Notes: a model not told the origin generated them from the sequence alone. Positions 1-64,000 are shown, numbered from the stretch's first letter. The stretch: 64,000 nt of DNA from Bacilli bacterium (GCA_022653695.1 JALCSW010000001.1:53979-117978), one strand, 5' to 3'. Numbers and translations: made by a program.

Positions 1-132
1 CTTTTTCCTCGAAAGAGGACGATCCCTTCCTATTCTCCCCAAAACCTCGGGGACGAACATTTTGCGGATGAGGCAAACGGCGTCAAACGCCAGCGCGGCC
101 AAACAAAGACAGATCCCAAAAATGAGCATATG

Positions 133-411
133 TCAGTTTATCACCTCGTAAGGCCCCCACCATGATGGACCCCATCCCGCGTCTTCAGGCAGAAGCGGAG
201 GCGCCAATAGGTCAATAAATAAGGCCTCCCCGCCATACCGGCGGCAGAGGGCGCAGGCGTATTTGAATTTGGCCGCGTCGTACCCAAGCCCCTTCGAAAG
301 TCCGTGGATCGGAATGCCTTCCTTGAGGTGCCTTTTCACTATCCCAAGCTTCTGCGACTGGTTCAATCTCATAAAAAATTCCCTCCATAATGGCACCATT
401 TTCTGGTCCAA
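133..411 (-). CDS. hypothetical small basic protein, weakly HTH/transposase-N-terminal-like (possible degraded IS remnant beside tRNA genes)
   Basis: 92-aa ORF with a basic N-terminal segment (KLGIVKRHLKEG...GLSKGLGYD) reminiscent of IS OrfA HTH. No transposase catalytic body and no inverted repeats seen. Sits next to a tRNA cluster. Confidence 0.2.
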   Translation of the reverse strand: MDQKMVPLWREFFMRLNQSQKLGIVKRHLKEGIPIHGLSKGLGYDAAKFKYACALCRRYGGEALFIDLLAPPLLPEDAGWGPSWWGPYEVIN

Positions 412-436
412 ATCATGGGGGGAACTTCATCGAAAT

Positions 437-510
437 TGGAGCACCTGGCGGGAATCGAACCCGTGTAACCAGCTTGGGAAGCTGGTGTTCTGCCATTGAA
501 CTACAGATGC
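437..510 (-). tRNA. tRNA-Gly (anticodon CCC)
   Basis: Manual cloverleaf on minus strand: acceptor GCATCTG/CAGGTGC (one G-U pair), D-stem GTTC/GAAC, anticodon stem CCAGC/GCTGG with loop TTCCCAA, T-loop TTCGATT, 3' CCA encoded. Confidence 0.8.
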
Positions 511-613
511 GCGTGCACGACGCCTTATCATTATACGAACCGGGAAAAGAAAATCTAGAGGTAGATGCCCTTATCCACGAAAAAAGGCGACCGAAGCCGC
601 CTCGTTTCCTTGC

Positions 614-689
614 TGGTGGGTGCTAGAGGGTTCGAACCTCTGACCTTCTGTACGTCAAACAGATGCTCTCCCAGCTGAGCTAAGCACCC
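614..689 (-). tRNA. tRNA-Val (anticodon GAC)
   Basis: Minus strand reads GGGTGCTTAGCTCAGCTGGGAGAGCATCTGTTTGACGTACAGAAGGTCAGAGGTTCGAACCCTCTAGCACCCACCA. Perfect acceptor stem, anticodon loop TTGACGT, T-loop TTCGAAC, CCA encoded. Confidence 0.9.
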
Positions 690-851
690 TCATCTGGACG
701 ACCGAAATGGCCGCTCGAATATTATAGTAACGGGGCTTCCTTGAGACAAGAGGGAAAATCGGGAGACGACGAATGTGGATTCGTTAGGGAAGAGCACGAA
801 AAACTTATCGCGACGAAATGGTCCTTTGCCGAAAAGAATACGGAAGTCCAA

Positions 852-1373
852 TCAGCGCAGACTCGACAGACTCACGAGCGATTCGCAAGGAACGCCAAGT
901 CTGGCGGCGCCGTCCAACTCTCGGAGCGAGACGACGGCAAGGGCCCCGACCGGCTCGGCCCCGGCCAGCCTCGCGAGTTTCTCCATCGCCGAAAGGCTGC
1001 CGCCGGTAGCGATGAGATCGTCGACCAGAAGCGCCCGTTCGCCCTTGCGCAAGGCCTTGGTCTCGATTTCGAAGGAATCTCGTCCATATTCAAGACCGTA
1101 TGAAACCGTGAGGACTCTTCCAGGCAGCTTGCCGGGTTTGCGGACCATGACGAAACCCAACCCCATTTTCAAGGCCAGCGCGGAGCCGAAGACGAACCCC
1201 CGGCTCTCGGCCCCCATAATGACGTCCGGGCGGTATTTTTCGGCACGGTCGGCGAGATCCTCAATGCAGGTTTCAAGTGCCTCCGAGTCGCGAAGAAGAG
1301 GCGAGACGTCCTTAAAGGAAATGCCTTTCTTCGGGAAATCGGGAATGACATCGATATAACGGCTGTAATCCAT
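852..1373 (-). CDS. apt: adenine phosphoribosyltransferase
   Basis: 173 aa. Type I PRTase PRPP-binding motif (LLVDDLIATGGS) and typical Apt N-terminus (IDVIPDFPKKGISFKD). AGGAGG 7 nt upstream of ATG. Confidence 0.9.
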   Translation of the reverse strand: MDYSRYIDVIPDFPKKGISFKDVSPLLRDSEALETCIEDLADRAEKYRPDVIMGAESRGFVFGSALALKMGLGFVMVRKPGKLPGRVLTVSYGLEYGRDSFEIETKALRKGERALLVDDLIATGGSLSAMEKLARLAGAEPVGALAVVSLRELDGAARLGVPCESLVSLSSLR

Positions 1374-1555
1374 GGCAACGCCTCCTAAAAACTCTTCCGC
1401 CCACCCAAACCTGGGAAAAAGGGAACCGACATAGATTTAACTACGAAACGGGCTTCGATGCACGCTGAAAGCGATATGAGCGCGGCAAAACGAGAAAAAC
1501 CGCCTCTTTAAGAGACGAAGGTATTAGAATCAAAGGCGAAAAAAGGAGACCGCCC

Positions 1556-2206
1556 ATGGATATCCGCCAACGCAAGAACCTCATCCTCCTCAACCATCCG
1601 CTTCTCAAGCACAAGATCACCCTGCTTCGAAGCAAGGACACCGGAACCGTTCTCTTCCGCGAACTCGTGAAGGAAATCGCGATCATGGAGGGATACGAGG
1701 CCCTTAACGACCTCCCGCTTCACGAAGTCGACGTCGTGACCCCCATCGAGAAAGCGAGGGAACCCGCCATAGATTCCGACAGGCTGTGTTTCGTCCCCGT
1801 CCTTCGGGCCGGCCTCGGGATGGTGGAGGGGTTTCTGACCCTCGTCCCCACCGCCCAAGTGGGGCAAATCGGCCTGCGGCGCGACGAAACGAGCCACAAA
1901 CCGATCGAATACCTTTGCAAACTTCCCGCCTCGATAAGCAAAACGCGGGTTTACGTCCTCGATCCGATGCTCGCCACGGGCGGGTCCGCGATCAAGGCGG
2001 TCTCCCTCCTCAAGGAACGCGGGGCCACCGACATTCGGTTCGTCTCCATCATCGCGGCCCCCGAGGGGGTGGCCTCCCTTTTGGACAAGGAACCCGACGT
2101 GAAACTCTACGTCGGGGCTTTGGATCGCGAACTTAACGGGAACGCCTATATCTGCCCGGGGCTCGGCGATGCCGGCGACCGGCTCTTCGGAACGGACAAG
2201 GAATAG
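1556..2206 (+). CDS. upp: uracil phosphoribosyltransferase
   Basis: 216 aa. Upp hallmarks (LLRSKDT, VPVLRAGLGM, YVLDPMLATGGSA, AAPEG) and C-terminal GLGDAGDR. SD AAGGAG upstream. Confidence 0.9.
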   Translation: MDIRQRKNLILLNHPLLKHKITLLRSKDTGTVLFRELVKEIAIMEGYEALNDLPLHEVDVVTPIEKAREPAIDSDRLCFVPVLRAGLGMVEGFLTLVPTAQVGQIGLRRDETSHKPIEYLCKLPASISKTRVYVLDPMLATGGSAIKAVSLLKERGATDIRFVSIIAAPEGVASLLDKEPDVKLYVGALDRELNGNAYICPGLGDAGDRLFGTDKE

Positions 2207-2208
2207 GC

Positions 2209-2766
2209 CTATTTCGAAACCTGCCGCTCCATCTCCTCGATTTCCTCGTCCGTCGGGACATAAACGTAAGGGATGTTGCGGTTGAGCCCTTTGTAATCGA
2301 AGCCATACCCCATGAGGAACTGGCTCTTCTTGAGGGAACGTCCGCAAAGATCGATGCTGAGCGGGGTTTTCCGGGCGAATGGCTTATCGAAAAGAGCCAC
2401 CGTGAGGATCCGTTTAGGGTGGCCCAACTCCCGCAAGTGGGCGAGCAGGAGCTCCATGCTCTTGCCGGTCTCGACGATGTCGTCGACCACCACGACCGTC
2501 CGCCCCGAAAGGTCGCTTTGGCAATCCCTCACGATCCGGACCGTCCCGGTGTTGTGGGTCCCTTCCCAACTTTGGACCTTGACGTAATCGACCAGGAGGG
2601 GAACCTTCACGAAACGGATGAGGTCGCTCATGAACTCGACGGCGCCGTCCATGACGCCGATGAAAAGCGGAAGGCGGTCCTCTTCTTTCAATCGCTCCGT
2701 CAGTTCTCCGCCTAGGCGCGAGCAAGTTTCCTTGATCTCGGCTTCGTCCATCACGAGTTCCTTCAT
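2209..2766 (-). CDS. hpt: hypoxanthine-guanine phosphoribosyltransferase
   Basis: 185 aa. PRPP motif VVVVDDIVETGKSM and HPRT-like core (LKGxxxFM, DYxxVxSY). SD AAGGAGG upstream. Confidence 0.85.
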   Translation of the reverse strand: MKELVMDEAEIKETCSRLGGELTERLKEEDRLPLFIGVMDGAVEFMSDLIRFVKVPLLVDYVKVQSWEGTHNTGTVRIVRDCQSDLSGRTVVVVDDIVETGKSMELLLAHLRELGHPKRILTVALFDKPFARKTPLSIDLCGRSLKKSQFLMGYGFDYKGLNRNIPYVYVPTDEEIEEMERQVSK

Positions 2767-2906
2767 GGACCCCCTCCTTGTTTGGGCCCATTCTATAGCG
2801 GAGAAAGGCGGAGGGCAACGGAATAAGGCCGTTTATGCGTCAGGAAAGCGCTACGATGGGACAAATCGGGCATATCAATCTATACTGAAGGACGGAGAAC
2901 AAAACC

Positions 2907-3836
2907 ATGGAAAGCGAAAGAACGCATCCGTTGCTCTTTACCTTAGGCTCGAACCCGAGCCTCGCCCGAGGAACCTCGATTCTCGCCGGGCTGCCTCTTT
3001 CCAAAGCCTATGCGGGCCACTACGCCGACGGTGAATCTTTCGACAAGCCCCTCGATGACGTCGCGGGGCGCGATTGCTATCTGATCCATTCGACGTCCCG
3101 TCCCGTCAACGAAAGGCTGATGGACCTCTTGGTTTTCGTGGATGCCCTCGTGCGCGCCAACGCCCGCTCAATCACCGCGATCGTGCCTTATTTTGGCTAT
3201 GCCCGACAAGACCGAATCGTCGAGCCCGGCGACCCCGTAAGCGGTCTTCTCGTCGGGAAAATGCTCCGCGCGGCCGGGCTCACTCGCCTCGTCACCGTGG
3301 ATTTCCATTCGCTCAAATTGCTTGATGAATTCCCGCTTCCGCACGTGAACCTCACCGCGGAAGGCCTTTTCGCCAAAAGGTTCGCGAGTCTGCTGAAGGA
3401 AGAAGGGGTTACTGAGGGTGACGTCGCGATCGTCGGCCCCGACAAAGGGAGCCTGCCCCGAATAAGCCAGTTCGCCCAAAACTTCAAAGGATCCGCCATC
3501 GCATTTGCCGACAAGAGCCGGCCCCGGCCCAATCAAGCCGTCGTGCACGGCATCCATGGGGACGTCGCCGGGAAAACCTGCTTGGTTTTCGACGACATGA
3601 TCGACACCGCCGGCACCATCGGCGAGACGGTGAAGGCCCTTTACGCAAAGGGAGCCGCCGGCGTCCACGTCGCGGCCACGCACGGCATTTTCTCGGGAGA
3701 GGCCCAAAAAACCCTTTCCGGCATCGGCATCCGCTCGCTCTTCGTGAGCGATTCCATCGAACGGGAAAAGCCCGTCGGCGAAATCGTGAGTTTGGCCCCG
3801 CTTCTGGCGGATTTCATCCTCAAGGATCGCCGATAG
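2907..3836 (+). CDS. prs: ribose-phosphate pyrophosphokinase (PRPP synthetase), divergent
   Basis: 309 aa. Prs N-domain (HSTSRPVNERLMDLL, YFGYARQDR) and PRTase-type C-domain (LVFDDMIDTAGT). Several otherwise conserved positions are substituted. Confidence 0.8.
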   Translation: MESERTHPLLFTLGSNPSLARGTSILAGLPLSKAYAGHYADGESFDKPLDDVAGRDCYLIHSTSRPVNERLMDLLVFVDALVRANARSITAIVPYFGYARQDRIVEPGDPVSGLLVGKMLRAAGLTRLVTVDFHSLKLLDEFPLPHVNLTAEGLFAKRFASLLKEEGVTEGDVAIVGPDKGSLPRISQFAQNFKGSAIAFADKSRPRPNQAVVHGIHGDVAGKTCLVFDDMIDTAGTIGETVKALYAKGAAGVHVAATHGIFSGEAQKTLSGIGIRSLFVSDSIEREKPVGEIVSLAPLLADFILKDRR

Positions 3837-3911
3837 GGGGCTAATGGGGCTTGGCCTCAGGCCAGGACACGTTCTTTGCCGTTTTTGGGAACTGAAACGA
3901 CTTTTTTGGCA

Positions 3912-3943
3912 TTGAAAAGAAAACACCCGACAATATCGGGTGT
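3912..3943 (-). terminator. rho-independent terminator downstream of tRNA-Thr
   Basis: On minus strand: stem ACACCCGA / loop / TCGGGTGT followed by TTTTCTTTT. Confidence 0.6.
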
Positions 3944-3955
3944 CAGTCTGCCAAG

Positions 3956-4031
3956 TGGTGCCGACTAGAGGAATCGAACCCCCAACCTACTGATTACGAT
4001 TCAGTTGCTCTGCCAATTGAGCTAAGTCGGC
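3956..4031 (-). tRNA. tRNA-Thr (anticodon CGT)
   Basis: Minus strand reads GCCGACTTAGCTCAATTGGCAGAGCAACTGAATCGTAATCAGTAGGTTGGGGGTTCGATTCCTCTAGTCGGCACCA. Anticodon loop ATCGTAA, T-loop TTCGATT, CCA encoded. Confidence 0.85.
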
Positions 4032-4063
4032 GCGCGAAGATAAATATAGACCAAGCGGGCCGC

Positions 4064-6139
4064 CTAAACAAGCGCTGAAGTCCCATCTTTCGTTTTCGCG
4101 GGCTTCTTTTTCCCGTTTCGGGGACGACGCTCATAAAGTCCCCACGCGCCTAAGGCGAGCGTGCCCGCCGCGGACACCCAAAAAGTCACCCGGCCGATTC
4201 GGTAACTGAGGGGGCCCGGGAACGAGACTTCGAGGGTATAGCTTCCCGAGGCGACTTCGAATGCCACCAAACCGTCGACGTTCTTAAGGGGGGCGTAGCT
4301 CACCTTTCCGTCGACGGCGGTCAGTTTGGCCTCGTAACCATCATAATAGAACTGGGGGATTTGGATGAGGGCGTCCTCGCTTTCCACGGTCACCTCGAAA
4401 GTGGCGTCGGGGCTGTTGAGGGCGGTTATCTCACACGTGCCGTCTCCCTCAAGGAAGGCCGGGTCGAAATAGCCTTCGACCCCGACCGGGAAGCGGGCGT
4501 TGCCGTCGGCGAGGTAGGAATGAACGAGACCATAGAGGGAAGCGGAATATTCCGAATGGTAACCGCTCTCGGAGAAAACCCGTGGCAAATACTCGTTTTG
4601 CCAGCCGATTTTGTTGTTGTCCTGAACTTGGCTCACGGAGGCGTCGTGCCAATAGCCTTGGCCGTTTTGGAAAATGGAAATGCGCTTGTCGATCGGGCCT
4701 TGGCAGAACATGAGAAGGGCGCAGCCAAGGACGCCGAGGGAAGCGAGGGCGGTGCGGTTGTTGCGGAAGATCTTCGCAAGGTAGACGACGAGAAGCACGG
4801 CGAAAAAGCCGAAGAGCCCCCAGAGGCGATACGGGAACTGGATGTTGTAGAAAGCCTGCGGCACCGCCTTCCACGCGTCCGGAACGTAAATGAGGGTCAC
4901 GAGGACGATCATCGAGAGGCAAAGGAAATAAACCTCCGGGACCTCCAAGAACTCCTGTATGGGTTTGCGCGACAATTCGGGTTCCGCCGGATCTTTGGCG
5001 AAAAGGTCGAAAAGAAGGAAGAGGAGATAAAACGCCAAAAGGGAAAGCCAAGCCTCCGCCTCGGCAAGAATGCAAAGCGAAGGAAGGAAAAGGATAGCCG
5101 CATCGGCTAGGTAACGCCACTTTTCCTGATTCTTGAGTTTCCGGAAAAGCCGATCGAACACGATCATGAGAACCGCCGAAACGACGTAGAAAGAGGCTGA
5201 AAGAGCGACCCTGAAAGTGGCGTTCTGCTGGACGAGCCACTCAAAATTGAGGAAGCCGGTGAACTGGGTGCTCGTGCAGCCGATCCAATAGCTGAGCCAG
5301 GAAAGCGTCGTCCACATGATGTCGCCGTCGCTGATTGTATAGAGGTCGCCTGAGGTGTTCCTCAAAGCGGTAAAGACGTAAGGCGTGACGAACCCTACAA
5401 CCAGCAGGATGGAAACGAAGAAACTGACGAGCCGCCGCCATTCCTTGATGTGCCTTATGATCGCCTTGACGCTGAAAACCATGAAAACCACGCACGAGGT
5501 GGCCGTCACGAGGGCCGTGATCGGATGGGTGAGGACGATCGAGGCGGCGCTCAAGGTCAAAATAACGTAGGGGCCCACCCGCCACTTCTCGTCATGGATA
5601 AGACGATAAAGCCCATAGTAAATGAGAGGGATGAAGCACAGGGCGATGGCTTCGGGATAGGCGGCCCGGTAAAGGACGCAATACATCTTGTAAGGCAGGA
5701 AATTGTAGATGACCGTCGCGAGGAAGCCAATGCTGCGCCGCGAGGAAATCCGATTCGCGAGGGCGTACACGGCGAGGTTGGAGAGGAAGCAGAAAAAGAG
5801 GATCGCGAACTTGAGGGTCCCCGTGAGGCTGGCCCCGGCCCAATGCCACATCTCGTAGAGGATCACCACGAAATAATGCGGGAACGGCCCATAGAAGCCG
5901 TAGATGTTGACCGCGGTGAAACCGATGAGGTTATGGCCGAGGGAAAGCCCGGTGAAGCCGTGCTCGAACCCATAAGCCAAATCGGCCAATTCAAGCTGAT
6001 GCCAGTAGCAATCGTCGCCGGTCGTCATGCCGACGTCGGTGAAGAAAACGCAGAACGGCAACGCCGTGAGGACGAGAATCGCCAAGTAAGGGGCGGCGGC
6101 CTTCAGGAATTTAAGAAGCCGAGCCCGGGAAAATTTCAT
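4064..6139 (-). CDS. YfhO-family polytopic membrane protein (putative glycosyltransferase)
   Basis: About 690 aa from the internal ATG (MKFSRARLL...). 12+ TM helices followed by a C-terminal beta-rich extracytoplasmic domain with the YfhO-like segment YYDGYEAKLTAVDGK. The ORF-track start at 6280 lies upstream of the likely start. Confidence 0.5.
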   Translation of the reverse strand: MKFSRARLLKFLKAAAPYLAILVLTALPFCVFFTDVGMTTGDDCYWHQLELADLAYGFEHGFTGLSLGHNLIGFTAVNIYGFYGPFPHYFVVILYEMWHWAGASLTGTLKFAILFFCFLSNLAVYALANRISSRRSIGFLATVIYNFLPYKMYCVLYRAAYPEAIALCFIPLIYYGLYRLIHDEKWRVGPYVILTLSAASIVLTHPITALVTATSCVVFMVFSVKAIIRHIKEWRRLVSFFVSILLVVGFVTPYVFTALRNTSGDLYTISDGDIMWTTLSWLSYWIGCTSTQFTGFLNFEWLVQQNATFRVALSASFYVVSAVLMIVFDRLFRKLKNQEKWRYLADAAILFLPSLCILAEAEAWLSLLAFYLLFLLFDLFAKDPAEPELSRKPIQEFLEVPEVYFLCLSMIVLVTLIYVPDAWKAVPQAFYNIQFPYRLWGLFGFFAVLLVVYLAKIFRNNRTALASLGVLGCALLMFCQGPIDKRISIFQNGQGYWHDASVSQVQDNNKIGWQNEYLPRVFSESGYHSEYSASLYGLVHSYLADGNARFPVGVEGYFDPAFLEGDGTCEITALNSPDATFEVTVESEDALIQIPQFYYDGYEAKLTAVDGKVSYAPLKNVDGLVAFEVASGSYTLEVSFPGPLSYRIGRVTFWVSAAGTLALGAWGLYERRPRNGKKKPAKTKDGTSALV

Positions 6140-6180
6140 AACGAAGCCATTATAGAGAGGCGAAGAAGGCTTGTCTAAGC

Positions 6181-8901
6181 CTATCGGAGGCGAGAGGGCG
6201 CCAACTTGCCCTTCAGTGACAAAACGGCCACCACGATCTCGTGGACGAATAGAGGCGTGAGGGCGAGCAGGAAAACCCAAAGGTAGTCCATCGGCTCGTC
6301 ATGGAGCGGATAGACGCTGAAGAAACCGTTGAGCCCCGGGGTCTCGATGATGAGGAACTGAAGGCCCATGCCGATGAAGAACGAGGCCCAAAGCATCGCG
6401 TTCCTGTCTTTGAAGACGCGCAGGAACGTGTGTTTGACGTCCGTCATCCCGAGCATATGGAAAAGTTCGCTGAAACTCAGAACGCAAAAGGCCATCGACT
6501 GAGCCTCCTCGAGGGCCATCTCGTTCTCAAAGTAGCCGTCGATCGCGGAAATCGAGAAGCAGCCGGCTTGCCATGGCTTGATGAGGAAGGCGATGAGCGT
6601 CGCGGCGCCTATGACGGCCCCGTAGCCGAAAGTTATCGCATAGCCCCCGCGGGCGAAAAGCGATTCTTTGGGGTCGCGCGGGCGATCGCGCATGATATCG
6701 TCGGGCTTCTTGTCGGCCCCGAGGGCGATCGCGGGCAAAGAATCCGTGATGAGGTTCACCCACAGAAGATGGATCGCGATGAGCGGGGCGGGCAGGCCGC
6801 AGGCGATCGCCACGAACATGCAGATGACCTCGCCGATGTTGCTCGAGAGCAAAAAGAGGATGGTCTTGCGGATGTTGGCGTAAATGCCGCGCCCCTCCTC
6901 CACCGCTTTCTCGATGGAGGCGAAGTTGTCGTCGGTTAAGACCATGTCGGCGGCTCCTTTGGCCACGTCGGTTCCGGCGATGCCCATCGCGATGCCAATG
7001 TCGGCGGCCTTGAGGGAGGGGGCGTCGTTGACCCCGTCCCCCGTCATGGCGGCGATGTTGCCGTTGGCTTTGATGGCGGTGACGATCTGGACTTTGTTCT
7101 CCGGGCTCACGCGGGCGAAAACGCGGATGGTTTTCACCTTCTCCCGCAATTCTTCCGAAGAGCAGGCGTCGATCTGCTCGCCCGACATGCACTGCTCGGG
7201 CGCCTCGGCGATGCCAAGCTCCCTAGCGATCGCGAAGGCCGTGTCTTTGTGGTCCCCCGTGATCATGATGGTCGCGATGCCGGCCCCCCGCAGGGTCATT
7301 ACGGCCGGTTTCGCGGCCGGGCGCGGAGGATCGACCATGCCGACCAAGCCGACGAAAACGAGTCTGTCCTCCTCGATTTTATCGCTCTCGCGCAAGGCCA
7401 AGGCCAAGACGCGAAGCGCCTTCTCGGCCATCTTGGCCGCGGCCGCCTCGATTTTCGCGAGGTCCTCTTCCGCGAGGGCTTTGGTTTTGCCGCCTATGAG
7501 CACGCGATCGCAGCGCTTGAGGATCTGGTCCATCGCGCCTTTGGTGTACACGACTTTCCCGCCGCTCTTGCGGTGCTGGGTCGACATCATCTTACGGACG
7601 CTGTCGAAAGGGAGCTCGTCGATGCGCGGGGTCGCTTTCTCAAGCGCGCTTTTGCTCATCCCGAAATCGGCGGCGAACTGGACGAGGGCCACCTCCGTGG
7701 GGTCGCCATAGACGCCGTTCTCGATCGAGGCGTCGCTGCAAAGGCACATCCCTTCCGCTAGTAAGCCGAGGTCGTCCTTCCTGAAATCTTTTCTCTCATA
7801 AAGTTTCTCGTCGCAGTAGGCTTCGACGACGGTCATCTTGTTTTGGGTGAGGGTGCCGGTCTTGTCGCTGCAAATGACCGAGACGGCGCCGAGGGTTTCC
7901 ACGGAAGCCAGGCGGCGCACGATCGTATTGACCTTGATCATCTTCTGCATGCCGAGGGCGAGGACGATGGTGACGACCGCGGGAAGGCCTTCGGGGATCG
8001 CGGCGACGGCAAGCCCCACCGCGTCGAGCAAATCAGCGGTCCATTTCTCGACGAACGTTCCGGCCACGGCGTCGTATATGAAGGAGACGCCGAGCATCAG
8101 AACGACGATGCCGACGGTGAGGATGCCGAGGAATTTGGACAACTGGGCCAATTTCTTCTGAAGCGGGGTCGGCTCCTCCCCTTCCCCGGAGAGCATGGTC
8201 GCGATCTTGCCGATCTCGGTGTTCATGCCGGTCGCGATCACGACCCCTTCCCCGCGCCCGTAGACGATCGGGGTGGACATATAGGCTTCGTTGACGCGGT
8301 CGCCGACGCCGACCTCCTCGCTCAAAACGAGGTCCGGGTCCTTGTCGACGGGCAGCGACTCGCCGGTGAGGGAACTCTCGTCGGCCTTCATGGCGAAGGC
8401 TTTCGTAAGGCGCAGATCGGCCGGAACGGTTCTCCCTTCCTCGAGGACGACGACGTCCCCGGGGACGAGTTCCTCGGCCTTGACCTCGACGAGTTTGCCT
8501 TCGCGCCGGACGGTCGCGGTCGGAGAGGAAAGCTTCCGGAGGGCCGCGAGGGCCTTCTCGGCCTTGGTTTCCTGGATGGTGCCGATCGTTGCGTTAAGGA
8601 AAATGACCCCGAAGATGATGACGACGTCGGCGAAATCCTCGAAAGTCACGCCCGCGCCGGATTTCTGAGCCTTGAGGATGCCCACGATGACGGAGATGAT
8701 GGCGGCCCCGAAAAGGATGAACGTCATCGGGTCCTTGAATTGGTCGAGGAAAACGAGGAAAGCGCTTCGTTTCTTTTTCTCGGTGAGTTTGTTAAACCCG
8801 TATTCGGCGCGACGCGACGCCGCCTCCTCTATGGAAAGCCCCCTTTCCCCGTCCGTCTTCAACGCCTTCAAAGAATCGGAGATCGATTTGTTCTCGTACA
8901 T
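6181..8901 (-). CDS. P-type ATPase, type IIA (Ca2+-transporting, PMCA/SERCA-like)
   Basis: About 906 aa from MYENKS. Motifs TGES, DKTGTLT (phosphorylation site), MITGD, TGDGVNDAPSLKAADIG and 10 TM segments. N-terminus resembles Ca-ATPase (LSIEEAASRRAEYGFN). Confidence 0.85.
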   Translation of the reverse strand: MYENKSISDSLKALKTDGERGLSIEEAASRRAEYGFNKLTEKKKRSAFLVFLDQFKDPMTFILFGAAIISVIVGILKAQKSGAGVTFEDFADVVIIFGVIFLNATIGTIQETKAEKALAALRKLSSPTATVRREGKLVEVKAEELVPGDVVVLEEGRTVPADLRLTKAFAMKADESSLTGESLPVDKDPDLVLSEEVGVGDRVNEAYMSTPIVYGRGEGVVIATGMNTEIGKIATMLSGEGEEPTPLQKKLAQLSKFLGILTVGIVVLMLGVSFIYDAVAGTFVEKWTADLLDAVGLAVAAIPEGLPAVVTIVLALGMQKMIKVNTIVRRLASVETLGAVSVICSDKTGTLTQNKMTVVEAYCDEKLYERKDFRKDDLGLLAEGMCLCSDASIENGVYGDPTEVALVQFAADFGMSKSALEKATPRIDELPFDSVRKMMSTQHRKSGGKVVYTKGAMDQILKRCDRVLIGGKTKALAEEDLAKIEAAAAKMAEKALRVLALALRESDKIEEDRLVFVGLVGMVDPPRPAAKPAVMTLRGAGIATIMITGDHKDTAFAIARELGIAEAPEQCMSGEQIDACSSEELREKVKTIRVFARVSPENKVQIVTAIKANGNIAAMTGDGVNDAPSLKAADIGIAMGIAGTDVAKGAADMVLTDDNFASIEKAVEEGRGIYANIRKTILFLLSSNIGEVICMFVAIACGLPAPLIAIHLLWVNLITDSLPAIALGADKKPDDIMRDRPRDPKESLFARGGYAITFGYGAVIGAATLIAFLIKPWQAGCFSISAIDGYFENEMALEEAQSMAFCVLSFSELFHMLGMTDVKHTFLRVFKDRNAMLWASFFIGMGLQFLIIETPGLNGFFSVYPLHDEPMDYLWVFLLALTPLFVHEIVVAVLSLKGKLAPSRLR

Positions 8902-9069
8902 GGAGATATTTGCTCCCTGGGTGCGGCCGTGCCGTGACAAAGGTCTCGCGAAGCCATTGGCTTACCCTTCCCGGCCGGGGCTGATCCCCGACGTCTTGAC
9001 GGAAAAAGGTTGACCGCTACTCCCCTTTACAAGGGGAATGATAACACAAAAGGGAAAACGCCCGAAGGA

Positions 9070-9717
9070 TTAATACGAACGAAGCCGCAAAACGGTGAAA
9101 TAAATGCCGAGGCAAATGAGGATCTCGCTGATGGGGTAAAGGCATGACATGAGGACATTTAAGCCACTCGCCCCATCTAGAAGCAGGATGCCCGGCAAGA
9201 AGGAACTGGAGACGATCTGAAAGACGACGAAAGCCAGATTCCAGTTGCGGACATTCGTGTAGGAGACCGAAGAGCCGGTGAGGTATTGCCGCAGACGGAT
9301 GTAGGCGAAGATGCCGGCGACGACGCCGAAGACATTGAAGGCGAGTTGAACGAGGGCCATCGAACTGCCAAGGGGATCGCCCGAAAAAAGGGAGGAGAAA
9401 TTCATGGCGCCGCCGAAAAAAAGATTTATCACGGCCGAGAAAGCCGAGGCGAAGATATAAATCAAGACGCCGTTATAAGCGCTGTTGCTGCTATTGATGT
9501 TCCCGATGAGGATGACGAGGTACGCCACGAGCATGAACGCCAGATTGTACACGTTGATCGGGGTTAAGATCGAAGGGGTCTCGCGATAGGCGATCATCTC
9601 GACGACATAAATCACGGCCGAGGCCAAAAGCAAGGCCGTCGCAAGGGACGAGAAAACGATCGCGCAGTACTTTTTGTAGTTGTAGCGGAATCTCTCTTTG
9701 AACGCGTGCCAATTCAT
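9070..9717 (-). CDS. hypothetical polytopic membrane protein
   Basis: 215 aa, about 6 predicted TM helices, no recognisable motif. Confidence 0.45.
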   Translation of the reverse strand: MNWHAFKERFRYNYKKYCAIVFSSLATALLLASAVIYVVEMIAYRETPSILTPINVYNLAFMLVAYLVILIGNINSSNSAYNGVLIYIFASAFSAVINLFFGGAMNFSSLFSGDPLGSSMALVQLAFNVFGVVAGIFAYIRLRQYLTGSSVSYTNVRNWNLAFVVFQIVSSSFLPGILLLDGASGLNVLMSCLYPISEILICLGIYFTVLRLRSY

Positions 9718-9784
9718 AAACGCAATACTACCACAGGAAAGAAGGAAAACCCATACGCGCGAAAAATGCTAAAGTATCATCCGT

Positions 9785-10246
9785 ATGATCGAAGCGAAAT
9801 TCCAAGTCGGCCTCATGGCGGACGCCAAAGCCATCCGCCTTCGGGTCTTCAAAGAGGAGCAAGGCTACGAAAACGAGTTCGACGGGGATGAAGGCCGCGC
9901 CATCAACCTCGTGCTGTATTTGGACAAAAAACCGATCGGGACGGCGCGGCTGGTCGAAATCGACCCCGAGACGTATCGGGTGGGGCGCGTCGCCGTCTTG
10001 CCCGAGTACCGCCACCACAAAATCGGGACGTATCTCCTGAAATTCATGCAGGTCAAGGCCAAAACCCTCGGGGCCCGCCAACTCGTTTTGGGGGCGCAGC
10101 TCGACAAGACCGCCTTCTATGAGCGGCTCGGTTACGAAAAGGATCCCACGGGGGAGCTCTTTTTCGACGAAGGGCACCCCCACATCATGATGAGGAAGAC
10201 TTTGAAGTTCAGGAAAAGTCGAAGGAAAGGCGCGAACGGCCGTTAG
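9785..10246 (+). CDS. GNAT family N-acetyltransferase
   Basis: 153 aa. GNAT motif A (RVAVLPEYRHHKIGTYLL) and typical beta-alpha topology signature. Confidence 0.8.
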   Translation: MIEAKFQVGLMADAKAIRLRVFKEEQGYENEFDGDEGRAINLVLYLDKKPIGTARLVEIDPETYRVGRVAVLPEYRHHKIGTYLLKFMQVKAKTLGARQLVLGAQLDKTAFYERLGYEKDPTGELFFDEGHPHIMMRKTLKFRKSRRKGANGR

Positions 10247-11058
10247 ACGTTGCCGAGGTAAACGTGCTTCAGGTAGCGTCTCGCCACCGCCGCCAGTTCG
10301 GATAGGGCGCCCACATCCGTCGGGGGCTCTTTTTCTTTGTAACGCGGGAAGTAACGGGTGATATGAAGCGCGATCGCGGGGTCAAGCGAGGCGATCCACC
10401 TGGCCTCTTCTTCCATCATGGCCTTCGAATCGTTATGGCCCGGGACGATGAGCGTCGTGATTTCGAGGTGGCTTTCTCGGCAAGCCAGGGCGATGAAATC
10501 CTTCACCATCCCCAAATCGCCGCCGACGAAACGGTAAAATTCATCCGAAAAGCCCTTGAGATCGACGTTCATCGCATCGATGTAGGGAAGGATCTGCCCC
10601 AAAACGTCGAGGGAGGCCGTCCCGTTGCTCACGAGAACGTTAAGAAGGCCCCGCTCATGGATTAGGCGGGCGCAATCGCGCACGAACTCATAGCCGACGA
10701 GAGGCTCGTTGTACGTGTAGGCGAGGCCGATGTTCCCTTGCCTGAGGAGTTCCTGAGCGCAGTCAACGAGAGCCTCGGGGGTCAGGATGTCCGCGCTTGA
10801 GGAAAGGTCGAACTGCGAGATTTCGTAGTTTTGGCAAAACGGGCAACGGAGGTTGCAGCCATAGCTGCCCACCGACAGGATTTTGGAGCCGGGGTGGAAA
10901 AGCAAAAGAGGCTTCTTTTCGATCGGGTCGAGGGAAAGGGAAGTGACGGCCCCGTAGTTTTTGGCTACGATGCGGCCGCCTCTATTGACGCGGGCCCGGC
11001 AAAATCCCACTTGGCCCTCCGCGAGCTCGCAATGGCGGAAGCAAACGGGGCACCTCAT
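10243..11058 (-). CDS. amrS: AmmeMemoRadiSam system radical SAM enzyme
   Basis: 271 aa. CxxxCxxC radical-SAM cluster (GCNLRCPFCQN) plus N-terminal Cys pair (CPVCFRHC). Family-typical HPGS...SYGCNLRC context. Overlaps the upstream Memo/AMMECR1 gene by 4 nt. Confidence 0.7.
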   Translation of the reverse strand: MRCPVCFRHCELAEGQVGFCRARVNRGGRIVAKNYGAVTSLSLDPIEKKPLLLFHPGSKILSVGSYGCNLRCPFCQNYEISQFDLSSSADILTPEALVDCAQELLRQGNIGLAYTYNEPLVGYEFVRDCARLIHERGLLNVLVSNGTASLDVLGQILPYIDAMNVDLKGFSDEFYRFVGGDLGMVKDFIALACRESHLEITTLIVPGHNDSKAMMEEEARWIASLDPAIALHITRYFPRYKEKEPPTDVGALSELAAVARRYLKHVYLGNV

Positions 11059-12437
11059 TCGTGACGCACGACCGTGAAACGGAAGAGCTTAACCGGCGCC
11101 TCGGGGGCGATCCCGGCCTTTTTTTTGCAGATGGCGACCTGCTCGTCCGCCGTCTCGACGTTGGGAAGATCGGGCAAAAGAAGGCCCCTTTTGCCGTCGT
11201 TTTCGACAATGAGGCCGTATTTGCGGGGATTAAGCTCCGCCATGGAATCGACCGGTTCGGGGTCGCCAAGGACATCCACCGAAATCTTGAGATACGGGAT
11301 TTCTTTCTCCTCGATCGGGTCGAAGCGCGGGTCTTCGCTGGCGGAGGCGATGGCGTTGGCGACGATTTCCTTGCCGATGTTGCCCTGACTCGCTTTGGTG
11401 GTCCCGACGCAACCGCGAAGCTGGTCGAACTCATGGATCGAGACGAAAACGCCGGCCCGTCGGCCCGTTAACCCAGAGGGGACCTCACGCCCGGAAAGCT
11501 CCTTGCCCTCCTTCACGAAAACGTCGATCGCGTCGTAAGCCAGAAGGACGTAGGGGTCCGCCGCCGCTCGCTTGTTCCGGACTTCGAGGGCCTGCCGCGA
11601 ATAGTAGGCTTCGGCGAAGGAACGGGATGGATCGGCGGGGCCGGCGAGATACTCGCAGACTCCATACCCGACCCCGCAGGGGGCCTCATGCGACAGTTTC
11701 TTGGCTTTGACGGCCGTTCGGTCGAGCGCCCCGGCCATGATGAGGAAACTCCGGTGGCCGCATTCCTCGGCCTTCTCGAGGAAAGCGCCCGAGAAGGCGA
11801 GAAGCTCCCCAAAGGCGCCCCGCTGCATGAGGTCCATGAGGCGCTTGTCGTACTCCGGGCCCTCGGGCTCGTAGCCATAGGGGCCGTCTTCCTTTTGGCA
11901 ATGCGACAGGTCTCCGCTGGCGATGAAGACGATTCTTTTCTTCGTTTCGTCGCAAGCCCTTTTGATCAGCTCGCCGAAACGGTAATGGTCGATGAGGGGA
12001 AGCCCGCTTAAGCCAACCCTGACGAGACGATACGAGGTGTAGTGGCGGTTCACGAAAAAGAGCGGGACCATCGTTCCGTGATCGAGGTAGCGTTCCTCGT
12101 TGCCTTCCGTCCCCGCGGGGAAACGCTGGATTTTGGCCATGAGGGAGATGCGTTCGACGAGCTCGTAATCGTATTGGCAGCGGAACGTCACCCGAGGGAC
12201 GCCGAATTGGGAGAAAGAGCCGGTGACGACTTCCCCGTCGCTGATCTGGAAATAATCGGCGTAAGCCTCCGCGTGGGGGCTCGAAACGATGATCGTGTCG
12301 GGCTGAAGGCGGGCGATTTCCCGCCCCACTTTGTCATAGGCGTCCAAAGTGGCCTGGGCCTTGAGGGCGTCCGAGGCGTCGACGCCCGGGATGAGCATCG
12401 GCGGATGGGGAACCATGAAAGAAGCGATGATGGGCAT
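11055..12437 (-). CDS. fused AmmeMemoRadiSam system protein B (Memo-like) / protein A (AMMECR1 domain)
   Basis: 460 aa. The N-terminal ~270 aa is Memo/AmrB-like (class III extradiol-dioxygenase-like fold, IIVSSPHAEAY, GDLSHC). The C-terminal ~190 aa is an AMMECR1 domain (GVFVSIHEFDQLRGCVG...DPRF...LLLPDLP). Confidence 0.7.
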   Translation of the reverse strand: MPIIASFMVPHPPMLIPGVDASDALKAQATLDAYDKVGREIARLQPDTIIVSSPHAEAYADYFQISDGEVVTGSFSQFGVPRVTFRCQYDYELVERISLMAKIQRFPAGTEGNEERYLDHGTMVPLFFVNRHYTSYRLVRVGLSGLPLIDHYRFGELIKRACDETKKRIVFIASGDLSHCQKEDGPYGYEPEGPEYDKRLMDLMQRGAFGELLAFSGAFLEKAEECGHRSFLIMAGALDRTAVKAKKLSHEAPCGVGYGVCEYLAGPADPSRSFAEAYYSRQALEVRNKRAAADPYVLLAYDAIDVFVKEGKELSGREVPSGLTGRRAGVFVSIHEFDQLRGCVGTTKASQGNIGKEIVANAIASASEDPRFDPIEEKEIPYLKISVDVLGDPEPVDSMAELNPRKYGLIVENDGKRGLLLPDLPNVETADEQVAICKKKAGIAPEAPVKLFRFTVVRHE

Positions 12438-12511
12438 AGGCTATTTATAGCACGAATGGGGAATCCTTGCGCGCCAAAAGCGAGGAAAACGCCTCCCTGG
12501 CGCCGTTTTCG

Positions 12512-12539
12512 TTTACGAAAAAAGGGCGAATGGTATAAT
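12512..12539 (+). promoter_or_regulatory. sigma-A type promoter with extended -10 (TTTACG - 16 nt - TGgTATAAT)
   Basis: TTTACG at 12512-12517 and TGnTATAAT at 12531-12539. Sits just upstream of the riboswitch-like leader. Confidence 0.5.
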
Positions 12540-12544
12540 GGGGC

Positions 12545-12640
12545 CGCTCATATAATCCCATCGACTGGCGTGGGAGTCTCTACCGAGCCGCCGCACGGCT
12601 CCGCTATGGGCGCTCATTTTGCTGAGCCCCATTTTTTCAT
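12545..12640 (+). ncRNA. purine (guanine-type) riboswitch aptamer plus terminator-type expression platform; inferred ON switch
   Basis: P1 CGCUCAUA/UAUGGGCG. J1-2 UAAUC. L2 ...CUGG. J2-3 GUCUCUACC (xpt consensus GUUUCUACC). P3 GAGCC/GGCUC with a 7-nt loop containing CC. J3-1 ends in C (C74 equivalent, guanine specificity). Downstream hairpin GGGCGCUCA..UGAGCCCC plus UUUUUU shares GGGCG with the P1 3' strand. Confidence 0.6.
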
Positions 12641-12655
12641 AAAGGAGAGACAAGC

Positions 12656-13912
12656 ATGAAAATCCTCAAAGGCCGTCTGATCCAAGCCCCGAAGCTGGGA
12701 GAGATCCTCGCCTATCCGAACGGAGGCCTCCTCCTCGACGAGGACGGAGCCATCCTCAAAGTCTACGAAACCGTGCCGCGGGAAGCCCCCTGCGAAGTCG
12801 TCGACTACGGGGACAGGCTGATCATGCAATCCTTCGCCGACATGCACCTCCACGGCCCCCAATACCCGATGCTCGGGATGGGCATGGACCTTCCGCTCAT
12901 CGAATGGCTGAAGACATATACCTTCAAAACCGAATCGCGTTTTTCCGATCCCGAATACGCGCGAGGCGTTTACCGCAAACTGGCCCATAAACTCATCGCC
13001 AACGGCACCACCCGCGTCGCGATGTTCGGCTCGCTCCACGTCGATGCCACCCTCATTCTGATGGAGGAACTCGAGAAGGCCGGCCTGACCGGCTACGTCG
13101 GGAAAGTCAACATGGACCGCAACAACGAGCCCTACCTCACCGAAACGAGTGAGGAAAGCGAACGGGAAACCCTTCGCTGGCTCGACGAATGCGGCCGCTT
13201 CCGCTACATCCGCCCGATCCTGACCCCCCGCTTCACCCCGAGTTGCACGAACGGGCTCATGGCTTTCCTAGGGAAACTTTCCGCCGAAAGGCGCCTCCCC
13301 GTCCAATCGCACCTAAGCGAGAACGAGAACGAGATGGCCTGGGTCCATAGGCTCCATCCCGACACCACCCATTACTACCAGTCCTACCAAAAGTACGGCT
13401 TATGGAAAAAGAGGACCCTCATGGCCCATTGCGTCCATAGCGACGAAACGGAACGGAAAGCCATGAAGGAGGCCGGCGTCTACCTCGTCCACTGCCCCGA
13501 CAGCAACGTCAACCTCGTTTCCGGGGTCTGCCCCGTGAGGACCTTCCTCAACGAAGGCGTCAACGTCGTCCTGGGCAGCGACATCGCCGGAGGGGCGCTC
13601 CTGCCGATGTCCCAAAACATCCAGGAAACGATCAAAATCAGCAAAATCCATTCGATCGCCACCAAAGGCAAGGACGCCTTCCTTTCCGTGAATGAGGCCT
13701 ATTACCTCGCCACCACGGCCCCGGCCCTCTATTTCGAAGGGGGCGCGGGGTTCGAGGAAGGGAAGAAACTCCACGCGATCGTGGTCGACGACAGTTCCTT
13801 TTGCCCCGCGACGAGGCCCCTCAGCCTGCAGGAACGCTTTGAGCGCGCCATCTACATGATGGGCGAAAGCAACATCGTGGCCGTCTACAGCGAGGGCCGC
13901 AAAGTCCTCTAG
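12656..13912 (+). CDS. amidohydrolase-superfamily protein, probable guanine deaminase
   Basis: 418 aa. Metal-binding HxH (DMHLHGPQ), TIM-barrel amidohydrolase pattern with downstream His/Asp ligands (HCVH, DSNV...GSD). Purine-riboswitch leader supports a purine substrate. Confidence 0.6.
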   Translation: MKILKGRLIQAPKLGEILAYPNGGLLLDEDGAILKVYETVPREAPCEVVDYGDRLIMQSFADMHLHGPQYPMLGMGMDLPLIEWLKTYTFKTESRFSDPEYARGVYRKLAHKLIANGTTRVAMFGSLHVDATLILMEELEKAGLTGYVGKVNMDRNNEPYLTETSEESERETLRWLDECGRFRYIRPILTPRFTPSCTNGLMAFLGKLSAERRLPVQSHLSENENEMAWVHRLHPDTTHYYQSYQKYGLWKKRTLMAHCVHSDETERKAMKEAGVYLVHCPDSNVNLVSGVCPVRTFLNEGVNVVLGSDIAGGALLPMSQNIQETIKISKIHSIATKGKDAFLSVNEAYYLATTAPALYFEGGAGFEEGKKLHAIVVDDSSFCPATRPLSLQERFERAIYMMGESNIVAVYSEGRKVL

Positions 13913-14034
13913 AAAACGCGTGGGCCGAACCATCCCCGTTTCGCGAAAGGAAAGACGGCCTATGCCGAGGAACTCGGAAGCGAAATAGCCTTCATAAACC
14001 CTTCGTTTGCGTCCCTTCGCTTCGTCGAAACCCC

Positions 14035-14904
14035 TTAAAGAAGGAATTCGTCTTTCAGCCGAGCGGAGAGGGAAGGGGGCAAAAAAGCCTTGTCCCCGAA
14101 TGCGACGAAGGAAGACAAAACGGATCTCTCCTCGCGAAGAACGGATAGGGCCCAGTCCTTCCTAAGGCCCATCCGTTGGGCGGAACGGACGAAGTCATCG
14201 TCGACGAAACCATCCAATTTGCCATTAATCGTCATTTGGCGATGCTTGCTCCATTGTCCGTTCTCATTGTGGGAAAAAGACAAATCATAAGCCGGCGCGA
14301 GTCTCCATGAACCGTCGCGATCCATAAGAAAGGAGATGTTCTTCACGTGATCGTCGTCGTTTTGGGCCACCGCATTGAAGACCATGCGACGAAACAGTTG
14401 CTCCGTTTCCTTTTTCCCACCATGAAGGCGATCGATTATTCCGGCCACTTCTTCATAGGAATGGGCCCCCGGATCCCTGAAATCGAATCCGGCGAGGCCC
14501 GCCAAAGAAAGCATATGCGTCTTCTTTCCTTCCGCGGTCCGGTCAAAACGTTCGGTGAGAAAATGATAATGGCCGCCCGGCATCGGAAAAAGACGGGATG
14601 GCATCATCTCGATTCCGCATGAAACGGCCGCCAAATAGTATGCGTATTCAATTCTCGTATAGTACGTTTTGCCGCCATCCTCGCTTTCTTCGCTCGTGAG
14701 GCCATCGAACTTCAAAATCCCGTATTCGTATCTTTTTAAACCGGAGATCTGACCGGATCTGATTTCACCGTTAGGGCCTAAGGCGATCACCGCTTTGGCC
14801 CGAGCCCCGCCAATCGAGGAACCAACGGCCACCAGTTGGGCGAGACTCGCCTCGTGAATATCGGCTCTGGCTTCCTCGTTCACCGATTGAGAAAGGAAAA
14901 GCAA
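14035..14904 (-). CDS. short HipA/HipT-like Ser/Thr kinase (C-terminal kinase domain only; orphan)
   Basis: 289 aa. Gly-rich loop SIGGARAK, catalytic DDHVKN and Mg-binding LAPAYDLSF motifs are intact. No ATG start (TTG/GTG only), no HipA N-domain, no adjacent hipB/hipS. Confidence 0.5.
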   Translation of the reverse strand: MLFLSQSVNEEARADIHEASLAQLVAVGSSIGGARAKAVIALGPNGEIRSGQISGLKRYEYGILKFDGLTSEESEDGGKTYYTRIEYAYYLAAVSCGIEMMPSRLFPMPGGHYHFLTERFDRTAEGKKTHMLSLAGLAGFDFRDPGAHSYEEVAGIIDRLHGGKKETEQLFRRMVFNAVAQNDDDHVKNISFLMDRDGSWRLAPAYDLSFSHNENGQWSKHRQMTINGKLDGFVDDDFVRSAQRMGLRKDWALSVLREERSVLSSFVAFGDKAFLPPSLSARLKDEFLL

Positions 14905-14913
14905 AGCCGTAAA

Positions 14914-15462
14914 ATGCTAACCATGGGCAAAAAAAGAAAAAAACTCGATGAGCTGAGCCAAGCCAAACTCGTCTATTCGATCGAACTCGGCGTTTTCTCG
15001 CTGATCTTCCTCACCATGGGGCTTCTTTTCTATTTCGAGGTCATCCCGATGAGCGACCGCCGAATCGTCATCTTCAGCGTCATCACCCTCGTCGGCGGGT
15101 TCCTCGGCGTCGGGGATTTCGTTTGGTTCCTTTGCTCGCCCAAACGGAGAAAGAAGAACTCGATGCTCGACAAAGCCTCGCTTCTGCCCGTGCCCCTTTG
15201 CCTCATCCCCCTTGACATCGTGACCTTCGCGAACGGGGCCTTCCCCGACCGCGCCTACTCGATCATGTTCTTCGCCGTCTTCCTTTATTTCGCGATCGAT
15301 TACCTCGTTCAGCTCATCTACCACTGGTTCCGCCCGATCCCCATGCTCCTCGACACGGAGGAGGATCTCAAAAAGGCGGAGCGGAAGGACGCCGAGGCGG
15401 CCCCAAAAGAAAGAGGGGCCGAGCCCGCGACGGCGCCTAAGGACGGGGAAAAAGGCGAATAA
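14914..15462 (+). CDS. hypothetical membrane protein with basic N-terminus and acidic/Lys-rich C-terminal tail
   Basis: About 180 aa from MLTMGKKRKK. 4 predicted TM helices. Divergent from, and abutting, the HipA-like gene. Confidence 0.4.
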   Translation: MLTMGKKRKKLDELSQAKLVYSIELGVFSLIFLTMGLLFYFEVIPMSDRRIVIFSVITLVGGFLGVGDFVWFLCSPKRRKKNSMLDKASLLPVPLCLIPLDIVTFANGAFPDRAYSIMFFAVFLYFAIDYLVQLIYHWFRPIPMLLDTEEDLKKAERKDAEAAPKERGAEPATAPKDGEKGE

Positions 15463-15544
15463 GCGAAAAAAGGGCGGGTCGCGATTCCTGAGGCCCGCCT
15501 TTTTTCATGGATTCTCCCTAGAACCCCCAGCCGAAGGGTTTCGG

Positions 15545-16474
15545 CTAGGCTTTTCGCTTATGGGAGGCGTTTTCGGCCTTGCCTTTCCCGATCGGGTAAA
15601 GGATCAGATCGAAAACGAAGAAAGAGGAAGTCGTGAAGAGGGCCCCGAAGGAAACGTCGCTCAGGAAATGGGCGCCGATGAGCATCCGACTGTAAGCGAC
15701 TAGAGCCATCCAGATAAAACCGATCGCGAAGAGAAGAACGTCGTGCTTGGCGAGGCGGCTGTCGAGACGCGGCAGGCAACCCGCGATGAGCAAAGCGACG
15801 GAAGCGCTCGTGACGTGGCCCGAGGGAAAGCTCTTGAACTCCTCGGCGAGGCCCGGGTCGGTCCCCAAGACGGTGGCTCGCAAACCGTTGGCGCTCTCCC
15901 ACCAATTATGAAAGTCGCCCAAAACCGGAACCACCGACCCGCTCGTCTCGCCGACGAGCCAGCGGTACCGCGGACGGGCGTCGAATTTTTTGACGAGGGT
16001 CGTCAGCAAAAGGGCGAGGAAAATGGCCGCGATCATGCAAAGAAGGTCCCTCCGCCAATGGGGATCGTCGCATTTCCTGGCGAAAAAGAAGCCGCCCGAA
16101 TAGGCCAGCCCGCACAAGAGGAAACTGATGGGCCAGCCCAAGTACCACATGCCCTCGACGTCATAGGCGTTGCGGGAGATGATGGCTTTCCCGGCGTAAT
16201 AGACGCCAAAGCCCGTCACGAGAACGCCGAGGGCGATGACGAGAATCCTGCGCCAAAGGACTTTGTCGTCCCTGAGCTCGAGGGAAAGAAGCAGGCCGCC
16301 GATGAAACTGAGGCCGGCGTAGCAGGGCAATTCCCCGACCGCGGCCATGAAAAGGCCAAAGCCGTTGCGGCTGCTGTAGAGAGATTGGGCGATCGCTAGA
16401 TCGTAAAACGACCCGAGGACGATTCCTAAGGCGATAAGGGCGAACACCGGAACGAAAAGCCATTTCTTGCGCAT
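15545..16474 (-). CDS. PAP2-superfamily membrane phosphatase
   Basis: 309 aa. The three PAP2 motifs KKFDARPR, PSGH and SRMLIGAHFLSD. Multiple TM helices. Confidence 0.8.
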   Translation of the reverse strand: MRKKWLFVPVFALIALGIVLGSFYDLAIAQSLYSSRNGFGLFMAAVGELPCYAGLSFIGGLLLSLELRDDKVLWRRILVIALGVLVTGFGVYYAGKAIISRNAYDVEGMWYLGWPISFLLCGLAYSGGFFFARKCDDPHWRRDLLCMIAAIFLALLLTTLVKKFDARPRYRWLVGETSGSVVPVLGDFHNWWESANGLRATVLGTDPGLAEEFKSFPSGHVTSASVALLIAGCLPRLDSRLAKHDVLLFAIGFIWMALVAYSRMLIGAHFLSDVSFGALFTTSSFFVFDLILYPIGKGKAENASHKRKA

Positions 16475-16595
16475 AAGGTATCCTCCGTTTTATCCCATTA
16501 GGTAGATTATAGGCCGCCGTGAGCCTTCGGCGAAACGAGTTTGTGGATTTCGTGGCGGGGACGCCGCCGAAACGGCGCCCCTCCATCGAGGCCCG

Positions 16596-17711
16596 CTATT
16601 TCCTTTTCGGCGACTCGGGCCGTTTCGAGATGACGAGTTGGTTGAAGGGGATGTTGATGCCGTTATCGTTCATGAGGGTGAATATCTTCTCGTTGAGTTC
16701 CCGGGTGACCCCGAACTTGTCCTCCTCTTTGACCGAGGCGATGATGCGAAGCAGAATCCCCGAATCCTGAAACTCCTGAACGCCAAGGAATTTCGGGATC
16801 CCGATAACCCCTTTTGTCTCCTTGCCGATTTTGGGCAGGTTGTCATCGAGGAGCTTGCGGACCGCCTTGAGGTCCTGATCGTAATCGACGGGGATGTCCA
16901 CCACCGCGAACGAGTTCTCCTGGCTCAGGTTGATCGCGGTCGCGATCTTGGAGTTGTGGATGGTTTTGACGTTGCCGGCGGCATCGGTTATCTTGGTCGT
17001 GGCAAGGCCGATTTCGCTGACGACGCCGCGGAATTCATCGATGACGACCGTATCCCCCACCTCGAATTCCTGCTCAAAGACGATGGCGAGTCCTCCTATA
17101 ACGTCGGCGATGAGAGATTGGGCCCCGAGGCCGATGACGAGGGCGACGATGCCGGCGCTCGCGACGAGGGCGGCCGTGTTAACGCCCCAAACGCCCAAAA
17201 TAACGAAAAGCAGGACGATCCAACTCACGTATTTTATGGTGCTGTTGACGAGTTTGCCGATCGTGATGGCCTTCTTGTTGGCGTGGACGGTCGAAAAGGT
17301 GATGACGAAGCGGAGCAAACGCGAGATGCCGATCAAAAGGAAAAGATAGAAGACGGTCTGCAGGATCGGGCTGGCCTGATCGACGAGCCAATTGCCCGTG
17401 ACGGGGGCTTCGTTGCTGAATATTTTGGCGAAATAGCTTCCGGGCCACCACGTTGAGGCGTAAAGCCCGCAGACGACGTAAGCCACGGCGAGGGTCAGGA
17501 AAACCCAGGCCGCGATGGCTTGGGCCCGTTGCTTCCCGTCCATTTCCCGCCATGTCGGATCCTGGGAGCGGGGGCGGCCGCTTAGGTTTTTGCCGTAAAG
17601 GATGGCGTCGGTCGCCGCCTTGGCCCGCGTCCTTGAGCGGGCCCCGACTTCCCTAGCTTCCGCTTTGACCTTTTTGAGCCCGTCTTTTCTTTTTTCGTCT
17701 TTCATATCCAT
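16596..17711 (-). CDS. mechanosensitive ion channel, MscS family
   Basis: 371 aa. TM3/beta-domain signature (ALVIGLGAQSLIADVIGG...GDTVVIDEFRGVVSEIGLATTKI). KE-rich N-terminus. Confidence 0.8.
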   Translation of the reverse strand: MDMKDEKRKDGLKKVKAEAREVGARSRTRAKAATDAILYGKNLSGRPRSQDPTWREMDGKQRAQAIAAWVFLTLAVAYVVCGLYASTWWPGSYFAKIFSNEAPVTGNWLVDQASPILQTVFYLFLLIGISRLLRFVITFSTVHANKKAITIGKLVNSTIKYVSWIVLLFVILGVWGVNTAALVASAGIVALVIGLGAQSLIADVIGGLAIVFEQEFEVGDTVVIDEFRGVVSEIGLATTKITDAAGNVKTIHNSKIATAINLSQENSFAVVDIPVDYDQDLKAVRKLLDDNLPKIGKETKGVIGIPKFLGVQEFQDSGILLRIIASVKEEDKFGVTRELNEKIFTLMNDNGINIPFNQLVISKRPESPKRK

Positions 17712-17732
17712 GTCCCTCGCTTTCCCTTTGTT

Positions 17733-18359
17733 TTACTCGATGGTGACCGATTCGCTGAGAAGCGGCCTCGTGCCCACCATGGTCGAGGCGACGACCGTCA
17801 ACGTGTAGGTCCCGCTTTCAAGGGGCTCGAACGTCCCCGCGCAGTCGATGGTGGTAAGGCTGTTGAAACCGGTGAACGAATAGATTTGCCTCTCGATGTC
17901 GTTCCGTTCCTCGATCCCAACCTCGAGAGTGGCCTCGAAGGAGCACGTCGCGAAGAACGAATAGGAAACGCCGCCTCTTAGGGACGACACCTCCACGTCC
18001 GTCAGCTCCGGGACGGCCCCTTGAATGAGGGCGAACACGGAAACGGCCAAAATCCCAGCCACCCCCGTTGCCATCGCGGCATTGCTGGCCTTTTTTCGGC
18101 TCGCCAAACCGATGTTCCCTTCGTTCTTCGTCGCCTGAAGGGACGAGCCGAGGTCGCCGTCGCTATAGCCGGTGACTTCGTGGCGGATCCCTAGGGGATT
18201 TCCACTGAGGCTGGACGTTTTGATGTCGTTGTATTCACCATGCTCATATGTGTTGCGGGCCATGGCGAAATTAGCCCGCTCGTGCCACTTGAGGTTGTTT
18301 GGCGAAACGCCGGTTTTCATAACTAAGGAAATCATAGCAAGGAAACGATGCCGATGCAT
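17733..18359 (-). CDS. hypothetical protein with single TM helix and C-terminal beta-rich ectodomain
   Basis: 208 aa. Start ambiguous (three in-frame ATGs, none with SD). Faces a ~330-bp AT-rich divergent intergenic region. Confidence 0.35.
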   Translation of the reverse strand: MHRHRFLAMISLVMKTGVSPNNLKWHERANFAMARNTYEHGEYNDIKTSSLSGNPLGIRHEVTGYSDGDLGSSLQATKNEGNIGLASRKKASNAAMATGVAGILAVSVFALIQGAVPELTDVEVSSLRGGVSYSFFATCSFEATLEVGIEERNDIERQIYSFTGFNSLTTIDCAGTFEPLESGTYTLTVVASTMVGTRPLLSESVTIE

Positions 18360-18687
18360 TCAAAACGGAAGCGGCGAGGCGAAAGCGCGAAAATATAAAA
18401 TATTTACAATTCAACAATAAACCCGCTTTCCTCCGTCGCGGTTTTCTTTAACGCTTGACCACATCAAGGCAAAACGGTTTTCCCCGATCGTTAAGTAATC
18501 TCTCTTAGAGAATAGTGTCTCCTTTTTTTGATTGAAAACGCGCGCGTCCATACTTAGTATATATAACGTTTATTAAGGACCAATATCGGTTGTTTAGAGA
18601 CGTTGGGAATCCTAAACCCCGTTGGTCAATAGTAGGCTTCATAAACGCGTATCGCGCAAAAGCGATTGAGAAACAGGAGGCTCATCT

Positions 18688-19680
18688 ATGAAGTTCAAGA
18701 TGAAGATGCTTGGAAGCATCGCCGCGGTCGGCCTTTCGTTTGGCTTGCTCGGGACGGCTTTCGCTTCCATCAACCACAACAATGCCATAGAGGCGGACGC
18801 CGCGGCGGGCGACGTGGCGGCTATATACGATTTCACAACAGCAAGCTTTGCGAGTACCAGTTATACAAGTGCGTGGGATTACGGTGACGCCACCATTTTC
18901 GGCGGAGCGAACAATAATGCAGGTTGGAATTATGTCAAGATGGGCGGAAAAAGTACAAATCTTTCAATAGCCAACCCCGTTTACGTTTCCTCTCAAAAGG
19001 ACTCCATCTCAAAAGCAATACAAAAAGTAACGGTAAGCATTATTGACGGATCGCTTTCGTACACCGGAATGTCCGTGAATAGTTGGGGTCTTTATGTTTA
19101 TTCCGATTCCGAAATGTCAACTCAAATCGATTATGTGGCTGGCGGGACGATAACCAGTTCCGCGGCGGATTTCGATTTTACCCCAACGACCGGAAACGTG
19201 TGGGCAGCCGGTTCCTATTACAAAATAAGCTGGGATTTGGCAAACACAACCACAAAAAATGGGATTATCTACGTTGATACGATTTCTTTCATTGAAGGCA
19301 GTGCTATCACCGACAGCGAGGCTCTTGACACGTTTGTTTCGGATTATATGCACATAGACGAAACGACTGAAGGACAATGCATGACGTATTATCCGCCAGC
19401 CAAGTCCGCGTATAACAACCTGTCTTCGAGCCAAAGATCGTTGTTCGTCACGGACTCCCATTACCAGACCGCTTACAATCGCTTAGTCGCCTGGGCCGCA
19501 GCCAATGGCGAGAGCATTGATTCGGCCAATGACAATGTCCTAGGTGCCAAAACCTCGATCTTTGCCGCGGACACTTCTATGGAAACGGGATCGATTGCCG
19601 CTGGCGTTATCGCTTTGGTCGGCATTATCGCCCTCGGCGGATTCCTCTTCTACCGCAAGAAGAAAGGATTGCCCGAATAA
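18688..19680 (+). CDS. secreted surface protein with signal peptide and C-terminal TM anchor plus polybasic tail
   Basis: 330 aa. N-terminal signal (MKFKMKMLGSIAAVGLSFGLLGTAFA), Thr/Ser-rich beta-type body, C-terminus ...SMETGSIAAGVIALVGIIALGGFLFYRKKKGLPE (no LPXTG). AGGAGG SD. Confidence 0.55.
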   Translation: MKFKMKMLGSIAAVGLSFGLLGTAFASINHNNAIEADAAAGDVAAIYDFTTASFASTSYTSAWDYGDATIFGGANNNAGWNYVKMGGKSTNLSIANPVYVSSQKDSISKAIQKVTVSIIDGSLSYTGMSVNSWGLYVYSDSEMSTQIDYVAGGTITSSAADFDFTPTTGNVWAAGSYYKISWDLANTTTKNGIIYVDTISFIEGSAITDSEALDTFVSDYMHIDETTEGQCMTYYPPAKSAYNNLSSSQRSLFVTDSHYQTAYNRLVAWAAANGESIDSANDNVLGAKTSIFAADTSMETGSIAAGVIALVGIIALGGFLFYRKKKGLPE

Positions 19681-19711
19681 ACGATTGAATCCGATTGTCT
19701 CAGCCATTCGA

Positions 19712-19741
19712 AGCACCCTGATAAAACGGGGTGCTTTTTTG
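19712..19741 (+). terminator. rho-independent terminator
   Basis: AGCACCC-loop-GGGTGCT followed by TTTTTT. Confidence 0.75.
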
Positions 19742-19872
19742 AAAGCAATTAGCAAGGCGCGTTCTTTTAGCAAAAAGGCGAAGAGGGCTTCATGCGATTA
19801 TAAGCATACGGAAGGTACACAAATTGCTTGGGTTTGTGGTGATGGTTCCACTCGTCTATAATCGGTGTAGCC

Positions 19873-20883
19873 ATGAAAAAAAGACGCCTCGCCATGTCGC
19901 TGATCGCCATCGCCCTCCTCTCCGCCTGCAAAGCCACCGAAAGCGGGACCTACTACCTTTTCGACACCACCGTAAGCGCCGTCCTTTACGAAAGCGAGCA
20001 AGAGAACATCGACTATTTGGATAACTATTTAACCACCCTCAGCGGGGAGTTGGACGCCTACGCGAAGCCGGCGGAAGGGACGAACACCCTTTATACCCTC
20101 AACCACACGAACGAGCCGGTCGAGGTAAGCCAAAGCCTTTTCGACGCCCTCGGTTTCGCCGTTTCGATGCAAGAGGCGACGGAAGGGTACTTCAACCCCT
20201 TCATCGGAGCCATCTCATCGTTATGGAAAGATGACGTTCTCTCCAAAACGGACCCTACGGCGGGCGAGGTCAGCGGAGTCGAAAGCCAGTTGCCTGAGCT
20301 ATTAGGGAAAATGAGGGCCACCTCGCTCACGATGGATCGAGAAAAGCTGACCGTGCGACGGAACGGGGAGGGCCTCATCGACTTGGGCGCGCTCGCCAAA
20401 GGCTACGCTTTCTTGGGGGTCCGCGATTATTTAAGGAAAGAGGGGATCGGCGCTTATCTGGTCAATGGGGGCACCAGCTCCATTCTCCTTGGCACCACCG
20501 CCAAAGGAGAACCGTGGAAGGTCAACTTCAACGACGCGCCCGATTGCTACTTTATGGCCGCCTCGACGGCGCTGGCCACCAGCTCGGAAAGCGAGCAATG
20601 CGTAACGATCGAGGGGACGACCTATTCCCATATCGTCAACCCTTTCACCGGGGAAGCCGTCTCCCCTTATAGGATGTGCACCGTCGTGAGCGAGGATCCC
20701 GCCCTCGACGACGTCCTTTCGACCGCCTTCATGCTGGCCGGGGGGAGCAAAGCCAAGGAACTCTCCGCCTCGATAGGCAAAACTTACGGCGTCGACGTCG
20801 CCTTCGCCCTTCTGTCTTTCGACGAAAACGGGAACGGCGTGTGGGACGATAACGGAACCCTTGAGATCATGGCCGCCCAATGA
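19873..20883 (+). CDS. apbE: FAD:protein FMN transferase (ApbE family) lipoprotein
   Basis: 336 aa. Lipobox LLSAC. ApbE signature YYLFDT, GALAKGYA, C-terminal fold. Confidence 0.85.
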   Translation: MKKRRLAMSLIAIALLSACKATESGTYYLFDTTVSAVLYESEQENIDYLDNYLTTLSGELDAYAKPAEGTNTLYTLNHTNEPVEVSQSLFDALGFAVSMQEATEGYFNPFIGAISSLWKDDVLSKTDPTAGEVSGVESQLPELLGKMRATSLTMDREKLTVRRNGEGLIDLGALAKGYAFLGVRDYLRKEGIGAYLVNGGTSSILLGTTAKGEPWKVNFNDAPDCYFMAASTALATSSESEQCVTIEGTTYSHIVNPFTGEAVSPYRMCTVVSEDPALDDVLSTAFMLAGGSKAKELSASIGKTYGVDVAFALLSFDENGNGVWDDNGTLEIMAAQ

Positions 20884-21302
20884 AAACCAAGGGGTTTGTC
20901 AAAAAACATCTGTGGGACGGCGTTTTGACTTTGGGCCTCATCGCCCTTTCATGCGCCGTCTTGGCCGCTTGTTTCTGGCCCGTCGGCGAAGGAAGCGACG
21001 TCTACGCTTACGTCTATGTCTCCGCCAAGATCGTCCAGCTCCAGGAGGGCTCCGACTCAATCGACCTTACCAAAGTCGATAGCGGAGCCACCTACCTCAT
21101 CCAAGGCGCCATGGAAGGGGAAAAGGGCCTCGTCACCATTTCCGTCGAACCGGGGAGAATCGCGGTGAAGGAAAGCCATTGCCCCCATCAGTATTGCGTG
21201 AAAGAGGGCTATATCTCGCGGCCGGGCCAAAACATTATCTGCGCCCCCAACGAACTTCTGATCACCCTTACGGGGACTACGGGCGAGGTCTGGGTCGGAT
21301 GA
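20880..21302 (+). CDS. NusG domain II-containing protein (DUF1312 family), membrane-anchored
   Basis: 140 aa. N-terminal TM. Conserved CPHQYCV...GYISRPGQNIICAPN motif typical of the DUF1312 partner of ApbE and Gx transporter. Overlaps both neighbours by 4 nt. Confidence 0.6.
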   Translation: MKTKGFVKKHLWDGVLTLGLIALSCAVLAACFWPVGEGSDVYAYVYVSAKIVQLQEGSDSIDLTKVDSGATYLIQGAMEGEKGLVTISVEPGRIAVKESHCPHQYCVKEGYISRPGQNIICAPNELLITLTGTTGEVWVG

Positions 21303-21841
21303 AAAGCTTCACGGTCGCTCGCCTAAGCGCTCTGGCGATGGCTTTGGCCCTGGCGGTCGTCCTTTCCTACGTCGAGGGCTTCATTCCCTTTTTCGTGCCT
21401 GGGGTCAAGCTCGGTTTCGCGAACCTCATCGTTTTGCTCCTGCTATACGGGGTCTCGTGGTACGACGCCCTCATCGTCGACCTTTTGCGCGTGTTCCTCG
21501 TTTCCTTGCTGCGGGGCAATATCTTGCAGATGGGCTTCTTCATGTCGCTCGGGGGAGCCATCGCCTCTTTCGTCGCGATGTTGCTCGCCCGAATGTTTCT
21601 CAAAAAACTATCGATATACGGGGTCTCCGTCTTGGGGGCTTACGTGCATAGCCTCGTCCAACTTTTAATCGGGGTGCCGTTTTTGGGCACTTGGGCCGTC
21701 TTTTCCTATTTTCCCTTTATCTCGCTCCTTTCCATCGCAACGGGCCTTTTGATCGGGGTTCTGGCGGATCAGATCCTCCGAAGCGGGGTCCTTAAAAGAA
21801 TCAAGGCTTCTTCCCCGCCCCAAGCCGACGGGCCCAAGTGA
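21299..21841 (+). CDS. Gx transporter family membrane protein (HepT-component-I-like)
   Basis: About 180 aa from MKSFTV. 5 TM helices. Usual partner of ApbE/DUF1312. Confidence 0.6.
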   Translation: MKSFTVARLSALAMALALAVVLSYVEGFIPFFVPGVKLGFANLIVLLLLYGVSWYDALIVDLLRVFLVSLLRGNILQMGFFMSLGGAIASFVAMLLARMFLKKLSIYGVSVLGAYVHSLVQLLIGVPFLGTWAVFSYFPFISLLSIATGLLIGVLADQILRSGVLKRIKASSPPQADGPK

Positions 21842-21852
21842 AGGCAAAAGAA

Positions 21853-21888
21853 AAGCCCTTCGAGGACCGAAGGGCTCTTTTCTTTGCT
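21853..21888. terminator. bidirectional rho-independent terminator between convergent genes
   Basis: AAAGCCCTTCG-AGGAC-CGAAGGGCTTT flanked by A-run and T-run. Confidence 0.7.
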
Positions 21889-22472
21889 TAGAAGGGCAGT
21901 TTCGCCTTGTCTCCCTTGGGGTTGAAGGGGCAGTTTTCGTTAAGGCACTGCCGGTTGTTCGGATAGAAACCGCAGACCGGGACCGAAATATCCATTTTAT
22001 GGGGATAATGCGCGTTCATGTATTCGGCCGCCGTGAATAGGCTGATGAAGGCGTCGCGCTTGCAGCAACGCGGCCCCCCGATCGCGCCCATCCGCCCAAG
22101 GGCCTGAGCTGACACTTTGAGATGCTCGCCCCAATCCTTGGCGGAAAGAGGGCCCGTCCCCTCAATGAAGGAGAGGGCAGCCCCGACGGAGGCCGTCGAT
22201 CCGCACACGGCCCAATAGCCGCAGATGGCCCCCGGCATGGCGGAACCCTGTTCCAAAAGATACCGCAAACCCCGCTCCAAATCGATCTCGCCCCCGGCGT
22301 TATGGTAAGCGGAAAGAAGGCAGGCCCCATCCAGCACGTGGTGCTCCGGCCCGTGCATCCTCACGAAATCCATGTGGGCGATCCGAACGAACATTTTGAT
22401 CGGGTCTTTTTCTTTCGCTTCCTTAACCGCGGCGACGATCCTCTCGCACCGCTCCTCAAATGCGCAATCCAT
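21888..22472 (-). CDS. hypothetical Cys-rich cytoplasmic protein
   Basis: 194 aa with >10 Cys in pairs (CGYWAVCGS, CCKRD, CGFYPNNRQCLNENC). No identifiable family from sequence alone. Confidence 0.4.
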   Translation of the reverse strand: MDCAFEERCERIVAAVKEAKEKDPIKMFVRIAHMDFVRMHGPEHHVLDGACLLSAYHNAGGEIDLERGLRYLLEQGSAMPGAICGYWAVCGSTASVGAALSFIEGTGPLSAKDWGEHLKVSAQALGRMGAIGGPRCCKRDAFISLFTAAEYMNAHYPHKMDISVPVCGFYPNNRQCLNENCPFNPKGDKAKLPF

Positions 22473-22484
22473 AAACGATTCCTC

Positions 22485-24632
22485 CTATCCTTTCTTATCC
22501 AAACGGATGAACTCGACCTTTTCGTAATGGCTCTTCATCCCCTCGTGGAGGCAAAGACACGAACATTTTCCGCCTCTATTGGCGACACGATAGAGATTGT
22601 ACTCGCCCTTCCGGTAGGAGAGACCATCCCCACTGTCTTCGTAGTGGGTATAGGAGCCTTCCTCCCCCGTCACGAGGAAAGAGAGGGTTTTCGGGTATTC
22701 GGTCGTGGGGTTGCCTTTGACGATCGGGACGATCGAATTCTCCCTCACGAAAAGGGGGATCGCCTCTAAGGGGACGTCGATCAGATGGTAGCCCTTCCCA
22801 TAGCGGCGCCCGGAGAAATAATCGTAGAACGCCGAAGGGAAATAGACGCTCCGGCAACGCTCGCCGGGGAAAAGGGCCGGGGCGAAAAGAAGCGAGGCGC
22901 CGAGCATCGCCTCGGTGTTCTCGTTCCTTAGGAGGGGGTCGGCGGGGAAATTGGCGATGAGAGGGCGGTATACGGGCGAGCCGGTTTCCTCGTGCTCGCG
23001 CAGCAAATCGTAAAAATAGGATATGAGCTCGTAGCGGAGCGAAACCGCCTTGCGATAGATCCCCGTCGTCTCGTCGTCGAAAGCGTAGCCCTCCTGCCGT
23101 TTCGTTCCAAAAGCGCTGTGGTTGCGCATTAACGGCGAGAAAACGCCGAGTTCGATCCAGCGGATCAGGAGCTCTTTCGTCGCGTCGCCCGAGAAGCCCC
23201 CGATGTCGTTGCCCGTCATCTCGATCCCGGAAAGGGCCATGTTTGCCAGTTGGGGGATCGTCAGCCTCAAGTGATCCCAGATCGATTGGTTGTCCCCCGT
23301 CCACGAGGCGGCGTAGTGGGCGGTCCGGGCGTAAGCGGCCCGCGTCACGATGAAGGGGCGCATCTTTGCCCTTAAGAAGCCTTCGCAAGTGGCTCTGTCC
23401 ATCTTTTCGGCGTAAAGGTTATGGGCCATCGCGTGGGGCATCCCCCCCATATCGACTTCATCGGGAAGCGGACCGAGGAAAGAAGCGGGCTCGTTCATGT
23501 CGTTCCAGATCCCCGAAACGCCGCTTTTAAGAAGGAAAGACTCCACGTGAGAGGCCCACCAATCTTGCGTTTTCTCGTCCATGAAGGCGGGGAAGACGGA
23601 ATCGCCGGGCCAAACCTCGTTATGGTAGGCCTCGCCCCCAAGGGTGCACAGAAAGCCGTTCCTCAGCCCTTCGTCGTACATGAAATACCCGGGCAGGGCC
23701 TTCAGACCCGCGTCGATTATGGGGACGATGCGAACGCCTTCGCGCCGCTTCGCCGCGACCCAGGAGGGAAAAGAGGGGAACCTCTTCTCATCGACGGTGA
23801 AATCCATATAGCGGTCCATGTAGGCGATGTCGAGATAGAGGGCGCTCAGGGGGATGCCGGCTTTTTTATATCCGGCTATTACCTCGTCGCACTCCTCTTC
23901 GCTCCCATAGCTCCAGCGGCTTTGCTGATAGCCAAGGGCCCAGCGGGGCGGCAAAGGGCCCGTGCCGACGCAGCGGGAGAATTGGCGCGATACGTCCAAA
24001 AGGGAACCGAAGAAAAGATAAAGGTCCATTCCGCCAAGGAGATAGGACGCCGTGACCGTTTTCGGGTCCCGCTTCTCGAAATCGAAGAAGGTCTTGCCGG
24101 AGTTGTCGAGGAAGACCCCCACCGAATCCTCGCCCTGAAACATCGTAAAGAAAGGGATCGATTTGTAAAGGGACTTGAAGGTGTCCACCTGAGCGCTCGG
24201 GTCGTCGGTGTTGTAATTGAGGTAATCGTATCCCGCCTTGTCGAGCGGCCCGGTCTTGTCGCCCAGCCCATACACCGGACCCGCGAAAACGAAGGAGACC
24301 CCGCCCGCAGGCGAGGGCGTCTTCTTCGGACCGTCAAGGCTTTCCGCGAAACGGTTCCCCGCATGGGAGGCGGCCATCCGCCCCGAACCATAAAGGCGCC
24401 CCTCGATAACGGGCTTCCGGCCTTTTTTGACCACGAAAGACCCATCGCGGGAAAGGGCGAAAACGTAAGCGCCGAAAGAAAACTCCGCGCTTTCCTCCCC
24501 GCCGCCCTCGGCCGAGGAAGCTGGATCCATCATCGAGATCCTGATGGCGGTTTGGCTGAGGGAGGTGGCTTCATAAACTCCTCCCTCGAGGAGAAGGAGA
24601 CGGCAAACGGAATTGGCTATGGGACGATTCAT
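22485..24632 (-). CDS. glycoside hydrolase family 31 (alpha-glucosidase/alpha-xylosidase type), cytoplasmic
   Basis: 715 aa. GH31 nucleophile motif GIWNDMNEP and acid/base-region motifs. No signal peptide. Confidence 0.85.
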   Translation of the reverse strand: MNRPIANSVCRLLLLEGGVYEATSLSQTAIRISMMDPASSAEGGGEESAEFSFGAYVFALSRDGSFVVKKGRKPVIEGRLYGSGRMAASHAGNRFAESLDGPKKTPSPAGGVSFVFAGPVYGLGDKTGPLDKAGYDYLNYNTDDPSAQVDTFKSLYKSIPFFTMFQGEDSVGVFLDNSGKTFFDFEKRDPKTVTASYLLGGMDLYLFFGSLLDVSRQFSRCVGTGPLPPRWALGYQQSRWSYGSEEECDEVIAGYKKAGIPLSALYLDIAYMDRYMDFTVDEKRFPSFPSWVAAKRREGVRIVPIIDAGLKALPGYFMYDEGLRNGFLCTLGGEAYHNEVWPGDSVFPAFMDEKTQDWWASHVESFLLKSGVSGIWNDMNEPASFLGPLPDEVDMGGMPHAMAHNLYAEKMDRATCEGFLRAKMRPFIVTRAAYARTAHYAASWTGDNQSIWDHLRLTIPQLANMALSGIEMTGNDIGGFSGDATKELLIRWIELGVFSPLMRNHSAFGTKRQEGYAFDDETTGIYRKAVSLRYELISYFYDLLREHEETGSPVYRPLIANFPADPLLRNENTEAMLGASLLFAPALFPGERCRSVYFPSAFYDYFSGRRYGKGYHLIDVPLEAIPLFVRENSIVPIVKGNPTTEYPKTLSFLVTGEEGSYTHYEDSGDGLSYRKGEYNLYRVANRGGKCSCLCLHEGMKSHYEKVEFIRLDKKG

Positions 24633-24683
24633 GAACCCATTTTACGGCGGGGGAAGCCTTCTTGCACCAAAAGGAAGTTCGCC

Positions 24684-27032
24684 TCACCAAAGGGCCACCC
24701 GATCCTCCGGGGCGACATACATCGCGTCGCTGGCCTCGAGGGCGAAGGTCTCCGCGAATTTGCCGCTGTTGCTTAGAAGGCGGTTGACGCGGGCCCGCCC
24801 ATAAGGATGGACGTCGTCGATGTTGTAGGTCAGATAGGAAGCGAGGGTTTCCTTGTCGGCGAAGTTATAGGAGAAATCGCGGTAGAACTCCTTGTAATCG
24901 AAGCCGTCGATCGTCGCGACGATCCCTTCCACGAGCCCCAACCCGCCGATGTCGGCCATGTCTTCGGTGATCGTGAGGGATCCTTTGGTCGCGGCCCTCG
25001 TATCGGGCAGACATTCGTAGCCCTCATAAAGGGCGGAAATCTCGTTTTGCTTCATGGCGAACGTCTTTTGATCGGCTTCGCCGAAGATGGTCGTTTCCGC
25101 TCCAAGGTAGCGCCCGTCCTTGTCATAGTGGCTGCCGTTCTTGTCGTATCCGTGCGTCATCTCGTGGCCCGTCACGATGCCTAGCGAAGCGAAAAGGGCC
25201 TCGTCGCTGAAGGAAGCGAAATCCCCGCCGTAGGCAAACAGGAAGCCAAGCGTGATCGTAACCGAATTAAAGACCGGCATATAGAAGGCGTTGGCAAGGA
25301 AAGGATCGATCGAACGCATGTAGGCTCGAGCGGGGCTCATCTCAGATTCGATGTCGTTCAGGGAGAGGCGCCACGTGGCGTTGCGGACCGTCCCGAGGTC
25401 CTTCGAAAGCCTCTGGCTAATCGGGGAAACGACGGAAGAGTAATCAAACGGCGCCCCGTCCGGATAAGCCGAGTACAGATAAAAGGTGAGGCCACTCAGT
25501 TTGTCGGCGATCGCCTCGGCCCCACCTTCGCTCAGCCAAGGGCTGTTCTCCGAGCGGCTGACGAACGAGGATTCAAGGGCGGAGAGGACCCTTTTGGCGA
25601 GCGCCACGTTGGAAGCGCAGGCCTCGCTGGCGAGGAAATCGGTGGCTAGCGGCCATTTGACGAGGTATTCGAAGGCCCCGTCCAGCCACCTCTGGCCCTT
25701 CTTGTAGGATAGCGTGGTCCGGTTGGCGCGATAGAAGGTATAAAGCCCCAAAGCCCCTAACTCATCCATGCCGGCTTCCGCGATGGCTTTCCCGCTCGAA
25801 AGGCAGAGCCCCTCGTTCGTGCAGATGAGATGGCCTAGATCCGCGTTCGACAGGCCGGAGGCGCCCGCGACATCGCTTAAGGAAAGGGCGAGGCCGAAGC
25901 CTTCATAGAGATCCTGACTCGTCGAGGCGTCGTAAAGATCGCAATACCGCTTGGCGAACTGGGCGTACTCGCCGACGTAATAGCTTTTTTGCCTCCTGGC
26001 GAAAGAGAGGAGCGAATCGGCCAAAAGGGTCGATTTCGCGCTGGAAAAGCCCAAGGAACCGAAAGCCGTTTCGTAGGTTCCCCGCAAACTCGAGACAACC
26101 GTTCCGTCGTTTAAATCGCTCTCCGAGACGTCAAAGACCCCCGGCTCGCAGGAAACGGCCTCCTCGTATGAGCCGCGGATCACGAACGTCGGCGAAGAGA
26201 AAAACGGCGAAACGCCATAGTCGGCGAACATTTTGCCCGTGGCGGCGACCCAATCGGTGAGGCTTGAGGGCGAAGATAGGCCAGTTATCTCCTCCGCGAC
26301 GCCCGGCTCCGCAAGGAAGGAGTAATCGACCTCGCCCTCGAGGAAATCGAGCGCCTGCTTGTAGCTATCCGCGTGGGGGTTCGAGGAATCGACCGCATAG
26401 GCCCTAGCGGTATCTTCGATCGTCTTGTGCATTAGCCGCTCGTTCACGATGTTCGCCTTGCCGTAGATGTCCTCGCAGGTGTGGCCGTCGTCGTCGGGGT
26501 CGCCGAAATAGAACCCATACTGACTCGCGGTCGCGAAATCGTCTTTGGCGTTCGTCCCGAAATATTGGTAGAAACGGGACAGGATTCGCTCGACGTCATC
26601 GACGCTCACCTCCGCCGCCTCGTCGCTGAATTCGTGATAGAGGCCATAGGGGGAAAGCCACTCCAACGCGGATTCGACCTCTTTCGTCGTGGCTTTCGGG
26701 GAGACCGCATAGCCAGGATGGCCAATGTAATTCCTTTGCCCCGTTTTCGGAGGCATGAAGGAAGAGAAAGCCGCTTTCAGAAGCCGGACGAGGTTCCCTT
26801 CCGTGAACGCGCAATCGGGGGAGAGGCCGGAGGCGGACAAGAGGGCGTTTTCGCTTTTGCCGCCATCGTAGGGGAAGGCGCGCTTGGCGACGATAGAAGC
26901 CAAGCCGGTCGCCTCCTGGGCCGAACCGCCTGAGGAGACGAAAGGCGAAGAAACGGCGGCGCTGGAGAGGTTCCCGCAACTGACCATCCCCAAAACGAGA
27001 AACGGAAAAACGAAAATGCTGACCTTTTTCAT
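24684..27032 (-). CDS. M13 family zinc metallopeptidase (PepO/neprilysin-like) lipoprotein
   Basis: 782 aa. Lipobox MVSCG. HExxH (GHEMTHG), NAFY motif, ExxxD (TEDMADIGG). Confidence 0.8.
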   Translation of the reverse strand: MKKVSIFVFPFLVLGMVSCGNLSSAAVSSPFVSSGGSAQEATGLASIVAKRAFPYDGGKSENALLSASGLSPDCAFTEGNLVRLLKAAFSSFMPPKTGQRNYIGHPGYAVSPKATTKEVESALEWLSPYGLYHEFSDEAAEVSVDDVERILSRFYQYFGTNAKDDFATASQYGFYFGDPDDDGHTCEDIYGKANIVNERLMHKTIEDTARAYAVDSSNPHADSYKQALDFLEGEVDYSFLAEPGVAEEITGLSSPSSLTDWVAATGKMFADYGVSPFFSSPTFVIRGSYEEAVSCEPGVFDVSESDLNDGTVVSSLRGTYETAFGSLGFSSAKSTLLADSLLSFARRQKSYYVGEYAQFAKRYCDLYDASTSQDLYEGFGLALSLSDVAGASGLSNADLGHLICTNEGLCLSSGKAIAEAGMDELGALGLYTFYRANRTTLSYKKGQRWLDGAFEYLVKWPLATDFLASEACASNVALAKRVLSALESSFVSRSENSPWLSEGGAEAIADKLSGLTFYLYSAYPDGAPFDYSSVVSPISQRLSKDLGTVRNATWRLSLNDIESEMSPARAYMRSIDPFLANAFYMPVFNSVTITLGFLFAYGGDFASFSDEALFASLGIVTGHEMTHGYDKNGSHYDKDGRYLGAETTIFGEADQKTFAMKQNEISALYEGYECLPDTRAATKGSLTITEDMADIGGLGLVEGIVATIDGFDYKEFYRDFSYNFADKETLASYLTYNIDDVHPYGRARVNRLLSNSGKFAETFALEASDAMYVAPEDRVALW

Positions 27033-27147
27033 AAACGAGCCTCCATTTATTTTATTATGCGCCTTTAGGGCGCCTCAGGAAGCGGCAAAAGCCATATGGG
27101 GGTCTCTTTTGACCCATGGTCCGTTCTTCGCAAAGGCCGAAGCGCGA

Positions 27148-27200
27148 CAAAAAAAGCGGCTCTCCGCCAACGCCGTCAGGGAAAGCCGCTTCTTTTTTTC
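27148..27200. terminator. hairpin flanked by A-run and T-run (bidirectional terminator candidate)
   Basis: AAAAAAAGCGGCT...AGCCGCTTCTTTTTTT between the 3' end of the zinc-ribbon gene and the M13 peptidase start. Long loop. Confidence 0.4.
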
Positions 27201-27210
27201 CTTAAAACGC

Positions 27211-27732
27211 TCAAAGGCGTTTGCCGCACTTCCGGCAATAGGTCGCGTCGGCGTCGTTGACTTCGCCGCAAGCGGGGCATTTTTTGCCAAGGGGTTTGCC
27301 GCAATTGTCGCAAAAAAGGGCCCCCGGCTCATTCTTGGTGCCGCAGTTCGGGCAGATAAGCCCTTCCTTAATCGGTTCCTTCCCTTTAACCGCCTCAGTC
27401 ACCCCGGCGACGGTTTTCGTGAATTCCTCGCGCGTTCCGTCAAGCATATAGTTGGTCACGTCCTTGGCCACCGGAGCGGTCTCCCCCGCCGAATAATTCG
27501 CGAACGCATGAAGATAGCCGAACATCAGGCAGGAAACGCCAACGAACAAGAGGGGCGCCCCAACGAAAAACGCCCAAAAATTGGTGGGCATGCCAAAACC
27601 GCTCATCGCCCCGAAGAAATCGATCAGGCCAATGACGATGAAAACAAAGCCCAAACCCGTGCAAACGAAACCGACGACGCGCAAGACCAATTTGGCTTTC
27701 CCGTTATTCTTGAACGAGTATTTCTCACCCAT
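27211..27732 (-). CDS. double zinc-ribbon membrane protein
   Basis: About 173 aa from MGEKYSF (ATG with GGGAGGGG SD). 2 TM helices. C-terminal CPNCG...CDNCG...CPACG...CRKCG. Confidence 0.6.
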   Translation of the reverse strand: MGEKYSFKNNGKAKLVLRVVGFVCTGLGFVFIVIGLIDFFGAMSGFGMPTNFWAFFVGAPLLFVGVSCLMFGYLHAFANYSAGETAPVAKDVTNYMLDGTREEFTKTVAGVTEAVKGKEPIKEGLICPNCGTKNEPGALFCDNCGKPLGKKCPACGEVNDADATYCRKCGKRL

Positions 27733-27829
27733 ATGCAAGCCCCTCCCAAAAAACGACAACCCCACTATAGCCTAATCGCCATGAAAAGGAAAAGCGGCAA
27801 GTGAGGGAAAATCGGCTTTATTCCGGTCT

Positions 27830-28252
27830 CTATTTGCTTGCCTTCTTCTGACACTCGGGGCAAATGCCGTAGATTTCGGCGTTATGGTCGACGATTTTGA
27901 AACCCGTTCCCTTTTCGAGGGCCTTATTGGCCTCTTCGTAGGGGCAACCCTCAATCTCAACCCGCTTATGGCATTTAAGGCAAACGATGACGTGCTTATC
28001 AGGGCGGGAGGCGAGGGAAAAGAGACTGACGTGATCGGGCGAAACCTCCTTGTGGACGAGCCCTTTGCCCACGAAGAAATTCAGGCAACGGTAAACGGTC
28101 GAGAGGTTGATCCCTTCCCTTTTCGCCGCATCATAGACTATGATGGCCGTGACGGGATAGGCACTTTTCCTTAAAAAGGCGAGAATCGCCTGCCGGCCTT
28201 TGGTGTTTTTGTAGACGGTGGTCTCCATGTCGCTTGCCATTTTACTATTCAT
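27830..28252 (-). CDS. zur: Fur-family transcriptional regulator, probable Zur
   Basis: 140 aa. Fur-family DNA-binding helix and metal sites (HxH...CxxC...CxxC: VCLKCHK, GICPEC). Divergent from the znu operon. Confidence 0.8.
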   Translation of the reverse strand: MNSKMASDMETTVYKNTKGRQAILAFLRKSAYPVTAIIVYDAAKREGINLSTVYRCLNFFVGKGLVHKEVSPDHVSLFSLASRPDKHVIVCLKCHKRVEIEGCPYEEANKALEKGTGFKIVDHNAEIYGICPECQKKASK

Positions 28253-28268
28253 GGGCTATATTATCAAA

Positions 28269-28289
28269 CGCAAATGATTTGCATTTGCA
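28269..28289. promoter_or_regulatory. Fur-family 7-1-7 inverted repeat (putative Zur box) with an extra half-site
   Basis: cGCAAAT-G-ATTTGCa followed by a repeated ATTTGCA. Lies in the zur/znuA divergent intergenic region. Confidence 0.55.
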
Positions 28290-28304
28290 TTAAGGATCAA
28301 CCGA

Positions 28305-29177
28305 ATGAAGAAAACCTTTGCCTTGTTCGCCGTCTCGGCGATGCTCCTCGCCGGATGCGCCGGATCGTCCAGTCTTCCCCTCAAGGATGGCCTCACCGTC
28401 TATGCGAGCTTTTACCCGATTTACGATTTCGCCAAGCGCGTGGGAAAAGGGCACGTCACGGTCGTGAACCTCACCCCCGCCGGCGCCGAGCCGCACGATT
28501 ATGAGCCGACGACCGAGAAAATCGCGGGCCTAGAGGAAGCCGACGCCATCTTCGTCAACGGACTGGGCATGGAGAGTTGGACCGGCTCCCTGAGCGAAAA
28601 GGCTAAGAGCAAAACCGTCACCGTGACCTCAGGCATCCCCACCCGAAAGATCGACGGCGTCGTCGACCCCCACGTTTGGCTCGACCCCAATAACGCCATC
28701 AAAGAAATGCAAAGCATCGAGAAAACGCTCGCGGAGGCCGACCCCGCCCACGAGGCCGATTATGAGAATAACCTGGCCGACGCGACGCTGCTTTTCACGG
28801 CCCTTGACGAGAAAATAGCCGCCGTGAGCGCCTCTTTCACGCAAAAGCACATCGTCGTGTCCCACGCCGCGTTCGGGTATTTCTGCGACCGATACGGGCT
28901 TGAGCAAATCTACGTCGATGGCATTTCCCCCGATGACGAACCGACCGCCAGGGGGATCGCCGAAGTGATCGACGCGGTCAACGAATACGGCGTCGACACC
29001 GTCTATAACGAGGAACTGACATCCAACGAGATCGCCGAGAAAATAGCCGACGAAACCGGATGCGCCATGAAAACCCTCTATACTCTGGAGGGGCTTGAAG
29101 AGGACGAGCTCGGCACCGAGAATTACGTGAGCAAACTCACCCGCGACGTCAATATCCTCGCCGAGGACTGCCGATGA
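28305..29177 (+). CDS. znuA: metal (zinc) ABC transporter substrate-binding lipoprotein
   Basis: 290 aa. Lipobox LLAGCAG. TroA/ZnuA cluster-9 SBP fold motifs. Confidence 0.85.
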   Translation: MKKTFALFAVSAMLLAGCAGSSSLPLKDGLTVYASFYPIYDFAKRVGKGHVTVVNLTPAGAEPHDYEPTTEKIAGLEEADAIFVNGLGMESWTGSLSEKAKSKTVTVTSGIPTRKIDGVVDPHVWLDPNNAIKEMQSIEKTLAEADPAHEADYENNLADATLLFTALDEKIAAVSASFTQKHIVVSHAAFGYFCDRYGLEQIYVDGISPDDEPTARGIAEVIDAVNEYGVDTVYNEELTSNEIAEKIADETGCAMKTLYTLEGLEEDELGTENYVSKLTRDVNILAEDCR

Positions 29178-29827
29178 TCGAATTCGACGACGTGTCCTTC
29201 TCCTATCGCGACGAAGCCATCCTCCAAAGGGTGAGCTTTCGCCTTGAGGACGGGGAATACGCCGGCATCATCGGGCTCAACGGCACGGGCAAAACCACGC
29301 TTCTGAAACTCATTTTGGGTTTGGCTAGACCCACCGCGGGGAACATTAAGCGCGATCTTGGGACCGTTTCCTACGTCTCGCAGACCACCTCGCTCAGCGA
29401 CGCCTCCTTCCCCTGCAGCGTCTACGAGGCGGTGTCCCTCGGCCTCGTCGGGGCAAAGCCCGCCCTCTTCGACTTGCGGAAACGCAAAGAGAAAACGCTC
29501 GCCGCCCTGAAGGAAGCCCATCTCTACGATTTGCGGAACCGCTTGGTCTCCGAACTTTCGGGCGGTCAGCTCCAAAAGGTCAAAATCGCGAAAGCCCTTA
29601 TCGGCGGACCAACCACGTTGGTGCTCGACGAACCCGATGCCGGAATGGACGAGGCCAGCCACGGACGCCTGATCGAAACCATCGCCGATTTGCACGAAAA
29701 GCGCCACATCTCCATCGTCTTCGTGAGCCACCACTACGAAGACCTCAAAGACGCCGAGGCAATCTACGAAGTCAAGGATCGGGGACTTATCAGGCTCGAG
29801 AAGGAGGACAAACGTGTTCGCCTATAG
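29174..29827 (+). CDS. znuC: metal ABC transporter ATP-binding protein
   Basis: 217 aa. Walker A GLNGTGKTT, signature LSGGQLQ, Walker B LVLDEP. Confidence 0.85.
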   Translation: MIEFDDVSFSYRDEAILQRVSFRLEDGEYAGIIGLNGTGKTTLLKLILGLARPTAGNIKRDLGTVSYVSQTTSLSDASFPCSVYEAVSLGLVGAKPALFDLRKRKEKTLAALKEAHLYDLRNRLVSELSGGQLQKVKIAKALIGGPTTLVLDEPDAGMDEASHGRLIETIADLHEKRHISIVFVSHHYEDLKDAEAIYEVKDRGLIRLEKEDKRVRL

Positions 29828-30638
29828 TTTCATGCGACTGGCCTTCGCCGTGGGGATCCTCCTCGCCATCGCGATCCCCCTCGTCGGGAGCACCGCCGTC
29901 TTCAAACGCCTTTCGATGGCGGGCGACGCGCTCGCGCATACGTCCTTAGCCGGCGTCGCGATTGGGCTGGCCGCCGGGACGAACCCCCTTTACGTCGCCG
30001 TCATCGCCTGCGTCGTCGCCTTTCTCATCATCGAGCTCATCCGCAAGAAATTCCAGAAGTTCAGCGAACTCGGGGTCGCGGTCGTCCTTTCGGCCGGCGT
30101 CGCGATCGCCGGCGTCATGACCTCTTTCACCACCGCGGCGAACTTCGAGCAGTATCTGTTCGGATCCATCGTCCTCGTCAGCATGGACGAACTTTATATC
30201 ACGATCGCCCTTGTGGCGGTCGTCGTTCTGGCCTACCTCTTTTTCCACGAGCAGATCCTCGCCTCCATCTACAGCGAGGACGAAGCCAAGATCCAAGGCG
30301 TCAAGCCGGAGCTCATCAACCTCGCCCACTCGTTGCTCCTATCCCTCGTCATCGCCATCTCAAGCAAAATCATCGGTTCGATGGTCGTCTCCTCGCTCAT
30401 CGTGCTGCCGGTGGCGTGCGCCCTTCAGCTCAAGAGGAATTACCTTTGGACCATTCTCTCCTCGATCGGGTTCTCGCTCGTTTCGGTCACTTCCGGCCTC
30501 GTCGCTTCCTACTATCTCGATCTCAGGCCCGGCGCGACCATCGTGAGCGTCAACGTCGCCATCCTCCTTGTCCTTCTTCTCGTCAGCCAAAGCCTCTCCT
30601 ACGTTAAAAAGAGACGCTCGCTCGCCAAAAGGGAATAA
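29814..30638 (+). CDS. znuB: metal ABC transporter permease
   Basis: 274 aa, 8-9 TM. ZnuB/TroC-type permease. Confidence 0.85.
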   Translation: MFAYSFMRLAFAVGILLAIAIPLVGSTAVFKRLSMAGDALAHTSLAGVAIGLAAGTNPLYVAVIACVVAFLIIELIRKKFQKFSELGVAVVLSAGVAIAGVMTSFTTAANFEQYLFGSIVLVSMDELYITIALVAVVVLAYLFFHEQILASIYSEDEAKIQGVKPELINLAHSLLLSLVIAISSKIIGSMVVSSLIVLPVACALQLKRNYLWTILSSIGFSLVSVTSGLVASYYLDLRPGATIVSVNVAILLVLLLVSQSLSYVKKRRSLAKRE

Positions 30639-30666
30639 GAGCCAAGGGAACGTCAGGCGGGTTTTC

Positions 30667-31236
30667 CTATTTTCCAGATTCTCTCTTATCGATCATCGCG
30701 ATTATCTCCTCGGACGATCTTTGATTCGTTGCATCGGCGACGCCGTTAGGTCGCCTAAGCGCTTGAGCGCGCTTGGATTCGCCGTTCTTGGCTTGGTTAA
30801 AAAGGGATTCAAGATCATCGCGGGCCAAGGCTTCTTTTAAAAACCGCATTGAATCCTTAGGAGCCTTCGCCCAACCTCCATAAAGCCTTTCCATCGCCGA
30901 ATCGACGGCGGCGAAAGAAACGGGGTTTCCTTTTTTCTTCTCCTCGATCAGAATGCCAACGATATCGCTTTGATCGCTCCGATATGGCCTAAAAGCCATG
31001 AGCTTCGTCGCGATTAGGTATTCCCTCACGACTTTTCTTACGCTTAGAACGTAAGCAAAGGTCTTATAAGGGACCGAACAAGAAACCAGCCTCGACGAAT
31101 ATGACGGCGTTTCTTTGAAATCATCGTTAAGCCACCGATCGGACAAGCCCATTTCGTCGCCCACGCATTCGATGGTTTCCTTCATGCAGGAGTCGCAGAT
31201 GGACTGTCGGCATCCACGTCGCAAGAGGACTCTCAA
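30667..31236 (-). CDS. hypothetical protein (Cys cluster near N-terminus)
   Basis: 189 aa. ORF-track start is TTG and the first ATG is at MKETIEC. Overlaps the upstream 49-aa ORF by 4 nt. Confidence 0.3.
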   Translation of the reverse strand: MRVLLRRGCRQSICDSCMKETIECVGDEMGLSDRWLNDDFKETPSYSSRLVSCSVPYKTFAYVLSVRKVVREYLIATKLMAFRPYRSDQSDIVGILIEEKKKGNPVSFAAVDSAMERLYGGWAKAPKDSMRFLKEALARDDLESLFNQAKNGESKRAQALRRPNGVADATNQRSSEEIIAMIDKRESGK

Positions 31237-31382
31237 AACTTATAGGTCGTGATTACGGCGGCTTCTCCGACCAAAACGATTTCGGCCCGAGCCTTTCGCC
31301 CAGCCCGTTTTCGGTACTCCAAAGCCAATCGATGAAGGGCTTTATCCACGCTCTCGGAAGTCATCGCCTTCTCAAATGACAT
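31233..31382 (-). CDS. hypothetical small protein (49 aa), overlapping both neighbours
   Basis: ATG at 31382 gives MSFEKAMTSESVDKALHRLALEYRKRAGRKARAEIVLVGEAAVITTYKF. Not in the ORF track (<60 aa). Could instead indicate a frameshifted longer gene. Confidence 0.25.
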   Translation of the reverse strand: MSFEKAMTSESVDKALHRLALEYRKRAGRKARAEIVLVGEAAVITTYKF

Positions 31383-31953
31383 TTCTGATATCCCCTTCCA
31401 CGATGTTGAAACGAAGAAACTCCGGAATCGCCTCGTCTATGGCTTTCATCGTTTCTTTGCCTTTTGGCAGAATCTTGGAAACCAGGGATAACGATGCGGG
31501 CCGATATTGTCTCCGCAGTTTCATCTTCCTAAGACAGGCGAAATCCGAAGGGCTGGGTAAGCCGTTGACCCGGCAAAGGTAATCAACCATGCCCAAAAGA
31601 TAAAGCGCCTCGAAACTACGGCCCTCCTCCTTGGCCTTTTGGATGCGTTTGCTCTTTAAAACGTCTTTGATGAAAGAAAGGTCGCCTTCCTCGGACACGG
31701 CATGGCAAACGTTGCTTCGGAAAACGCTTCGGTTAGCACTTTCCATCTTTTTTTGCTCAATCGCGGATTCGATCAGTTCATCGACGCTCAGCCCCAAAGC
31801 CTGGCTCAGCCGATAAACCGTCAAAGCCGAGCAATCCAAAATATCCGCGGCTCCGCTTATTATGTCGGTCACGGTTGTTTGGGGGATCCCACTTTGCTTA
31901 GAAAGACGATATCCGCTCATATCTTTGTTTTTAAGGGCAAATTGAAGGTTCAT
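31372..31953 (-). CDS. XRE-family HTH transcriptional regulator with C-terminal domain of unknown function
   Basis: About 193 aa from MNLQFALKNKDMSGYRLSKQSGIPQTTV (classic XRE HTH). Start chosen downstream of a perfect palindrome that the longer ORF would read through. Confidence 0.55.
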   Translation of the reverse strand: MNLQFALKNKDMSGYRLSKQSGIPQTTVTDIISGAADILDCSALTVYRLSQALGLSVDELIESAIEQKKMESANRSVFRSNVCHAVSEEGDLSFIKDVLKSKRIQKAKEEGRSFEALYLLGMVDYLCRVNGLPSPSDFACLRKMKLRRQYRPASLSLVSKILPKGKETMKAIDEAIPEFLRFNIVEGDIRNVI

Positions 31954-31966
31954 AGGCAACAACAAT

Positions 31967-31984
31967 ATGTCGGTTAACCGACAT
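31967..31984. promoter_or_regulatory. perfect 18-bp palindrome ATGTCGGTTAACCGACAT (putative autoregulatory operator of the XRE regulator)
   Basis: Self-complementary 18-mer 14 nt upstream of the proposed start codon. Confidence 0.45.
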
Positions 31985-32061
31985 AAATGCAACCTGATTC
32001 TATGGGTTGAGTTGCGCTTTTTTTCTTGTCTTGAGGTTTCCTTTGAAAAGGAATGCCGTCT

Positions 32062-33783
32062 TCAGGACATAAGGTACTTTAGCAAGCCCCAAAAGCCTCG
32101 CTCATCGTAGATTTGGCGATAAAAAGACAGTTCGTCTTTGATGATGCCATCGATCGCCCCCATGCTCCGAAGTTCCACATCCGCGTTGTCGTCGGTGAGG
32201 CGGATGCCGCCATCGGCGTATGGTTTGGCGGCGTCGACGACGGAGCGGAGATTGTATTTCATCGCTTCGTCGACCGGAAGCGTCTCGATGACCGCCGGAG
32301 TGAGGTTCCGCGCCGATTCCGGATTCTTGAAGGCGAAGAACTCGAGATTCCCTCCCGTCTTGACGGATCGGCAGGAAGGGAAAACGGAGGCCACAGTATC
32401 CCCGATCGCCGCGTTTACGCTTCGGGGTCCTTCGTCGATCATGTTGAAATTGAGGACCATGACCCCGTTATCATTGAGGTGATCGTAAACCTCTTGGAAA
32501 AACTCGACGCTCGCCATCTGGAAGGGGATCGAAATCCCACTATAGGGATCGGCCATGATGACGTCGTAGGTTTTCTCCGCGTGCGTGATGAAATAGCGGC
32601 CGTCGTCGCAACGGACGTCTTCCACCTCGTCGGTGATTCCGAAGTACTTATGCGAAATATCGATGATTTTCCGATCGATCTCCACCCCTTCGATCGCGGT
32701 CCGGTAAGGCAGATAAAGGTCGTTCTTGCACAAACTCGCATAGGTGCCCGTGCCATTGCCAAGGACCAAAATGTCAGCGGAACCCGTTTGGTCGATGCCC
32801 GCGTAATAGGGGGCCGCCAAGGCGACGTCGTAATACATGCCTGTGAGGGCATCGTTCGGCTTTTTGACCGACTGGACGCCAAAGAGGACGTTCGTCGAGA
32901 AAGTGAGGGTCCCGTCGCTTTCGCGCTTGACTTGGAGATAGTTGTAAACCGACTCCCCTTGATACACGAGCTCCTCGTTCCAAAAGACGAAGTTGCTGCC
33001 GGCGTCAAGAACGCCGCCCGCCACGGCAAGGGCCAGCATCAGCGGAATGACGACGGCTTTGCCGATAAGGGACCCGTGGGCTCGTTTGCCAAGTTTCCTT
33101 TCCTTAAGCGGAACGCCCTCCTTATCCTTGGGTTTCCTCTTTCTCCCATTGAAAAAATCGATGAACCAAAAAACGTAATAGAGAAGCCCGACGATGACGA
33201 GGAGACCGCCGAAAAGGAGGAACGTCAAGGCGGTGCCGATCGTGGGAATGGTGACAAAAGTCGGCAGAAAAGTGCCGATGATGGAACCGATGGTGTTGAG
33301 CGCTTCCAGCAGACCGACGGTCTTGCCGGACGTGTTTTTCCTCACCGCGCAGCGCTTCACCAACGTCGGGGTGACCATGCCAAGGATAAGAAGGGGCGGC
33401 ACGAAAAGGATCAGGCAAGTCAATAGAGACGACCAAATAAGAAGCCCATTATCGACGAATAGGGCCAAAAACGCCGTGAAAAGGGCGATTACGTAGCGGC
33501 CGAAGAAAGGAACGCAGCAAATATAGGCTCCGGCGATAAGGATCAGCAAAAACAAATGGTCGACCCCCGGATGCTTATCGGCGATTTTCCCGCCCCACAA
33601 GTTCCCGATCGCCATCGCGATCATAATGGAGCCGATGATAAGGGTCCAAATGATCTGGCTGCTCGAAAAATAAGGAGCCAGCAAACGGCTAGCGCCTATC
33701 TCCACCGCCATGATCGAAGTCCCGCAAACGAATTCCGTCACGAAAAAGAAAATGTTCCGCTTCAAAAGTTTGCTTTCCAACAT
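32062..33783 (-). CDS. membrane-fused spermidine synthase-like (polyamine aminopropyltransferase family) protein
   Basis: 573 aa. N-terminal ~7 TM MFS-like domain, then SAM-dependent spermidine-synthase fold (ILVLGNGTGT, DVIMADPYSG). Confidence 0.65.
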   Translation of the reverse strand: MLESKLLKRNIFFFVTEFVCGTSIMAVEIGASRLLAPYFSSSQIIWTLIIGSIMIAMAIGNLWGGKIADKHPGVDHLFLLILIAGAYICCVPFFGRYVIALFTAFLALFVDNGLLIWSSLLTCLILFVPPLLILGMVTPTLVKRCAVRKNTSGKTVGLLEALNTIGSIIGTFLPTFVTIPTIGTALTFLLFGGLLVIVGLLYYVFWFIDFFNGRKRKPKDKEGVPLKERKLGKRAHGSLIGKAVVIPLMLALAVAGGVLDAGSNFVFWNEELVYQGESVYNYLQVKRESDGTLTFSTNVLFGVQSVKKPNDALTGMYYDVALAAPYYAGIDQTGSADILVLGNGTGTYASLCKNDLYLPYRTAIEGVEIDRKIIDISHKYFGITDEVEDVRCDDGRYFITHAEKTYDVIMADPYSGISIPFQMASVEFFQEVYDHLNDNGVMVLNFNMIDEGPRSVNAAIGDTVASVFPSCRSVKTGGNLEFFAFKNPESARNLTPAVIETLPVDEAMKYNLRSVVDAAKPYADGGIRLTDDNADVELRSMGAIDGIIKDELSFYRQIYDERGFWGLLKYLMS

Positions 33784-34067
33784 AAGACCCCCTTTTGTTT
33801 CTGTTGATTAAGATTATACAGGAAAAGGCATCCGACGATGAAAAACGGCAAAACCCGATTTGACATTCGGCGGTTCTTCTTAAGCCAAAACGAAAACTAC
33901 TTCATCCGACAAAGAGCCGAAACGCGATCCTTAGGAAACATGGCAATTGTCTTAATGACGTTAAGAAAACAGGGCTTTCGACGAACAACAATCGCTTTAT
34001 TTCAATAATTAGTTCGCGCGCGCGAAATTAGCCTATGCCAAAGGAGAAAGACGATAAGCGGATTTGG

Positions 34068-34081
34068 TGAAAGCGCTTTCG
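34068..34081. promoter_or_regulatory. cre-like palindrome TGAAAGCGCTTTCG upstream of -35
   Basis: Matches the CcpA cre consensus TGWAARCGYTWNCW at 13/14 positions. Same motif recurs at 38978, 39002 and 47037. Confidence 0.5.
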
Positions 34082-34089
34082 GTTTTTTG

Positions 34090-34118
34090 TTGACGGACGG
34101 GGGAAGCGTTCCTATAAT
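34090..34118 (+). promoter_or_regulatory. consensus sigma-A promoter TTGACG-17-TATAAT
   Basis: -35 at 34090-34095, -10 at 34113-34118, exact 17-nt spacer. Confidence 0.65.
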
Positions 34119-34125
34119 AGTGATG

Positions 34126-34145
34126 TTAGGAAATCGGTTTCCTAA
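34126..34145. promoter_or_regulatory. LacI-family-type operator TTAGGAAATCGGTTTCCTAA (20-bp palindrome, central CG)
   Basis: 9-bp arms TTAGGAAAT / GTTTCCTAA (one mismatch) around CG. Lies 8 nt after the -10 box. Related copies at 38906, 46966 and 47096. Confidence 0.6.
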
Positions 34146-34247
34146 AATGATGAGCCGGTAAGGCAATCAATCAGGAAATCAAGTTAAAGTCGGTATTTGA
34201 GGTTCATGCCCTTGAATATAAAACCCACAATTTGGGAGGGAAAAAGT

Positions 34248-35786
34248 ATGAGAAAAACAAAAATCCTGTTTGTCTTGGCGGCAAGCGGACTTATGTTGTC
34301 GGCATGCGGAGGCACTAGCTCGTCAGCGAGTAGTCTCACCCCGTCGTCAACGTCCGCCTCGGCCTCTTCGAACGGCGGATCCACTTCAGAAAGCTCCTCT
34401 AGCCACAGCGCTAGTTCGTCGAGTCAGGCCGGTTCTTCTAGTTCCTCGAGTTCTTCCAGCTCCTCGAGTTCGTCAAGCTCTTCTTCGACTCCTTTCGTCG
34501 GAACGGACGTTTTCCTCACCGCGAGCAACGTTTTGGTTTACGGCGGCGAAGCGGCGGCCAAAACCGGTTACCTCACCTATTGGGCCGGCGATGGCGGAGC
34601 CCTTACGAGTTCAAGTTATGATGGCACCACCATCACGATGAACTTCACGATGGGGTGGGCTTGGTACGGCGTGCAACTGTTCTATGTCGCCCCTTATGCC
34701 ACTCCCAACAACGACTATGCCATCTCGGCCACTCTTAACTCGAGCGTTTCCGGCAGCGTTACGATCGACGGGAAAGCCGTTTCCCTGACGGCGAACGCGA
34801 ACTATGACTTCAGCACCGACTTCACCCAAGGCAACGGGGCGACCTTCGGCATGCAAATGGGCGTTGACGGCACTCCGCTAGGAAACGCCACCGTCAAAAT
34901 CTCGAATCTCAAAATCGTCGATAACACCAAAACCAACGTCTATCATGAAGTCACCTTCAAGAACGGCGACTCCCTCGTCGGCACGGTGCTCGCCAAGGAA
35001 GGCGAGGCCCTTTGGACTTATCCGGCCGATCCGACGCCCGCGGAAGGTTACGTCTTCGATGGCTGGTTCTATGGCGACAGCGAATTCAAGCCGGGATCAG
35101 ACGTCGTCAACGGCGATTTCACCGTAACCGCCAAATTCATCCAATGCGCCACCTATTCCGTCAAGCTATATAACGGCAGCGAACTTCTTGACACCTTGAC
35201 CGTCGCGGAAGGGAAGACCGTTTCGATCCCTGACGACCTTGACTATGGCTTCGCCCATAAGGCCAACGGCTGGTACAAGGACAGCGAATTCACGAACGCC
35301 TGGGACTTCGACGCCGACACCATCACCGCCGAAACCAGCCTTTACGTCCGCACCGCCGTCTATCCGGACGAGACTTACGAAAACAGCGAAGACCTTGGCT
35401 GGAAGATCGCCGACCAATACATGGCGATGCAAGACGACGGCTCCTTCCTCTACAGCGGGGAGGCCCCCTTTGGGGGAAGCGAAAGCTGGCATCGCCAAAT
35501 CAACTTCGACAACGTGCCGGTCGGCGTCGCGGGCACCAACTACGCGCTGACGTTCGAATACAAGATGAACTATGCCGCGGATACGAAGATTTGGGACAAT
35601 GTCGCCAACGCCGACAACGGCACCACGACTTCCCTGGCCGTCGCCGCCTCTTGGACGAAGATCACCATCAATTTCGCCGGCGGCGCCTTCAACGCCAACA
35701 ACAAACTCTCGTTTGAGCTCGGCGCCCAAAGCGGAGACGACACCGTCGCCTTCGCCCTCCGCGACGTCGCCGTCGCGGCGGCCTGA
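34248..35786 (+). CDS. surface lipoprotein with Ser-rich linker and two Listeria-Bacteroides-type repeat domains
   Basis: About 512 aa from MRKTKILF. Lipobox LSACGG. ~70-aa poly-Ser linker. Two repeats of pattern Y.V.F..G....T......A..P.DPT..GY.F.GW (List_Bact_rpt-like). GGGAGGG SD. Confidence 0.55.
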   Translation: MRKTKILFVLAASGLMLSACGGTSSSASSLTPSSTSASASSNGGSTSESSSSHSASSSSQAGSSSSSSSSSSSSSSSSSSTPFVGTDVFLTASNVLVYGGEAAAKTGYLTYWAGDGGALTSSSYDGTTITMNFTMGWAWYGVQLFYVAPYATPNNDYAISATLNSSVSGSVTIDGKAVSLTANANYDFSTDFTQGNGATFGMQMGVDGTPLGNATVKISNLKIVDNTKTNVYHEVTFKNGDSLVGTVLAKEGEALWTYPADPTPAEGYVFDGWFYGDSEFKPGSDVVNGDFTVTAKFIQCATYSVKLYNGSELLDTLTVAEGKTVSIPDDLDYGFAHKANGWYKDSEFTNAWDFDADTITAETSLYVRTAVYPDETYENSEDLGWKIADQYMAMQDDGSFLYSGEAPFGGSESWHRQINFDNVPVGVAGTNYALTFEYKMNYAADTKIWDNVANADNGTTTSLAVAASWTKITINFAGGAFNANNKLSFELGAQSGDDTVAFALRDVAVAAA

Positions 35787-35876
35787 TCACCCTGAGGATC
35801 ATACGCCATCATAAGGGGCGAAGCATCGCGATTGCTTTGCCCCTATTCAATGCCATCGCCAAATAAGGAAAAACCC

Positions 35877-38843
35877 ATGAACAAAAACACAAAGAAATTC
35901 GTCGTCGCCGCCTTGCTGGCCCTCACCATGGCCGGAACGGTTTCCTGCTCCTGCTCAAGCGTCGGAGGATCCTCGGAATCGAGCGCGGGAGAAAGCCAAT
36001 CGGCCGGAGCCTCGTCCGGAGAGGGAAGCTCCGCCTCTTCAGGCGCCTCTTCATCGAATGGCGGTTCGTCCGCCTCTTCAAGCTCGAGCGGCTCTTCTTC
36101 CGACTCGACCGGATCATCAAACTCGTCTTCGGGCACTTCGTCCAGCTCATCTTCCTCCTCCGGTTCCCCCAGCGGGGAAATCTCGCTCACGGGCGTCGAA
36201 GGCGCCTCGACCCCGAAAGGCCGTTATTTCGATCCCCTGAAGGGAGTCAGCGCGAAAGGAGCCGACGGAGCCGACATCACGAGCGCGATCGATATCTCCG
36301 GCAACGTCGACTACAGTATCGCCGGCGATTACCCTCTCGTTTACACCGTCTCGGATAACGGCAAGAAAGTCACCAAGAACCGGACCATAACCGTCACGAA
36401 CGACGGTTTGGGAAGCTATGCCCGCAAGAAAAGTTACGGCGAAGAAAAGACCGTCAACCTCGGCAAGGGATCGTATCTGGAAGGCAACAGCGACCTTATC
36501 GATTTCCGACCAGCCGACCCCTCGTTCGTCGACGACGAATTGATTGACGAAGCCCCGCTTCCGACCAATCGGTGGTGGAGCGGATTCGAAACCGCCAATT
36601 ACGGCGGGGTGACGCTCGCGGCCACCAATCCCCTTTACGTGAAGCTCAGCGCCGCTGGGGTCTCACTCACCAACAAAGGCACCGGCTTCACCCAGTATTT
36701 CACGGTCAACGACACCTTTGGGACCGCGCAGACCACCATGAGCCAATTCGCCCCCACCTTCAACGACATCAGCGTCGCCTCCGCCTCAATGGGATCCAAT
36801 CCCGTCAGCAAAGTCATCGGCTACAGCGAGAACTCCGTTCGCCTTTCCATGCGGAACAGTTCCGCTGGGGCCGATGAACTGGTGGCCAACCTCGTGCAGG
36901 GATCGCCTTTCGTCTTCTTTGAGAGCGATTCCCACACCATAAATTTGAACCTGCGCCTCGACGCGGTCACGAAACCCTATATCTTCTATGACCTCTCGGG
37001 CAACGTCATTACCGACTCCTACACCGGAGACGGCATCGTGATCGAACTGCCCCAAGCCCACTGCGGCTACGCGACGACTTATCCTAGCGTCGGCATCGGG
37101 GCCGCCCTTTATAAGGACTTCTATTACATCGTCAACGCCCCGAAGGGGTCCTCCTTCGCTTTCTCGCAACTCAAACACCCTTCAAATGAGTACAAAGACC
37201 ATGTGGCCATCACGCTCAACGGATCGAATTATCTCTCCGTGGGGATGTTGCCAAGCCTCGGCGAGGCAGGCCTCTACCATGCGGCCGGCTACTCCTTCAT
37301 CGACGCAGCCGATTCCTCATTCAGCATCGACAAGGCGAAAGCCGAGGTCACCACGACTTTCCGCGAAGCCGTGCAACATGTCGACGGCGGAAACGAAGAG
37401 CCCCTGCTAGCCCTGTTGCCGCACCAGTGGAAACATAGCGACGCCGCTTTGACATCCAGCTCTTTCAAAACCATGCGGGGAACCAATAAGGTACTTAAGG
37501 GCCGCACGTTCGCGACGACGAATGAGTTCCGGGGTCTTCTCCCCGGTTTCACGACCCCGCTCAACGGCGCCTTTAGCGCCGCGGACGCCAAAACCTACGC
37601 GACCAACTTGCTTAACGCCACCGTTCCGACGGGAAGCTTCGAAGAGGGGGGCAAGAACTTCATCGACGCCCCGGGGCCATACTGGAACGCCAAAGCGCTT
37701 TATCCCCTTTCACAAGCCATCTTGGCGATGAAGCAGCTTGGGGAGACCGAACTCACAAGCCAACTCGTCGCCCGCCTCAAGGACGACATGGTCGATTGGT
37801 TCACCTATTCGGGAACCGACGACGACCGTTTCCTCTATTACGACGAAGTCTACGGCACGATGTATTACAGCAATGACGATTTCTCGACCGGCAGCCGCCT
37901 TAGCGACCACCACTTCACTTCGGGATATCTCGTCTACGCCTCGGCCGTCCTCTCGATGGTCGACGGCTCCTTCCTCAGCGATTACGGCGACATCGTGACC
38001 CTCCTAGCCCGCGATTACGCTGATTACCAACGGAACGACGGAACCTATCCCTATCTCCGCTCCTTCGACACTTGGGCCGGCCACAGCTGGGCCGACGGTC
38101 GAGGTGACTTCGGGGATGGGAACGACGAGGAAAGCTCGGGCGAGTCGCTGAATTCCTGGGCCGCCGCTTACCTATTCGGAACGGTGTCGGGCAACCAAGA
38201 TATGGTCGACGCCGCCATCTATGGCTATGCGACCGAAATGGAATCCGTGAAGCAATACTGGTTCAACTACGATGGCGACAATTGGGATGCCGGCCTTTCG
38301 AACAACACCCACGTCGTCGGCATCGTCTGGGGGGCCAAGAACGACTGCGCGACGTGGTTCGGCAGCAACCCCGAATTCATCTATGGGATCCATTGGCTTC
38401 CCACGGGCGAGTATCTCACGGGCTACACCCTCGGCGATCAGGACGCCGCCACCTTCACGACCATCTATGACGAAATGCTCTCCAAACTCAATGGCACCAT
38501 CCGCACCTGGTGGAGCAACATGTGGGCCATGCAGGCCCTCATCGATCCCGACGGCGCCGTCAACGCCTTCGACAGTTCCAAGATCCTCGGCGACGATTAT
38601 CCGTATGAGCTCACAGGTTCGTACTGGATGGTGAACGCCCTCGCGGGTCTGGGCCGCAAGAGCCTCGACGACTATGCCGAGTTGAAAGAGGGAATCGCAG
38701 CCTCGGTCTACGAGAAAGGCGAAACGAAGACCCTGCTGGCCTATAACAGCACCGCTTCCGCCCAAAGCGTTCAGGTCGTGGTGAATGGGGGTGTCGTCAC
38801 CAAAACCATAGCCGCCAACAGTTACGCCAACTACAGCCTTTAA
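35877..38843 (+). CDS. GH81-family endo-beta-1,3-glucanase lipoprotein with Ig-like domain
   Basis: About 988 aa from MNKNTKKF. Lipobox VSCSC, Ser-rich linker, Ig-like/DUF5011-type domain. GH81-like motifs SDHHFTSGYLVYASAV and FDTWAGHSWADG...EESSGESLNSWAAAYLFG. Confidence 0.65.
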   Translation: MNKNTKKFVVAALLALTMAGTVSCSCSSVGGSSESSAGESQSAGASSGEGSSASSGASSSNGGSSASSSSSGSSSDSTGSSNSSSGTSSSSSSSSGSPSGEISLTGVEGASTPKGRYFDPLKGVSAKGADGADITSAIDISGNVDYSIAGDYPLVYTVSDNGKKVTKNRTITVTNDGLGSYARKKSYGEEKTVNLGKGSYLEGNSDLIDFRPADPSFVDDELIDEAPLPTNRWWSGFETANYGGVTLAATNPLYVKLSAAGVSLTNKGTGFTQYFTVNDTFGTAQTTMSQFAPTFNDISVASASMGSNPVSKVIGYSENSVRLSMRNSSAGADELVANLVQGSPFVFFESDSHTINLNLRLDAVTKPYIFYDLSGNVITDSYTGDGIVIELPQAHCGYATTYPSVGIGAALYKDFYYIVNAPKGSSFAFSQLKHPSNEYKDHVAITLNGSNYLSVGMLPSLGEAGLYHAAGYSFIDAADSSFSIDKAKAEVTTTFREAVQHVDGGNEEPLLALLPHQWKHSDAALTSSSFKTMRGTNKVLKGRTFATTNEFRGLLPGFTTPLNGAFSAADAKTYATNLLNATVPTGSFEEGGKNFIDAPGPYWNAKALYPLSQAILAMKQLGETELTSQLVARLKDDMVDWFTYSGTDDDRFLYYDEVYGTMYYSNDDFSTGSRLSDHHFTSGYLVYASAVLSMVDGSFLSDYGDIVTLLARDYADYQRNDGTYPYLRSFDTWAGHSWADGRGDFGDGNDEESSGESLNSWAAAYLFGTVSGNQDMVDAAIYGYATEMESVKQYWFNYDGDNWDAGLSNNTHVVGIVWGAKNDCATWFGSNPEFIYGIHWLPTGEYLTGYTLGDQDAATFTTIYDEMLSKLNGTIRTWWSNMWAMQALIDPDGAVNAFDSSKILGDDYPYELTGSYWMVNALAGLGRKSLDDYAELKEGIAASVYEKGETKTLLAYNSTASAQSVQVVVNGGVVTKTIAANSYANYSL

Positions 38844-38862
38844 CAGTTGAGCGAAAAAGATC

Positions 38863-38890
38863 AGCGCCACGAAAATGGCGCTTTTCTTTT
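38863..38890 (+). terminator. rho-independent terminator
   Basis: AGCGCCA-CGAAAA-TGGCGCT followed by TTTCTTTT. Confidence 0.75.
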
Positions 38891-38905
38891 ATTGTGTTAA
38901 CCGAA

Positions 38906-38925
38906 AAGCGAAATCGGTTTCCTAA
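38906..38925. promoter_or_regulatory. degenerate copy of the LacI-type operator (perfect right half GTTTCCTAA)
   Basis: AAGCGAAATCGGTTTCCTAA, flanked by GTTAAC...GTTAAC. Confidence 0.4.
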
Positions 38926-38977
38926 AAAACGTTAGTTAACATCGAAGAAACAAGTAACCATCAGCATTTTCAAATTG

Positions 38978-39015
38978 TGAAAGCGCTTATATTTTTGATT
39001 GCGAAAGCGCTTTCC
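38978..39015. promoter_or_regulatory. two tandem cre-like sites (TGAAAGCGCTTATA and CGAAAGCGCTTTCC)
   Basis: Both contain the GAAAGCGCTT core. The second overlaps the -35/spacer of the downstream promoter. Confidence 0.45.
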
Positions 39016-39027
39016 TTAATCTATACT
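38999..39027 (+). promoter_or_regulatory. sigma-A promoter TTGCGA-17-TATACT
   Basis: -35 at 38999-39004, -10 at 39022-39027. AGGAGG SD before ATG 39077. Confidence 0.5.
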
Positions 39028-39076
39028 TGCTTTGTATTTATGGGAGAAGTGCGTTCTCCCTTACAGGAGGGTTTCT

Positions 39077-41005
39077 ATGCATAAGTCCAAGAAACTGTTT
39101 ACGATTTTCTCTAGCGCGGCGCTGGCTTTGACGGTCGGCGGAGTCGCCATTGGCCTCAGCGGCGGCAACGTCAAAGCCGCCAACGCCGATGAAGTTGCCA
39201 CGATCGGTTCGCTAAGCGACTTCAACAGCGTGTTCGATGGAGGCGCCGGAAGTTCTGCCAAAGATATCACTTTGACGGCCGATATCGATTTGGGTGGCAT
39301 GTCTTTCGGGACAGCCAAAATGGCCGGTGAATATACCGGAACATTTGACGGGGGCGGTCACAAAATAACCAATTTCCTTGCCGGCGGAAATGCCGGTTTG
39401 TTCAACATTTCGTCGGGAACCATCAAGAATTTGACGCTTGAGTGCACCGCTAACGCCAATGGAACCTCGCCTCTGGCGTTCCAAAATAACGGCTCTGTCA
39501 CCGGGTGTCACGTCGTCGAAACGGTTTCATCCGCCTTAAACACCCTTTCAGGCTATTTCTGCAACGGAAGCGGAACGATCTCTGACTCCTACGCCCATTA
39601 CATATTCAACGCCTCCTGCCAAGGAACGAATACCGTATTTCCGTTCTATCGCGAAGGCTCGCCGACGATCACCGACTCCTATTACACAAAGAGCGACGCA
39701 ACGACCGGGATAACCATTACAGCAAACGTGGGAGCCAGCGAAACGGACCAGGTTTGCGGCGTGTCCGTTGCCGACAAAACCATAACCATGGGCGCCGATG
39801 AAACTCTTTCGGCTTCCACATATGGGTCGACGTATTCCGCGATCGCGTGGACGATTGACGATACGGGAATTGCGACGCTATCGAACGAAACGACCGACAC
39901 GGTTACCATTTCGGGCGTCTCCGCCGGCACCGCGACGCTGACATGCACCTATACATCGACTTTGGGAAGTTTCGCGAGTTCCTCGACCATCACCGTGCAA
40001 AACAGCTCGGCCGTTTCGGACGTAAGCGTTTCCCCCACATCAACATCTCTGTACACCGGGGCCACCACAACCCTCACCGCTACCCTGACCGGCAACGTTT
40101 ATGATCACGTCGCTTGGACGAGCGATGACGAAAGCCATGCGACCGTCGCGGGAGACGGCTTAACCGCCACCGTGACCGGCGTCGCCGCCGGCCCTGCCAA
40201 TGTCGCGATAACTGTTTACGATTCAAGCAACGGCGTCTTGGCGAGCGCCTCCTGCGCCGTGACAGTCAACGCCGCCGTGACGTTCGACTTCTACCTCGCC
40301 GTCAACTCGTCCTTCTCTTGGACCGCCGAATCGGCCATCTTCTACGGAGGCGGAATCACCGAAACCTCCTTCGATATGACCAATACCGGATATACTCTTC
40401 GCTTAAACGACGCCACCAACTTGAACACGCTGACCGAATATGACCTTTACTATCTGAACGTCAACGCTTCGGCCCTCGGAATGGTTGGCGCGACTGGCGT
40501 TTATGTCCAGGCCGGCAACGGTCAGAACCCCGGACGCTGGGGCTCGGGTTATAACGTCGATTCCTACACCAACGGTTTTGCGCTCTACACTCCTTTCGCT
40601 TCATCGGGCGCCCTTCAGAGCATCTGCACGGGTAGCGGGGCCAAAGAAGGCATCGATTGGGTCAACGGGCTTACCGATTGGAGAGACGGCAACGATTCGA
40701 TCTGCTATCTCCTCGATGGGGCGAACGAAACCAAGAAAACGACCATCCTCGATTCCTATAATGCCCTTTCGGGCGACGCGAAGACCTTCTTAGGGACCCT
40801 CACCGACGATACCGCCGATTACGATTCGACTTACGGCACCACGATTTCCTATCTAAGCGCCGCCGGAAGTCCCGCCATCGCCGTATTCTCCGAACTCCCC
40901 GACACCAAGTACACCGTTCTCTTCGTCACCGTCGGCATCGCCGCGTTGGCGGTCGGCGGTTACTTCATCGTCAGAGCCACGAAGAAAAGGAAAGCCAAAG
41001 ACTGA
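39077..41005 (+). CDS. surface protein with GLUG-motif domain, Big_2 Ig-like repeats and C-terminal TM anchor
   Basis: About 642 aa from MHKSKKLF. Signal peptide. GLUG-like segment FDGGGHKITNF...GLFNISSGTIKNLTLE. Two or more BIG2-like repeats (TISGVSAGTATLTCTY, TATVTGVAAGPANVAITV). C-terminus LPDTKYTVLFVTVGIAALAVGGYFIVRATKKRKAKD. Confidence 0.55.
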   Translation: MHKSKKLFTIFSSAALALTVGGVAIGLSGGNVKAANADEVATIGSLSDFNSVFDGGAGSSAKDITLTADIDLGGMSFGTAKMAGEYTGTFDGGGHKITNFLAGGNAGLFNISSGTIKNLTLECTANANGTSPLAFQNNGSVTGCHVVETVSSALNTLSGYFCNGSGTISDSYAHYIFNASCQGTNTVFPFYREGSPTITDSYYTKSDATTGITITANVGASETDQVCGVSVADKTITMGADETLSASTYGSTYSAIAWTIDDTGIATLSNETTDTVTISGVSAGTATLTCTYTSTLGSFASSSTITVQNSSAVSDVSVSPTSTSLYTGATTTLTATLTGNVYDHVAWTSDDESHATVAGDGLTATVTGVAAGPANVAITVYDSSNGVLASASCAVTVNAAVTFDFYLAVNSSFSWTAESAIFYGGGITETSFDMTNTGYTLRLNDATNLNTLTEYDLYYLNVNASALGMVGATGVYVQAGNGQNPGRWGSGYNVDSYTNGFALYTPFASSGALQSICTGSGAKEGIDWVNGLTDWRDGNDSICYLLDGANETKKTTILDSYNALSGDAKTFLGTLTDDTADYDSTYGTTISYLSAAGSPAIAVFSELPDTKYTVLFVTVGIAALAVGGYFIVRATKKRKAKD

Positions 41006-41022
41006 TTAGCCGCCCTTAATGG

Positions 41023-41059
41023 AAGGCGTTCCTCATTCAAAAAAGGGGAGCGCCTTTTT
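41023..41059 (+). terminator. rho-independent terminator
   Basis: AGGCGTTCC-loop-GGAGCGCCT (one G-U pair) followed by TTTTT. Confidence 0.65.
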
Positions 41060-41100
41060 CTAAACTCCGCATTCCCCCGCCAAGAGGTTACAATGAATCG

Positions 41101-41595
41101 ATGAAACAATCCCTCATCTCGCTAGAAGACCTAAGGGCCGCCGATCGAAAGAACGCCTGGCTCATCGCTTTCGAGGTTTTTCTCGTCATGGCGATGGGGG
41201 CCGCCACCGCTTTGATATACGTTTTCCAAAGCAGGGCCACCCAAACCATTTTCATTTGGGTAGGATCAATCATCTATATCCTCGTTCTAACCGTTTTTTT
41301 CTATGTTCTTTTCATGATGATCCGACCGCTAGGCAGTTACCGCCGCTTCATGAGGAAGGCCCTCTCCAAACCGCGTCCGCTCAATGACGTCAGCGTCCTT
41401 TCCTTGAGCAAGGAGAGGGAGACCTACAAGGGTTTTCCTTGCTTTTCCCTCCGCGTCAGGGAACTCGACGAAGGCACCGTCTGGAACGTCCGTTACGAAT
41501 CGTCGGCGCCGATCGACGTCACGATAGGCGGCGTCTACGAAATCGAAACCTACGATGAGGTCCTCTGCGCGATAAAAGAGGAGAAACGGCGATGA
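41101..41595 (+). CDS. hypothetical membrane protein (2 TM plus ~80-aa soluble domain)
   Basis: 164 aa. First gene of a chain of five ORFs all joined by ATGA overlaps. Confidence 0.45.
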   Translation: MKQSLISLEDLRAADRKNAWLIAFEVFLVMAMGAATALIYVFQSRATQTIFIWVGSIIYILVLTVFFYVLFMMIRPLGSYRRFMRKALSKPRPLNDVSVLSLSKERETYKGFPCFSLRVRELDEGTVWNVRYESSAPIDVTIGGVYEIETYDEVLCAIKEEKRR

Positions 41596-42257
41596 AGGTA
41601 GGCGTCACAAAAGAGAAAATCGGCGACTTCTTCACGAGTTATGGCTGGGTCGAACTGCTTCTTGCCATCGTGAGCGTGGTGGCCTGGTACTGGCCCATAA
41701 CCGCCATCGACCAAATCAGGAGCGACGAACGAATCAACTTCTTCATCGAATGCTATGGTTTCAAAGACGAGGAATTCCAAAACCAATTGCGGGATGATTT
41801 GGCCGATAGCGGGGTCGAGGAGGTCAACGTCTACTCTTATTCCCCGAGCGATTCCCTCATCAACAGCTATTACGAGGCCTTCGGAACCGAAAGCGACTTC
41901 CTCTTTCTCTTATCAAGCGACCTCGACACGATGTTCGAAAACCCCAACGCCGCTCTTCTTAGCGAATTCCTCGCTTGGGGGGACGCGCTGAAAGCGGAAG
42001 TCATGCCAAACTTCTCCGCCGCTTCGTTCTACGAGGTCGAAGGGGTCCCTTACGCCCTCAAGGTTTATGACCCTGAAGATGCCTCCTATAGCCAGAGGAT
42101 CGAGGATTTCGCCCTTTTCCATACCGAGATGAAGAGCGAGGCCGTCTACCTCCTCCTTAACGCGGCGACCCCCAATTTCGGTTCCTACGCCGACGGATCG
42201 GCGACCTCCAACGCCGTAGCGGCCTTATCTATGTTCATCGAAAGGTATTACTTATGA
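41592..42257 (+). CDS. hypothetical membrane-anchored protein (1 TM plus acidic ~190-aa extracytoplasmic domain)
   Basis: 221 aa, ATGA overlap on both sides. No recognisable family. Confidence 0.45.
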   Translation: MKVGVTKEKIGDFFTSYGWVELLLAIVSVVAWYWPITAIDQIRSDERINFFIECYGFKDEEFQNQLRDDLADSGVEEVNVYSYSPSDSLINSYYEAFGTESDFLFLLSSDLDTMFENPNAALLSEFLAWGDALKAEVMPNFSAASFYEVEGVPYALKVYDPEDASYSQRIEDFALFHTEMKSEAVYLLLNAATPNFGSYADGSATSNAVAALSMFIERYYL

Positions 42258-43072
42258 GAGAACGCAAACGAAAAGTCGAAAGAACGGAGGATGGCAACTT
42301 GCCCCGCACCCGCTGGCAATTGCTCAAAGACACGCTCCGCTGGCGGTTTTGGTCCCTCGCCGTCATCAGCCTCATGGCCATCGTTTTTTACGTCCCCTCT
42401 TTTGCTTGGATGAGTTTTGCCAGCATGTCCGGCCTCTTAGAAGCCGACAACTTCTACTCGATTTTGCTCACCCACGCGGTGGATGCCCTTTTGCTAGGCG
42501 TATTCGGCCTTGGGCAAGCCGGCCTTTTCTATTTCCTGAAGCGGCTCGCGTGGGGGGAAGGGGCCAGCATCCCCTCCGATTTTTTCGAAGGCATCAAGAA
42601 AAATTGGAAAGCCTTTTTCCTTCTTTTCTTCGTCATGGGGCTCCTCTATGCCGTTTTGGAGCTTAATCTGGCCTCCATCGCCAATTCCGGATGGGATTCC
42701 GTTGCCATCGGGGCCGTGAGTGGGGTGAGTTACGCCGTTTTCTTCCTTTTTGTGGCCGCCATCCTCATAACCCTCGTCGAAAGCGTCATCTACAGCTCCC
42801 GCCTCTTCTCCCTCTTCGTCAACGCGTGGCGGTTCCTCATCGGGGCTTTCCTCACGAACGTCCCCGTTTTCTTGGCCTATTTGCTGCCCCTCATCCTTTA
42901 CGAATCCATCCCCAGCTACATCGCTCAGTGGGTCGCCATTCTCTTCGAGGGGGTCTTCTATCTAGGTTTCAGCGGTTTTTTCCTCACCATCTATTGCCAC
43001 TCCCTTTTCGATAAGACCATCAACAAACGCCAATTCCCGGAAATCGTCCGCAAGGGGCTCCGCAAAGAATGA
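42254..43072 (+). CDS. YesL-like (DUF624 family) polytopic membrane protein
   Basis: 272 aa, ~6 TM. DUF624-like N-region (...FFEGIKKNWKAFF...) resembling B. subtilis YesL-type proteins found beside sugar ABC systems. Confidence 0.5.
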   Translation: MRERKRKVERTEDGNLPRTRWQLLKDTLRWRFWSLAVISLMAIVFYVPSFAWMSFASMSGLLEADNFYSILLTHAVDALLLGVFGLGQAGLFYFLKRLAWGEGASIPSDFFEGIKKNWKAFFLLFFVMGLLYAVLELNLASIANSGWDSVAIGAVSGVSYAVFFLFVAAILITLVESVIYSSRLFSLFVNAWRFLIGAFLTNVPVFLAYLLPLILYESIPSYIAQWVAILFEGVFYLGFSGFFLTIYCHSLFDKTINKRQFPEIVRKGLRKE

Positions 43073-44385
43073 GATACGAATTCCGCCTCAGCCAAATCGG
43101 CGGCCCTTATTGGGAGAAAAGAAGCCTGTCCGAAGGCGAAGGCGAGCCGATTTCCTTCGATCCGTCGAAGCCTCAGCAAACCATCATCGGCTTCGGGGGC
43201 GCCTTCACGGAAGCCGCCGCCCATGTCTACGCGTCGATGAGCCCCGCGCTGAAAAGGCAGACGATCGCCCTTTGCTTTGGGGAAGACGGGCTCCGTTACA
43301 ACCTCGGAAGGACGACGATCGGCTCCTGCGACTTCTCGCTCTCCCAATACGATTACGCGAGGAAAGACGACCTTTCGGACTTTTCCTTGCGCCACGACGA
43401 AAAGGAAATCATCCCCTTTCTTAAGGACGCCGAAAAAGCAAGGCCGCTGCGCCTATTGGCTTCTTCATGGTCGCCTCCCGCCAAATGGAAAACGAGCGGA
43501 AGCAAACTTCAGGGCGGGCGCTTGAAAAAGGACTGTTACGGCATTTACGCCGACTATCTCGCCAAATATGTCGAAGCCATGGCGGAAAACGGCCTGCCGA
43601 TCGAATTTCTCACCCCCCAAAACGAGCCGCTGGCCGCCCAAACGTGGGAAAGCTGCCTCTATGGACCCGCGGAGGAGGCCAAACTGATACTCGAACTGAA
43701 AAAGCGGATGCCGAACATCAAAATCCTGGCCTATGACCACAACCGAGACAAACTGTGGGACCGGGAAAAGGACATCTTCCGGAAACGCGAGGTCAAGGAG
43801 GCCGTCCACGGAATGGCCTACCACTGGTACTTCCCAGGTGGTCACGAGGAAATCGCCAAATGCCTGGCCTCATTCCCCGACAAGCCCCTCATCCAAACCG
43901 AAAGCTGCGTTGAGTTGCTGAACCTTAATCGCGCGGATCCCGCCGCCGCGATCGGGAACCCAGAAGGCATGAGGCGTTATGCCAAAGACCGCCTCGAGGA
44001 TCTTCGAAGCGGATCGTCCGGCTTCATCGACTGGAACCTTCTGCTCGACCTGAAAGGGGGGCCAAATCACGCCGGCAATTACTGCGAGGCGCCCCTCATG
44101 AGCGATGGGACGCGCTTGCTCATCAACCCTTCCTACTACGCGATCAAGCACCTTTCGCGTTTTATCGATCCGAATTCGCGGCTCATCGCCTCGGCTTTCC
44201 CTATGGGGATCGTCGGGGCGGCTTTCCTGAACCCCGATGGCGGCCTTTCCCTCGTGATGCTTAACGAAGGAGAGGGGAAAGCGGTTTCTTTATTCGTTGA
44301 AAACCACCAGTGTTCATGCTATCTTAATGGAAATTCCATCTGTTCAATACGCATATGGCAAGCCTTGAAGCAAACTGAAAAATGA
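43069..44385 (+). CDS. GH30-family glycoside hydrolase (beta-1,6-glucanase/glucosylceramidase-like), cytoplasmic
   Basis: 438 aa. GH30 motifs IGFGGAFTEAA, ASSWSPPAKWKTSG, TPQNEP (acid/base), DHNRD, nucleophile region QTESCV. The last ~25 codons run through the lacI promoter and look low-complexity. Confidence 0.75.
   Translation: MRYEFRLSQIGGPYWEKRSLSEGEGEPISFDPSKPQQTIIGFGGAFTEAAAHVYASMSPALKRQTIALCFGEDGLRYNLGRTTIGSCDFSLSQYDYARKDDLSDFSLRHDEKEIIPFLKDAEKARPLRLLASSWSPPAKWKTSGSKLQGGRLKKDCYGIYADYLAKYVEAMAENGLPIEFLTPQNEPLAAQTWESCLYGPAEEAKLILELKKRMPNIKILAYDHNRDKLWDREKDIFRKREVKEAVHGMAYHWYFPGGHEEIAKCLASFPDKPLIQTESCVELLNLNRADPAAAIGNPEGMRRYAKDRLEDLRSGSSGFIDWNLLLDLKGGPNHAGNYCEAPLMSDGTRLLINPSYYAIKHLSRFIDPNSRLIASAFPMGIVGAAFLNPDGGLSLVMLNEGEGKAVSLFVENHQCSCYLNGNSICSIRIWQALKQTEK
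44297..44339 (+). promoter_or_regulatory. sigma-A promoter TTGAAA-17-TATCTT followed by perfect 13-bp palindrome ATGGAAATTCCAT
   Basis: -35 at 44297-44302, -10 at 44320-44325, palindrome at 44327-44339. Lies inside the 3' end of the GH30 ORF, just upstream of the lacI-family gene. Confidence 0.45.
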
Positions 44386-45395
44386 TCACCATTTACGACA
44401 TCGCCAAAAAAGCCGGCGTCTCGCCCAGCACCGTCAGCAAAGTCATCAACGATTACAAAGCCATCCCCGAGGAAACGAAAGAAAAAGTCCATCGTATCAT
44501 GGATGAGATGAACTACATTCCCAACACCGGCGCCAAAGCCTTAAGCAGCCGCAAGAGTTACAACGTTGGGATCTTAGCCTACTTCGGAATGAAAATATCG
44601 CCTTTCAAGCACACTCTTTTCACCGATATCCTCGATTCCTTCCAAACCGAGATGAACGCTCAGAACTACGACCTTCTTTTCATCTCCCATAACGTGGCCG
44701 GCCAAAACGGCTCTTTCTACAAAAACTGCATCTCCCGCGACGTCGCCGGCGTCTTGCTTTTCGGCAACACCAACAACGAGGAAATGCAAGAAGTCATCCA
44801 CAGTTCCATCCCCAAGGTCTGCTTCGATTACGTGGGCGGGGAAATGACGAGCGTCCATAGCGACAACTACGCCAAAATGAAGGAACTCACGAAACGGCTC
44901 ATCGAGATGGGCCACCGCAACATCTTCTTCGTCCACGGCGAACCCAACGGGGTCACCTCCGAACGTATCGCGGGTTTTAAGGACGCTCTCAAGGAAGCGG
45001 GCATCCCCCTTAAGGACTCGATGCTCCAAGAAAGCATGTATCTCGACAACGAGCACATCCGCTCCCTCACGACCGATATCTTGCGGCAACCTCGCGATGT
45101 GCCTACCGCCATCATGTACCCTGACGACTATTCGGCCATCCAGGGCATCGCCGCCATCAAAAAAGAAGGCCTTTCCTGCCCTAAGGACATCTCGGTCACG
45201 GGCTTCGACGGCATATTCTCGGGGCAAGTGACGAACCCCCGTCTCACCACGGTAAAGCAAAATACCGAGGAAATAGGGCAAACGCTCGCCAAATCGCTCA
45301 TCGAGTGCATCGAGAGAAAGAGAGTTGAGCCTCGTTCGATTGAGATCAAGGCAACCATTCTTAGCGGGGAGAGCACCGGCCCCGCCCGAAAGTAA
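44382..45395 (+). CDS. LacI-family transcriptional regulator
   Basis: 337 aa. N-terminal HTH (MITIYDIAKKAGVSPSTVSKVIN) and periplasmic-binding-protein-like sugar-binding core. Confidence 0.85.
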   Translation: MITIYDIAKKAGVSPSTVSKVINDYKAIPEETKEKVHRIMDEMNYIPNTGAKALSSRKSYNVGILAYFGMKISPFKHTLFTDILDSFQTEMNAQNYDLLFISHNVAGQNGSFYKNCISRDVAGVLLFGNTNNEEMQEVIHSSIPKVCFDYVGGEMTSVHSDNYAKMKELTKRLIEMGHRNIFFVHGEPNGVTSERIAGFKDALKEAGIPLKDSMLQESMYLDNEHIRSLTTDILRQPRDVPTAIMYPDDYSAIQGIAAIKKEGLSCPKDISVTGFDGIFSGQVTNPRLTTVKQNTEEIGQTLAKSLIECIERKRVEPRSIEIKATILSGESTGPARK

Positions 45396-45402
45396 GAAAA
45401 GA

Positions 45403-45440
45403 AAACCCGTTTCGGTCCGCAAGACGAAACGGGTTTTTAA
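45403..45440. terminator. bidirectional rho-independent terminator
   Basis: AAACCCGTTTCG-loop-CGAAACGGGTTT flanked by A and T runs, between convergent genes. Confidence 0.75.
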
Positions 45441-45455
45441 AACGCTTGGCGCTTC

Positions 45456-46958
45456 TTATGCGTGCCCTTCGTAGACAAGGGAGACGTCGTCGAAGCAGGC
45501 GCTGCCGCTGGAGGCGACGAGACGAACCTCAAGGGTTTTGGCCTTAGCGGGGACCGTGATCTCGCCGGAATAGGTCTTGTAAGCGTCGGCGGAATCGATG
45601 GCGATCGTGGTCGCGGGGGCCACGTCAAGCCCCAAACGGCTGAGATAATGGATCTCAAGGGCTCCGGCGCCGGAGGCAACGTTCTTCCCGGCGAACGAAT
45701 AGCGGTATCGGTAGCCTTCGTAGGCACTGCCGATATTCTGGGCGAAAATCATCGGCTCGGTCGCGGCGGCGGTCAGCCGCAAGGCCTTCGATCCGCTCGC
45801 GGAATCGCTCACGAACTCGCTGGTCCCGTCCCCGGCGTCGCTCTTGAGCCAACCCATGTAAGACGAGTCTTGCCTAGCAATCGCGCTGCGCTCCATGTCG
45901 CCGTTAGAAAGGCGATTGGCGTTTTTGACGTCGGAATAATCGATCGAATCGATTCCGGCCATCGAGGGGTCGACTTGCGTGTAACCGGCTTTGGCTCGCG
46001 ACTCCTCGTAATACTGCGTTTCGTCGAAGGCGGTGTACTTGATGGATTTGACGAGCATGAAATCCTCGTCGAAGGCCGCCATGTTGGTCCAGTTGGGGAA
46101 CCACAGCCCGATCCATAGCGGCATGTCGATGTCGGTGACGACGCCTCCGCTCACGGAAGCGATGCAGACACCATCGACGAACCAATCGACTTTGCCTTTG
46201 TCGGTGCCGTTGTAATTGGTGTACCAATCGAAGGTGTACTTATGGAAACTGCCGTCGTTCAGATAGCAAAGCGATGAAGTGTCCACGTTGACGGTCTGCT
46301 TGTTGGTCTTTTTGGTCCAGCTCGTGCACCACTCATGGGAAAAGGTGTCTTTCTCCGCCTCCCCGCCGATCTCGATGTCGATCTCGTTTTGGGACGTGTT
46401 CTCGTTTCCGGTCTCACATAGGTAGGTCCACATGGCCGAAACGCCGCCATAGCGTGGCATCGCCGCCATATCGATCTCATAGCGGCCCGGCGCCAAGTGG
46501 TTCTTGCTGATCAGGCATCCGCCCTCGGGCAGGATATAGCCATTCGCATCGACTTTGCTGTCGGAAGATGAGCTATACATGCCGCGGCCTTTGATGCCGA
46601 GGTAGGTTTCGTCACCATCCTTAACATAATAGAGGTTACGCGCCTGAACCCCGTTATGGGGATAAGAAGTCGCGTCGTTCTGCCACACGCCGGATAGGGC
46701 GTTCCAATAATCGTCGTTAAGAGCCCCTCCGCTTAGTTCCTCGTCGATATTGAGGTCGCATCCCGCGTCGAAGCCAACGCGGGTATTCACGTGATCGTAA
46801 TAGGCCGTCCCGTTAAACGGGGTGTCGTCAAGATCGGGTTCAAGGCCGCTTGAGGAAACGGCGGAAGAGCCCAAACTTGAGGCTTCGCCACAGGCGGCCA
46901 AAGGCAAAAACGCGAGGGCGGAGATCAGAAGGGCGAAAGGCTTTTTATTTGGTTTCAT
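45456..46958 (-). CDS. GH16-family beta-glucanase (laminarinase-type) lipoprotein with C-terminal carbohydrate-binding module
   Basis: 500 aa. Lipobox LAACGE. GH16 catalytic motif EIDIEIGGE. C-terminal ~140-aa CBM4_9/CBM22-like jelly roll ending ...CFDDVSLVY. Confidence 0.75.
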   Translation of the reverse strand: MKPNKKPFALLISALAFLPLAACGEASSLGSSAVSSSGLEPDLDDTPFNGTAYYDHVNTRVGFDAGCDLNIDEELSGGALNDDYWNALSGVWQNDATSYPHNGVQARNLYYVKDGDETYLGIKGRGMYSSSSDSKVDANGYILPEGGCLISKNHLAPGRYEIDMAAMPRYGGVSAMWTYLCETGNENTSQNEIDIEIGGEAEKDTFSHEWCTSWTKKTNKQTVNVDTSSLCYLNDGSFHKYTFDWYTNYNGTDKGKVDWFVDGVCIASVSGGVVTDIDMPLWIGLWFPNWTNMAAFDEDFMLVKSIKYTAFDETQYYEESRAKAGYTQVDPSMAGIDSIDYSDVKNANRLSNGDMERSAIARQDSSYMGWLKSDAGDGTSEFVSDSASGSKALRLTAAATEPMIFAQNIGSAYEGYRYRYSFAGKNVASGAGALEIHYLSRLGLDVAPATTIAIDSADAYKTYSGEITVPAKAKTLEVRLVASSGSACFDDVSLVYEGHA

Positions 46959-46965
46959 GCTTGTT

Positions 46966-46985
46966 TTGGGAAATCGGTTTCTCTA
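46966..46985. promoter_or_regulatory. LacI-type operator copy (TTGGGAAATCGGTTTCTCTAA) downstream of the GH16 gene promoter on the minus strand
   Basis: Left arm and CG centre conserved. Right arm has a 1-nt insertion. Confidence 0.45.
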
Positions 46986-46990
46986 ATCAA

Positions 46991-47019
46991 AATATAACTT
47001 GTATTCGGTCCTTTTACAA
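46991..47019 (-). promoter_or_regulatory. sigma-A promoter for the GH16 gene (minus strand TTGTAA-17-TATATT)
   Basis: Reverse complement of 46991-47019 gives TTGTAA ... TATATT with a 17-nt spacer. Confidence 0.5.
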
Positions 47020-47036
47020 CATGCGATTTGAAAAAG

Positions 47037-47050
47037 TGAAAGCGCTTCCT
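47037..47050. promoter_or_regulatory. cre-like site TGAAAGCGCTTCCT (perfect match to TGWAARCGYTWNCW) between divergent promoters
   Basis: 14/14 match to the cre consensus. Placed between the divergent GH16 and SBP promoters. Confidence 0.55.
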
Positions 47051-47058
47051 GAATTTCG

Positions 47059-47087
47059 TTGACGGGAAGCCGTCCCATCCATATAAT
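47059..47087 (+). promoter_or_regulatory. consensus sigma-A promoter TTGACG-17-TATAAT for the sugar ABC operon
   Basis: -35 at 47059-47064, -10 at 47082-47087. Identical architecture to the 34090 promoter. Confidence 0.65.
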
Positions 47088-47095
47088 GAGATCGG

Positions 47096-47115
47096 TTAGG
47101 AAATCGATTTCTTAA
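47096..47115. promoter_or_regulatory. LacI-type operator TTAGGAAATCGATTTCTTAA
   Basis: 20-bp palindrome with ATCGAT centre and one arm mismatch, 8 nt after the -10 box. Confidence 0.6.
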
Positions 47116-47136
47116 ACCCTTAAGGAGAAGAGCAAA

Positions 47137-48612
47137 ATGAGTAAAAAACATGGATTGTCCGCCTTTATCATGGGATTGGCCCTAACGGCTTCTTTGGCCG
47201 CTTGCGGCGATACGAGCGGAGCGGCGAACTCCGGAGCCGGACGCAGTTCCAACGGCGGTTCGAACGATGAATTGTGGATCTGTGTCTACGATGGCGGATA
47301 TGGAACCCAATGGTTGAAGGACGTCGGCGCGGAATTCACCGCGGCGACCGGCATCAGCGTCCATTATGATGCCGACACCTCTCTTCTCGACCGCATCGAA
47401 AGCGCCCTCCGAGACGGGGGCGATTACGATCTCTATATGTCGCACGGCCTCAACTGGCAAACCTACGCCGCCAACGGCTGGCTCGCCTCGCTTGACGACG
47501 TTTATTCAAGCCCGGTCGAAGGCTTCAACGGCACTTTTGCCGACCGCGTGATCAATGGGGCCGGCGATTTCAGCAAAACGATCGGAAAAGACAACGCGGA
47601 GCATTATTACAAAGCCTGCTACACCCAAGGAGCCGGCGGCTTCGTCTATAACATGAACATGTTCGAGAAAAACGGCTGGAGCGTCCCGAAGACTTATGCC
47701 GATCTGGTCAACCTTTGCGGCACGATCAATGCCGCGGGGCTTAAGAACGCCCTCAATAAACCCGTCAGGCCTTTCGCCTGGAGCGGAAGAGACCGCGAGT
47801 ATTACTGGGACTATCCGCTATTCGAATGGTGGGCTCAGTTAGCCGGCGTCGACAAAGTCGAAACCGTCCATAAGTACCTCGGTCCGACCGGGCAGTACTC
47901 CGACGGCTACGAAATGTATAACCCCAACACCTATTACAAGGAGTTCATGCAGGCTTACGATATGTGGTACGACCTCATCGGAAACAATAGCGGCAATTAT
48001 TGCACGAACGACTATTCGGCGACCCTAAGCACCGCCAAAGCCGAATTCATCACCGGACAAGCCGCGATGATCCCTTACGCCCAATGGGCCAAATACGAAC
48101 TCGAGGAGCTCAACGACGGGCCGCTCGATTTCAACATCGCCATGATGCCGACCCCGAAGGCCACCGCTTCCTCGATCGACGTCAACTACCGCGTCGGCTT
48201 CGGCGATTCCATGATCGTCCCTTCCAACGCCGTCAACGTGAGCGCCGCCAAGAAATTCATCAACTTCATGGCTACCGAACAAGCCTGCAAGACTTTTGTC
48301 AAGGATAGCCGCGGCGCCTTCCTCGCCTTCAACTATGGCGACATCGACATGAGCGACATCGAAAAGGACGATCCTTATATCAAGAGCGTTCATCAGAAAG
48401 TCAATTTCACGGGTATCAGCGACGCTTCGACGAACCCCATCACCTATCGCAACATCAACTGCGTCATGCCGTGGGTCCTTAACAAGTACTACTACAAGAG
48501 TTGCTGCAGCGATCCCTCGAACTTCACCGCTTCCAAAGTCGGCGCCGAGGTTTACGCGACCGCCAAAGAAAACTGGGCCACCTGGCTCCGCAACGCCTCC
48601 CTTAGCGACTAA
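47137..48612 (+). CDS. sugar ABC transporter substrate-binding lipoprotein (SBP family 1)
   Basis: 491 aa. Lipobox LAACGD. Extracellular solute-binding family-1 fold. AAGGAGAAGAG SD. Confidence 0.85.
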   Translation: MSKKHGLSAFIMGLALTASLAACGDTSGAANSGAGRSSNGGSNDELWICVYDGGYGTQWLKDVGAEFTAATGISVHYDADTSLLDRIESALRDGGDYDLYMSHGLNWQTYAANGWLASLDDVYSSPVEGFNGTFADRVINGAGDFSKTIGKDNAEHYYKACYTQGAGGFVYNMNMFEKNGWSVPKTYADLVNLCGTINAAGLKNALNKPVRPFAWSGRDREYYWDYPLFEWWAQLAGVDKVETVHKYLGPTGQYSDGYEMYNPNTYYKEFMQAYDMWYDLIGNNSGNYCTNDYSATLSTAKAEFITGQAAMIPYAQWAKYELEELNDGPLDFNIAMMPTPKATASSIDVNYRVGFGDSMIVPSNAVNVSAAKKFINFMATEQACKTFVKDSRGAFLAFNYGDIDMSDIEKDDPYIKSVHQKVNFTGISDASTNPITYRNINCVMPWVLNKYYYKSCCSDPSNFTASKVGAEVYATAKENWATWLRNASLSD

Positions 48613-48621
48613 GGTGCCCTT

Positions 48622-49641
48622 ATGACCAAACTCGCGGCGCCGGTAATCGAAGCAAAAGTGGCCCCCGCTCCCAAAAAGCGGAAGGCCCACAAGGGGAACT
48701 GGAAGACATATCTCTTCGTCTTTCTCATGCTTCTTTACCCGCTCGCGCAGTTCTGCCTCATGTGGTTCGGGGTCAATATCAATTCGATTTTCCTGACCTT
48801 CAAATCCATTGATCCGGCCACGAACGTCCTTACGTGGAATCTTTCGATTCCCTATCTTTGGGAGCAGGAAGGCGATGCGTTTGGGGTGTTCTTCTACAAT
48901 TACAAGACCCTGTTCCTCAGCCTTACGACCAAAACGGTTAGCGATATGTTCCTATCATCCTTCGCCTATTTGGTCATCTCTTGCTTCGTCACCCTCCCGA
49001 TCGCTCTCTTCATGAGCTATTTCATCTTCAAAAAGATTATCGGGGCCTCCTTTTACAAAACCATCTTTTTCATCCCTTCGATCTTCCCGCTGTTCATCCT
49101 TTGCCTCGTGTTCTCGCTGTCTTTGTCCTCAAGCGGGGGCATCATCCCGGGGATACTTAGCAAAATGGGAATCGATTACGGCGATTTCTTCAACAACATC
49201 TTCCTCGGCGAAAACGTCGGCGACAGCGCTTCATGGGCCGTGTGGGTCTTCTTCCTTTGGAGCGGGCTCGGTTACGACATCATCCTTTTGACCGCCGGCA
49301 TGAGCCGCATTCCGCGGGATATTTTGGAAAGCTGCCGCATGGATGGCGTGAGTCCGATGAAAGAGTTTTTCCGGATCATCGTACCCCTCACTTGGCCCAC
49401 CATAACCACCCTTTTCATCTTCGGCATGATGGCCATCTTCAGCACCACCTTCCAGCCTTTCTTCCTTACGAGCGGCCGCTACGCGACCATGACGATCGGC
49501 TTGCAGATATACCAGTCGAGCCAAGGAACGGCCTTGCAAACGCCGGCCACTTTAGGTCTCTTCTGCTCATTGGTGGCCGCTCCGGTCATCATCGCGACGC
49601 GCAACGGACTCAACCGCTGCTTCAAGAACGTGGGGTTTTGA
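48622..49641 (+). CDS. carbohydrate ABC transporter permease (MalF/UgpA-like)
   Basis: 339 aa, 6 TM. EAA-loop region (SRIPRDILESCRMDG). Confidence 0.85.
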   Translation: MTKLAAPVIEAKVAPAPKKRKAHKGNWKTYLFVFLMLLYPLAQFCLMWFGVNINSIFLTFKSIDPATNVLTWNLSIPYLWEQEGDAFGVFFYNYKTLFLSLTTKTVSDMFLSSFAYLVISCFVTLPIALFMSYFIFKKIIGASFYKTIFFIPSIFPLFILCLVFSLSLSSSGGIIPGILSKMGIDYGDFFNNIFLGENVGDSASWAVWVFFLWSGLGYDIILLTAGMSRIPRDILESCRMDGVSPMKEFFRIIVPLTWPTITTLFIFGMMAIFSTTFQPFFLTSGRYATMTIGLQIYQSSQGTALQTPATLGLFCSLVAAPVIIATRNGLNRCFKNVGF

Positions 49642-49644
49642 TTT

Positions 49645-50592
49645 ATGGGTCCAGCCACTTGGTTTAAAAAGAAATTCCGCGCTCGGCGCGAGGAGTCGCG
49701 CCAAACTTCCTACGAGAGAAAGCACGACATCCTTTATAAGCGCAAAGGAGGCGAGAAAGTTCTCTTCATCGTCATGGGGGTTATCTTCGTCGTCTTCGCG
49801 ATCACCTTCATTTTCCCCTTCCTTTGGATCCTCATGAATTCCTTCAAGGGCAAACTCGAGTTCGCCATGGATTTCATGGGTTGGCCGGTGGCCTGGAACT
49901 GGAGCAATTTCGCCAAGGCCGTCACGTTCCAAAGCGCCGAAACGCATAACTACACCGTCTTCCAAATGATGGGCATGAGCTTGCTCGTCGCCGGCGGAGG
50001 AACCCTCGCCACGGTCATCACTTCCAGCTGCGCGGCCTACGTGGTCGCCAAATACAAGTTCCCCGGGCGCGGCCTCATCTTCAGCGTCGTCATCTTCTCG
50101 ATGATCATCCCGATCGTCGGTTCCTTGCCTTCTCAGATCCAACTTATGCGGGCGATGGGCCTCGATAACACCGTCATCGGTTTGATATTCCTTTATTCAG
50201 GCGGCTTCGGCAGCAATTTCCTGCTCCTATACGGTTTCTTCAAAAACCTCAGTTGGACCTACGTCGAGGCGGCCAAGATCGATGGGGCCAGCGACTTCCG
50301 CATCTTCCTGCAGATCATCCTTCCGATGGCCAAAGGCCCGATCACCGCGGTCGGCATCCTCTCGCTCATCGGACTATGGAACGATTACTTCAACCCATCC
50401 ATCTTCCTTTCCAAACAACCCACGATCGCGGTCGGCATCTATTACATGCAGAACGCGATGCTCGAGACGAAAGGCAACTACCCAATGTTCTTCGCCACCG
50501 TCATCATCACCCTGATTCCGATTCTGCTGGTCTTCCTTTGCTTCAGCAAAACCATCATGGAGAACACCTCCGTCGGTGGCTTAAAAGGATAA
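49645..50592 (+). CDS. carbohydrate ABC transporter permease (MalG/UgpE-like)
   Basis: 315 aa, 6 TM. EAA motif (YVEAAKIDGASDFRIF). Confidence 0.85.
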   Translation: MGPATWFKKKFRARREESRQTSYERKHDILYKRKGGEKVLFIVMGVIFVVFAITFIFPFLWILMNSFKGKLEFAMDFMGWPVAWNWSNFAKAVTFQSAETHNYTVFQMMGMSLLVAGGGTLATVITSSCAAYVVAKYKFPGRGLIFSVVIFSMIIPIVGSLPSQIQLMRAMGLDNTVIGLIFLYSGGFGSNFLLLYGFFKNLSWTYVEAAKIDGASDFRIFLQIILPMAKGPITAVGILSLIGLWNDYFNPSIFLSKQPTIAVGIYYMQNAMLETKGNYPMFFATVIITLIPILLVFLCFSKTIMENTSVGGLKG

Positions 50593-50620
50593 TAACTAAT
50601 TTCATGAAAGGAGAAAAACA

Positions 50621-52090
50621 ATGAAAAAAGTTACAAAAAACGCTACGTTCGCTTTGCTAGTCGCCTTCGCTCTCGTCGGGGCCGCCTCGTGTTCCTGCAA
50701 AAGCGTCGGTACCTCGGGGGAATCCGCTGGAACGTCCGGCGGAAACTCCGGATCGCCCACCCCGAGCGCCCAGGTCTTCAAAGACAATAAGGCCTATTAC
50801 GACACAAGCGCGGACGCTTATGACCTGAGCGTGGAAACGGGCCTTACCGGAGAGGCGACTTCCGTCAAAGTCGGGCGGAGCGAAGCCAGCGCGGATCAGT
50901 ACTCACTCGACGGCAACGGGGTCTTGACCCTTTCCGGGTCCTTCTTGTCAAGCCTTAACGCCGGCGAGAAGGAAGTCTCCCTCGTCGCGGGAGGCAAGAA
51001 AGCCACCATCGACCTCTTCATGGCCACCAAAGTCATCAAAACCGCCGACGAGTTTCAGGCCATCAACGACGATTTGACCGGTTATTACGTCCTTGGCAAC
51101 GACATCGACCTGTCCTCGATTCAAAACTTCGAGCCTTTGGGCAAGTATTGGAGCGAAACGGACACCAACAACGCTTATTTCCATGGCATCCTCGAGGGCA
51201 ACGGTCACACGATCGAGAACGCCAACGTCCTCTATAGCGACAGCGTCGCCACCAATTACAACGTCTATAGCAACAGCGGGAATTACAAGTTCGACTTAAG
51301 CTGCCACTCGGCCGGTGACAACATCGGCCTCTTCCAGATCATTGGCAGCTCCGGCGTCGTCCGCGATTGCAATTTCAAGAACATCAAAGTGCGGGGCCGC
51401 ACGATTTGCGGGGTCATCGCCGGCAACTGCTCCGGAACGGTCTACAACTGCCATATCGACAGCTCCTGCTCCGTTGAGATGGGCACCCACTTCTACGACG
51501 ACGACTGCAATATGGGCGGGGCCTTCGGCATCGTGGCCGGAACCGGGAACGTGTACAACCTCGTCAGCGAGGTCACGAGCCTGACCCTTGGGGCGACCGG
51601 TTCGAGCACCGTCAACGGGGTCTCGGTCGAAAAAGCCGGCATCTTCTTGGACTGGGATGACGATTACATCGGCCAAACCGGCAACGGCTGGGACCATGGC
51701 GAAGGCACCGACAACCCCTGGTGGAAGTTCTGCGGGGTCGACAAAGTCAACTCCAGCAGCGTCGCTTATACCGACAGCAACGGCGCCCCCACCAACGGCG
51801 AATACGCTTTCGTCGGCAAGTGCTGGGGCAACGTCAGCGACTGCGTCGCGAAAGCCTTCAACGTCGTGCCGATGGACGGATCGGCGAGACCGATTTATTT
51901 CGGGCAAACCCATCTCGGAGCCAACAAACCCACGAGCGGAGAGAGCGATCTCGGATCGCTGACCGACGATGTCCTTCTCGATTCCTCCGGCCTTAAGACG
52001 GCTTCCAACTACGCAAGCTTCGATAACGAGGTCTGGAACATCCAAGACGGCTCGGTCCCAAGCCTCAACGCCTATTACGAATTCGAATAA
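50621..52090 (+). CDS. surface lipoprotein with GLUG-motif beta-helix-like domain
   Basis: 489 aa. Lipobox ASCSC. GLUG-like motifs (FHGILEGNGHTIENANV; NIGLFQIIGSSGVVRDCNFKNIKV). Many Gly/Asn-rich turns. Confidence 0.5.
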   Translation: MKKVTKNATFALLVAFALVGAASCSCKSVGTSGESAGTSGGNSGSPTPSAQVFKDNKAYYDTSADAYDLSVETGLTGEATSVKVGRSEASADQYSLDGNGVLTLSGSFLSSLNAGEKEVSLVAGGKKATIDLFMATKVIKTADEFQAINDDLTGYYVLGNDIDLSSIQNFEPLGKYWSETDTNNAYFHGILEGNGHTIENANVLYSDSVATNYNVYSNSGNYKFDLSCHSAGDNIGLFQIIGSSGVVRDCNFKNIKVRGRTICGVIAGNCSGTVYNCHIDSSCSVEMGTHFYDDDCNMGGAFGIVAGTGNVYNLVSEVTSLTLGATGSSTVNGVSVEKAGIFLDWDDDYIGQTGNGWDHGEGTDNPWWKFCGVDKVNSSSVAYTDSNGAPTNGEYAFVGKCWGNVSDCVAKAFNVVPMDGSARPIYFGQTHLGANKPTSGESDLGSLTDDVLLDSSGLKTASNYASFDNEVWNIQDGSVPSLNAYYEFE

Positions 52091-52140
52091 ACGGTTCTGG
52101 CCGCCCTTGTGGCGGCCCTCCCAAAAAGAGGATCAACATC

Positions 52141-55100
52141 ATGGTGAAATACGGATATAAAAACGATTCCTTTATCATTAAGGATTATCAGAAGGCGAAG
52201 ACTTTCGCTTCTTTTCTCCCGGCCGTCGCCGGGGTCGACGGAAAGCCTTTGTGGGCTTTCTACGCGAACGTCGGGCAAGCCATGGGTGGGTTCGGAGTGA
52301 CTTCGAAAGACACTCCGATAACCCCCTTTGACAGCGCCAACCTCGCCTATCAGAACATCCCAATCCGTTCCTTCCGAACGTTTTTGAAGGTCAACGGCAA
52401 AACATACGCGCCTTTCTTCCCGGGCAACGGGGGAAAAGACGACATGGCGATCCGCCGCAGCGACTTCTCAATCAGCGAGAAAGGCCCCGGCTACGCCATG
52501 AAAATCACTTATTTCACCGTCCCCCACCAAAACTATGCGGCGTTGATCCGCAAGGTAACCTACAAGAACCTCGGCAAGAGTGCGGCGAAATTCGTCGCCC
52601 TCGACGGCGTTCCCGTCTTTTTCCCGCATGGGCTCAGCAACGTCTGCTATAAGGAACTCGTTTCCCTCATGGCGGCCTATTGTCAGGTTTATGGCCTCAA
52701 GGACAGGCGGCCGTTCATAAAATTCAAGACCTCGACCGGGGACAACTCGGTCGTCAAGGAAGCGGTGTCCGGCAACGGTTTCTTCGCCAAAGACGAAGAG
52801 GGTCGCCTCTTGCCCGATATCGTCGATCCTTCATCCGTCTTTGGGGACGACCTCTCGCTTCTTTCGGCCGCCCCGTTTGTCGAGAAAAGCCCAAAGGCCT
52901 TTTTATCGGGCGATCAGCAAACCGAAAACAAACTCCCTTGCGCTTTCTCGCTTTTCGAGAGAAAACTGCTTCCCGACGAAGAAGCCTCGGTCTATGAAGT
53001 CTATGGCATGTTCGACAGCGTCGAAGCTTTTCACGCGGCTGAGAAAGGCCTGAGGGTCGCTCACATCGAGGAACTCCAAAAGGAAAACGCCAAATTGATC
53101 GAAGAGTTGCTCGCCCCGGCGAGCTGCCACACGGCGAACCCCCTTTTCGACGATTACCTCAAGCAAAGTTATCTCGATAACGATTTGCGTGGGGGTTTCC
53201 CCGTCCTGCTCGACGACAAGAAAGACGGGCAGGTCTACTACGTCTATGGCCGCAAGCACGGCGACATGGAGCGTGACTACAACGCTTTTAACATCCCCTC
53301 CCGCTACTATAGTTCGGGCCCGGGCAATTTCCGCGACGTCAACCAAAACCGCCGCACCGACCTTTTCTTCCATCCTTTCGTGGGCGATTACAACATTCGC
53401 CTCTTCTTTAACCTCATCCAAGCCGATGGACAGAACCCCCTCAACGTCAAGCCGGAGGTTTTTTGCCTTAACAAAGGGGCGGATCTTTCCTTTCTAGGCA
53501 AGGAGACGAAAGACGAACGACTGCTAAAAATCGCCGCCAAATATGAGCCAAGCGACCTTTACGCCTACCTCAAGGACACGATGGGACTCACCAACGAAAA
53601 GGCCAACGAAATCCTCGCCGACTTCCTTAGCGTCTCCCACCAAGAAATAGAAGCCAACTTCGCGGAAGGGTATTGGGTCGACCATTGGACGTACAACGTC
53701 GACCTGCTCGAGAATTACAGCGCCATTTTCCCCGATAAGGAGGAATCGCTCCTCTTCGCGCCCGGCTATCGCTACTTCTATAGCCCCGTCTACGTCGAAC
53801 CGCGCAGCGAGAAAACGTGCCTGCTCAGCGACGGAAGGATCCGCCAATACGGCGCCATCGACCTTAAAAAACTCAAGGACGTCTGCGAGAAAAAGCATTT
53901 CGACATCAAGAAAACGGCATGGCTCGCCGACAAAAACGGGAAAGAGATAAACGTCGATCTGGCCTCGAAGATCATCAATCTCGCCCTCGTCAAATTCAGC
54001 GCCCTCGACACCCAGCAGATGGGCATCGAGATGGAATGCGAGAAACCAGGCTGGAACGACGCGATGAACGGCTTGCCTGGGCTCTTTTCAAGCGGCCTTT
54101 CGGAATCCGTCGAACTTCTGCGCCTCGTCCGTTACGCCCGGAAGCATCTGTCCCCATTCGGGAAACGCGATCTTTCCTTCCTTGAGGAACAATACGCCCT
54201 TTACGAGGTCATCAAGGAAAAGCTACCCTCGCTCATGAAAGGCGAACTCGCCCCCTTTTCCTATTGGGACGCGGTCACATCGGCGCGCGAAAAGATGCGC
54301 CTCGCCCTCAAGGACCGAGCCGAAGGAAACGTCATCAAGGTCTCCGTCTCTGAAATCCTTCCCCTTCTGGATAGCATGGACGAAACCCTTGAGAAAGGGA
54401 TCCAAAAGGCCAAAGCGATCGGAAACGGCATTCTCCCCAGTTACCTCATTTACGACGTCGCGTCCTACGAGAAAACCGACCATGTCAACCACCTTGGCTT
54501 CCTAACCGTCAAGGCGACCTCTTTCTCTTTACGGACGATCCCGCCCTTCCTCGAGGCTAGCGCGCGCGCCCTTAAACTCGGCCCGAAAACCATTACTCAT
54601 GAGGATTGCCTTCGCATCAAGCAAAGCGACCTCTACGACAAGACGTTCCGTTTCTACAAGACCTGCTCCTCTCTCGATAAGGCCCCCTTTGAAATCGGCC
54701 GCGTCCACGCTTTCACGAAAGGCTGGCTGGAGCGGGAATGCAACTTCCTCCATATGTCCTATAAATATATGCTTGGCCTATTGACCGCCGGCTATTACGA
54801 GGATTTCTATAAGGAAATCAAAACCAATTTCGTGGTTTTCATGGACCCGAAGGTTTACGGGCGCAGCCCCATCGAGGCTTCCAGTTTCGTCGTTCCCAGT
54901 TGCAACCCCGACGCGAGCAAACGCGGCGAGGGTTTCTTCGCCCGCCTCACGGGGGCCAACGCCGAGTTCCTCAACATGTACATGCTGATGTTCGCGGGAC
55001 CCACCATTTTCGAAATGGATCATGGGAAACTCGTTTTCTCCCTTTCGCCGAAGCTTTCCAAGGATTTCTTCGACCAAAAGGACGAGGTTTCCTTCCTTCT

Positions 55101-55272
55101 TTTCGGAAAGACGAAAGTCACCTACCATAACCCCAGGCGGATCGATTGCTATAAGGGAGCCAAACTGAGATACGCGATCGGCGGGGAGGTCTACGAGAAA
55201 GTCGAAGGCCCGCTCGCGGAAAACGTCCGCGAAGGCGGAGTCAAAAACATCTACGTGGAGATCAGCCGATGA
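52141..55272 (+). CDS. large cytoplasmic GH94-clan glycoside phosphorylase-like protein (candidate beta-1,3-glucan/oligosaccharide phosphorylase, GH149/GH161-like size)
   Basis: 1043 aa, no signal peptide. Segments resembling GH94-clan catalytic motifs (GNFRDVNQN similar to GFRDxLQD; EKPGWNDAMNGL similar to GDWNDxxN with the general-acid Asp). Sits in a beta-glucan locus. Confidence 0.5.
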   Translation: MVKYGYKNDSFIIKDYQKAKTFASFLPAVAGVDGKPLWAFYANVGQAMGGFGVTSKDTPITPFDSANLAYQNIPIRSFRTFLKVNGKTYAPFFPGNGGKDDMAIRRSDFSISEKGPGYAMKITYFTVPHQNYAALIRKVTYKNLGKSAAKFVALDGVPVFFPHGLSNVCYKELVSLMAAYCQVYGLKDRRPFIKFKTSTGDNSVVKEAVSGNGFFAKDEEGRLLPDIVDPSSVFGDDLSLLSAAPFVEKSPKAFLSGDQQTENKLPCAFSLFERKLLPDEEASVYEVYGMFDSVEAFHAAEKGLRVAHIEELQKENAKLIEELLAPASCHTANPLFDDYLKQSYLDNDLRGGFPVLLDDKKDGQVYYVYGRKHGDMERDYNAFNIPSRYYSSGPGNFRDVNQNRRTDLFFHPFVGDYNIRLFFNLIQADGQNPLNVKPEVFCLNKGADLSFLGKETKDERLLKIAAKYEPSDLYAYLKDTMGLTNEKANEILADFLSVSHQEIEANFAEGYWVDHWTYNVDLLENYSAIFPDKEESLLFAPGYRYFYSPVYVEPRSEKTCLLSDGRIRQYGAIDLKKLKDVCEKKHFDIKKTAWLADKNGKEINVDLASKIINLALVKFSALDTQQMGIEMECEKPGWNDAMNGLPGLFSSGLSESVELLRLVRYARKHLSPFGKRDLSFLEEQYALYEVIKEKLPSLMKGELAPFSYWDAVTSAREKMRLALKDRAEGNVIKVSVSEILPLLDSMDETLEKGIQKAKAIGNGILPSYLIYDVASYEKTDHVNHLGFLTVKATSFSLRTIPPFLEASARALKLGPKTITHEDCLRIKQSDLYDKTFRFYKTCSSLDKAPFEIGRVHAFTKGWLERECNFLHMSYKYMLGLLTAGYYEDFYKEIKTNFVVFMDPKVYGRSPIEASSFVVPSCNPDASKRGEGFFARLTGANAEFLNMYMLMFAGPTIFEMDHGKLVFSLSPKLSKDFFDQKDEVSFLLFGKTKVTYHNPRRIDCYKGAKLRYAIGGEVYEKVEGPLAENVREGGVKNIYVEISR

Positions 55273-56348
55273 AAAAAGGGAAAACGGTTCTCGCTTTAAC
55301 GGCCGTGCTGACCCTTTCCGCCTGCTCGTTTGAGTTCGATTTTTTCGCGAACTCGTCGAGTTCAGCCGGCTCGCTAAGCGCTTCCGCCTCCGAAAGCGGC
55401 TCTTCTTCCGGCGACCATCCCCTTCCTTCCTCCTCCAGCGAAACGAACTCAAGCGAGGGGGACTCGTCTTCCTCTGCCCCCTCGAGCTCTTCCAGCGGCC
55501 TGCCTTTTGGGCCAGGCGGCTCTTCAAGCTCCGACGATTCTTCCTCTTCCTCCGATTCCTCGAGTTCATCGAGTTCCGCTTCGTCGGGCGACCCATACGT
55601 GCCATCGGGTTACGATTTGGCGTGGAGCGACGAATTCGACGGAGACGCCGTCGACGAAAGCAAGTGGGCTTTTCAAACGGGAGACGGCAGCGATTACGGC
55701 ATTTGGGCCTGGGGCAACAACGAAAAGGAATACTACCAAAAGGATAACGCCACGGTCAGCGACGGATGCCTATCCATCACCGCCAAAAAAGAGAACGTCG
55801 CAAACTATCCCTATACCTCCGCCCGGATGCGGACGTATGGCAAAAAGTCTTGGACGTATGGCTTTTTCACGGCTCGGATGTCTTTGCCGGGCATCGTGGG
55901 AAGCTGGCCCGCCTTTTGGATGCTCCCCGTTTCCTCTTGGAACGGCAAGGGTTGGCCGTGGAGCGGGGAAATCGACATCATGGAGAACGTGGGCGGGTCC
56001 AATGGGACCGTCTTCACGACCGTCCATACGGGTCTCGACAACAGTTCGGGCAGCAATGCCAATTCCCATCGTTCGCCGGTTGGCGATGCCACCGCTTTCC
56101 ACGAGTATAGCGTCCTTTGGGACGAAAGCGGCCTCCGTTTCTATACCGACGGGGCCCCGACTTTCTTCGTAAGTGCCTCTTCCTACGCCACCTATAGCGG
56201 CTATAGTTCGGGCGATCCCTTCGACGTTCCGTTCTATCTCATCCTCAATCTCGCGATAGGCGGGAATTTCGTGAACAACGCCACCCCGAACGACGCCGAG
56301 ATGCCTTGCGCGATGAAAGTCGATTATGTGAGGGTTTACCAACAATGA
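55269..56348 (+). CDS. GH16-family beta-glucanase lipoprotein
   Basis: 359 aa. Lipobox LSACS, ~90-aa Ser-rich linker. GH16 motif [11 protein letters not shown]. Confidence 0.8.
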   Translation: MKKGKTVLALTAVLTLSACSFEFDFFANSSSSAGSLSASASESGSSSGDHPLPSSSSETNSSEGDSSSSAPSSSSSGLPFGPGGSSSSDDSSSSSDSSSSSSSASSGDPYVPSGYDLAWSDEFDGDAVDESKWAFQTGDGSDYGIWAWGNNEKEYYQKDNATVSDGCLSITAKKENVANYPYTSARMRTYGKKSWTYGFFTARMSLPGIVGSWPAFWMLPVSSWNGKGWPWSGEIDIMENVGGSNGTVFTTVHTGLDNSSGSNANSHRSPVGDATAFHEYSVLWDESGLRFYTDGAPTFFVSASSYATYSGYSSGDPFDVPFYLILNLAIGGNFVNNATPNDAEMPCAMKVDYVRVYQQ

Positions 56349-57274
56349 AAAAGAAAACAGTTTTGATCGTCGCCTGCCTCCTCTCCGTTTCCGCCATTGC
56401 CGGGTGCGCGGGTTTCTCGAGCGCCCCCCTCGACTCGTCGCTCCCTTCCTCCTATTCTTCCTCTTCCGCCCCGGCTTCCTCCGGCGAAGGCGGGATGAGT
56501 TTGGTTTGGTCCGACGAATTCGACGGCACCGCCCTCAACGAGGACTATTGGAGCTATATGATCGGCAATGGCAGCGATTATGGGGTTTACGAATGGGGGA
56601 ACAACGAAGCCGAGAATTACCAACGGGATAACGTCGAGGTCTCCGACGGTTTTCTCCACATCACCGCCAAAGCGGAGAAAACGAAAATCGGCTCGAAGGA
56701 GTATTCCTACACTTCCGGGCGGATTCGCACCGCCGGCAAAGTCAGTTGCGTTTATGGCCGCGTCGAGGCTCGGATCGCCCTTCCTTTCGTCGATGGGATG
56801 TGGCCCGCTTTCTGGATGCTTCCCGAAAAGGCCTATAATGGTTTGGGTTGGCCCACCTCAGGGGAAATCGACATCATGGAAAACAAAGGCAGCACCGACG
56901 CCTACGCCTCGAGCGCCGTCCACTACGCCAACCTCAACGGCGACCACGCTTACGTGACCGACGGGAAAACCTTCAGCAAACGCAACGGCGAGAGCACGAC
57001 CGATTTCCATGTCTATTCGTGCGATTGGGACGAGGACGGATTCGTCTTCTCGTGCGACGGGGAAAGCTACTTCAGCGTTGAGAAGAGGGTCTACCATCCC
57101 GGCAACAGCCGCATCTACCCCGACGACGACAACGCCCCCTTCAACGCCCCGTTTCATATCCTCCTCAATTTGGCCGTGGGCGGAAATTTCGACAACGGGG
57201 CTTTGCCTCCCAGCGGTTTCGATAGTTGTGAGATGAAGGTCGATTACGTGAGGATCTACGGTTTCGAGGGATAG
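56345..57274 (+). CDS. GH16-family beta-glucanase lipoprotein (paralogue)
   Basis: About 309 aa from MKKKTVLIV (ATGA overlap with previous gene). Lipobox IAGCAG. GH16 motif [11 protein letters not shown]. Roughly 45% identical to the preceding GH16 by eye. Confidence 0.8.
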
Positions 57275-57276
57275 CC

Positions 57277-59028
57277 ATGTTCACCAAAAAGAAAGTTCTC
57301 GCCCCCACCAAAAAGGAAATAGAGGGGCTTTATGCCCTCGAGGATGAGGTAAGCGACCAAAACGAAGCCCGCAAGCGAAAGCTCCGCCGCGAAAAGGAGG
57401 CGCTCCGGCACAGCAAGTTCCTTTCGCGCTCCCACGGGCAAGAGGAAATCCAAAAAGAGGACGAGCGCGTCAAGGCTTTCGAGCGGAAAGAGGAAGCGAT
57501 GCGCCTCGCCTACGAAAAAGAACGGCTCGAGGCTCATGAGGTCCGGCGCGCCGAGGAAGCGGCGAAAAGGAAAAACGAGGAAAGCCTCAAGGCTTCCCTC
57601 AGCCCCGAGCTATACGCTAGGCGCCACGAAGAAGCGGCCCGCGAAGCCCGCCACGCCTTCAAAAGGGCGCAGGAACGGTTGCTTTTGAGGAAAGAGGACG
57701 CCGACATCGCCGACCGCAATCTCGTTTACCGCGACGTGAACGATTACGAAACCGTCCACCGGAAGGAGGCGAAAAAAGCCCCCAAAGGCGTTTTCCTCAG
57801 TTGCCAGCGGGTCAGCAAAATCTATTCGAATCGCGTTGAAGCGGTCCATGATTTCTCCCTTGACGTCAATAAGGGCGACTTCATCGTTCTGGTCGGCCCC
57901 TCGGGATGCGGCAAATCGACGACGCTCCGCATGATTGCCGGGCTTGAGGATATCACGACGGGCGACCTTTATATCGATGGCCGATACGCCAACAAACTCG
58001 AGCCAAAGGAACGCGGGGTCGCGATGGTCTTCCAAAACTACGCCCTCTATCCCCATATGTCGGTCTTCGAAAATATGGCCTTCGGCTTATCGGGCTTGCC
58101 GAAAGAGGAGATCAAAGCCCGTATCAAGGCGGCCGCCGACATGCTTCAGATCGCCGAATTCCTCGACCGTAAGCCTACGGCCCTCTCCGGCGGCCAGTGC
58201 CAGCGCGTGGCCCTCGGGCGCGCCGTGGTAAGGAAGAGCCCGATTTTTCTGCTCGACGAGCCTCTCAGCAACCTCGACGCCAAACTCCGCGTCCAGATGC
58301 GAAGCGAGCTCATCAAACTCCATGAAAGCCTTGGCAACACGATGATTTACGTCACCCACGACCAGACCGAGGCCATGACCATGGCGACCCGCATCGTCGT
58401 CATGAAACGCGGCCTCATCCAGCAGGTCGGCACCCCTTCGGAGGTCTATCGGAAACCCGCCAACGTTTTCGTGGCCACCTTCATCGGCAGCCCAACCATG
58501 AACGTCATCGAAGCCGTCTACAAGAAAGGGCGCGTCCGTTTTTCCGACGGCCAGTCGATCGCCCTTCCCAAGAGCGAGGTCAAATCCCATGACGACTTCT
58601 ACGCGGCGCGCAAGGCGCTTCTTGAGAAAGAAATCGGGGATTTGCGGGATGAGGAGAGGAAACGCGCGGAAGCTAAGGCCTCCAAAGTCCGCTTCCTGCC
58701 GCTCGACTTCCGGAAGGAAATCTCTTCGCGCGAAGAGGAACTCGATTCCATCGCCGACATCATCAAAACGGGCGAGCATCAGATTTTCTTCGGGATCCGC
58801 CCCGAAAACATCGAACTGGGAACGAAGGAAAGCGCCCTCAAGAGCGACATCGTTTTCACCGAACTATTGGGCGCCGACTACCATCTGCACCTTGCCTTCA
58901 ACGGCGGCGAGATCATCGCCAAAGTCCCAGCGGGGGATAAGCCCATCGAAAAAGGCCCGATCCGGATTTCCTTCAAACCCGGACGGAGCCATCTCTTCGA
59001 CTTCGAAAGCGAACTCCGCATCATCTAA
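57277..59028 (+). CDS. msmK: sugar ABC transporter ATP-binding protein (MsmK/MalK-like) with ~170-aa charged N-terminal extension
   Basis: 583 aa. Walker [10 protein letters not shown] only at ~aa 205. Q-loop, signature [14 protein letters not shown], Walker B FLLDEP, H-loop, then MalK-type C-terminal TOBE domain with a KE-rich insertion. Confidence 0.75.
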
Positions 59029-59083
59029 AGGAAACGGCCGTCTGATCCGCTCTTTCTTGTCGTCCCCTCGCGAAACCACGTTT

Positions 59084-59401
59084 CTAGATCACTTCCGCGG
59101 CCATCGCGCAAAACGACATCTCACCCATTTTTTCTTTTAGCGTCAAAACGACTTTCCTTGAGGAAAAATACGTGACTATCCAACCGATGAAAAAAGGGAA
59201 AATCAGTTTCTCCGACAAGACGATGGCAAGGATTTTGAGGATGGGGTTCCAATCGCGGAGCGGCGATTTGCCCCTTTTTATCCTCCCGACCACGATTCCG
59301 CCGACGCGTTTCCCCTCATAGTAGTAATTGGCGTAGAATTTGCTTCGGCTCAGCGGGATCAGCAGGGATTTCGCTTCCGCGGGCCGCGCGCCTTGTCGCA
59401 T
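59084..59401 (-). CDS. hypothetical small membrane protein (uncertain)
   Basis: 105-aa ORF with one hydrophobic segment. Start may be internal. No support beyond ORF length. Confidence 0.2.
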   Translation of the reverse strand: MRQGARPAEAKSLLIPLSRSKFYANYYYEGKRVGGIVVGRIKRGKSPLRDWNPILKILAIVLSEKLIFPFFIGWIVTYFSSRKVVLTLKEKMGEMSFCAMAAEVI

Positions 59402-59470
59402 CTATACGGCTTTCCTAAACTCCGGATGTGGGAGGATGGGGGCTAGCTAACGCCGCATTGGCACGAACGG

Positions 59471-59950
59471 CTAATCCCAATAGACTTCCTTCACCTCGTC
59501 AAAGAGGGCCCTCACTTCCGGGGTGGGCTCCTCATAGGCCCTGATGAAATCCGTTATGACTTCCTCCGGCACCCACTTGTATTCGATCCTTTGTTTGTTC
59601 CTTCGGTAGCAAATCGAGTAGTCGTGAAACCTGATCATATAAAGGACCGCACGGTCGTAGCCAACGAGGCGCTCCATATAGTATTTCCGACGGTAGTTAT
59701 CCGTGAAAGTGCTGTCCTCGATGAGGGTGCACTCGCCCTTTTGGGAGGCTAGGAAGGCATTGCCTTCCCGGATCATCTCGTCATAGAGGACGCGACGGTC
59801 CTCGGGGAAGAGCCGGTAACTGCCCATAACCTTTTTGCGGACCTCGTCGGTGTCCACGACGAAGGTGTTCGGGTGCGTCTTGGCATAGGCTTTCGCGAAG
59901 GTGCTTTTGCCGCTTCCGGGGACCCCGGCGAGCATGATGAGGGTCTTCAT
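59471..59950 (-). CDS. P-loop NTPase/kinase (AAA_33-like), translationally coupled to phn transporter operon
   Basis: About 159 aa from MKTLIML. Walker A AGVPGSGKST. Zeta-toxin/polynucleotide-kinase-like small kinase fold. ATGA overlap with upstream permease. Confidence 0.5.
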   Translation of the reverse strand: MKTLIMLAGVPGSGKSTFAKAYAKTHPNTFVVDTDEVRKKVMGSYRLFPEDRRVLYDEMIREGNAFLASQKGECTLIEDSTFTDNYRRKYYMERLVGYDRAVLYMIRFHDYSICYRRNKQRIEYKWVPEEVITDFIRAYEEPTPEVRALFDEVKEVYWD

Positions 59951-60867
59951 ACGAGTTTCTTCCTCACCCAACTGCTGAAGAGATCGATCCCGACGACGAG
60001 GATCACGACCCCGAGGATGCAGGAACCCATCATGTGGTAATGGTCGCGCAGGGCCGAGAGGGAGTAGCCGATCCCGCCTTCGCTAAGGAGGATGACGCCG
60101 AGGATCGTCGCGGTCCGGACGTTGATGTCGAAACGGTAGAGGGCGACGGATAGGAGATTCGGCCGCACCTGCGGCATGACCCCGAGATGCACCCGCTGAA
60201 AGGCGTTCCCGCCGCAGGCGCTGATGCTCTCGAGGGGTTCCATGACGATTCCGTCGATCTGGTCGCCATAGAGCTTTCCGATCATCCCGATCGAATGGAT
60301 GCCGAGGGCCAAAATTCCCGAGACGGCGCTTAGCCCGGTGAACTTCACGAGGATGATCGCGAAGATGAGTTCCGGGAAAGTGCGGATGGAAATGAGGAGG
60401 ATCTCGGAAATCCAAGCCCATTTGCCGCACAGTTTGCGGGAGGCGAGCAAGCCAAACGGCAAAGCCAGGAGCGAGGCGATGAGGGTTCCGATGAAGGCCA
60501 TCGAGAACGTGACGAAAATCTGGTAGATGACCCCTTCCGAGAAAGTGTATGACCCGATCCCGAAGAAGTAATCCCAGTCGAGCGTGAAGAGCATCTCGAT
60601 GTTGCTCCAAGCCGCTCTGGGATTCGAGATATTGACCAGTTGCTTCCACATGCTGAGGTCGTCGTTCATGTAGATGAGGGCGCACACGAGGGCCGCGACG
60701 AATAGAAGCGTGATGACCCAATGGTATGGCTGATGCCGATAGGCGTCCTCGGGACTCGAGAAATGCTTGAAGTGCTTGGCGGATATTTCCTCCATGAGCA
60801 TCATGATGAGAAAGGCGAGGATAAGGGCGAGCGAAGAAAGGCTCCAGCCGCTAGTGAAAATGCTCAT
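59947..60867 (-). CDS. phnE: phosphonate-type ABC transporter permease (PhnE family)
   Basis: 306 aa, 6 TM, PhnE-type EAA region. Confidence 0.75.
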   Translation of the reverse strand: MSIFTSGWSLSSLALILAFLIMMLMEEISAKHFKHFSSPEDAYRHQPYHWVITLLFVAALVCALIYMNDDLSMWKQLVNISNPRAAWSNIEMLFTLDWDYFFGIGSYTFSEGVIYQIFVTFSMAFIGTLIASLLALPFGLLASRKLCGKWAWISEILLISIRTFPELIFAIILVKFTGLSAVSGILALGIHSIGMIGKLYGDQIDGIVMEPLESISACGGNAFQRVHLGVMPQVRPNLLSVALYRFDINVRTATILGVILLSEGGIGYSLSALRDHYHMMGSCILGVVILVVGIDLFSSWVRKKLV

Positions 60868-61817
60868 CTCATTTTCCTCGCGACGAAATTGGTCACGATC
60901 TGAAGGAACATGACCTCGATAAAGAGAGGAAGGAGCAGGGCCCCGACCTTATCGTACTGGCCTTGGCCGATGCACTCCTTCATCGTGTAGCCATAGCCTC
61001 CGGCCCCGACGTAGCCGAGGATGACGCTCGCGCGGATGTTAATCTCGAAGGTATAGAGGAAGTTGGCGAAGAACATGGGTTTGATCTCCGGATGAAGGCC
61101 CAAATGCACGGCCTGCAGCGTCGTCCCCCCGCATGAGCGGGCGCTTTCGAAAGGCGACATCTCCAAGGTCTCGATGTATTCGTACATGAGTTGGTACATG
61201 ATGCCGATCGTGAAGATGGTCATCGCCGCCACGCCCGAGACGGCGCTATAGCCCCAGAAGTTCTCGAAAAACATGGCGAGAAGCATCGTCGGGATGGTCC
61301 GCAGAAGGTCATTGACGACCCGAACCGGGGTCCTTAGGCAAGCCTTGGACGTGATGTTGCGGGAGCTGAGGTAATAGACGGGGATCGAGAGGATGGCCCC
61401 GATGAGGCTCGAGATGAAGCACATCTCGGTCGTCTGCCAGATGGTATGGAGGGCGTCGTTCCCGACGTAGTGCCACCACCCCGACCAGTCGTTCGTGCTG
61501 TAGGCCATCGGGGTGAACATCGCGACGAAGATGGCCCCGAGCTGATCCCACTTGAAACCTTTGAAGGTCTTGAAATTGATGGCGAGGAAACAGAGCCCGA
61601 ACACAAGGAGGAGACCGCAGACGGAAACGATGGCCGCATAGGGCTTCTTTTTCCGAATCGTCCGCACCTGGCTCCCGTCCCGCTCAGGGGACAAATCCAC
61701 CCTCACATCATAAAAAAGATGGGCGTCCTGCCATGCCTTCCTCTTCGCGGCCTTCGCTTCCTTCCGCTTTTCTTTCGCGATCGATCTCTCGATGGCCGTT
61801 TCCTTACGATCGATCAC
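60864..61817 (-). CDS. phnE: phosphonate-type ABC transporter permease (PhnE family), second copy
   Basis: 317 aa, paralogous to the downstream permease. KR-rich N-terminus. Confidence 0.75.
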
Positions 61818-62592
61818 TTTTCTTGCCCTCTTCGATGCCGAGATTGTCGTTTTTGGTGAGCGAGCGGCCGTAGATGAGGATCGTCACTTCGTCCGTGACG
61901 TCCTTGGGCTTGCCGTCGAAGACGACCTTGCCTTCTTTTATGCCGATGATGCGCGAGGAGTATTTCTTGGCCAGGTCCACGTGGTGCATGTTGGCGATGA
62001 TGGTGATGCCCATCCGGTTGATGCGCGCGAAATCGTCCATGACCGAAAGGGTGGTGATGGGGTCAAGCGAGGCGACCGGTTCATCCGCCAGAATCAGTTT
62101 CGGCTTTTGGGTCAAGGCTCTCGCGAGAGCCACCCGTTGCTGCTGGCCGCCGGAAAGCTGGTCGGCGCGGACGAAGGCCTTATCGAGGATCCCGAGTTTG
62201 TCGAGCGAGGATAACGCCAGGATTTTCTCTTCTTTCGAATAAAGGCCGAAAAGAGTCGAGAACGTGTTGTGGTAACCGACGCGGCCCGCCAGAACGTTAT
62301 TAAGAACGCTCGAGCGTTTCACGAGGTTGAAGGATTGGAAGATCATGCCGATGTTCCGCCGCTCAAGGCGCAGGGCTTTCCCCCGCAGCTTCGAGATGTC
62401 GACGCCGTCGAGGAGGATCTTCCCCTTCTCGATGTCGTGCATCCGGTTGAGGCAACGGATAAGCGTGCTCTTCCCCGCCCCGGAAAGACCGATGATCGAG
62501 ACGAACTCGCCGTCTTTGACCGTGAGGTTGATATCGCTAAGGGCTTTATAGCCGTTAGGGTATATTTTGTCGACGTGTTCGAGTTCAATCAT
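61804..62592 (-). CDS. phnC: phosphonate-type ABC transporter ATP-binding protein
   Basis: 262 aa. Walker [10 protein letters not shown], signature [15 protein letters not shown], PhnC-type C-terminus. Confidence 0.85.
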
Positions 62593-62638
62593 GGCTTTCT
62601 CTTTTCGGGGGGTGGAAGATCAATCGTTATCGGCTAAA

Positions 62639-63907
62639 TCAGGCGATGGCGTTGCCGTCGGCGTCGATCTGGCCGTTCATGGCCTTGATCTGCAAGGCTT
62701 TGGCGGCGTCGTCGAAGCCCGGGAAATCGTCGGCCTGGACTTTGTAACCAGCGCGCGAGGCGGAAAGAAGGACGCCGACTTTGCCCGGATTCAGTTCCGT
62801 GGCTTGGGCGTAAGAGGCGGCCGGCAGGAACGCGGCGTCGATGGTCTCGCTGACGAGAGCCTGCGTCACGAGTTCGTAGCCGCCTTCGGCGGTGCCGACG
62901 GTAAGCGAGAAGCTGAACTTGTTGTCGACCGCGGCGTCAAGGAGCGGCTCAAGCGCTTTGGCGCGGGTGGCGAGCGTCGTCGGATCGTTGCTCGGAACGA
63001 GCTCGATCGAGATGGTGTTGTCCTCGACGTTCTTCGGGGCGGTCACCGGCGTCGCGATGGCGCGGGAGACGCTCTTGCCGCTATGGTCGCGGGTCCATTC
63101 GTACATCTCGCGGGCCTTGTCGTAATCGCTATCGGCGGCATCGACGTAGCCGGTGTGCGAATAGATTTGATAAAGGAGATAAGCCCCGGTTCCTTCGGTG
63201 TTCTTGTCCCCCTGCTTCACCACGGTCTTGAAGGCGGTCTTGATGGCTTCCTGCTTCTCCTCGCTCAAGTCGGAGCGGATGGAAACGGTGTCGTTCATGA
63301 TCGGATCGGTGATGGCGACGGTATAGGTATTGAGGAAAAGATTGTCGTTGCCCTTGTACTTGCTGTCGGCCTGGACGTAGGCGCTGCCGTAGCGGGTGTC
63401 CATGAAGCCGCAGACGACATCGAGCTTGCCCGTGAAGAGGGAGTCGATGCTGTCAGGGTAGGTCCCCTGGTCGACGCCGATCACGGCCTTGGCCTTGTCG
63501 TCGGCGCTGAGGGCGTCGTATTCGCTCTGCGTCTTGAAGCCGAGCGTATAGCCGTTGTTATAGAGGTAGTAGTTCGGATAGACGGTGCCCGAGCTGGAGG
63601 TGGAGCTCATATGGCCCCAAACGGCGCCGGCGTCATGGAGTTCGGCCAGAGTAACGGTCCCGTCTCCGTTGGCGTCGAGGGCTTTCTTCCCGATGTAGGA
63701 GCGAGCCTCATCGCGAAGGCAGAACATAATGCCCGAATAGTACATGACTTCGGTCGACGATTGTTGGCCCAGATACTTATAGGCGTTGCTCGCGAGCGGC
63801 GTGACGGTCGCGTCGATGGCGTTTCCGGTTCCGCTGGAGCAGGAGGCTAAGGAGCCTGCGAGAATGATGCTGCCGACGATTAACGTCTTAACCAAATGCT
63901 TCTTCAT
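62639..63907 (-). CDS. phnD: phosphonate/phosphite-type ABC substrate-binding lipoprotein (PhnD/SsuA/transferrin superfamily), unusually long
   Basis: 422 aa. Lipobox LASCSSG. PhnD-like type-2 PBP core with extra insertions. GAAGGAAGG SD. Confidence 0.65.
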   Translation of the reverse strand: MKKHLVKTLIVGSIILAGSLASCSSGTGNAIDATVTPLASNAYKYLGQQSSTEVMYYSGIMFCLRDEARSYIGKKALDANGDGTVTLAELHDAGAVWGHMSSTSSSGTVYPNYYLYNNGYTLGFKTQSEYDALSADDKAKAVIGVDQGTYPDSIDSLFTGKLDVVCGFMDTRYGSAYVQADSKYKGNDNLFLNTYTVAITDPIMNDTVSIRSDLSEEKQEAIKTAFKTVVKQGDKNTEGTGAYLLYQIYSHTGYVDAADSDYDKAREMYEWTRDHSGKSVSRAIATPVTAPKNVEDNTISIELVPSNDPTTLATRAKALEPLLDAAVDNKFSFSLTVGTAEGGYELVTQALVSETIDAAFLPAASYAQATELNPGKVGVLLSASRAGYKVQADDFPGFDDAAKALQIKAMNGQIDADGNAIA

Positions 63908-63920
63908 TTTTCCTTCCTTC

Positions 63921-63933
63921 GGGGCAATGCCCC
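63921..63933. promoter_or_regulatory. perfect 13-bp palindrome GGGGCAaTGCCCC immediately upstream of the phnD SD
   Basis: Self-complementary. Located between the presumed promoter and the RBS of the phn operon. Confidence 0.3.
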
Positions 63934-64000
63934 ATTAACGGCCAAACGAGAGAGCGAGACAGCGAAAACCGCGCTTCATTCGCGTGCACGTCGAATGGAT

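Follow-up and report, generated by a model that had tools for sequence, protein, structure and literature searches.

The question raised by this locus is what three uncharacterised membrane proteins do in a gene chain that also encodes a glycosidase and a LacI-family repressor. The chain lies in the window (the whole 64,000-nucleotide stretch of Bacilli DNA analysed here) and consists of five plus-strand open reading frames between positions 41101 and 45395: P1 (164 aa, 41101..41595), P2 (221 aa, 41592..42257), P3 (272 aa, 42254..43072), a GH30 glycosidase (438 aa, 43069..44385) and the repressor (337 aa, 44382..45395). Each of the four junctions is an ATGA, a 4-bp stop/start overlap, and the ORF coordinates and junction sequences bear out the initial annotation on this point. 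In a crude gene set of the window, from which the junction statistics are drawn, 8 of the 35 co-directional junctions are 4-bp overlaps; half of these eight lie within the chain, and since the rate elsewhere is 4 in 31, four consecutive overlaps are unexpected by chance. ATGA overlaps are nevertheless common in this genome. The chain is best explained by operon compaction together with translational coupling. Tight stoichiometric co-expression had also been proposed; the tight, operon-like arrangement stands, while stoichiometry goes beyond what the overlaps can tell. The repressor gene is without a recognisable Shine-Dalgarno sequence, and so is probably expressed at a low level through re-initiation. 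The initial annotation had made its case depend on conservation of the overlaps in related genomes, and this conservation is partial: the P1/P2 overlap is kept almost everywhere among relatives, and the exact chain of four is shared only with one 91%-identical MAG (L007).

The last two genes of the chain can be assigned to known families. The GH30 protein, compared with Pfam, NCBIfam and PDB, matches PF02055 (146.7 bits) and PF17189 (23.3 bits) and has the TIM barrel and C-terminal beta-sandwich of its family; the closest solved structures are SrfJ (2wnw, E = 8e-74) and glucosylceramidases. It falls below the endo-1,6-beta-glucanase equivalog model, with 185.7 bits against the 700 required. 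The protein has no signal peptide, in keeping with the cytoplasmic location given to it earlier. Its overlap with the repressor gene is lineage-specific and goes with an equally lineage-specific 8-residue C-terminal extension that reaches into the LacI start codon; among relatives the GH30/LacI junction is -4 bp, +4 to +11 bp or +114 to +128 bp, and GH30 is absent from four beta-glucan relatives (L009, L010, L011 and L024). The repressor matches PF00356 (70.1 bits) and PF13377 (Peripla_BP_3, 97.2 bits) in Pfam and NCBIfam searches, and its HTH, periplasmic-binding-protein-like domain and predicted operators at promoters place it in the LacI/GalR family. The predicted operator palindrome, GGAAATCGNTTTCC, occurs at four promoter regions (34129, 38909, 46969 and 47099) and is conserved in relatives; the LacI-type motif matches the window 17 times, where chance would give 5.5, and the best matches are at promoter regions. 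These predicted operators support the view, put forward in the initial annotation, that LacI is the repressor of this locus.

P1 was modelled with high confidence (ORF call, AF2 and Foldseek; pLDDT 88.5) as a short N-terminal strand, a TM hairpin at about residues 20-75 (modelled helices 8-41 and 45-89) and a six-stranded OB-fold domain at residues 94-160. Counts of K and R residues predict an N-in/C-in topology, which would place the OB domain in the cytoplasm. The top Foldseek matches are OB folds, and the best compact one is DUF2500 (PDB 3q6c, with 3rd4 as a second entry), on which the OB domain superposes with TMt 0.80 and rmsd 2.1 A at a sequence identity of about 10%. P1 itself has no match above threshold in Pfam or NCBIfam, and a PDB sequence search with the family gave nothing significant. 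Below threshold, 13 of 20 P1-family members match DUF4131 (Pfam PF13567), the N-terminal TM and OB region of ComEC, whose OB fold is described in PMC5031224; the best score is 22.3 bits against a gathering threshold of 31.6, which leaves the family outside DUF4131. Judged from AF2 and Foldseek, the architecture is nevertheless that of DUF4131, with a small OB-fold barrel behind the TM helices, and the matches span both parts (in one member, residues 21-149 align with positions 5-127 of the 165 in the model). Unlike the ComEC region, P1 is a stand-alone protein of about 160 aa in sugar loci, outside any DNA-uptake channel and with no nucleic-acid context around it. Two other identities for P1 were considered and rejected. 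A bacterial PH domain (bPH/YdbT-like) was suggested by the layout of two TM helices and a small beta-domain, but AF2 and Foldseek give an OB fold. A regulatory domain split off from MalK (TOBE/OB_MalK) found no support in hhalign comparisons with the C-terminal domains of three locus ATPases, and ATPases that retain the regulatory domain also co-occur with P1 (in the window and in L019).

P2 (ORF call, AF2 and Foldseek) begins with a conserved N-terminal motif (D12, F14, G18, W19), after which come a single TM helix and, over about 175 residues, an acidic alpha/beta domain. From the sequence, the motif is probably cytoplasmic and the alpha/beta domain extracellular. The AF2 model is of moderate confidence (pLDDT 68.8), and its only structural matches are class II sugar ABC solute-binding proteins (SBPs), among them NgtS (5swa), a sophoro-oligosaccharide SBP (5ysf) and TMBP (1eu8), with which the ectodomain shares a beta-alpha-beta core. 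These matches are weak and partial (E = 0.01-0.1, TMq 0.30-0.37, about 120 columns), and P2 has no sequence or profile similarity to SBP_bac_1 or the class II PBPs. Like the SBPs, P2 is predicted to be tethered outside the membrane, and it is encoded in a sugar-import locus; it differs in that the ectodomain corresponds to roughly one lobe, in that the anchor is not a lipid but an N-terminal TM helix, and in that a full-length SBP is already encoded in the same locus. The idea that P2 is a diverged copy of this SBP was dropped, as hhalign gave a probability of 0.2% against the locus SBP family. P2 has no Pfam, NCBIfam or PDB sequence match above threshold; none of 13 family members scanned matched Pfam, and a profile search of PDB with the family, which comprises 177 clusters at 50% identity, found nothing. 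For both proteins the earlier description holds: by AF2 and topology prediction each is membrane-anchored with one soluble domain, and neither belongs to a recognisable family. Scans of the P1 and P2 family alignments against Pfam and NCBIfam returned only sub-threshold hits, driven, DUF4131 excepted, by TM segments.

P3 (ORF call, Pfam, NCBIfam and family alignment) has six TM segments, bringing the trio to nine, and a predicted N-in/C-in topology. Its conserved polar motifs, LPxxR..D..R, E-G....DF..G.K.N and FD..IN...P....KG, are all predicted to be cytoplasmic. The initial annotation called this protein DUF624-like, and our results uphold a polytopic protein and a remote relationship but not the family label, since all matches are sub-threshold. 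P3 scores 19.8 bits against DUF624 (PF04854; E = 8.8e-4, residues 78-138, cut-off 24.2), and six of its relatives have no match to this model at E <= 0.1. Against the NCBIfam MusI family (MusI_fam, NF052431; DUF624/YesL in Pfam) it scores 18.1 bits (E = 0.0019), and the orthologues in L010 and L011 reach 30.3 and 29.0 bits (E = 3.3e-7 and 8.5e-7), far under the cut-off of 160 bits, with alignments that cover model positions 35-188 of 194. These profile alignments make a remote homology to MusI, short of family membership, plausible. In Gram-positive bacteria, proteins of the DUF624/MusI kind are widely found next to sugar ABC importers, and our literature searches on DUF624 and YesL found no functional study. 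MusI itself is an essential membrane component, with an undefined role, of the MusEFGK2I maltose ABC importer of C. glutamicum, according to the passage of PMC13008276 that cites Henrich et al. 2013. P3 and MusI share a polytopic form and encoding alongside a CUT1-type sugar ABC importer. They differ in that P3 and its relatives are longer (270-320 aa against a model length of 194) and in that P3 is always accompanied by P1 and P2; the description of the Mus system in that passage of PMC13008276 includes no counterpart of either.

Several lines of evidence indicate that P1, P2 and P3 belong together. Profile HMMs confirm all three in related loci, and the order P1-P2-P3 is kept in every locus long enough to judge, save one, with junctions that overlap or nearly abut. 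Four lineages (P0154, P0165, P0178 and P0181) encode P1 and P2 as a single fusion protein of 367-387 aa, in which an N-terminal half with P1 architecture precedes the P2 domain; the P1 profile matches three of the four fusions in a set of 181 proteins (E = 1.5e-7, 1.1e-6 and 5e-4). The order within the fusions is compatible with the predicted topologies, a P1 C terminus and a P2 N terminus both on the inside. In several relatives P2 and P3 are separated by a MazG-like gene, an indication that unrelated passengers are tolerated in the operon. A distant P2-like protein, that of L014, occurs by itself, its gene flanked by those of an aminoacyl-tRNA synthetase and an aminotransferase.

The genes that most constantly surround the trio are those of a CUT1-type importer. 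In the window these are a lipoprotein SBP and two BPD_transp_1 permeases (47137..50592, plus strand; starts at 47137, 48622 and 49645; Pfam) and a UgpC/MalK-type ATPase extended at its N terminus by a charged stretch of about 170 residues (57277..59028, plus strand). Neither set of genes adjoins the trio, the SBP/permease operon being 4 kb away and the ATPase gene 14 kb; immediately upstream of the trio is the gene of a Big_2-domain surface protein with a C-terminal TM anchor (39032..41005, plus strand; Pfam), which has the same position in relatives and may share the transcript of the chain. SBP, permeases and ATPase are encoded together with the trio in the window and in relatives L001, L004, L010-L012, L016-L018 and L023-L031. 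In five contexts outside beta-glucan loci the trio comes right after the ATPase gene, the junctions ranging from -8 to +54 bp: L016 (GH106/rhamnosidase, AraC), L017 (GH2/arabinofuranosidase), L012 (GH67), L006 (GH20) and L020. In L012 and L017 it lies between the ATPase gene and the SBP-permease-permease genes, and the ATPase-P1-P2-P3 order also occurs in two beta-glucan contexts. In four trio contexts the ATPase consists of the NBD only: it aligns with the UgpC model (357 positions) from position 1 to about 235 and lacks the usual C-terminal regulatory domain. The non-beta-glucan loci are without GH30, and some have an AraC regulator; GH30 and LacI accompany the trio only in beta-glucan loci. 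The adjoining regulator and enzymes thus vary and the importer genes stay, across relatives in which P2 identity falls to about 20%. These contexts amount to a small sample of about a dozen independent arrangements, all on uncultured Bacilli/Clostridia-like metagenomic contigs.

The gene anatomy, the conserved order, the P1-P2 fusions, the predicted folds and the association with importer genes lead us to consider it reasonably probable that the trio is an accessory subcomplex of a CUT1-type oligosaccharide ABC importer, consisting of a MusI-type component and two extra subunits. The topology, the physical complex and the role assigned to the trio below are what we infer from these observations. 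P1, P2 and P3 would form one membrane module, to which P1 contributes a cytoplasmic OB-fold domain, P2 an extracellular alpha/beta domain and P3 a MusI/DUF624-like core with motifs facing the cytoplasm. By analogy with MusI in MusEFGK2, the module may be needed for assembly, stabilisation or control of the importer. The P2 ectodomain would then be a neighbour of the lipoprotein SBP and of the permease entrance, and the P1 OB domain and P3 loops would be neighbours of the ATPase dimer. GH30 would be a cytoplasmic glycosidase acting on the imported oligosaccharide, and GH30 and LacI would both be operon passengers. The suggestion that the trio is a module for the glucan transporter is in line with these gene neighbourhoods and may extend to importers of other glycans, beside which the trio recurs, usually after the ATPase gene. 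Co-occurrence across genomes favours the association with the importer and speaks against a fixed association with GH30 and LacI, given the AraC regulators, the contexts with no regulator and the GH30 losses. The shared ATPases MsmX and MsmK of Firmicutes CUT1 systems are likewise MalK-type proteins encoded apart from the permease genes and serving oligosaccharide importers; here, by contrast, the trio and the ATPase gene are coupled in relatives, and the ATPases of four lineages lack the C-terminal regulatory domain. To our knowledge, no such partner proteins have been described for MsmX or MsmK.

A more speculative proposal, to which we give a minor though real chance, is that the trio is a transmembrane control or coupling device, in which the half-SBP-like P2 is joined to the OB domain of P1 through the MusI-like core of P3. 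It would dock on the ATPase dimer, replacing the lost regulatory domain where the ATPase lacks it, and would gate transport from outside or hold the SBP at the permease. The junctions of ATPase, P1, P2 and P3, overlapping in seven contexts, the NBD-only ATPase in four of the seven and the weak resemblance of the P2 ectodomain to an SBP lobe could also be read as signs of a self-contained, unusual ABC system, with P3 as membrane domain and P2 as tethered binding domain, that works with the ATPase and P1 apart from the SBP and permeases. This we consider rather improbable, because ATPases of the UgpC/MalK/GlcV type pair with BPD_transp_1 permeases, for which these loci have no other ATPase gene; moreover, the ATPase gene is not adjacent to the trio in the window, and inspection of the P3 alignment by eye revealed no apparent EAA-type coupling-loop motif. 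MusI, the nearest named relative of P3, also works alongside canonical permeases in the system described in that passage of PMC13008276.

If the trio instead anchored, matured or organised surface components (GH81, GH16, the Big_2 protein and lipoproteins) and had nothing to do with the transporter, one could understand its place directly behind the Big_2 gene in the beta-glucan clade, possibly on the same transcript, and the predicted extracellular domain of P2. This is made unlikely by the ATPase gene found directly upstream in L012, L016, L017, L006 and L020, where no surface-protein gene takes that place, and by the predicted cytoplasmic location of the conserved P3 motifs and the P1 domain. 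We would likewise be surprised if the trio were a self-standing module whose role is unrelated to the sugar operons in which it happens to lie, with the ATGA chain a product of genome compaction: the frequency of 4-bp overlaps in this genome and the MazG-like insertions fit such a view, but the link to importer loci repeats across glycan specificities and distant relatives. Very improbable, in our judgement, is a sensor that detects extracellular glucan through P2 and uses the P1 OB domain to signal to LacI, or that sequesters LacI. A domain on either side of the membrane does resemble a sensor, LacI is translationally coupled to the chain in the window, and the order trio-GH30-LacI, with gaps of 4-11 bp between GH30 and LacI, recurs in L018, L019, L023, L025 and L027. 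Elsewhere, however, the regulator beside the trio is of the AraC type (L016) or there is none next to it (L012 and L020; L006 is too short to judge), and in L001, L004 and L031 LacI lies behind a 114-128-bp spacer with its own predicted operator. No kinase, HAMP or anti-sigma domain was found in P1, P2 or P3, and repressors of the LacI family are soluble and bind imported sugars themselves. Together with the lineage-specific GH30/LacI overlap, these arrangements argue against the earlier suggestion of a sensor or chaperone for LacI. The points that tell against the importer subcomplex are the distances from the importer genes in the window, the sub-cut-off MusI/DUF624 matches, the moderate P2 model, the weak SBP likeness and the solitary P2-like protein of L014.

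The locus reveals a lineage in which a MusI/DUF624-like protein is locked to two partners with soluble domains on what are predicted to be opposite sides of the membrane. The occasional fusion of P1 and P2 and the frequent coupling to the ATPase gene provide testable hypotheses on an accessory layer of type I ABC importers, concerning complex formation, the partner of the OB domain and the ligand of the ectodomain. Should the trio act as a control or coupling device, it would offer the first mechanistic handle on MusI/DUF624 function. P1 and P2 also define two protein families outside the curated ones, in uncultured Bacilli of the gut and anaerobic digesters that feed on beta-glucans and other glycans.

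Several candidate regulatory sites flank or interrupt the chain. In the 95-bp gap upstream of P1, a search for a dedicated operator or a good sigma-70 promoter found none; the gap holds a hairpin (41021..41058, plus strand, -21.4 kcal/mol) whose U-run lies mostly within the stem, making it a weak terminator at best. The convergent LacI and GH16 genes are separated by a second hairpin (45401..45438, unstranded, -20.6 kcal/mol), which probably closes the chain as a two-way terminator. Upstream of the Big_2 gene, between the GH81 terminator and the Big_2 promoter, lies the unstranded LacI-type predicted operator CGAAATCGGTTTCC (38909..38922), conserved at the equivalent position in relatives. Two unstranded cre-like palindromes, TGAAAGCGCTTAT and CGAAAGCGCTTTCC (38978..39015), overlap a promoter-like site at 38999-39027. 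Inside the 3' end of GH30, an operator-like site, GGAAAGCGGTTTCT, is followed by a promoter-like TTGAAA-17-TATCTT with TG (44276..44325, plus strand). This may possibly be an internal promoter for LacI, and L007 has an exact GAAATCGNTTTC core at the matching position.

The membrane-protein genes P1 (164 aa, 41101-41595), P2 (221 aa, 41592-42257) and P3 (272 aa, 42254-43072) are followed by genes for a GH30 protein (438 aa, 43069-44385) and a LacI family regulator (337 aa, 44382-45395). All five open reading frames lie on the + strand, and all four junctions read ATGA, a 4-bp stop/start overlap, confirming the chain at 41101-45395 described in the initial annotation. Of the 35 co-directional junctions in a crude gene set covering the window, 8 are 4-bp overlaps and four of these eight make up the chain; the run is therefore real and locally unusual, though overlaps of this type are common in the genome. 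At the chain end, 3' of LacI, lies a stable hairpin (-20.6 kcal/mol). The 95-bp gap 5' of P1 holds a second hairpin (-21.4 kcal/mol), lacking a free U-tract, and neither an operator nor a good sigma-70 promoter was found in this gap, so transcription of the chain may begin at the promoter that serves the surface-protein gene upstream. Good Shine-Dalgarno sequences precede P2 (AAGAGGAG) and P3 (GAAAGG) and a poor one precedes GH30; none is recognisable before LacI, which suggests low-level synthesis of the regulator by re-initiation.

The palindrome GGAAATCGNTTTCC occurs at four promoter regions in the window (34129, 38909, 46969 and 47099) and again at equivalent positions in relatives, and it fits the role of a likely LacI operator. 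It is accompanied by a second, cre-like palindrome, TGAAAGCGCTTTC, the two being paired in each regulated promoter region (34068-34146, 38909-39015 and 46969-47112). Strong TTGACG-17-TATAAT promoters are located at 34090 and 47059. Inside the 3' end of GH30 (44276-44325), about 60 bp 5' of the LacI start codon, an operator-like site is followed by a TG-extended promoter-like TTGAAA-17-TATCTT; LacI may therefore retain its own autoregulated promoter within GH30. This sequence is kept in L007, a 91%-identical MAG, where the operator core is an exact match.

The 25 kb around the chain is a beta-1,3/1,6-glucan utilisation locus. It encodes a GH81 surface lipoprotein (35832), a GH16 protein (45456, - strand), a TM-anchored Big_2 protein (39032), a lipoprotein SBP with two BPD_transp_1 permeases (47137-50592), two further GH16-like genes in tandem (55269-57274) and a UgpC/MalK-type ATPase (57277-59028). 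The 1043-aa protein at 52141-55272 had no match in a Pfam scan and is close to solved GH161 beta-1,3-glucan phosphorylases (PDB 9qqk, E = 2.9e-198; 9h8v, E = 8.9e-197); imported laminari-oligosaccharides are therefore probably degraded by phosphorolysis. Between the permease and GH161 genes lies a 489-aa predicted lipoprotein (50621-52090; signal peptide with Cys lipobox), without a Pfam or PDB match, a candidate second glycan-binding protein at the cell surface. Both genes of the tandem GH16 pair additionally hit the fungal SKN1/KRE6 beta-glucan synthesis-associated family. The leading gene has an ATGA overlap with GH161; the other, when called as its longest ORF, overlaps its predecessor by 43 bp and therefore probably starts further downstream than called. 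The ATPase carries an N-terminal extension of about 170 residues, K/E/R-rich and coiled-coil-like, ahead of the NBD, and a charged insertion within its C-terminal regulatory domain; its counterparts in relatives are 502-606 aa long. Among public genomes the nearest is a MAG that bears the label 'Bacilli bacterium', at a protein identity of 89-91%.

As the initial annotation had noted, the first two proteins lack a recognisable family: searches with P1 give nothing above threshold, and P2 has no match in Pfam, NCBIfam or PDB. Both appear to stand outside any curated family, their sole database name being 'hypothetical protein'. The AlphaFold model of P1 is confident (pLDDT 88.5, with 20 homologues in the input): after a short strand at the N terminus comes a long TM hairpin, and residues 94-160 form a barrel of six strands. 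The PDB structures that Foldseek retrieves for it are OB folds, at E-values of only about 0.03; among the compact matches DUF2500 ranks first (3q6c, TMt 0.80, rmsd 2.1 A). DUF4131, the TM and OB region of ComEC, is matched across both parts by 13 of 20 P1-family members, in each case sub-threshold. From K/R counts, both termini are predicted to be cytoplasmic in all members. The P2 model, moderately confident (pLDDT 68.8), has a single TM helix and, after it, an alpha/beta domain. Its structural matches are solely partial ones with sugar ABC solute-binding proteins (E = 0.013-0.1 over about 120 columns), and profile-profile comparison with the locus's own SBP is negative; P2 may therefore be a single SBP-like lobe, and nothing stronger is claimed. 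An exhaustive profile search puts the P2 family at 177 clusters (50% identity), and almost all its members are full-length at 200-225 aa. Four members (367-387 aa) have an N-terminal half of P1 architecture, detected by the P1 profile in three of the four; some lineages therefore have P1 and P2 as one fusion protein, joined in the order required by their predicted topologies.

P3 has six TM segments. K/R residues alternate along them, giving a predicted N-in/C-in topology, and the conserved polar motifs all fall on the predicted cytoplasmic side. Its assignment as DUF624/YesL-like holds as a remote likeness, but the DUF624 score of 19.8 bits is below the 24.2-bit threshold, and matches of P3 and its orthologues to NCBIfam MusI_fam (E = 2e-3 to 3e-7) are far under the curated cut-off. 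P3 is thus remotely similar to MusI, an additional membrane component that, according to PMC13008276, is essential to the MusEFGK2I importer and has no known function.

Gene neighbourhoods were compared over 12 contig look-ups and two collection scans, annotated with P1, P2 and P3 profile HMMs. Every sufficiently long locus contains P1, P2 and P3 in this order, or the fusion then P3, with one exception, the lone distant P2-like gene of L014. In the beta-glucan clade the layout is P1-P2-P3-LacI-GH16(-)-SBP-permeases, with GH81-Big2 ahead of P1, a MazG-like gene between P2 and P3, and GH30 before LacI as variable elements. GH30 is missing from L009, L010, L011 and L024. The MazG-like gene, present in L001, L004, L008, L022 and L029 and absent from the window, encodes a 108-aa nucleotide pyrophosphohydrolase (L001 10687-11013; L004 10704-11030), occurs in one sub-clade, and seems an odd passenger in a membrane-protein operon. 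The order of the trio is conserved, but the overlap between GH30 and LacI is not: this junction is -4 bp in the window and L007 only, where in the window an 8-residue C-terminal extension of GH30 creates it, +4 to +11 bp in L018, L019, L023, L025 and L027, and +114 to +128 bp, with an operator within the spacer, in L001, L004 and L031.

Loci for other glycans carry the trio as well. In five such loci (L016, GH106/rhamnosidase with AraC; L017, GH2/arabinofuranosidase; L012, GH67; L006, GH20; and L020, also non-beta-glucan) it lies immediately 3' of the UgpC/MalK-type ATPase gene, the junction measuring -8 to +54 bp, and in L012 and L017 it sits between this gene and the SBP-permease-permease genes. 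The order ATPase-P1-P2-P3 is also found on two beta-glucan contigs. In four of the five loci the ATPase ends right after the nucleotide-binding domain, lacking a regulatory domain (246-254 aa; L016 6768-7532, L017 7206-7946, L006 3-719, L020 1-522), and P1 or the P1-P2 fusion follows immediately in each. NBD-only ATPases are unusual among CUT1 systems.

What stays with the trio throughout is a CUT1-type ABC importer, not GH30 or LacI. This partnership and the remote similarity of P3 to MusI together make an accessory subcomplex of the importer the best-supported reading, which we favour with modest confidence. Compared with MusEFGK2I, the MusI-type protein would here be elaborated with two added subunits, P1 and P2; P2 would place a domain outside the cell and P1 an OB domain inside, and the module might act in assembly, SBP docking or ATPase control. 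The initial annotation had offered the glucan transporter and LacI as alternative clients, and the transporter link is the one that endures. A sensor for LacI, though consistent with the shared chain, is the least probable explanation, because different regulators accompany the trio and LacI repressors directly bind sugars that have been imported.

An independent ABC system with P3 as its membrane domain, for which the order ATPase-P1-P2-P3 speaks, is considered unlikely: ATPases of the UgpC/MalK type pair with BPD_transp_1 permeases, for which these loci hold no other ATPase gene. A helper role for surface enzymes, which the Big_2 gene ahead of P1 in the beta-glucan clade might suggest, is improbable, the ATPase gene being the neighbour in the other-glycan loci. 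Equally improbable is the absence of any functional link between the trio and its locus.

With its MusI-like P3 and its ABC importer setting, the system lies close to a kind already known though unexplained, and its P1 and P2 match no curated family. The system overturns nothing, and gives a practical way into asking what DUF624/MusI proteins do. The P2-like protein of L014 (1644-2387, 247 aa, E = 1e-13 to the P2 profile) is encoded between aminoacyl-tRNA synthetase and aminotransferase genes, without P1 or P3, and the P2 fold may therefore serve outside sugar loci too.
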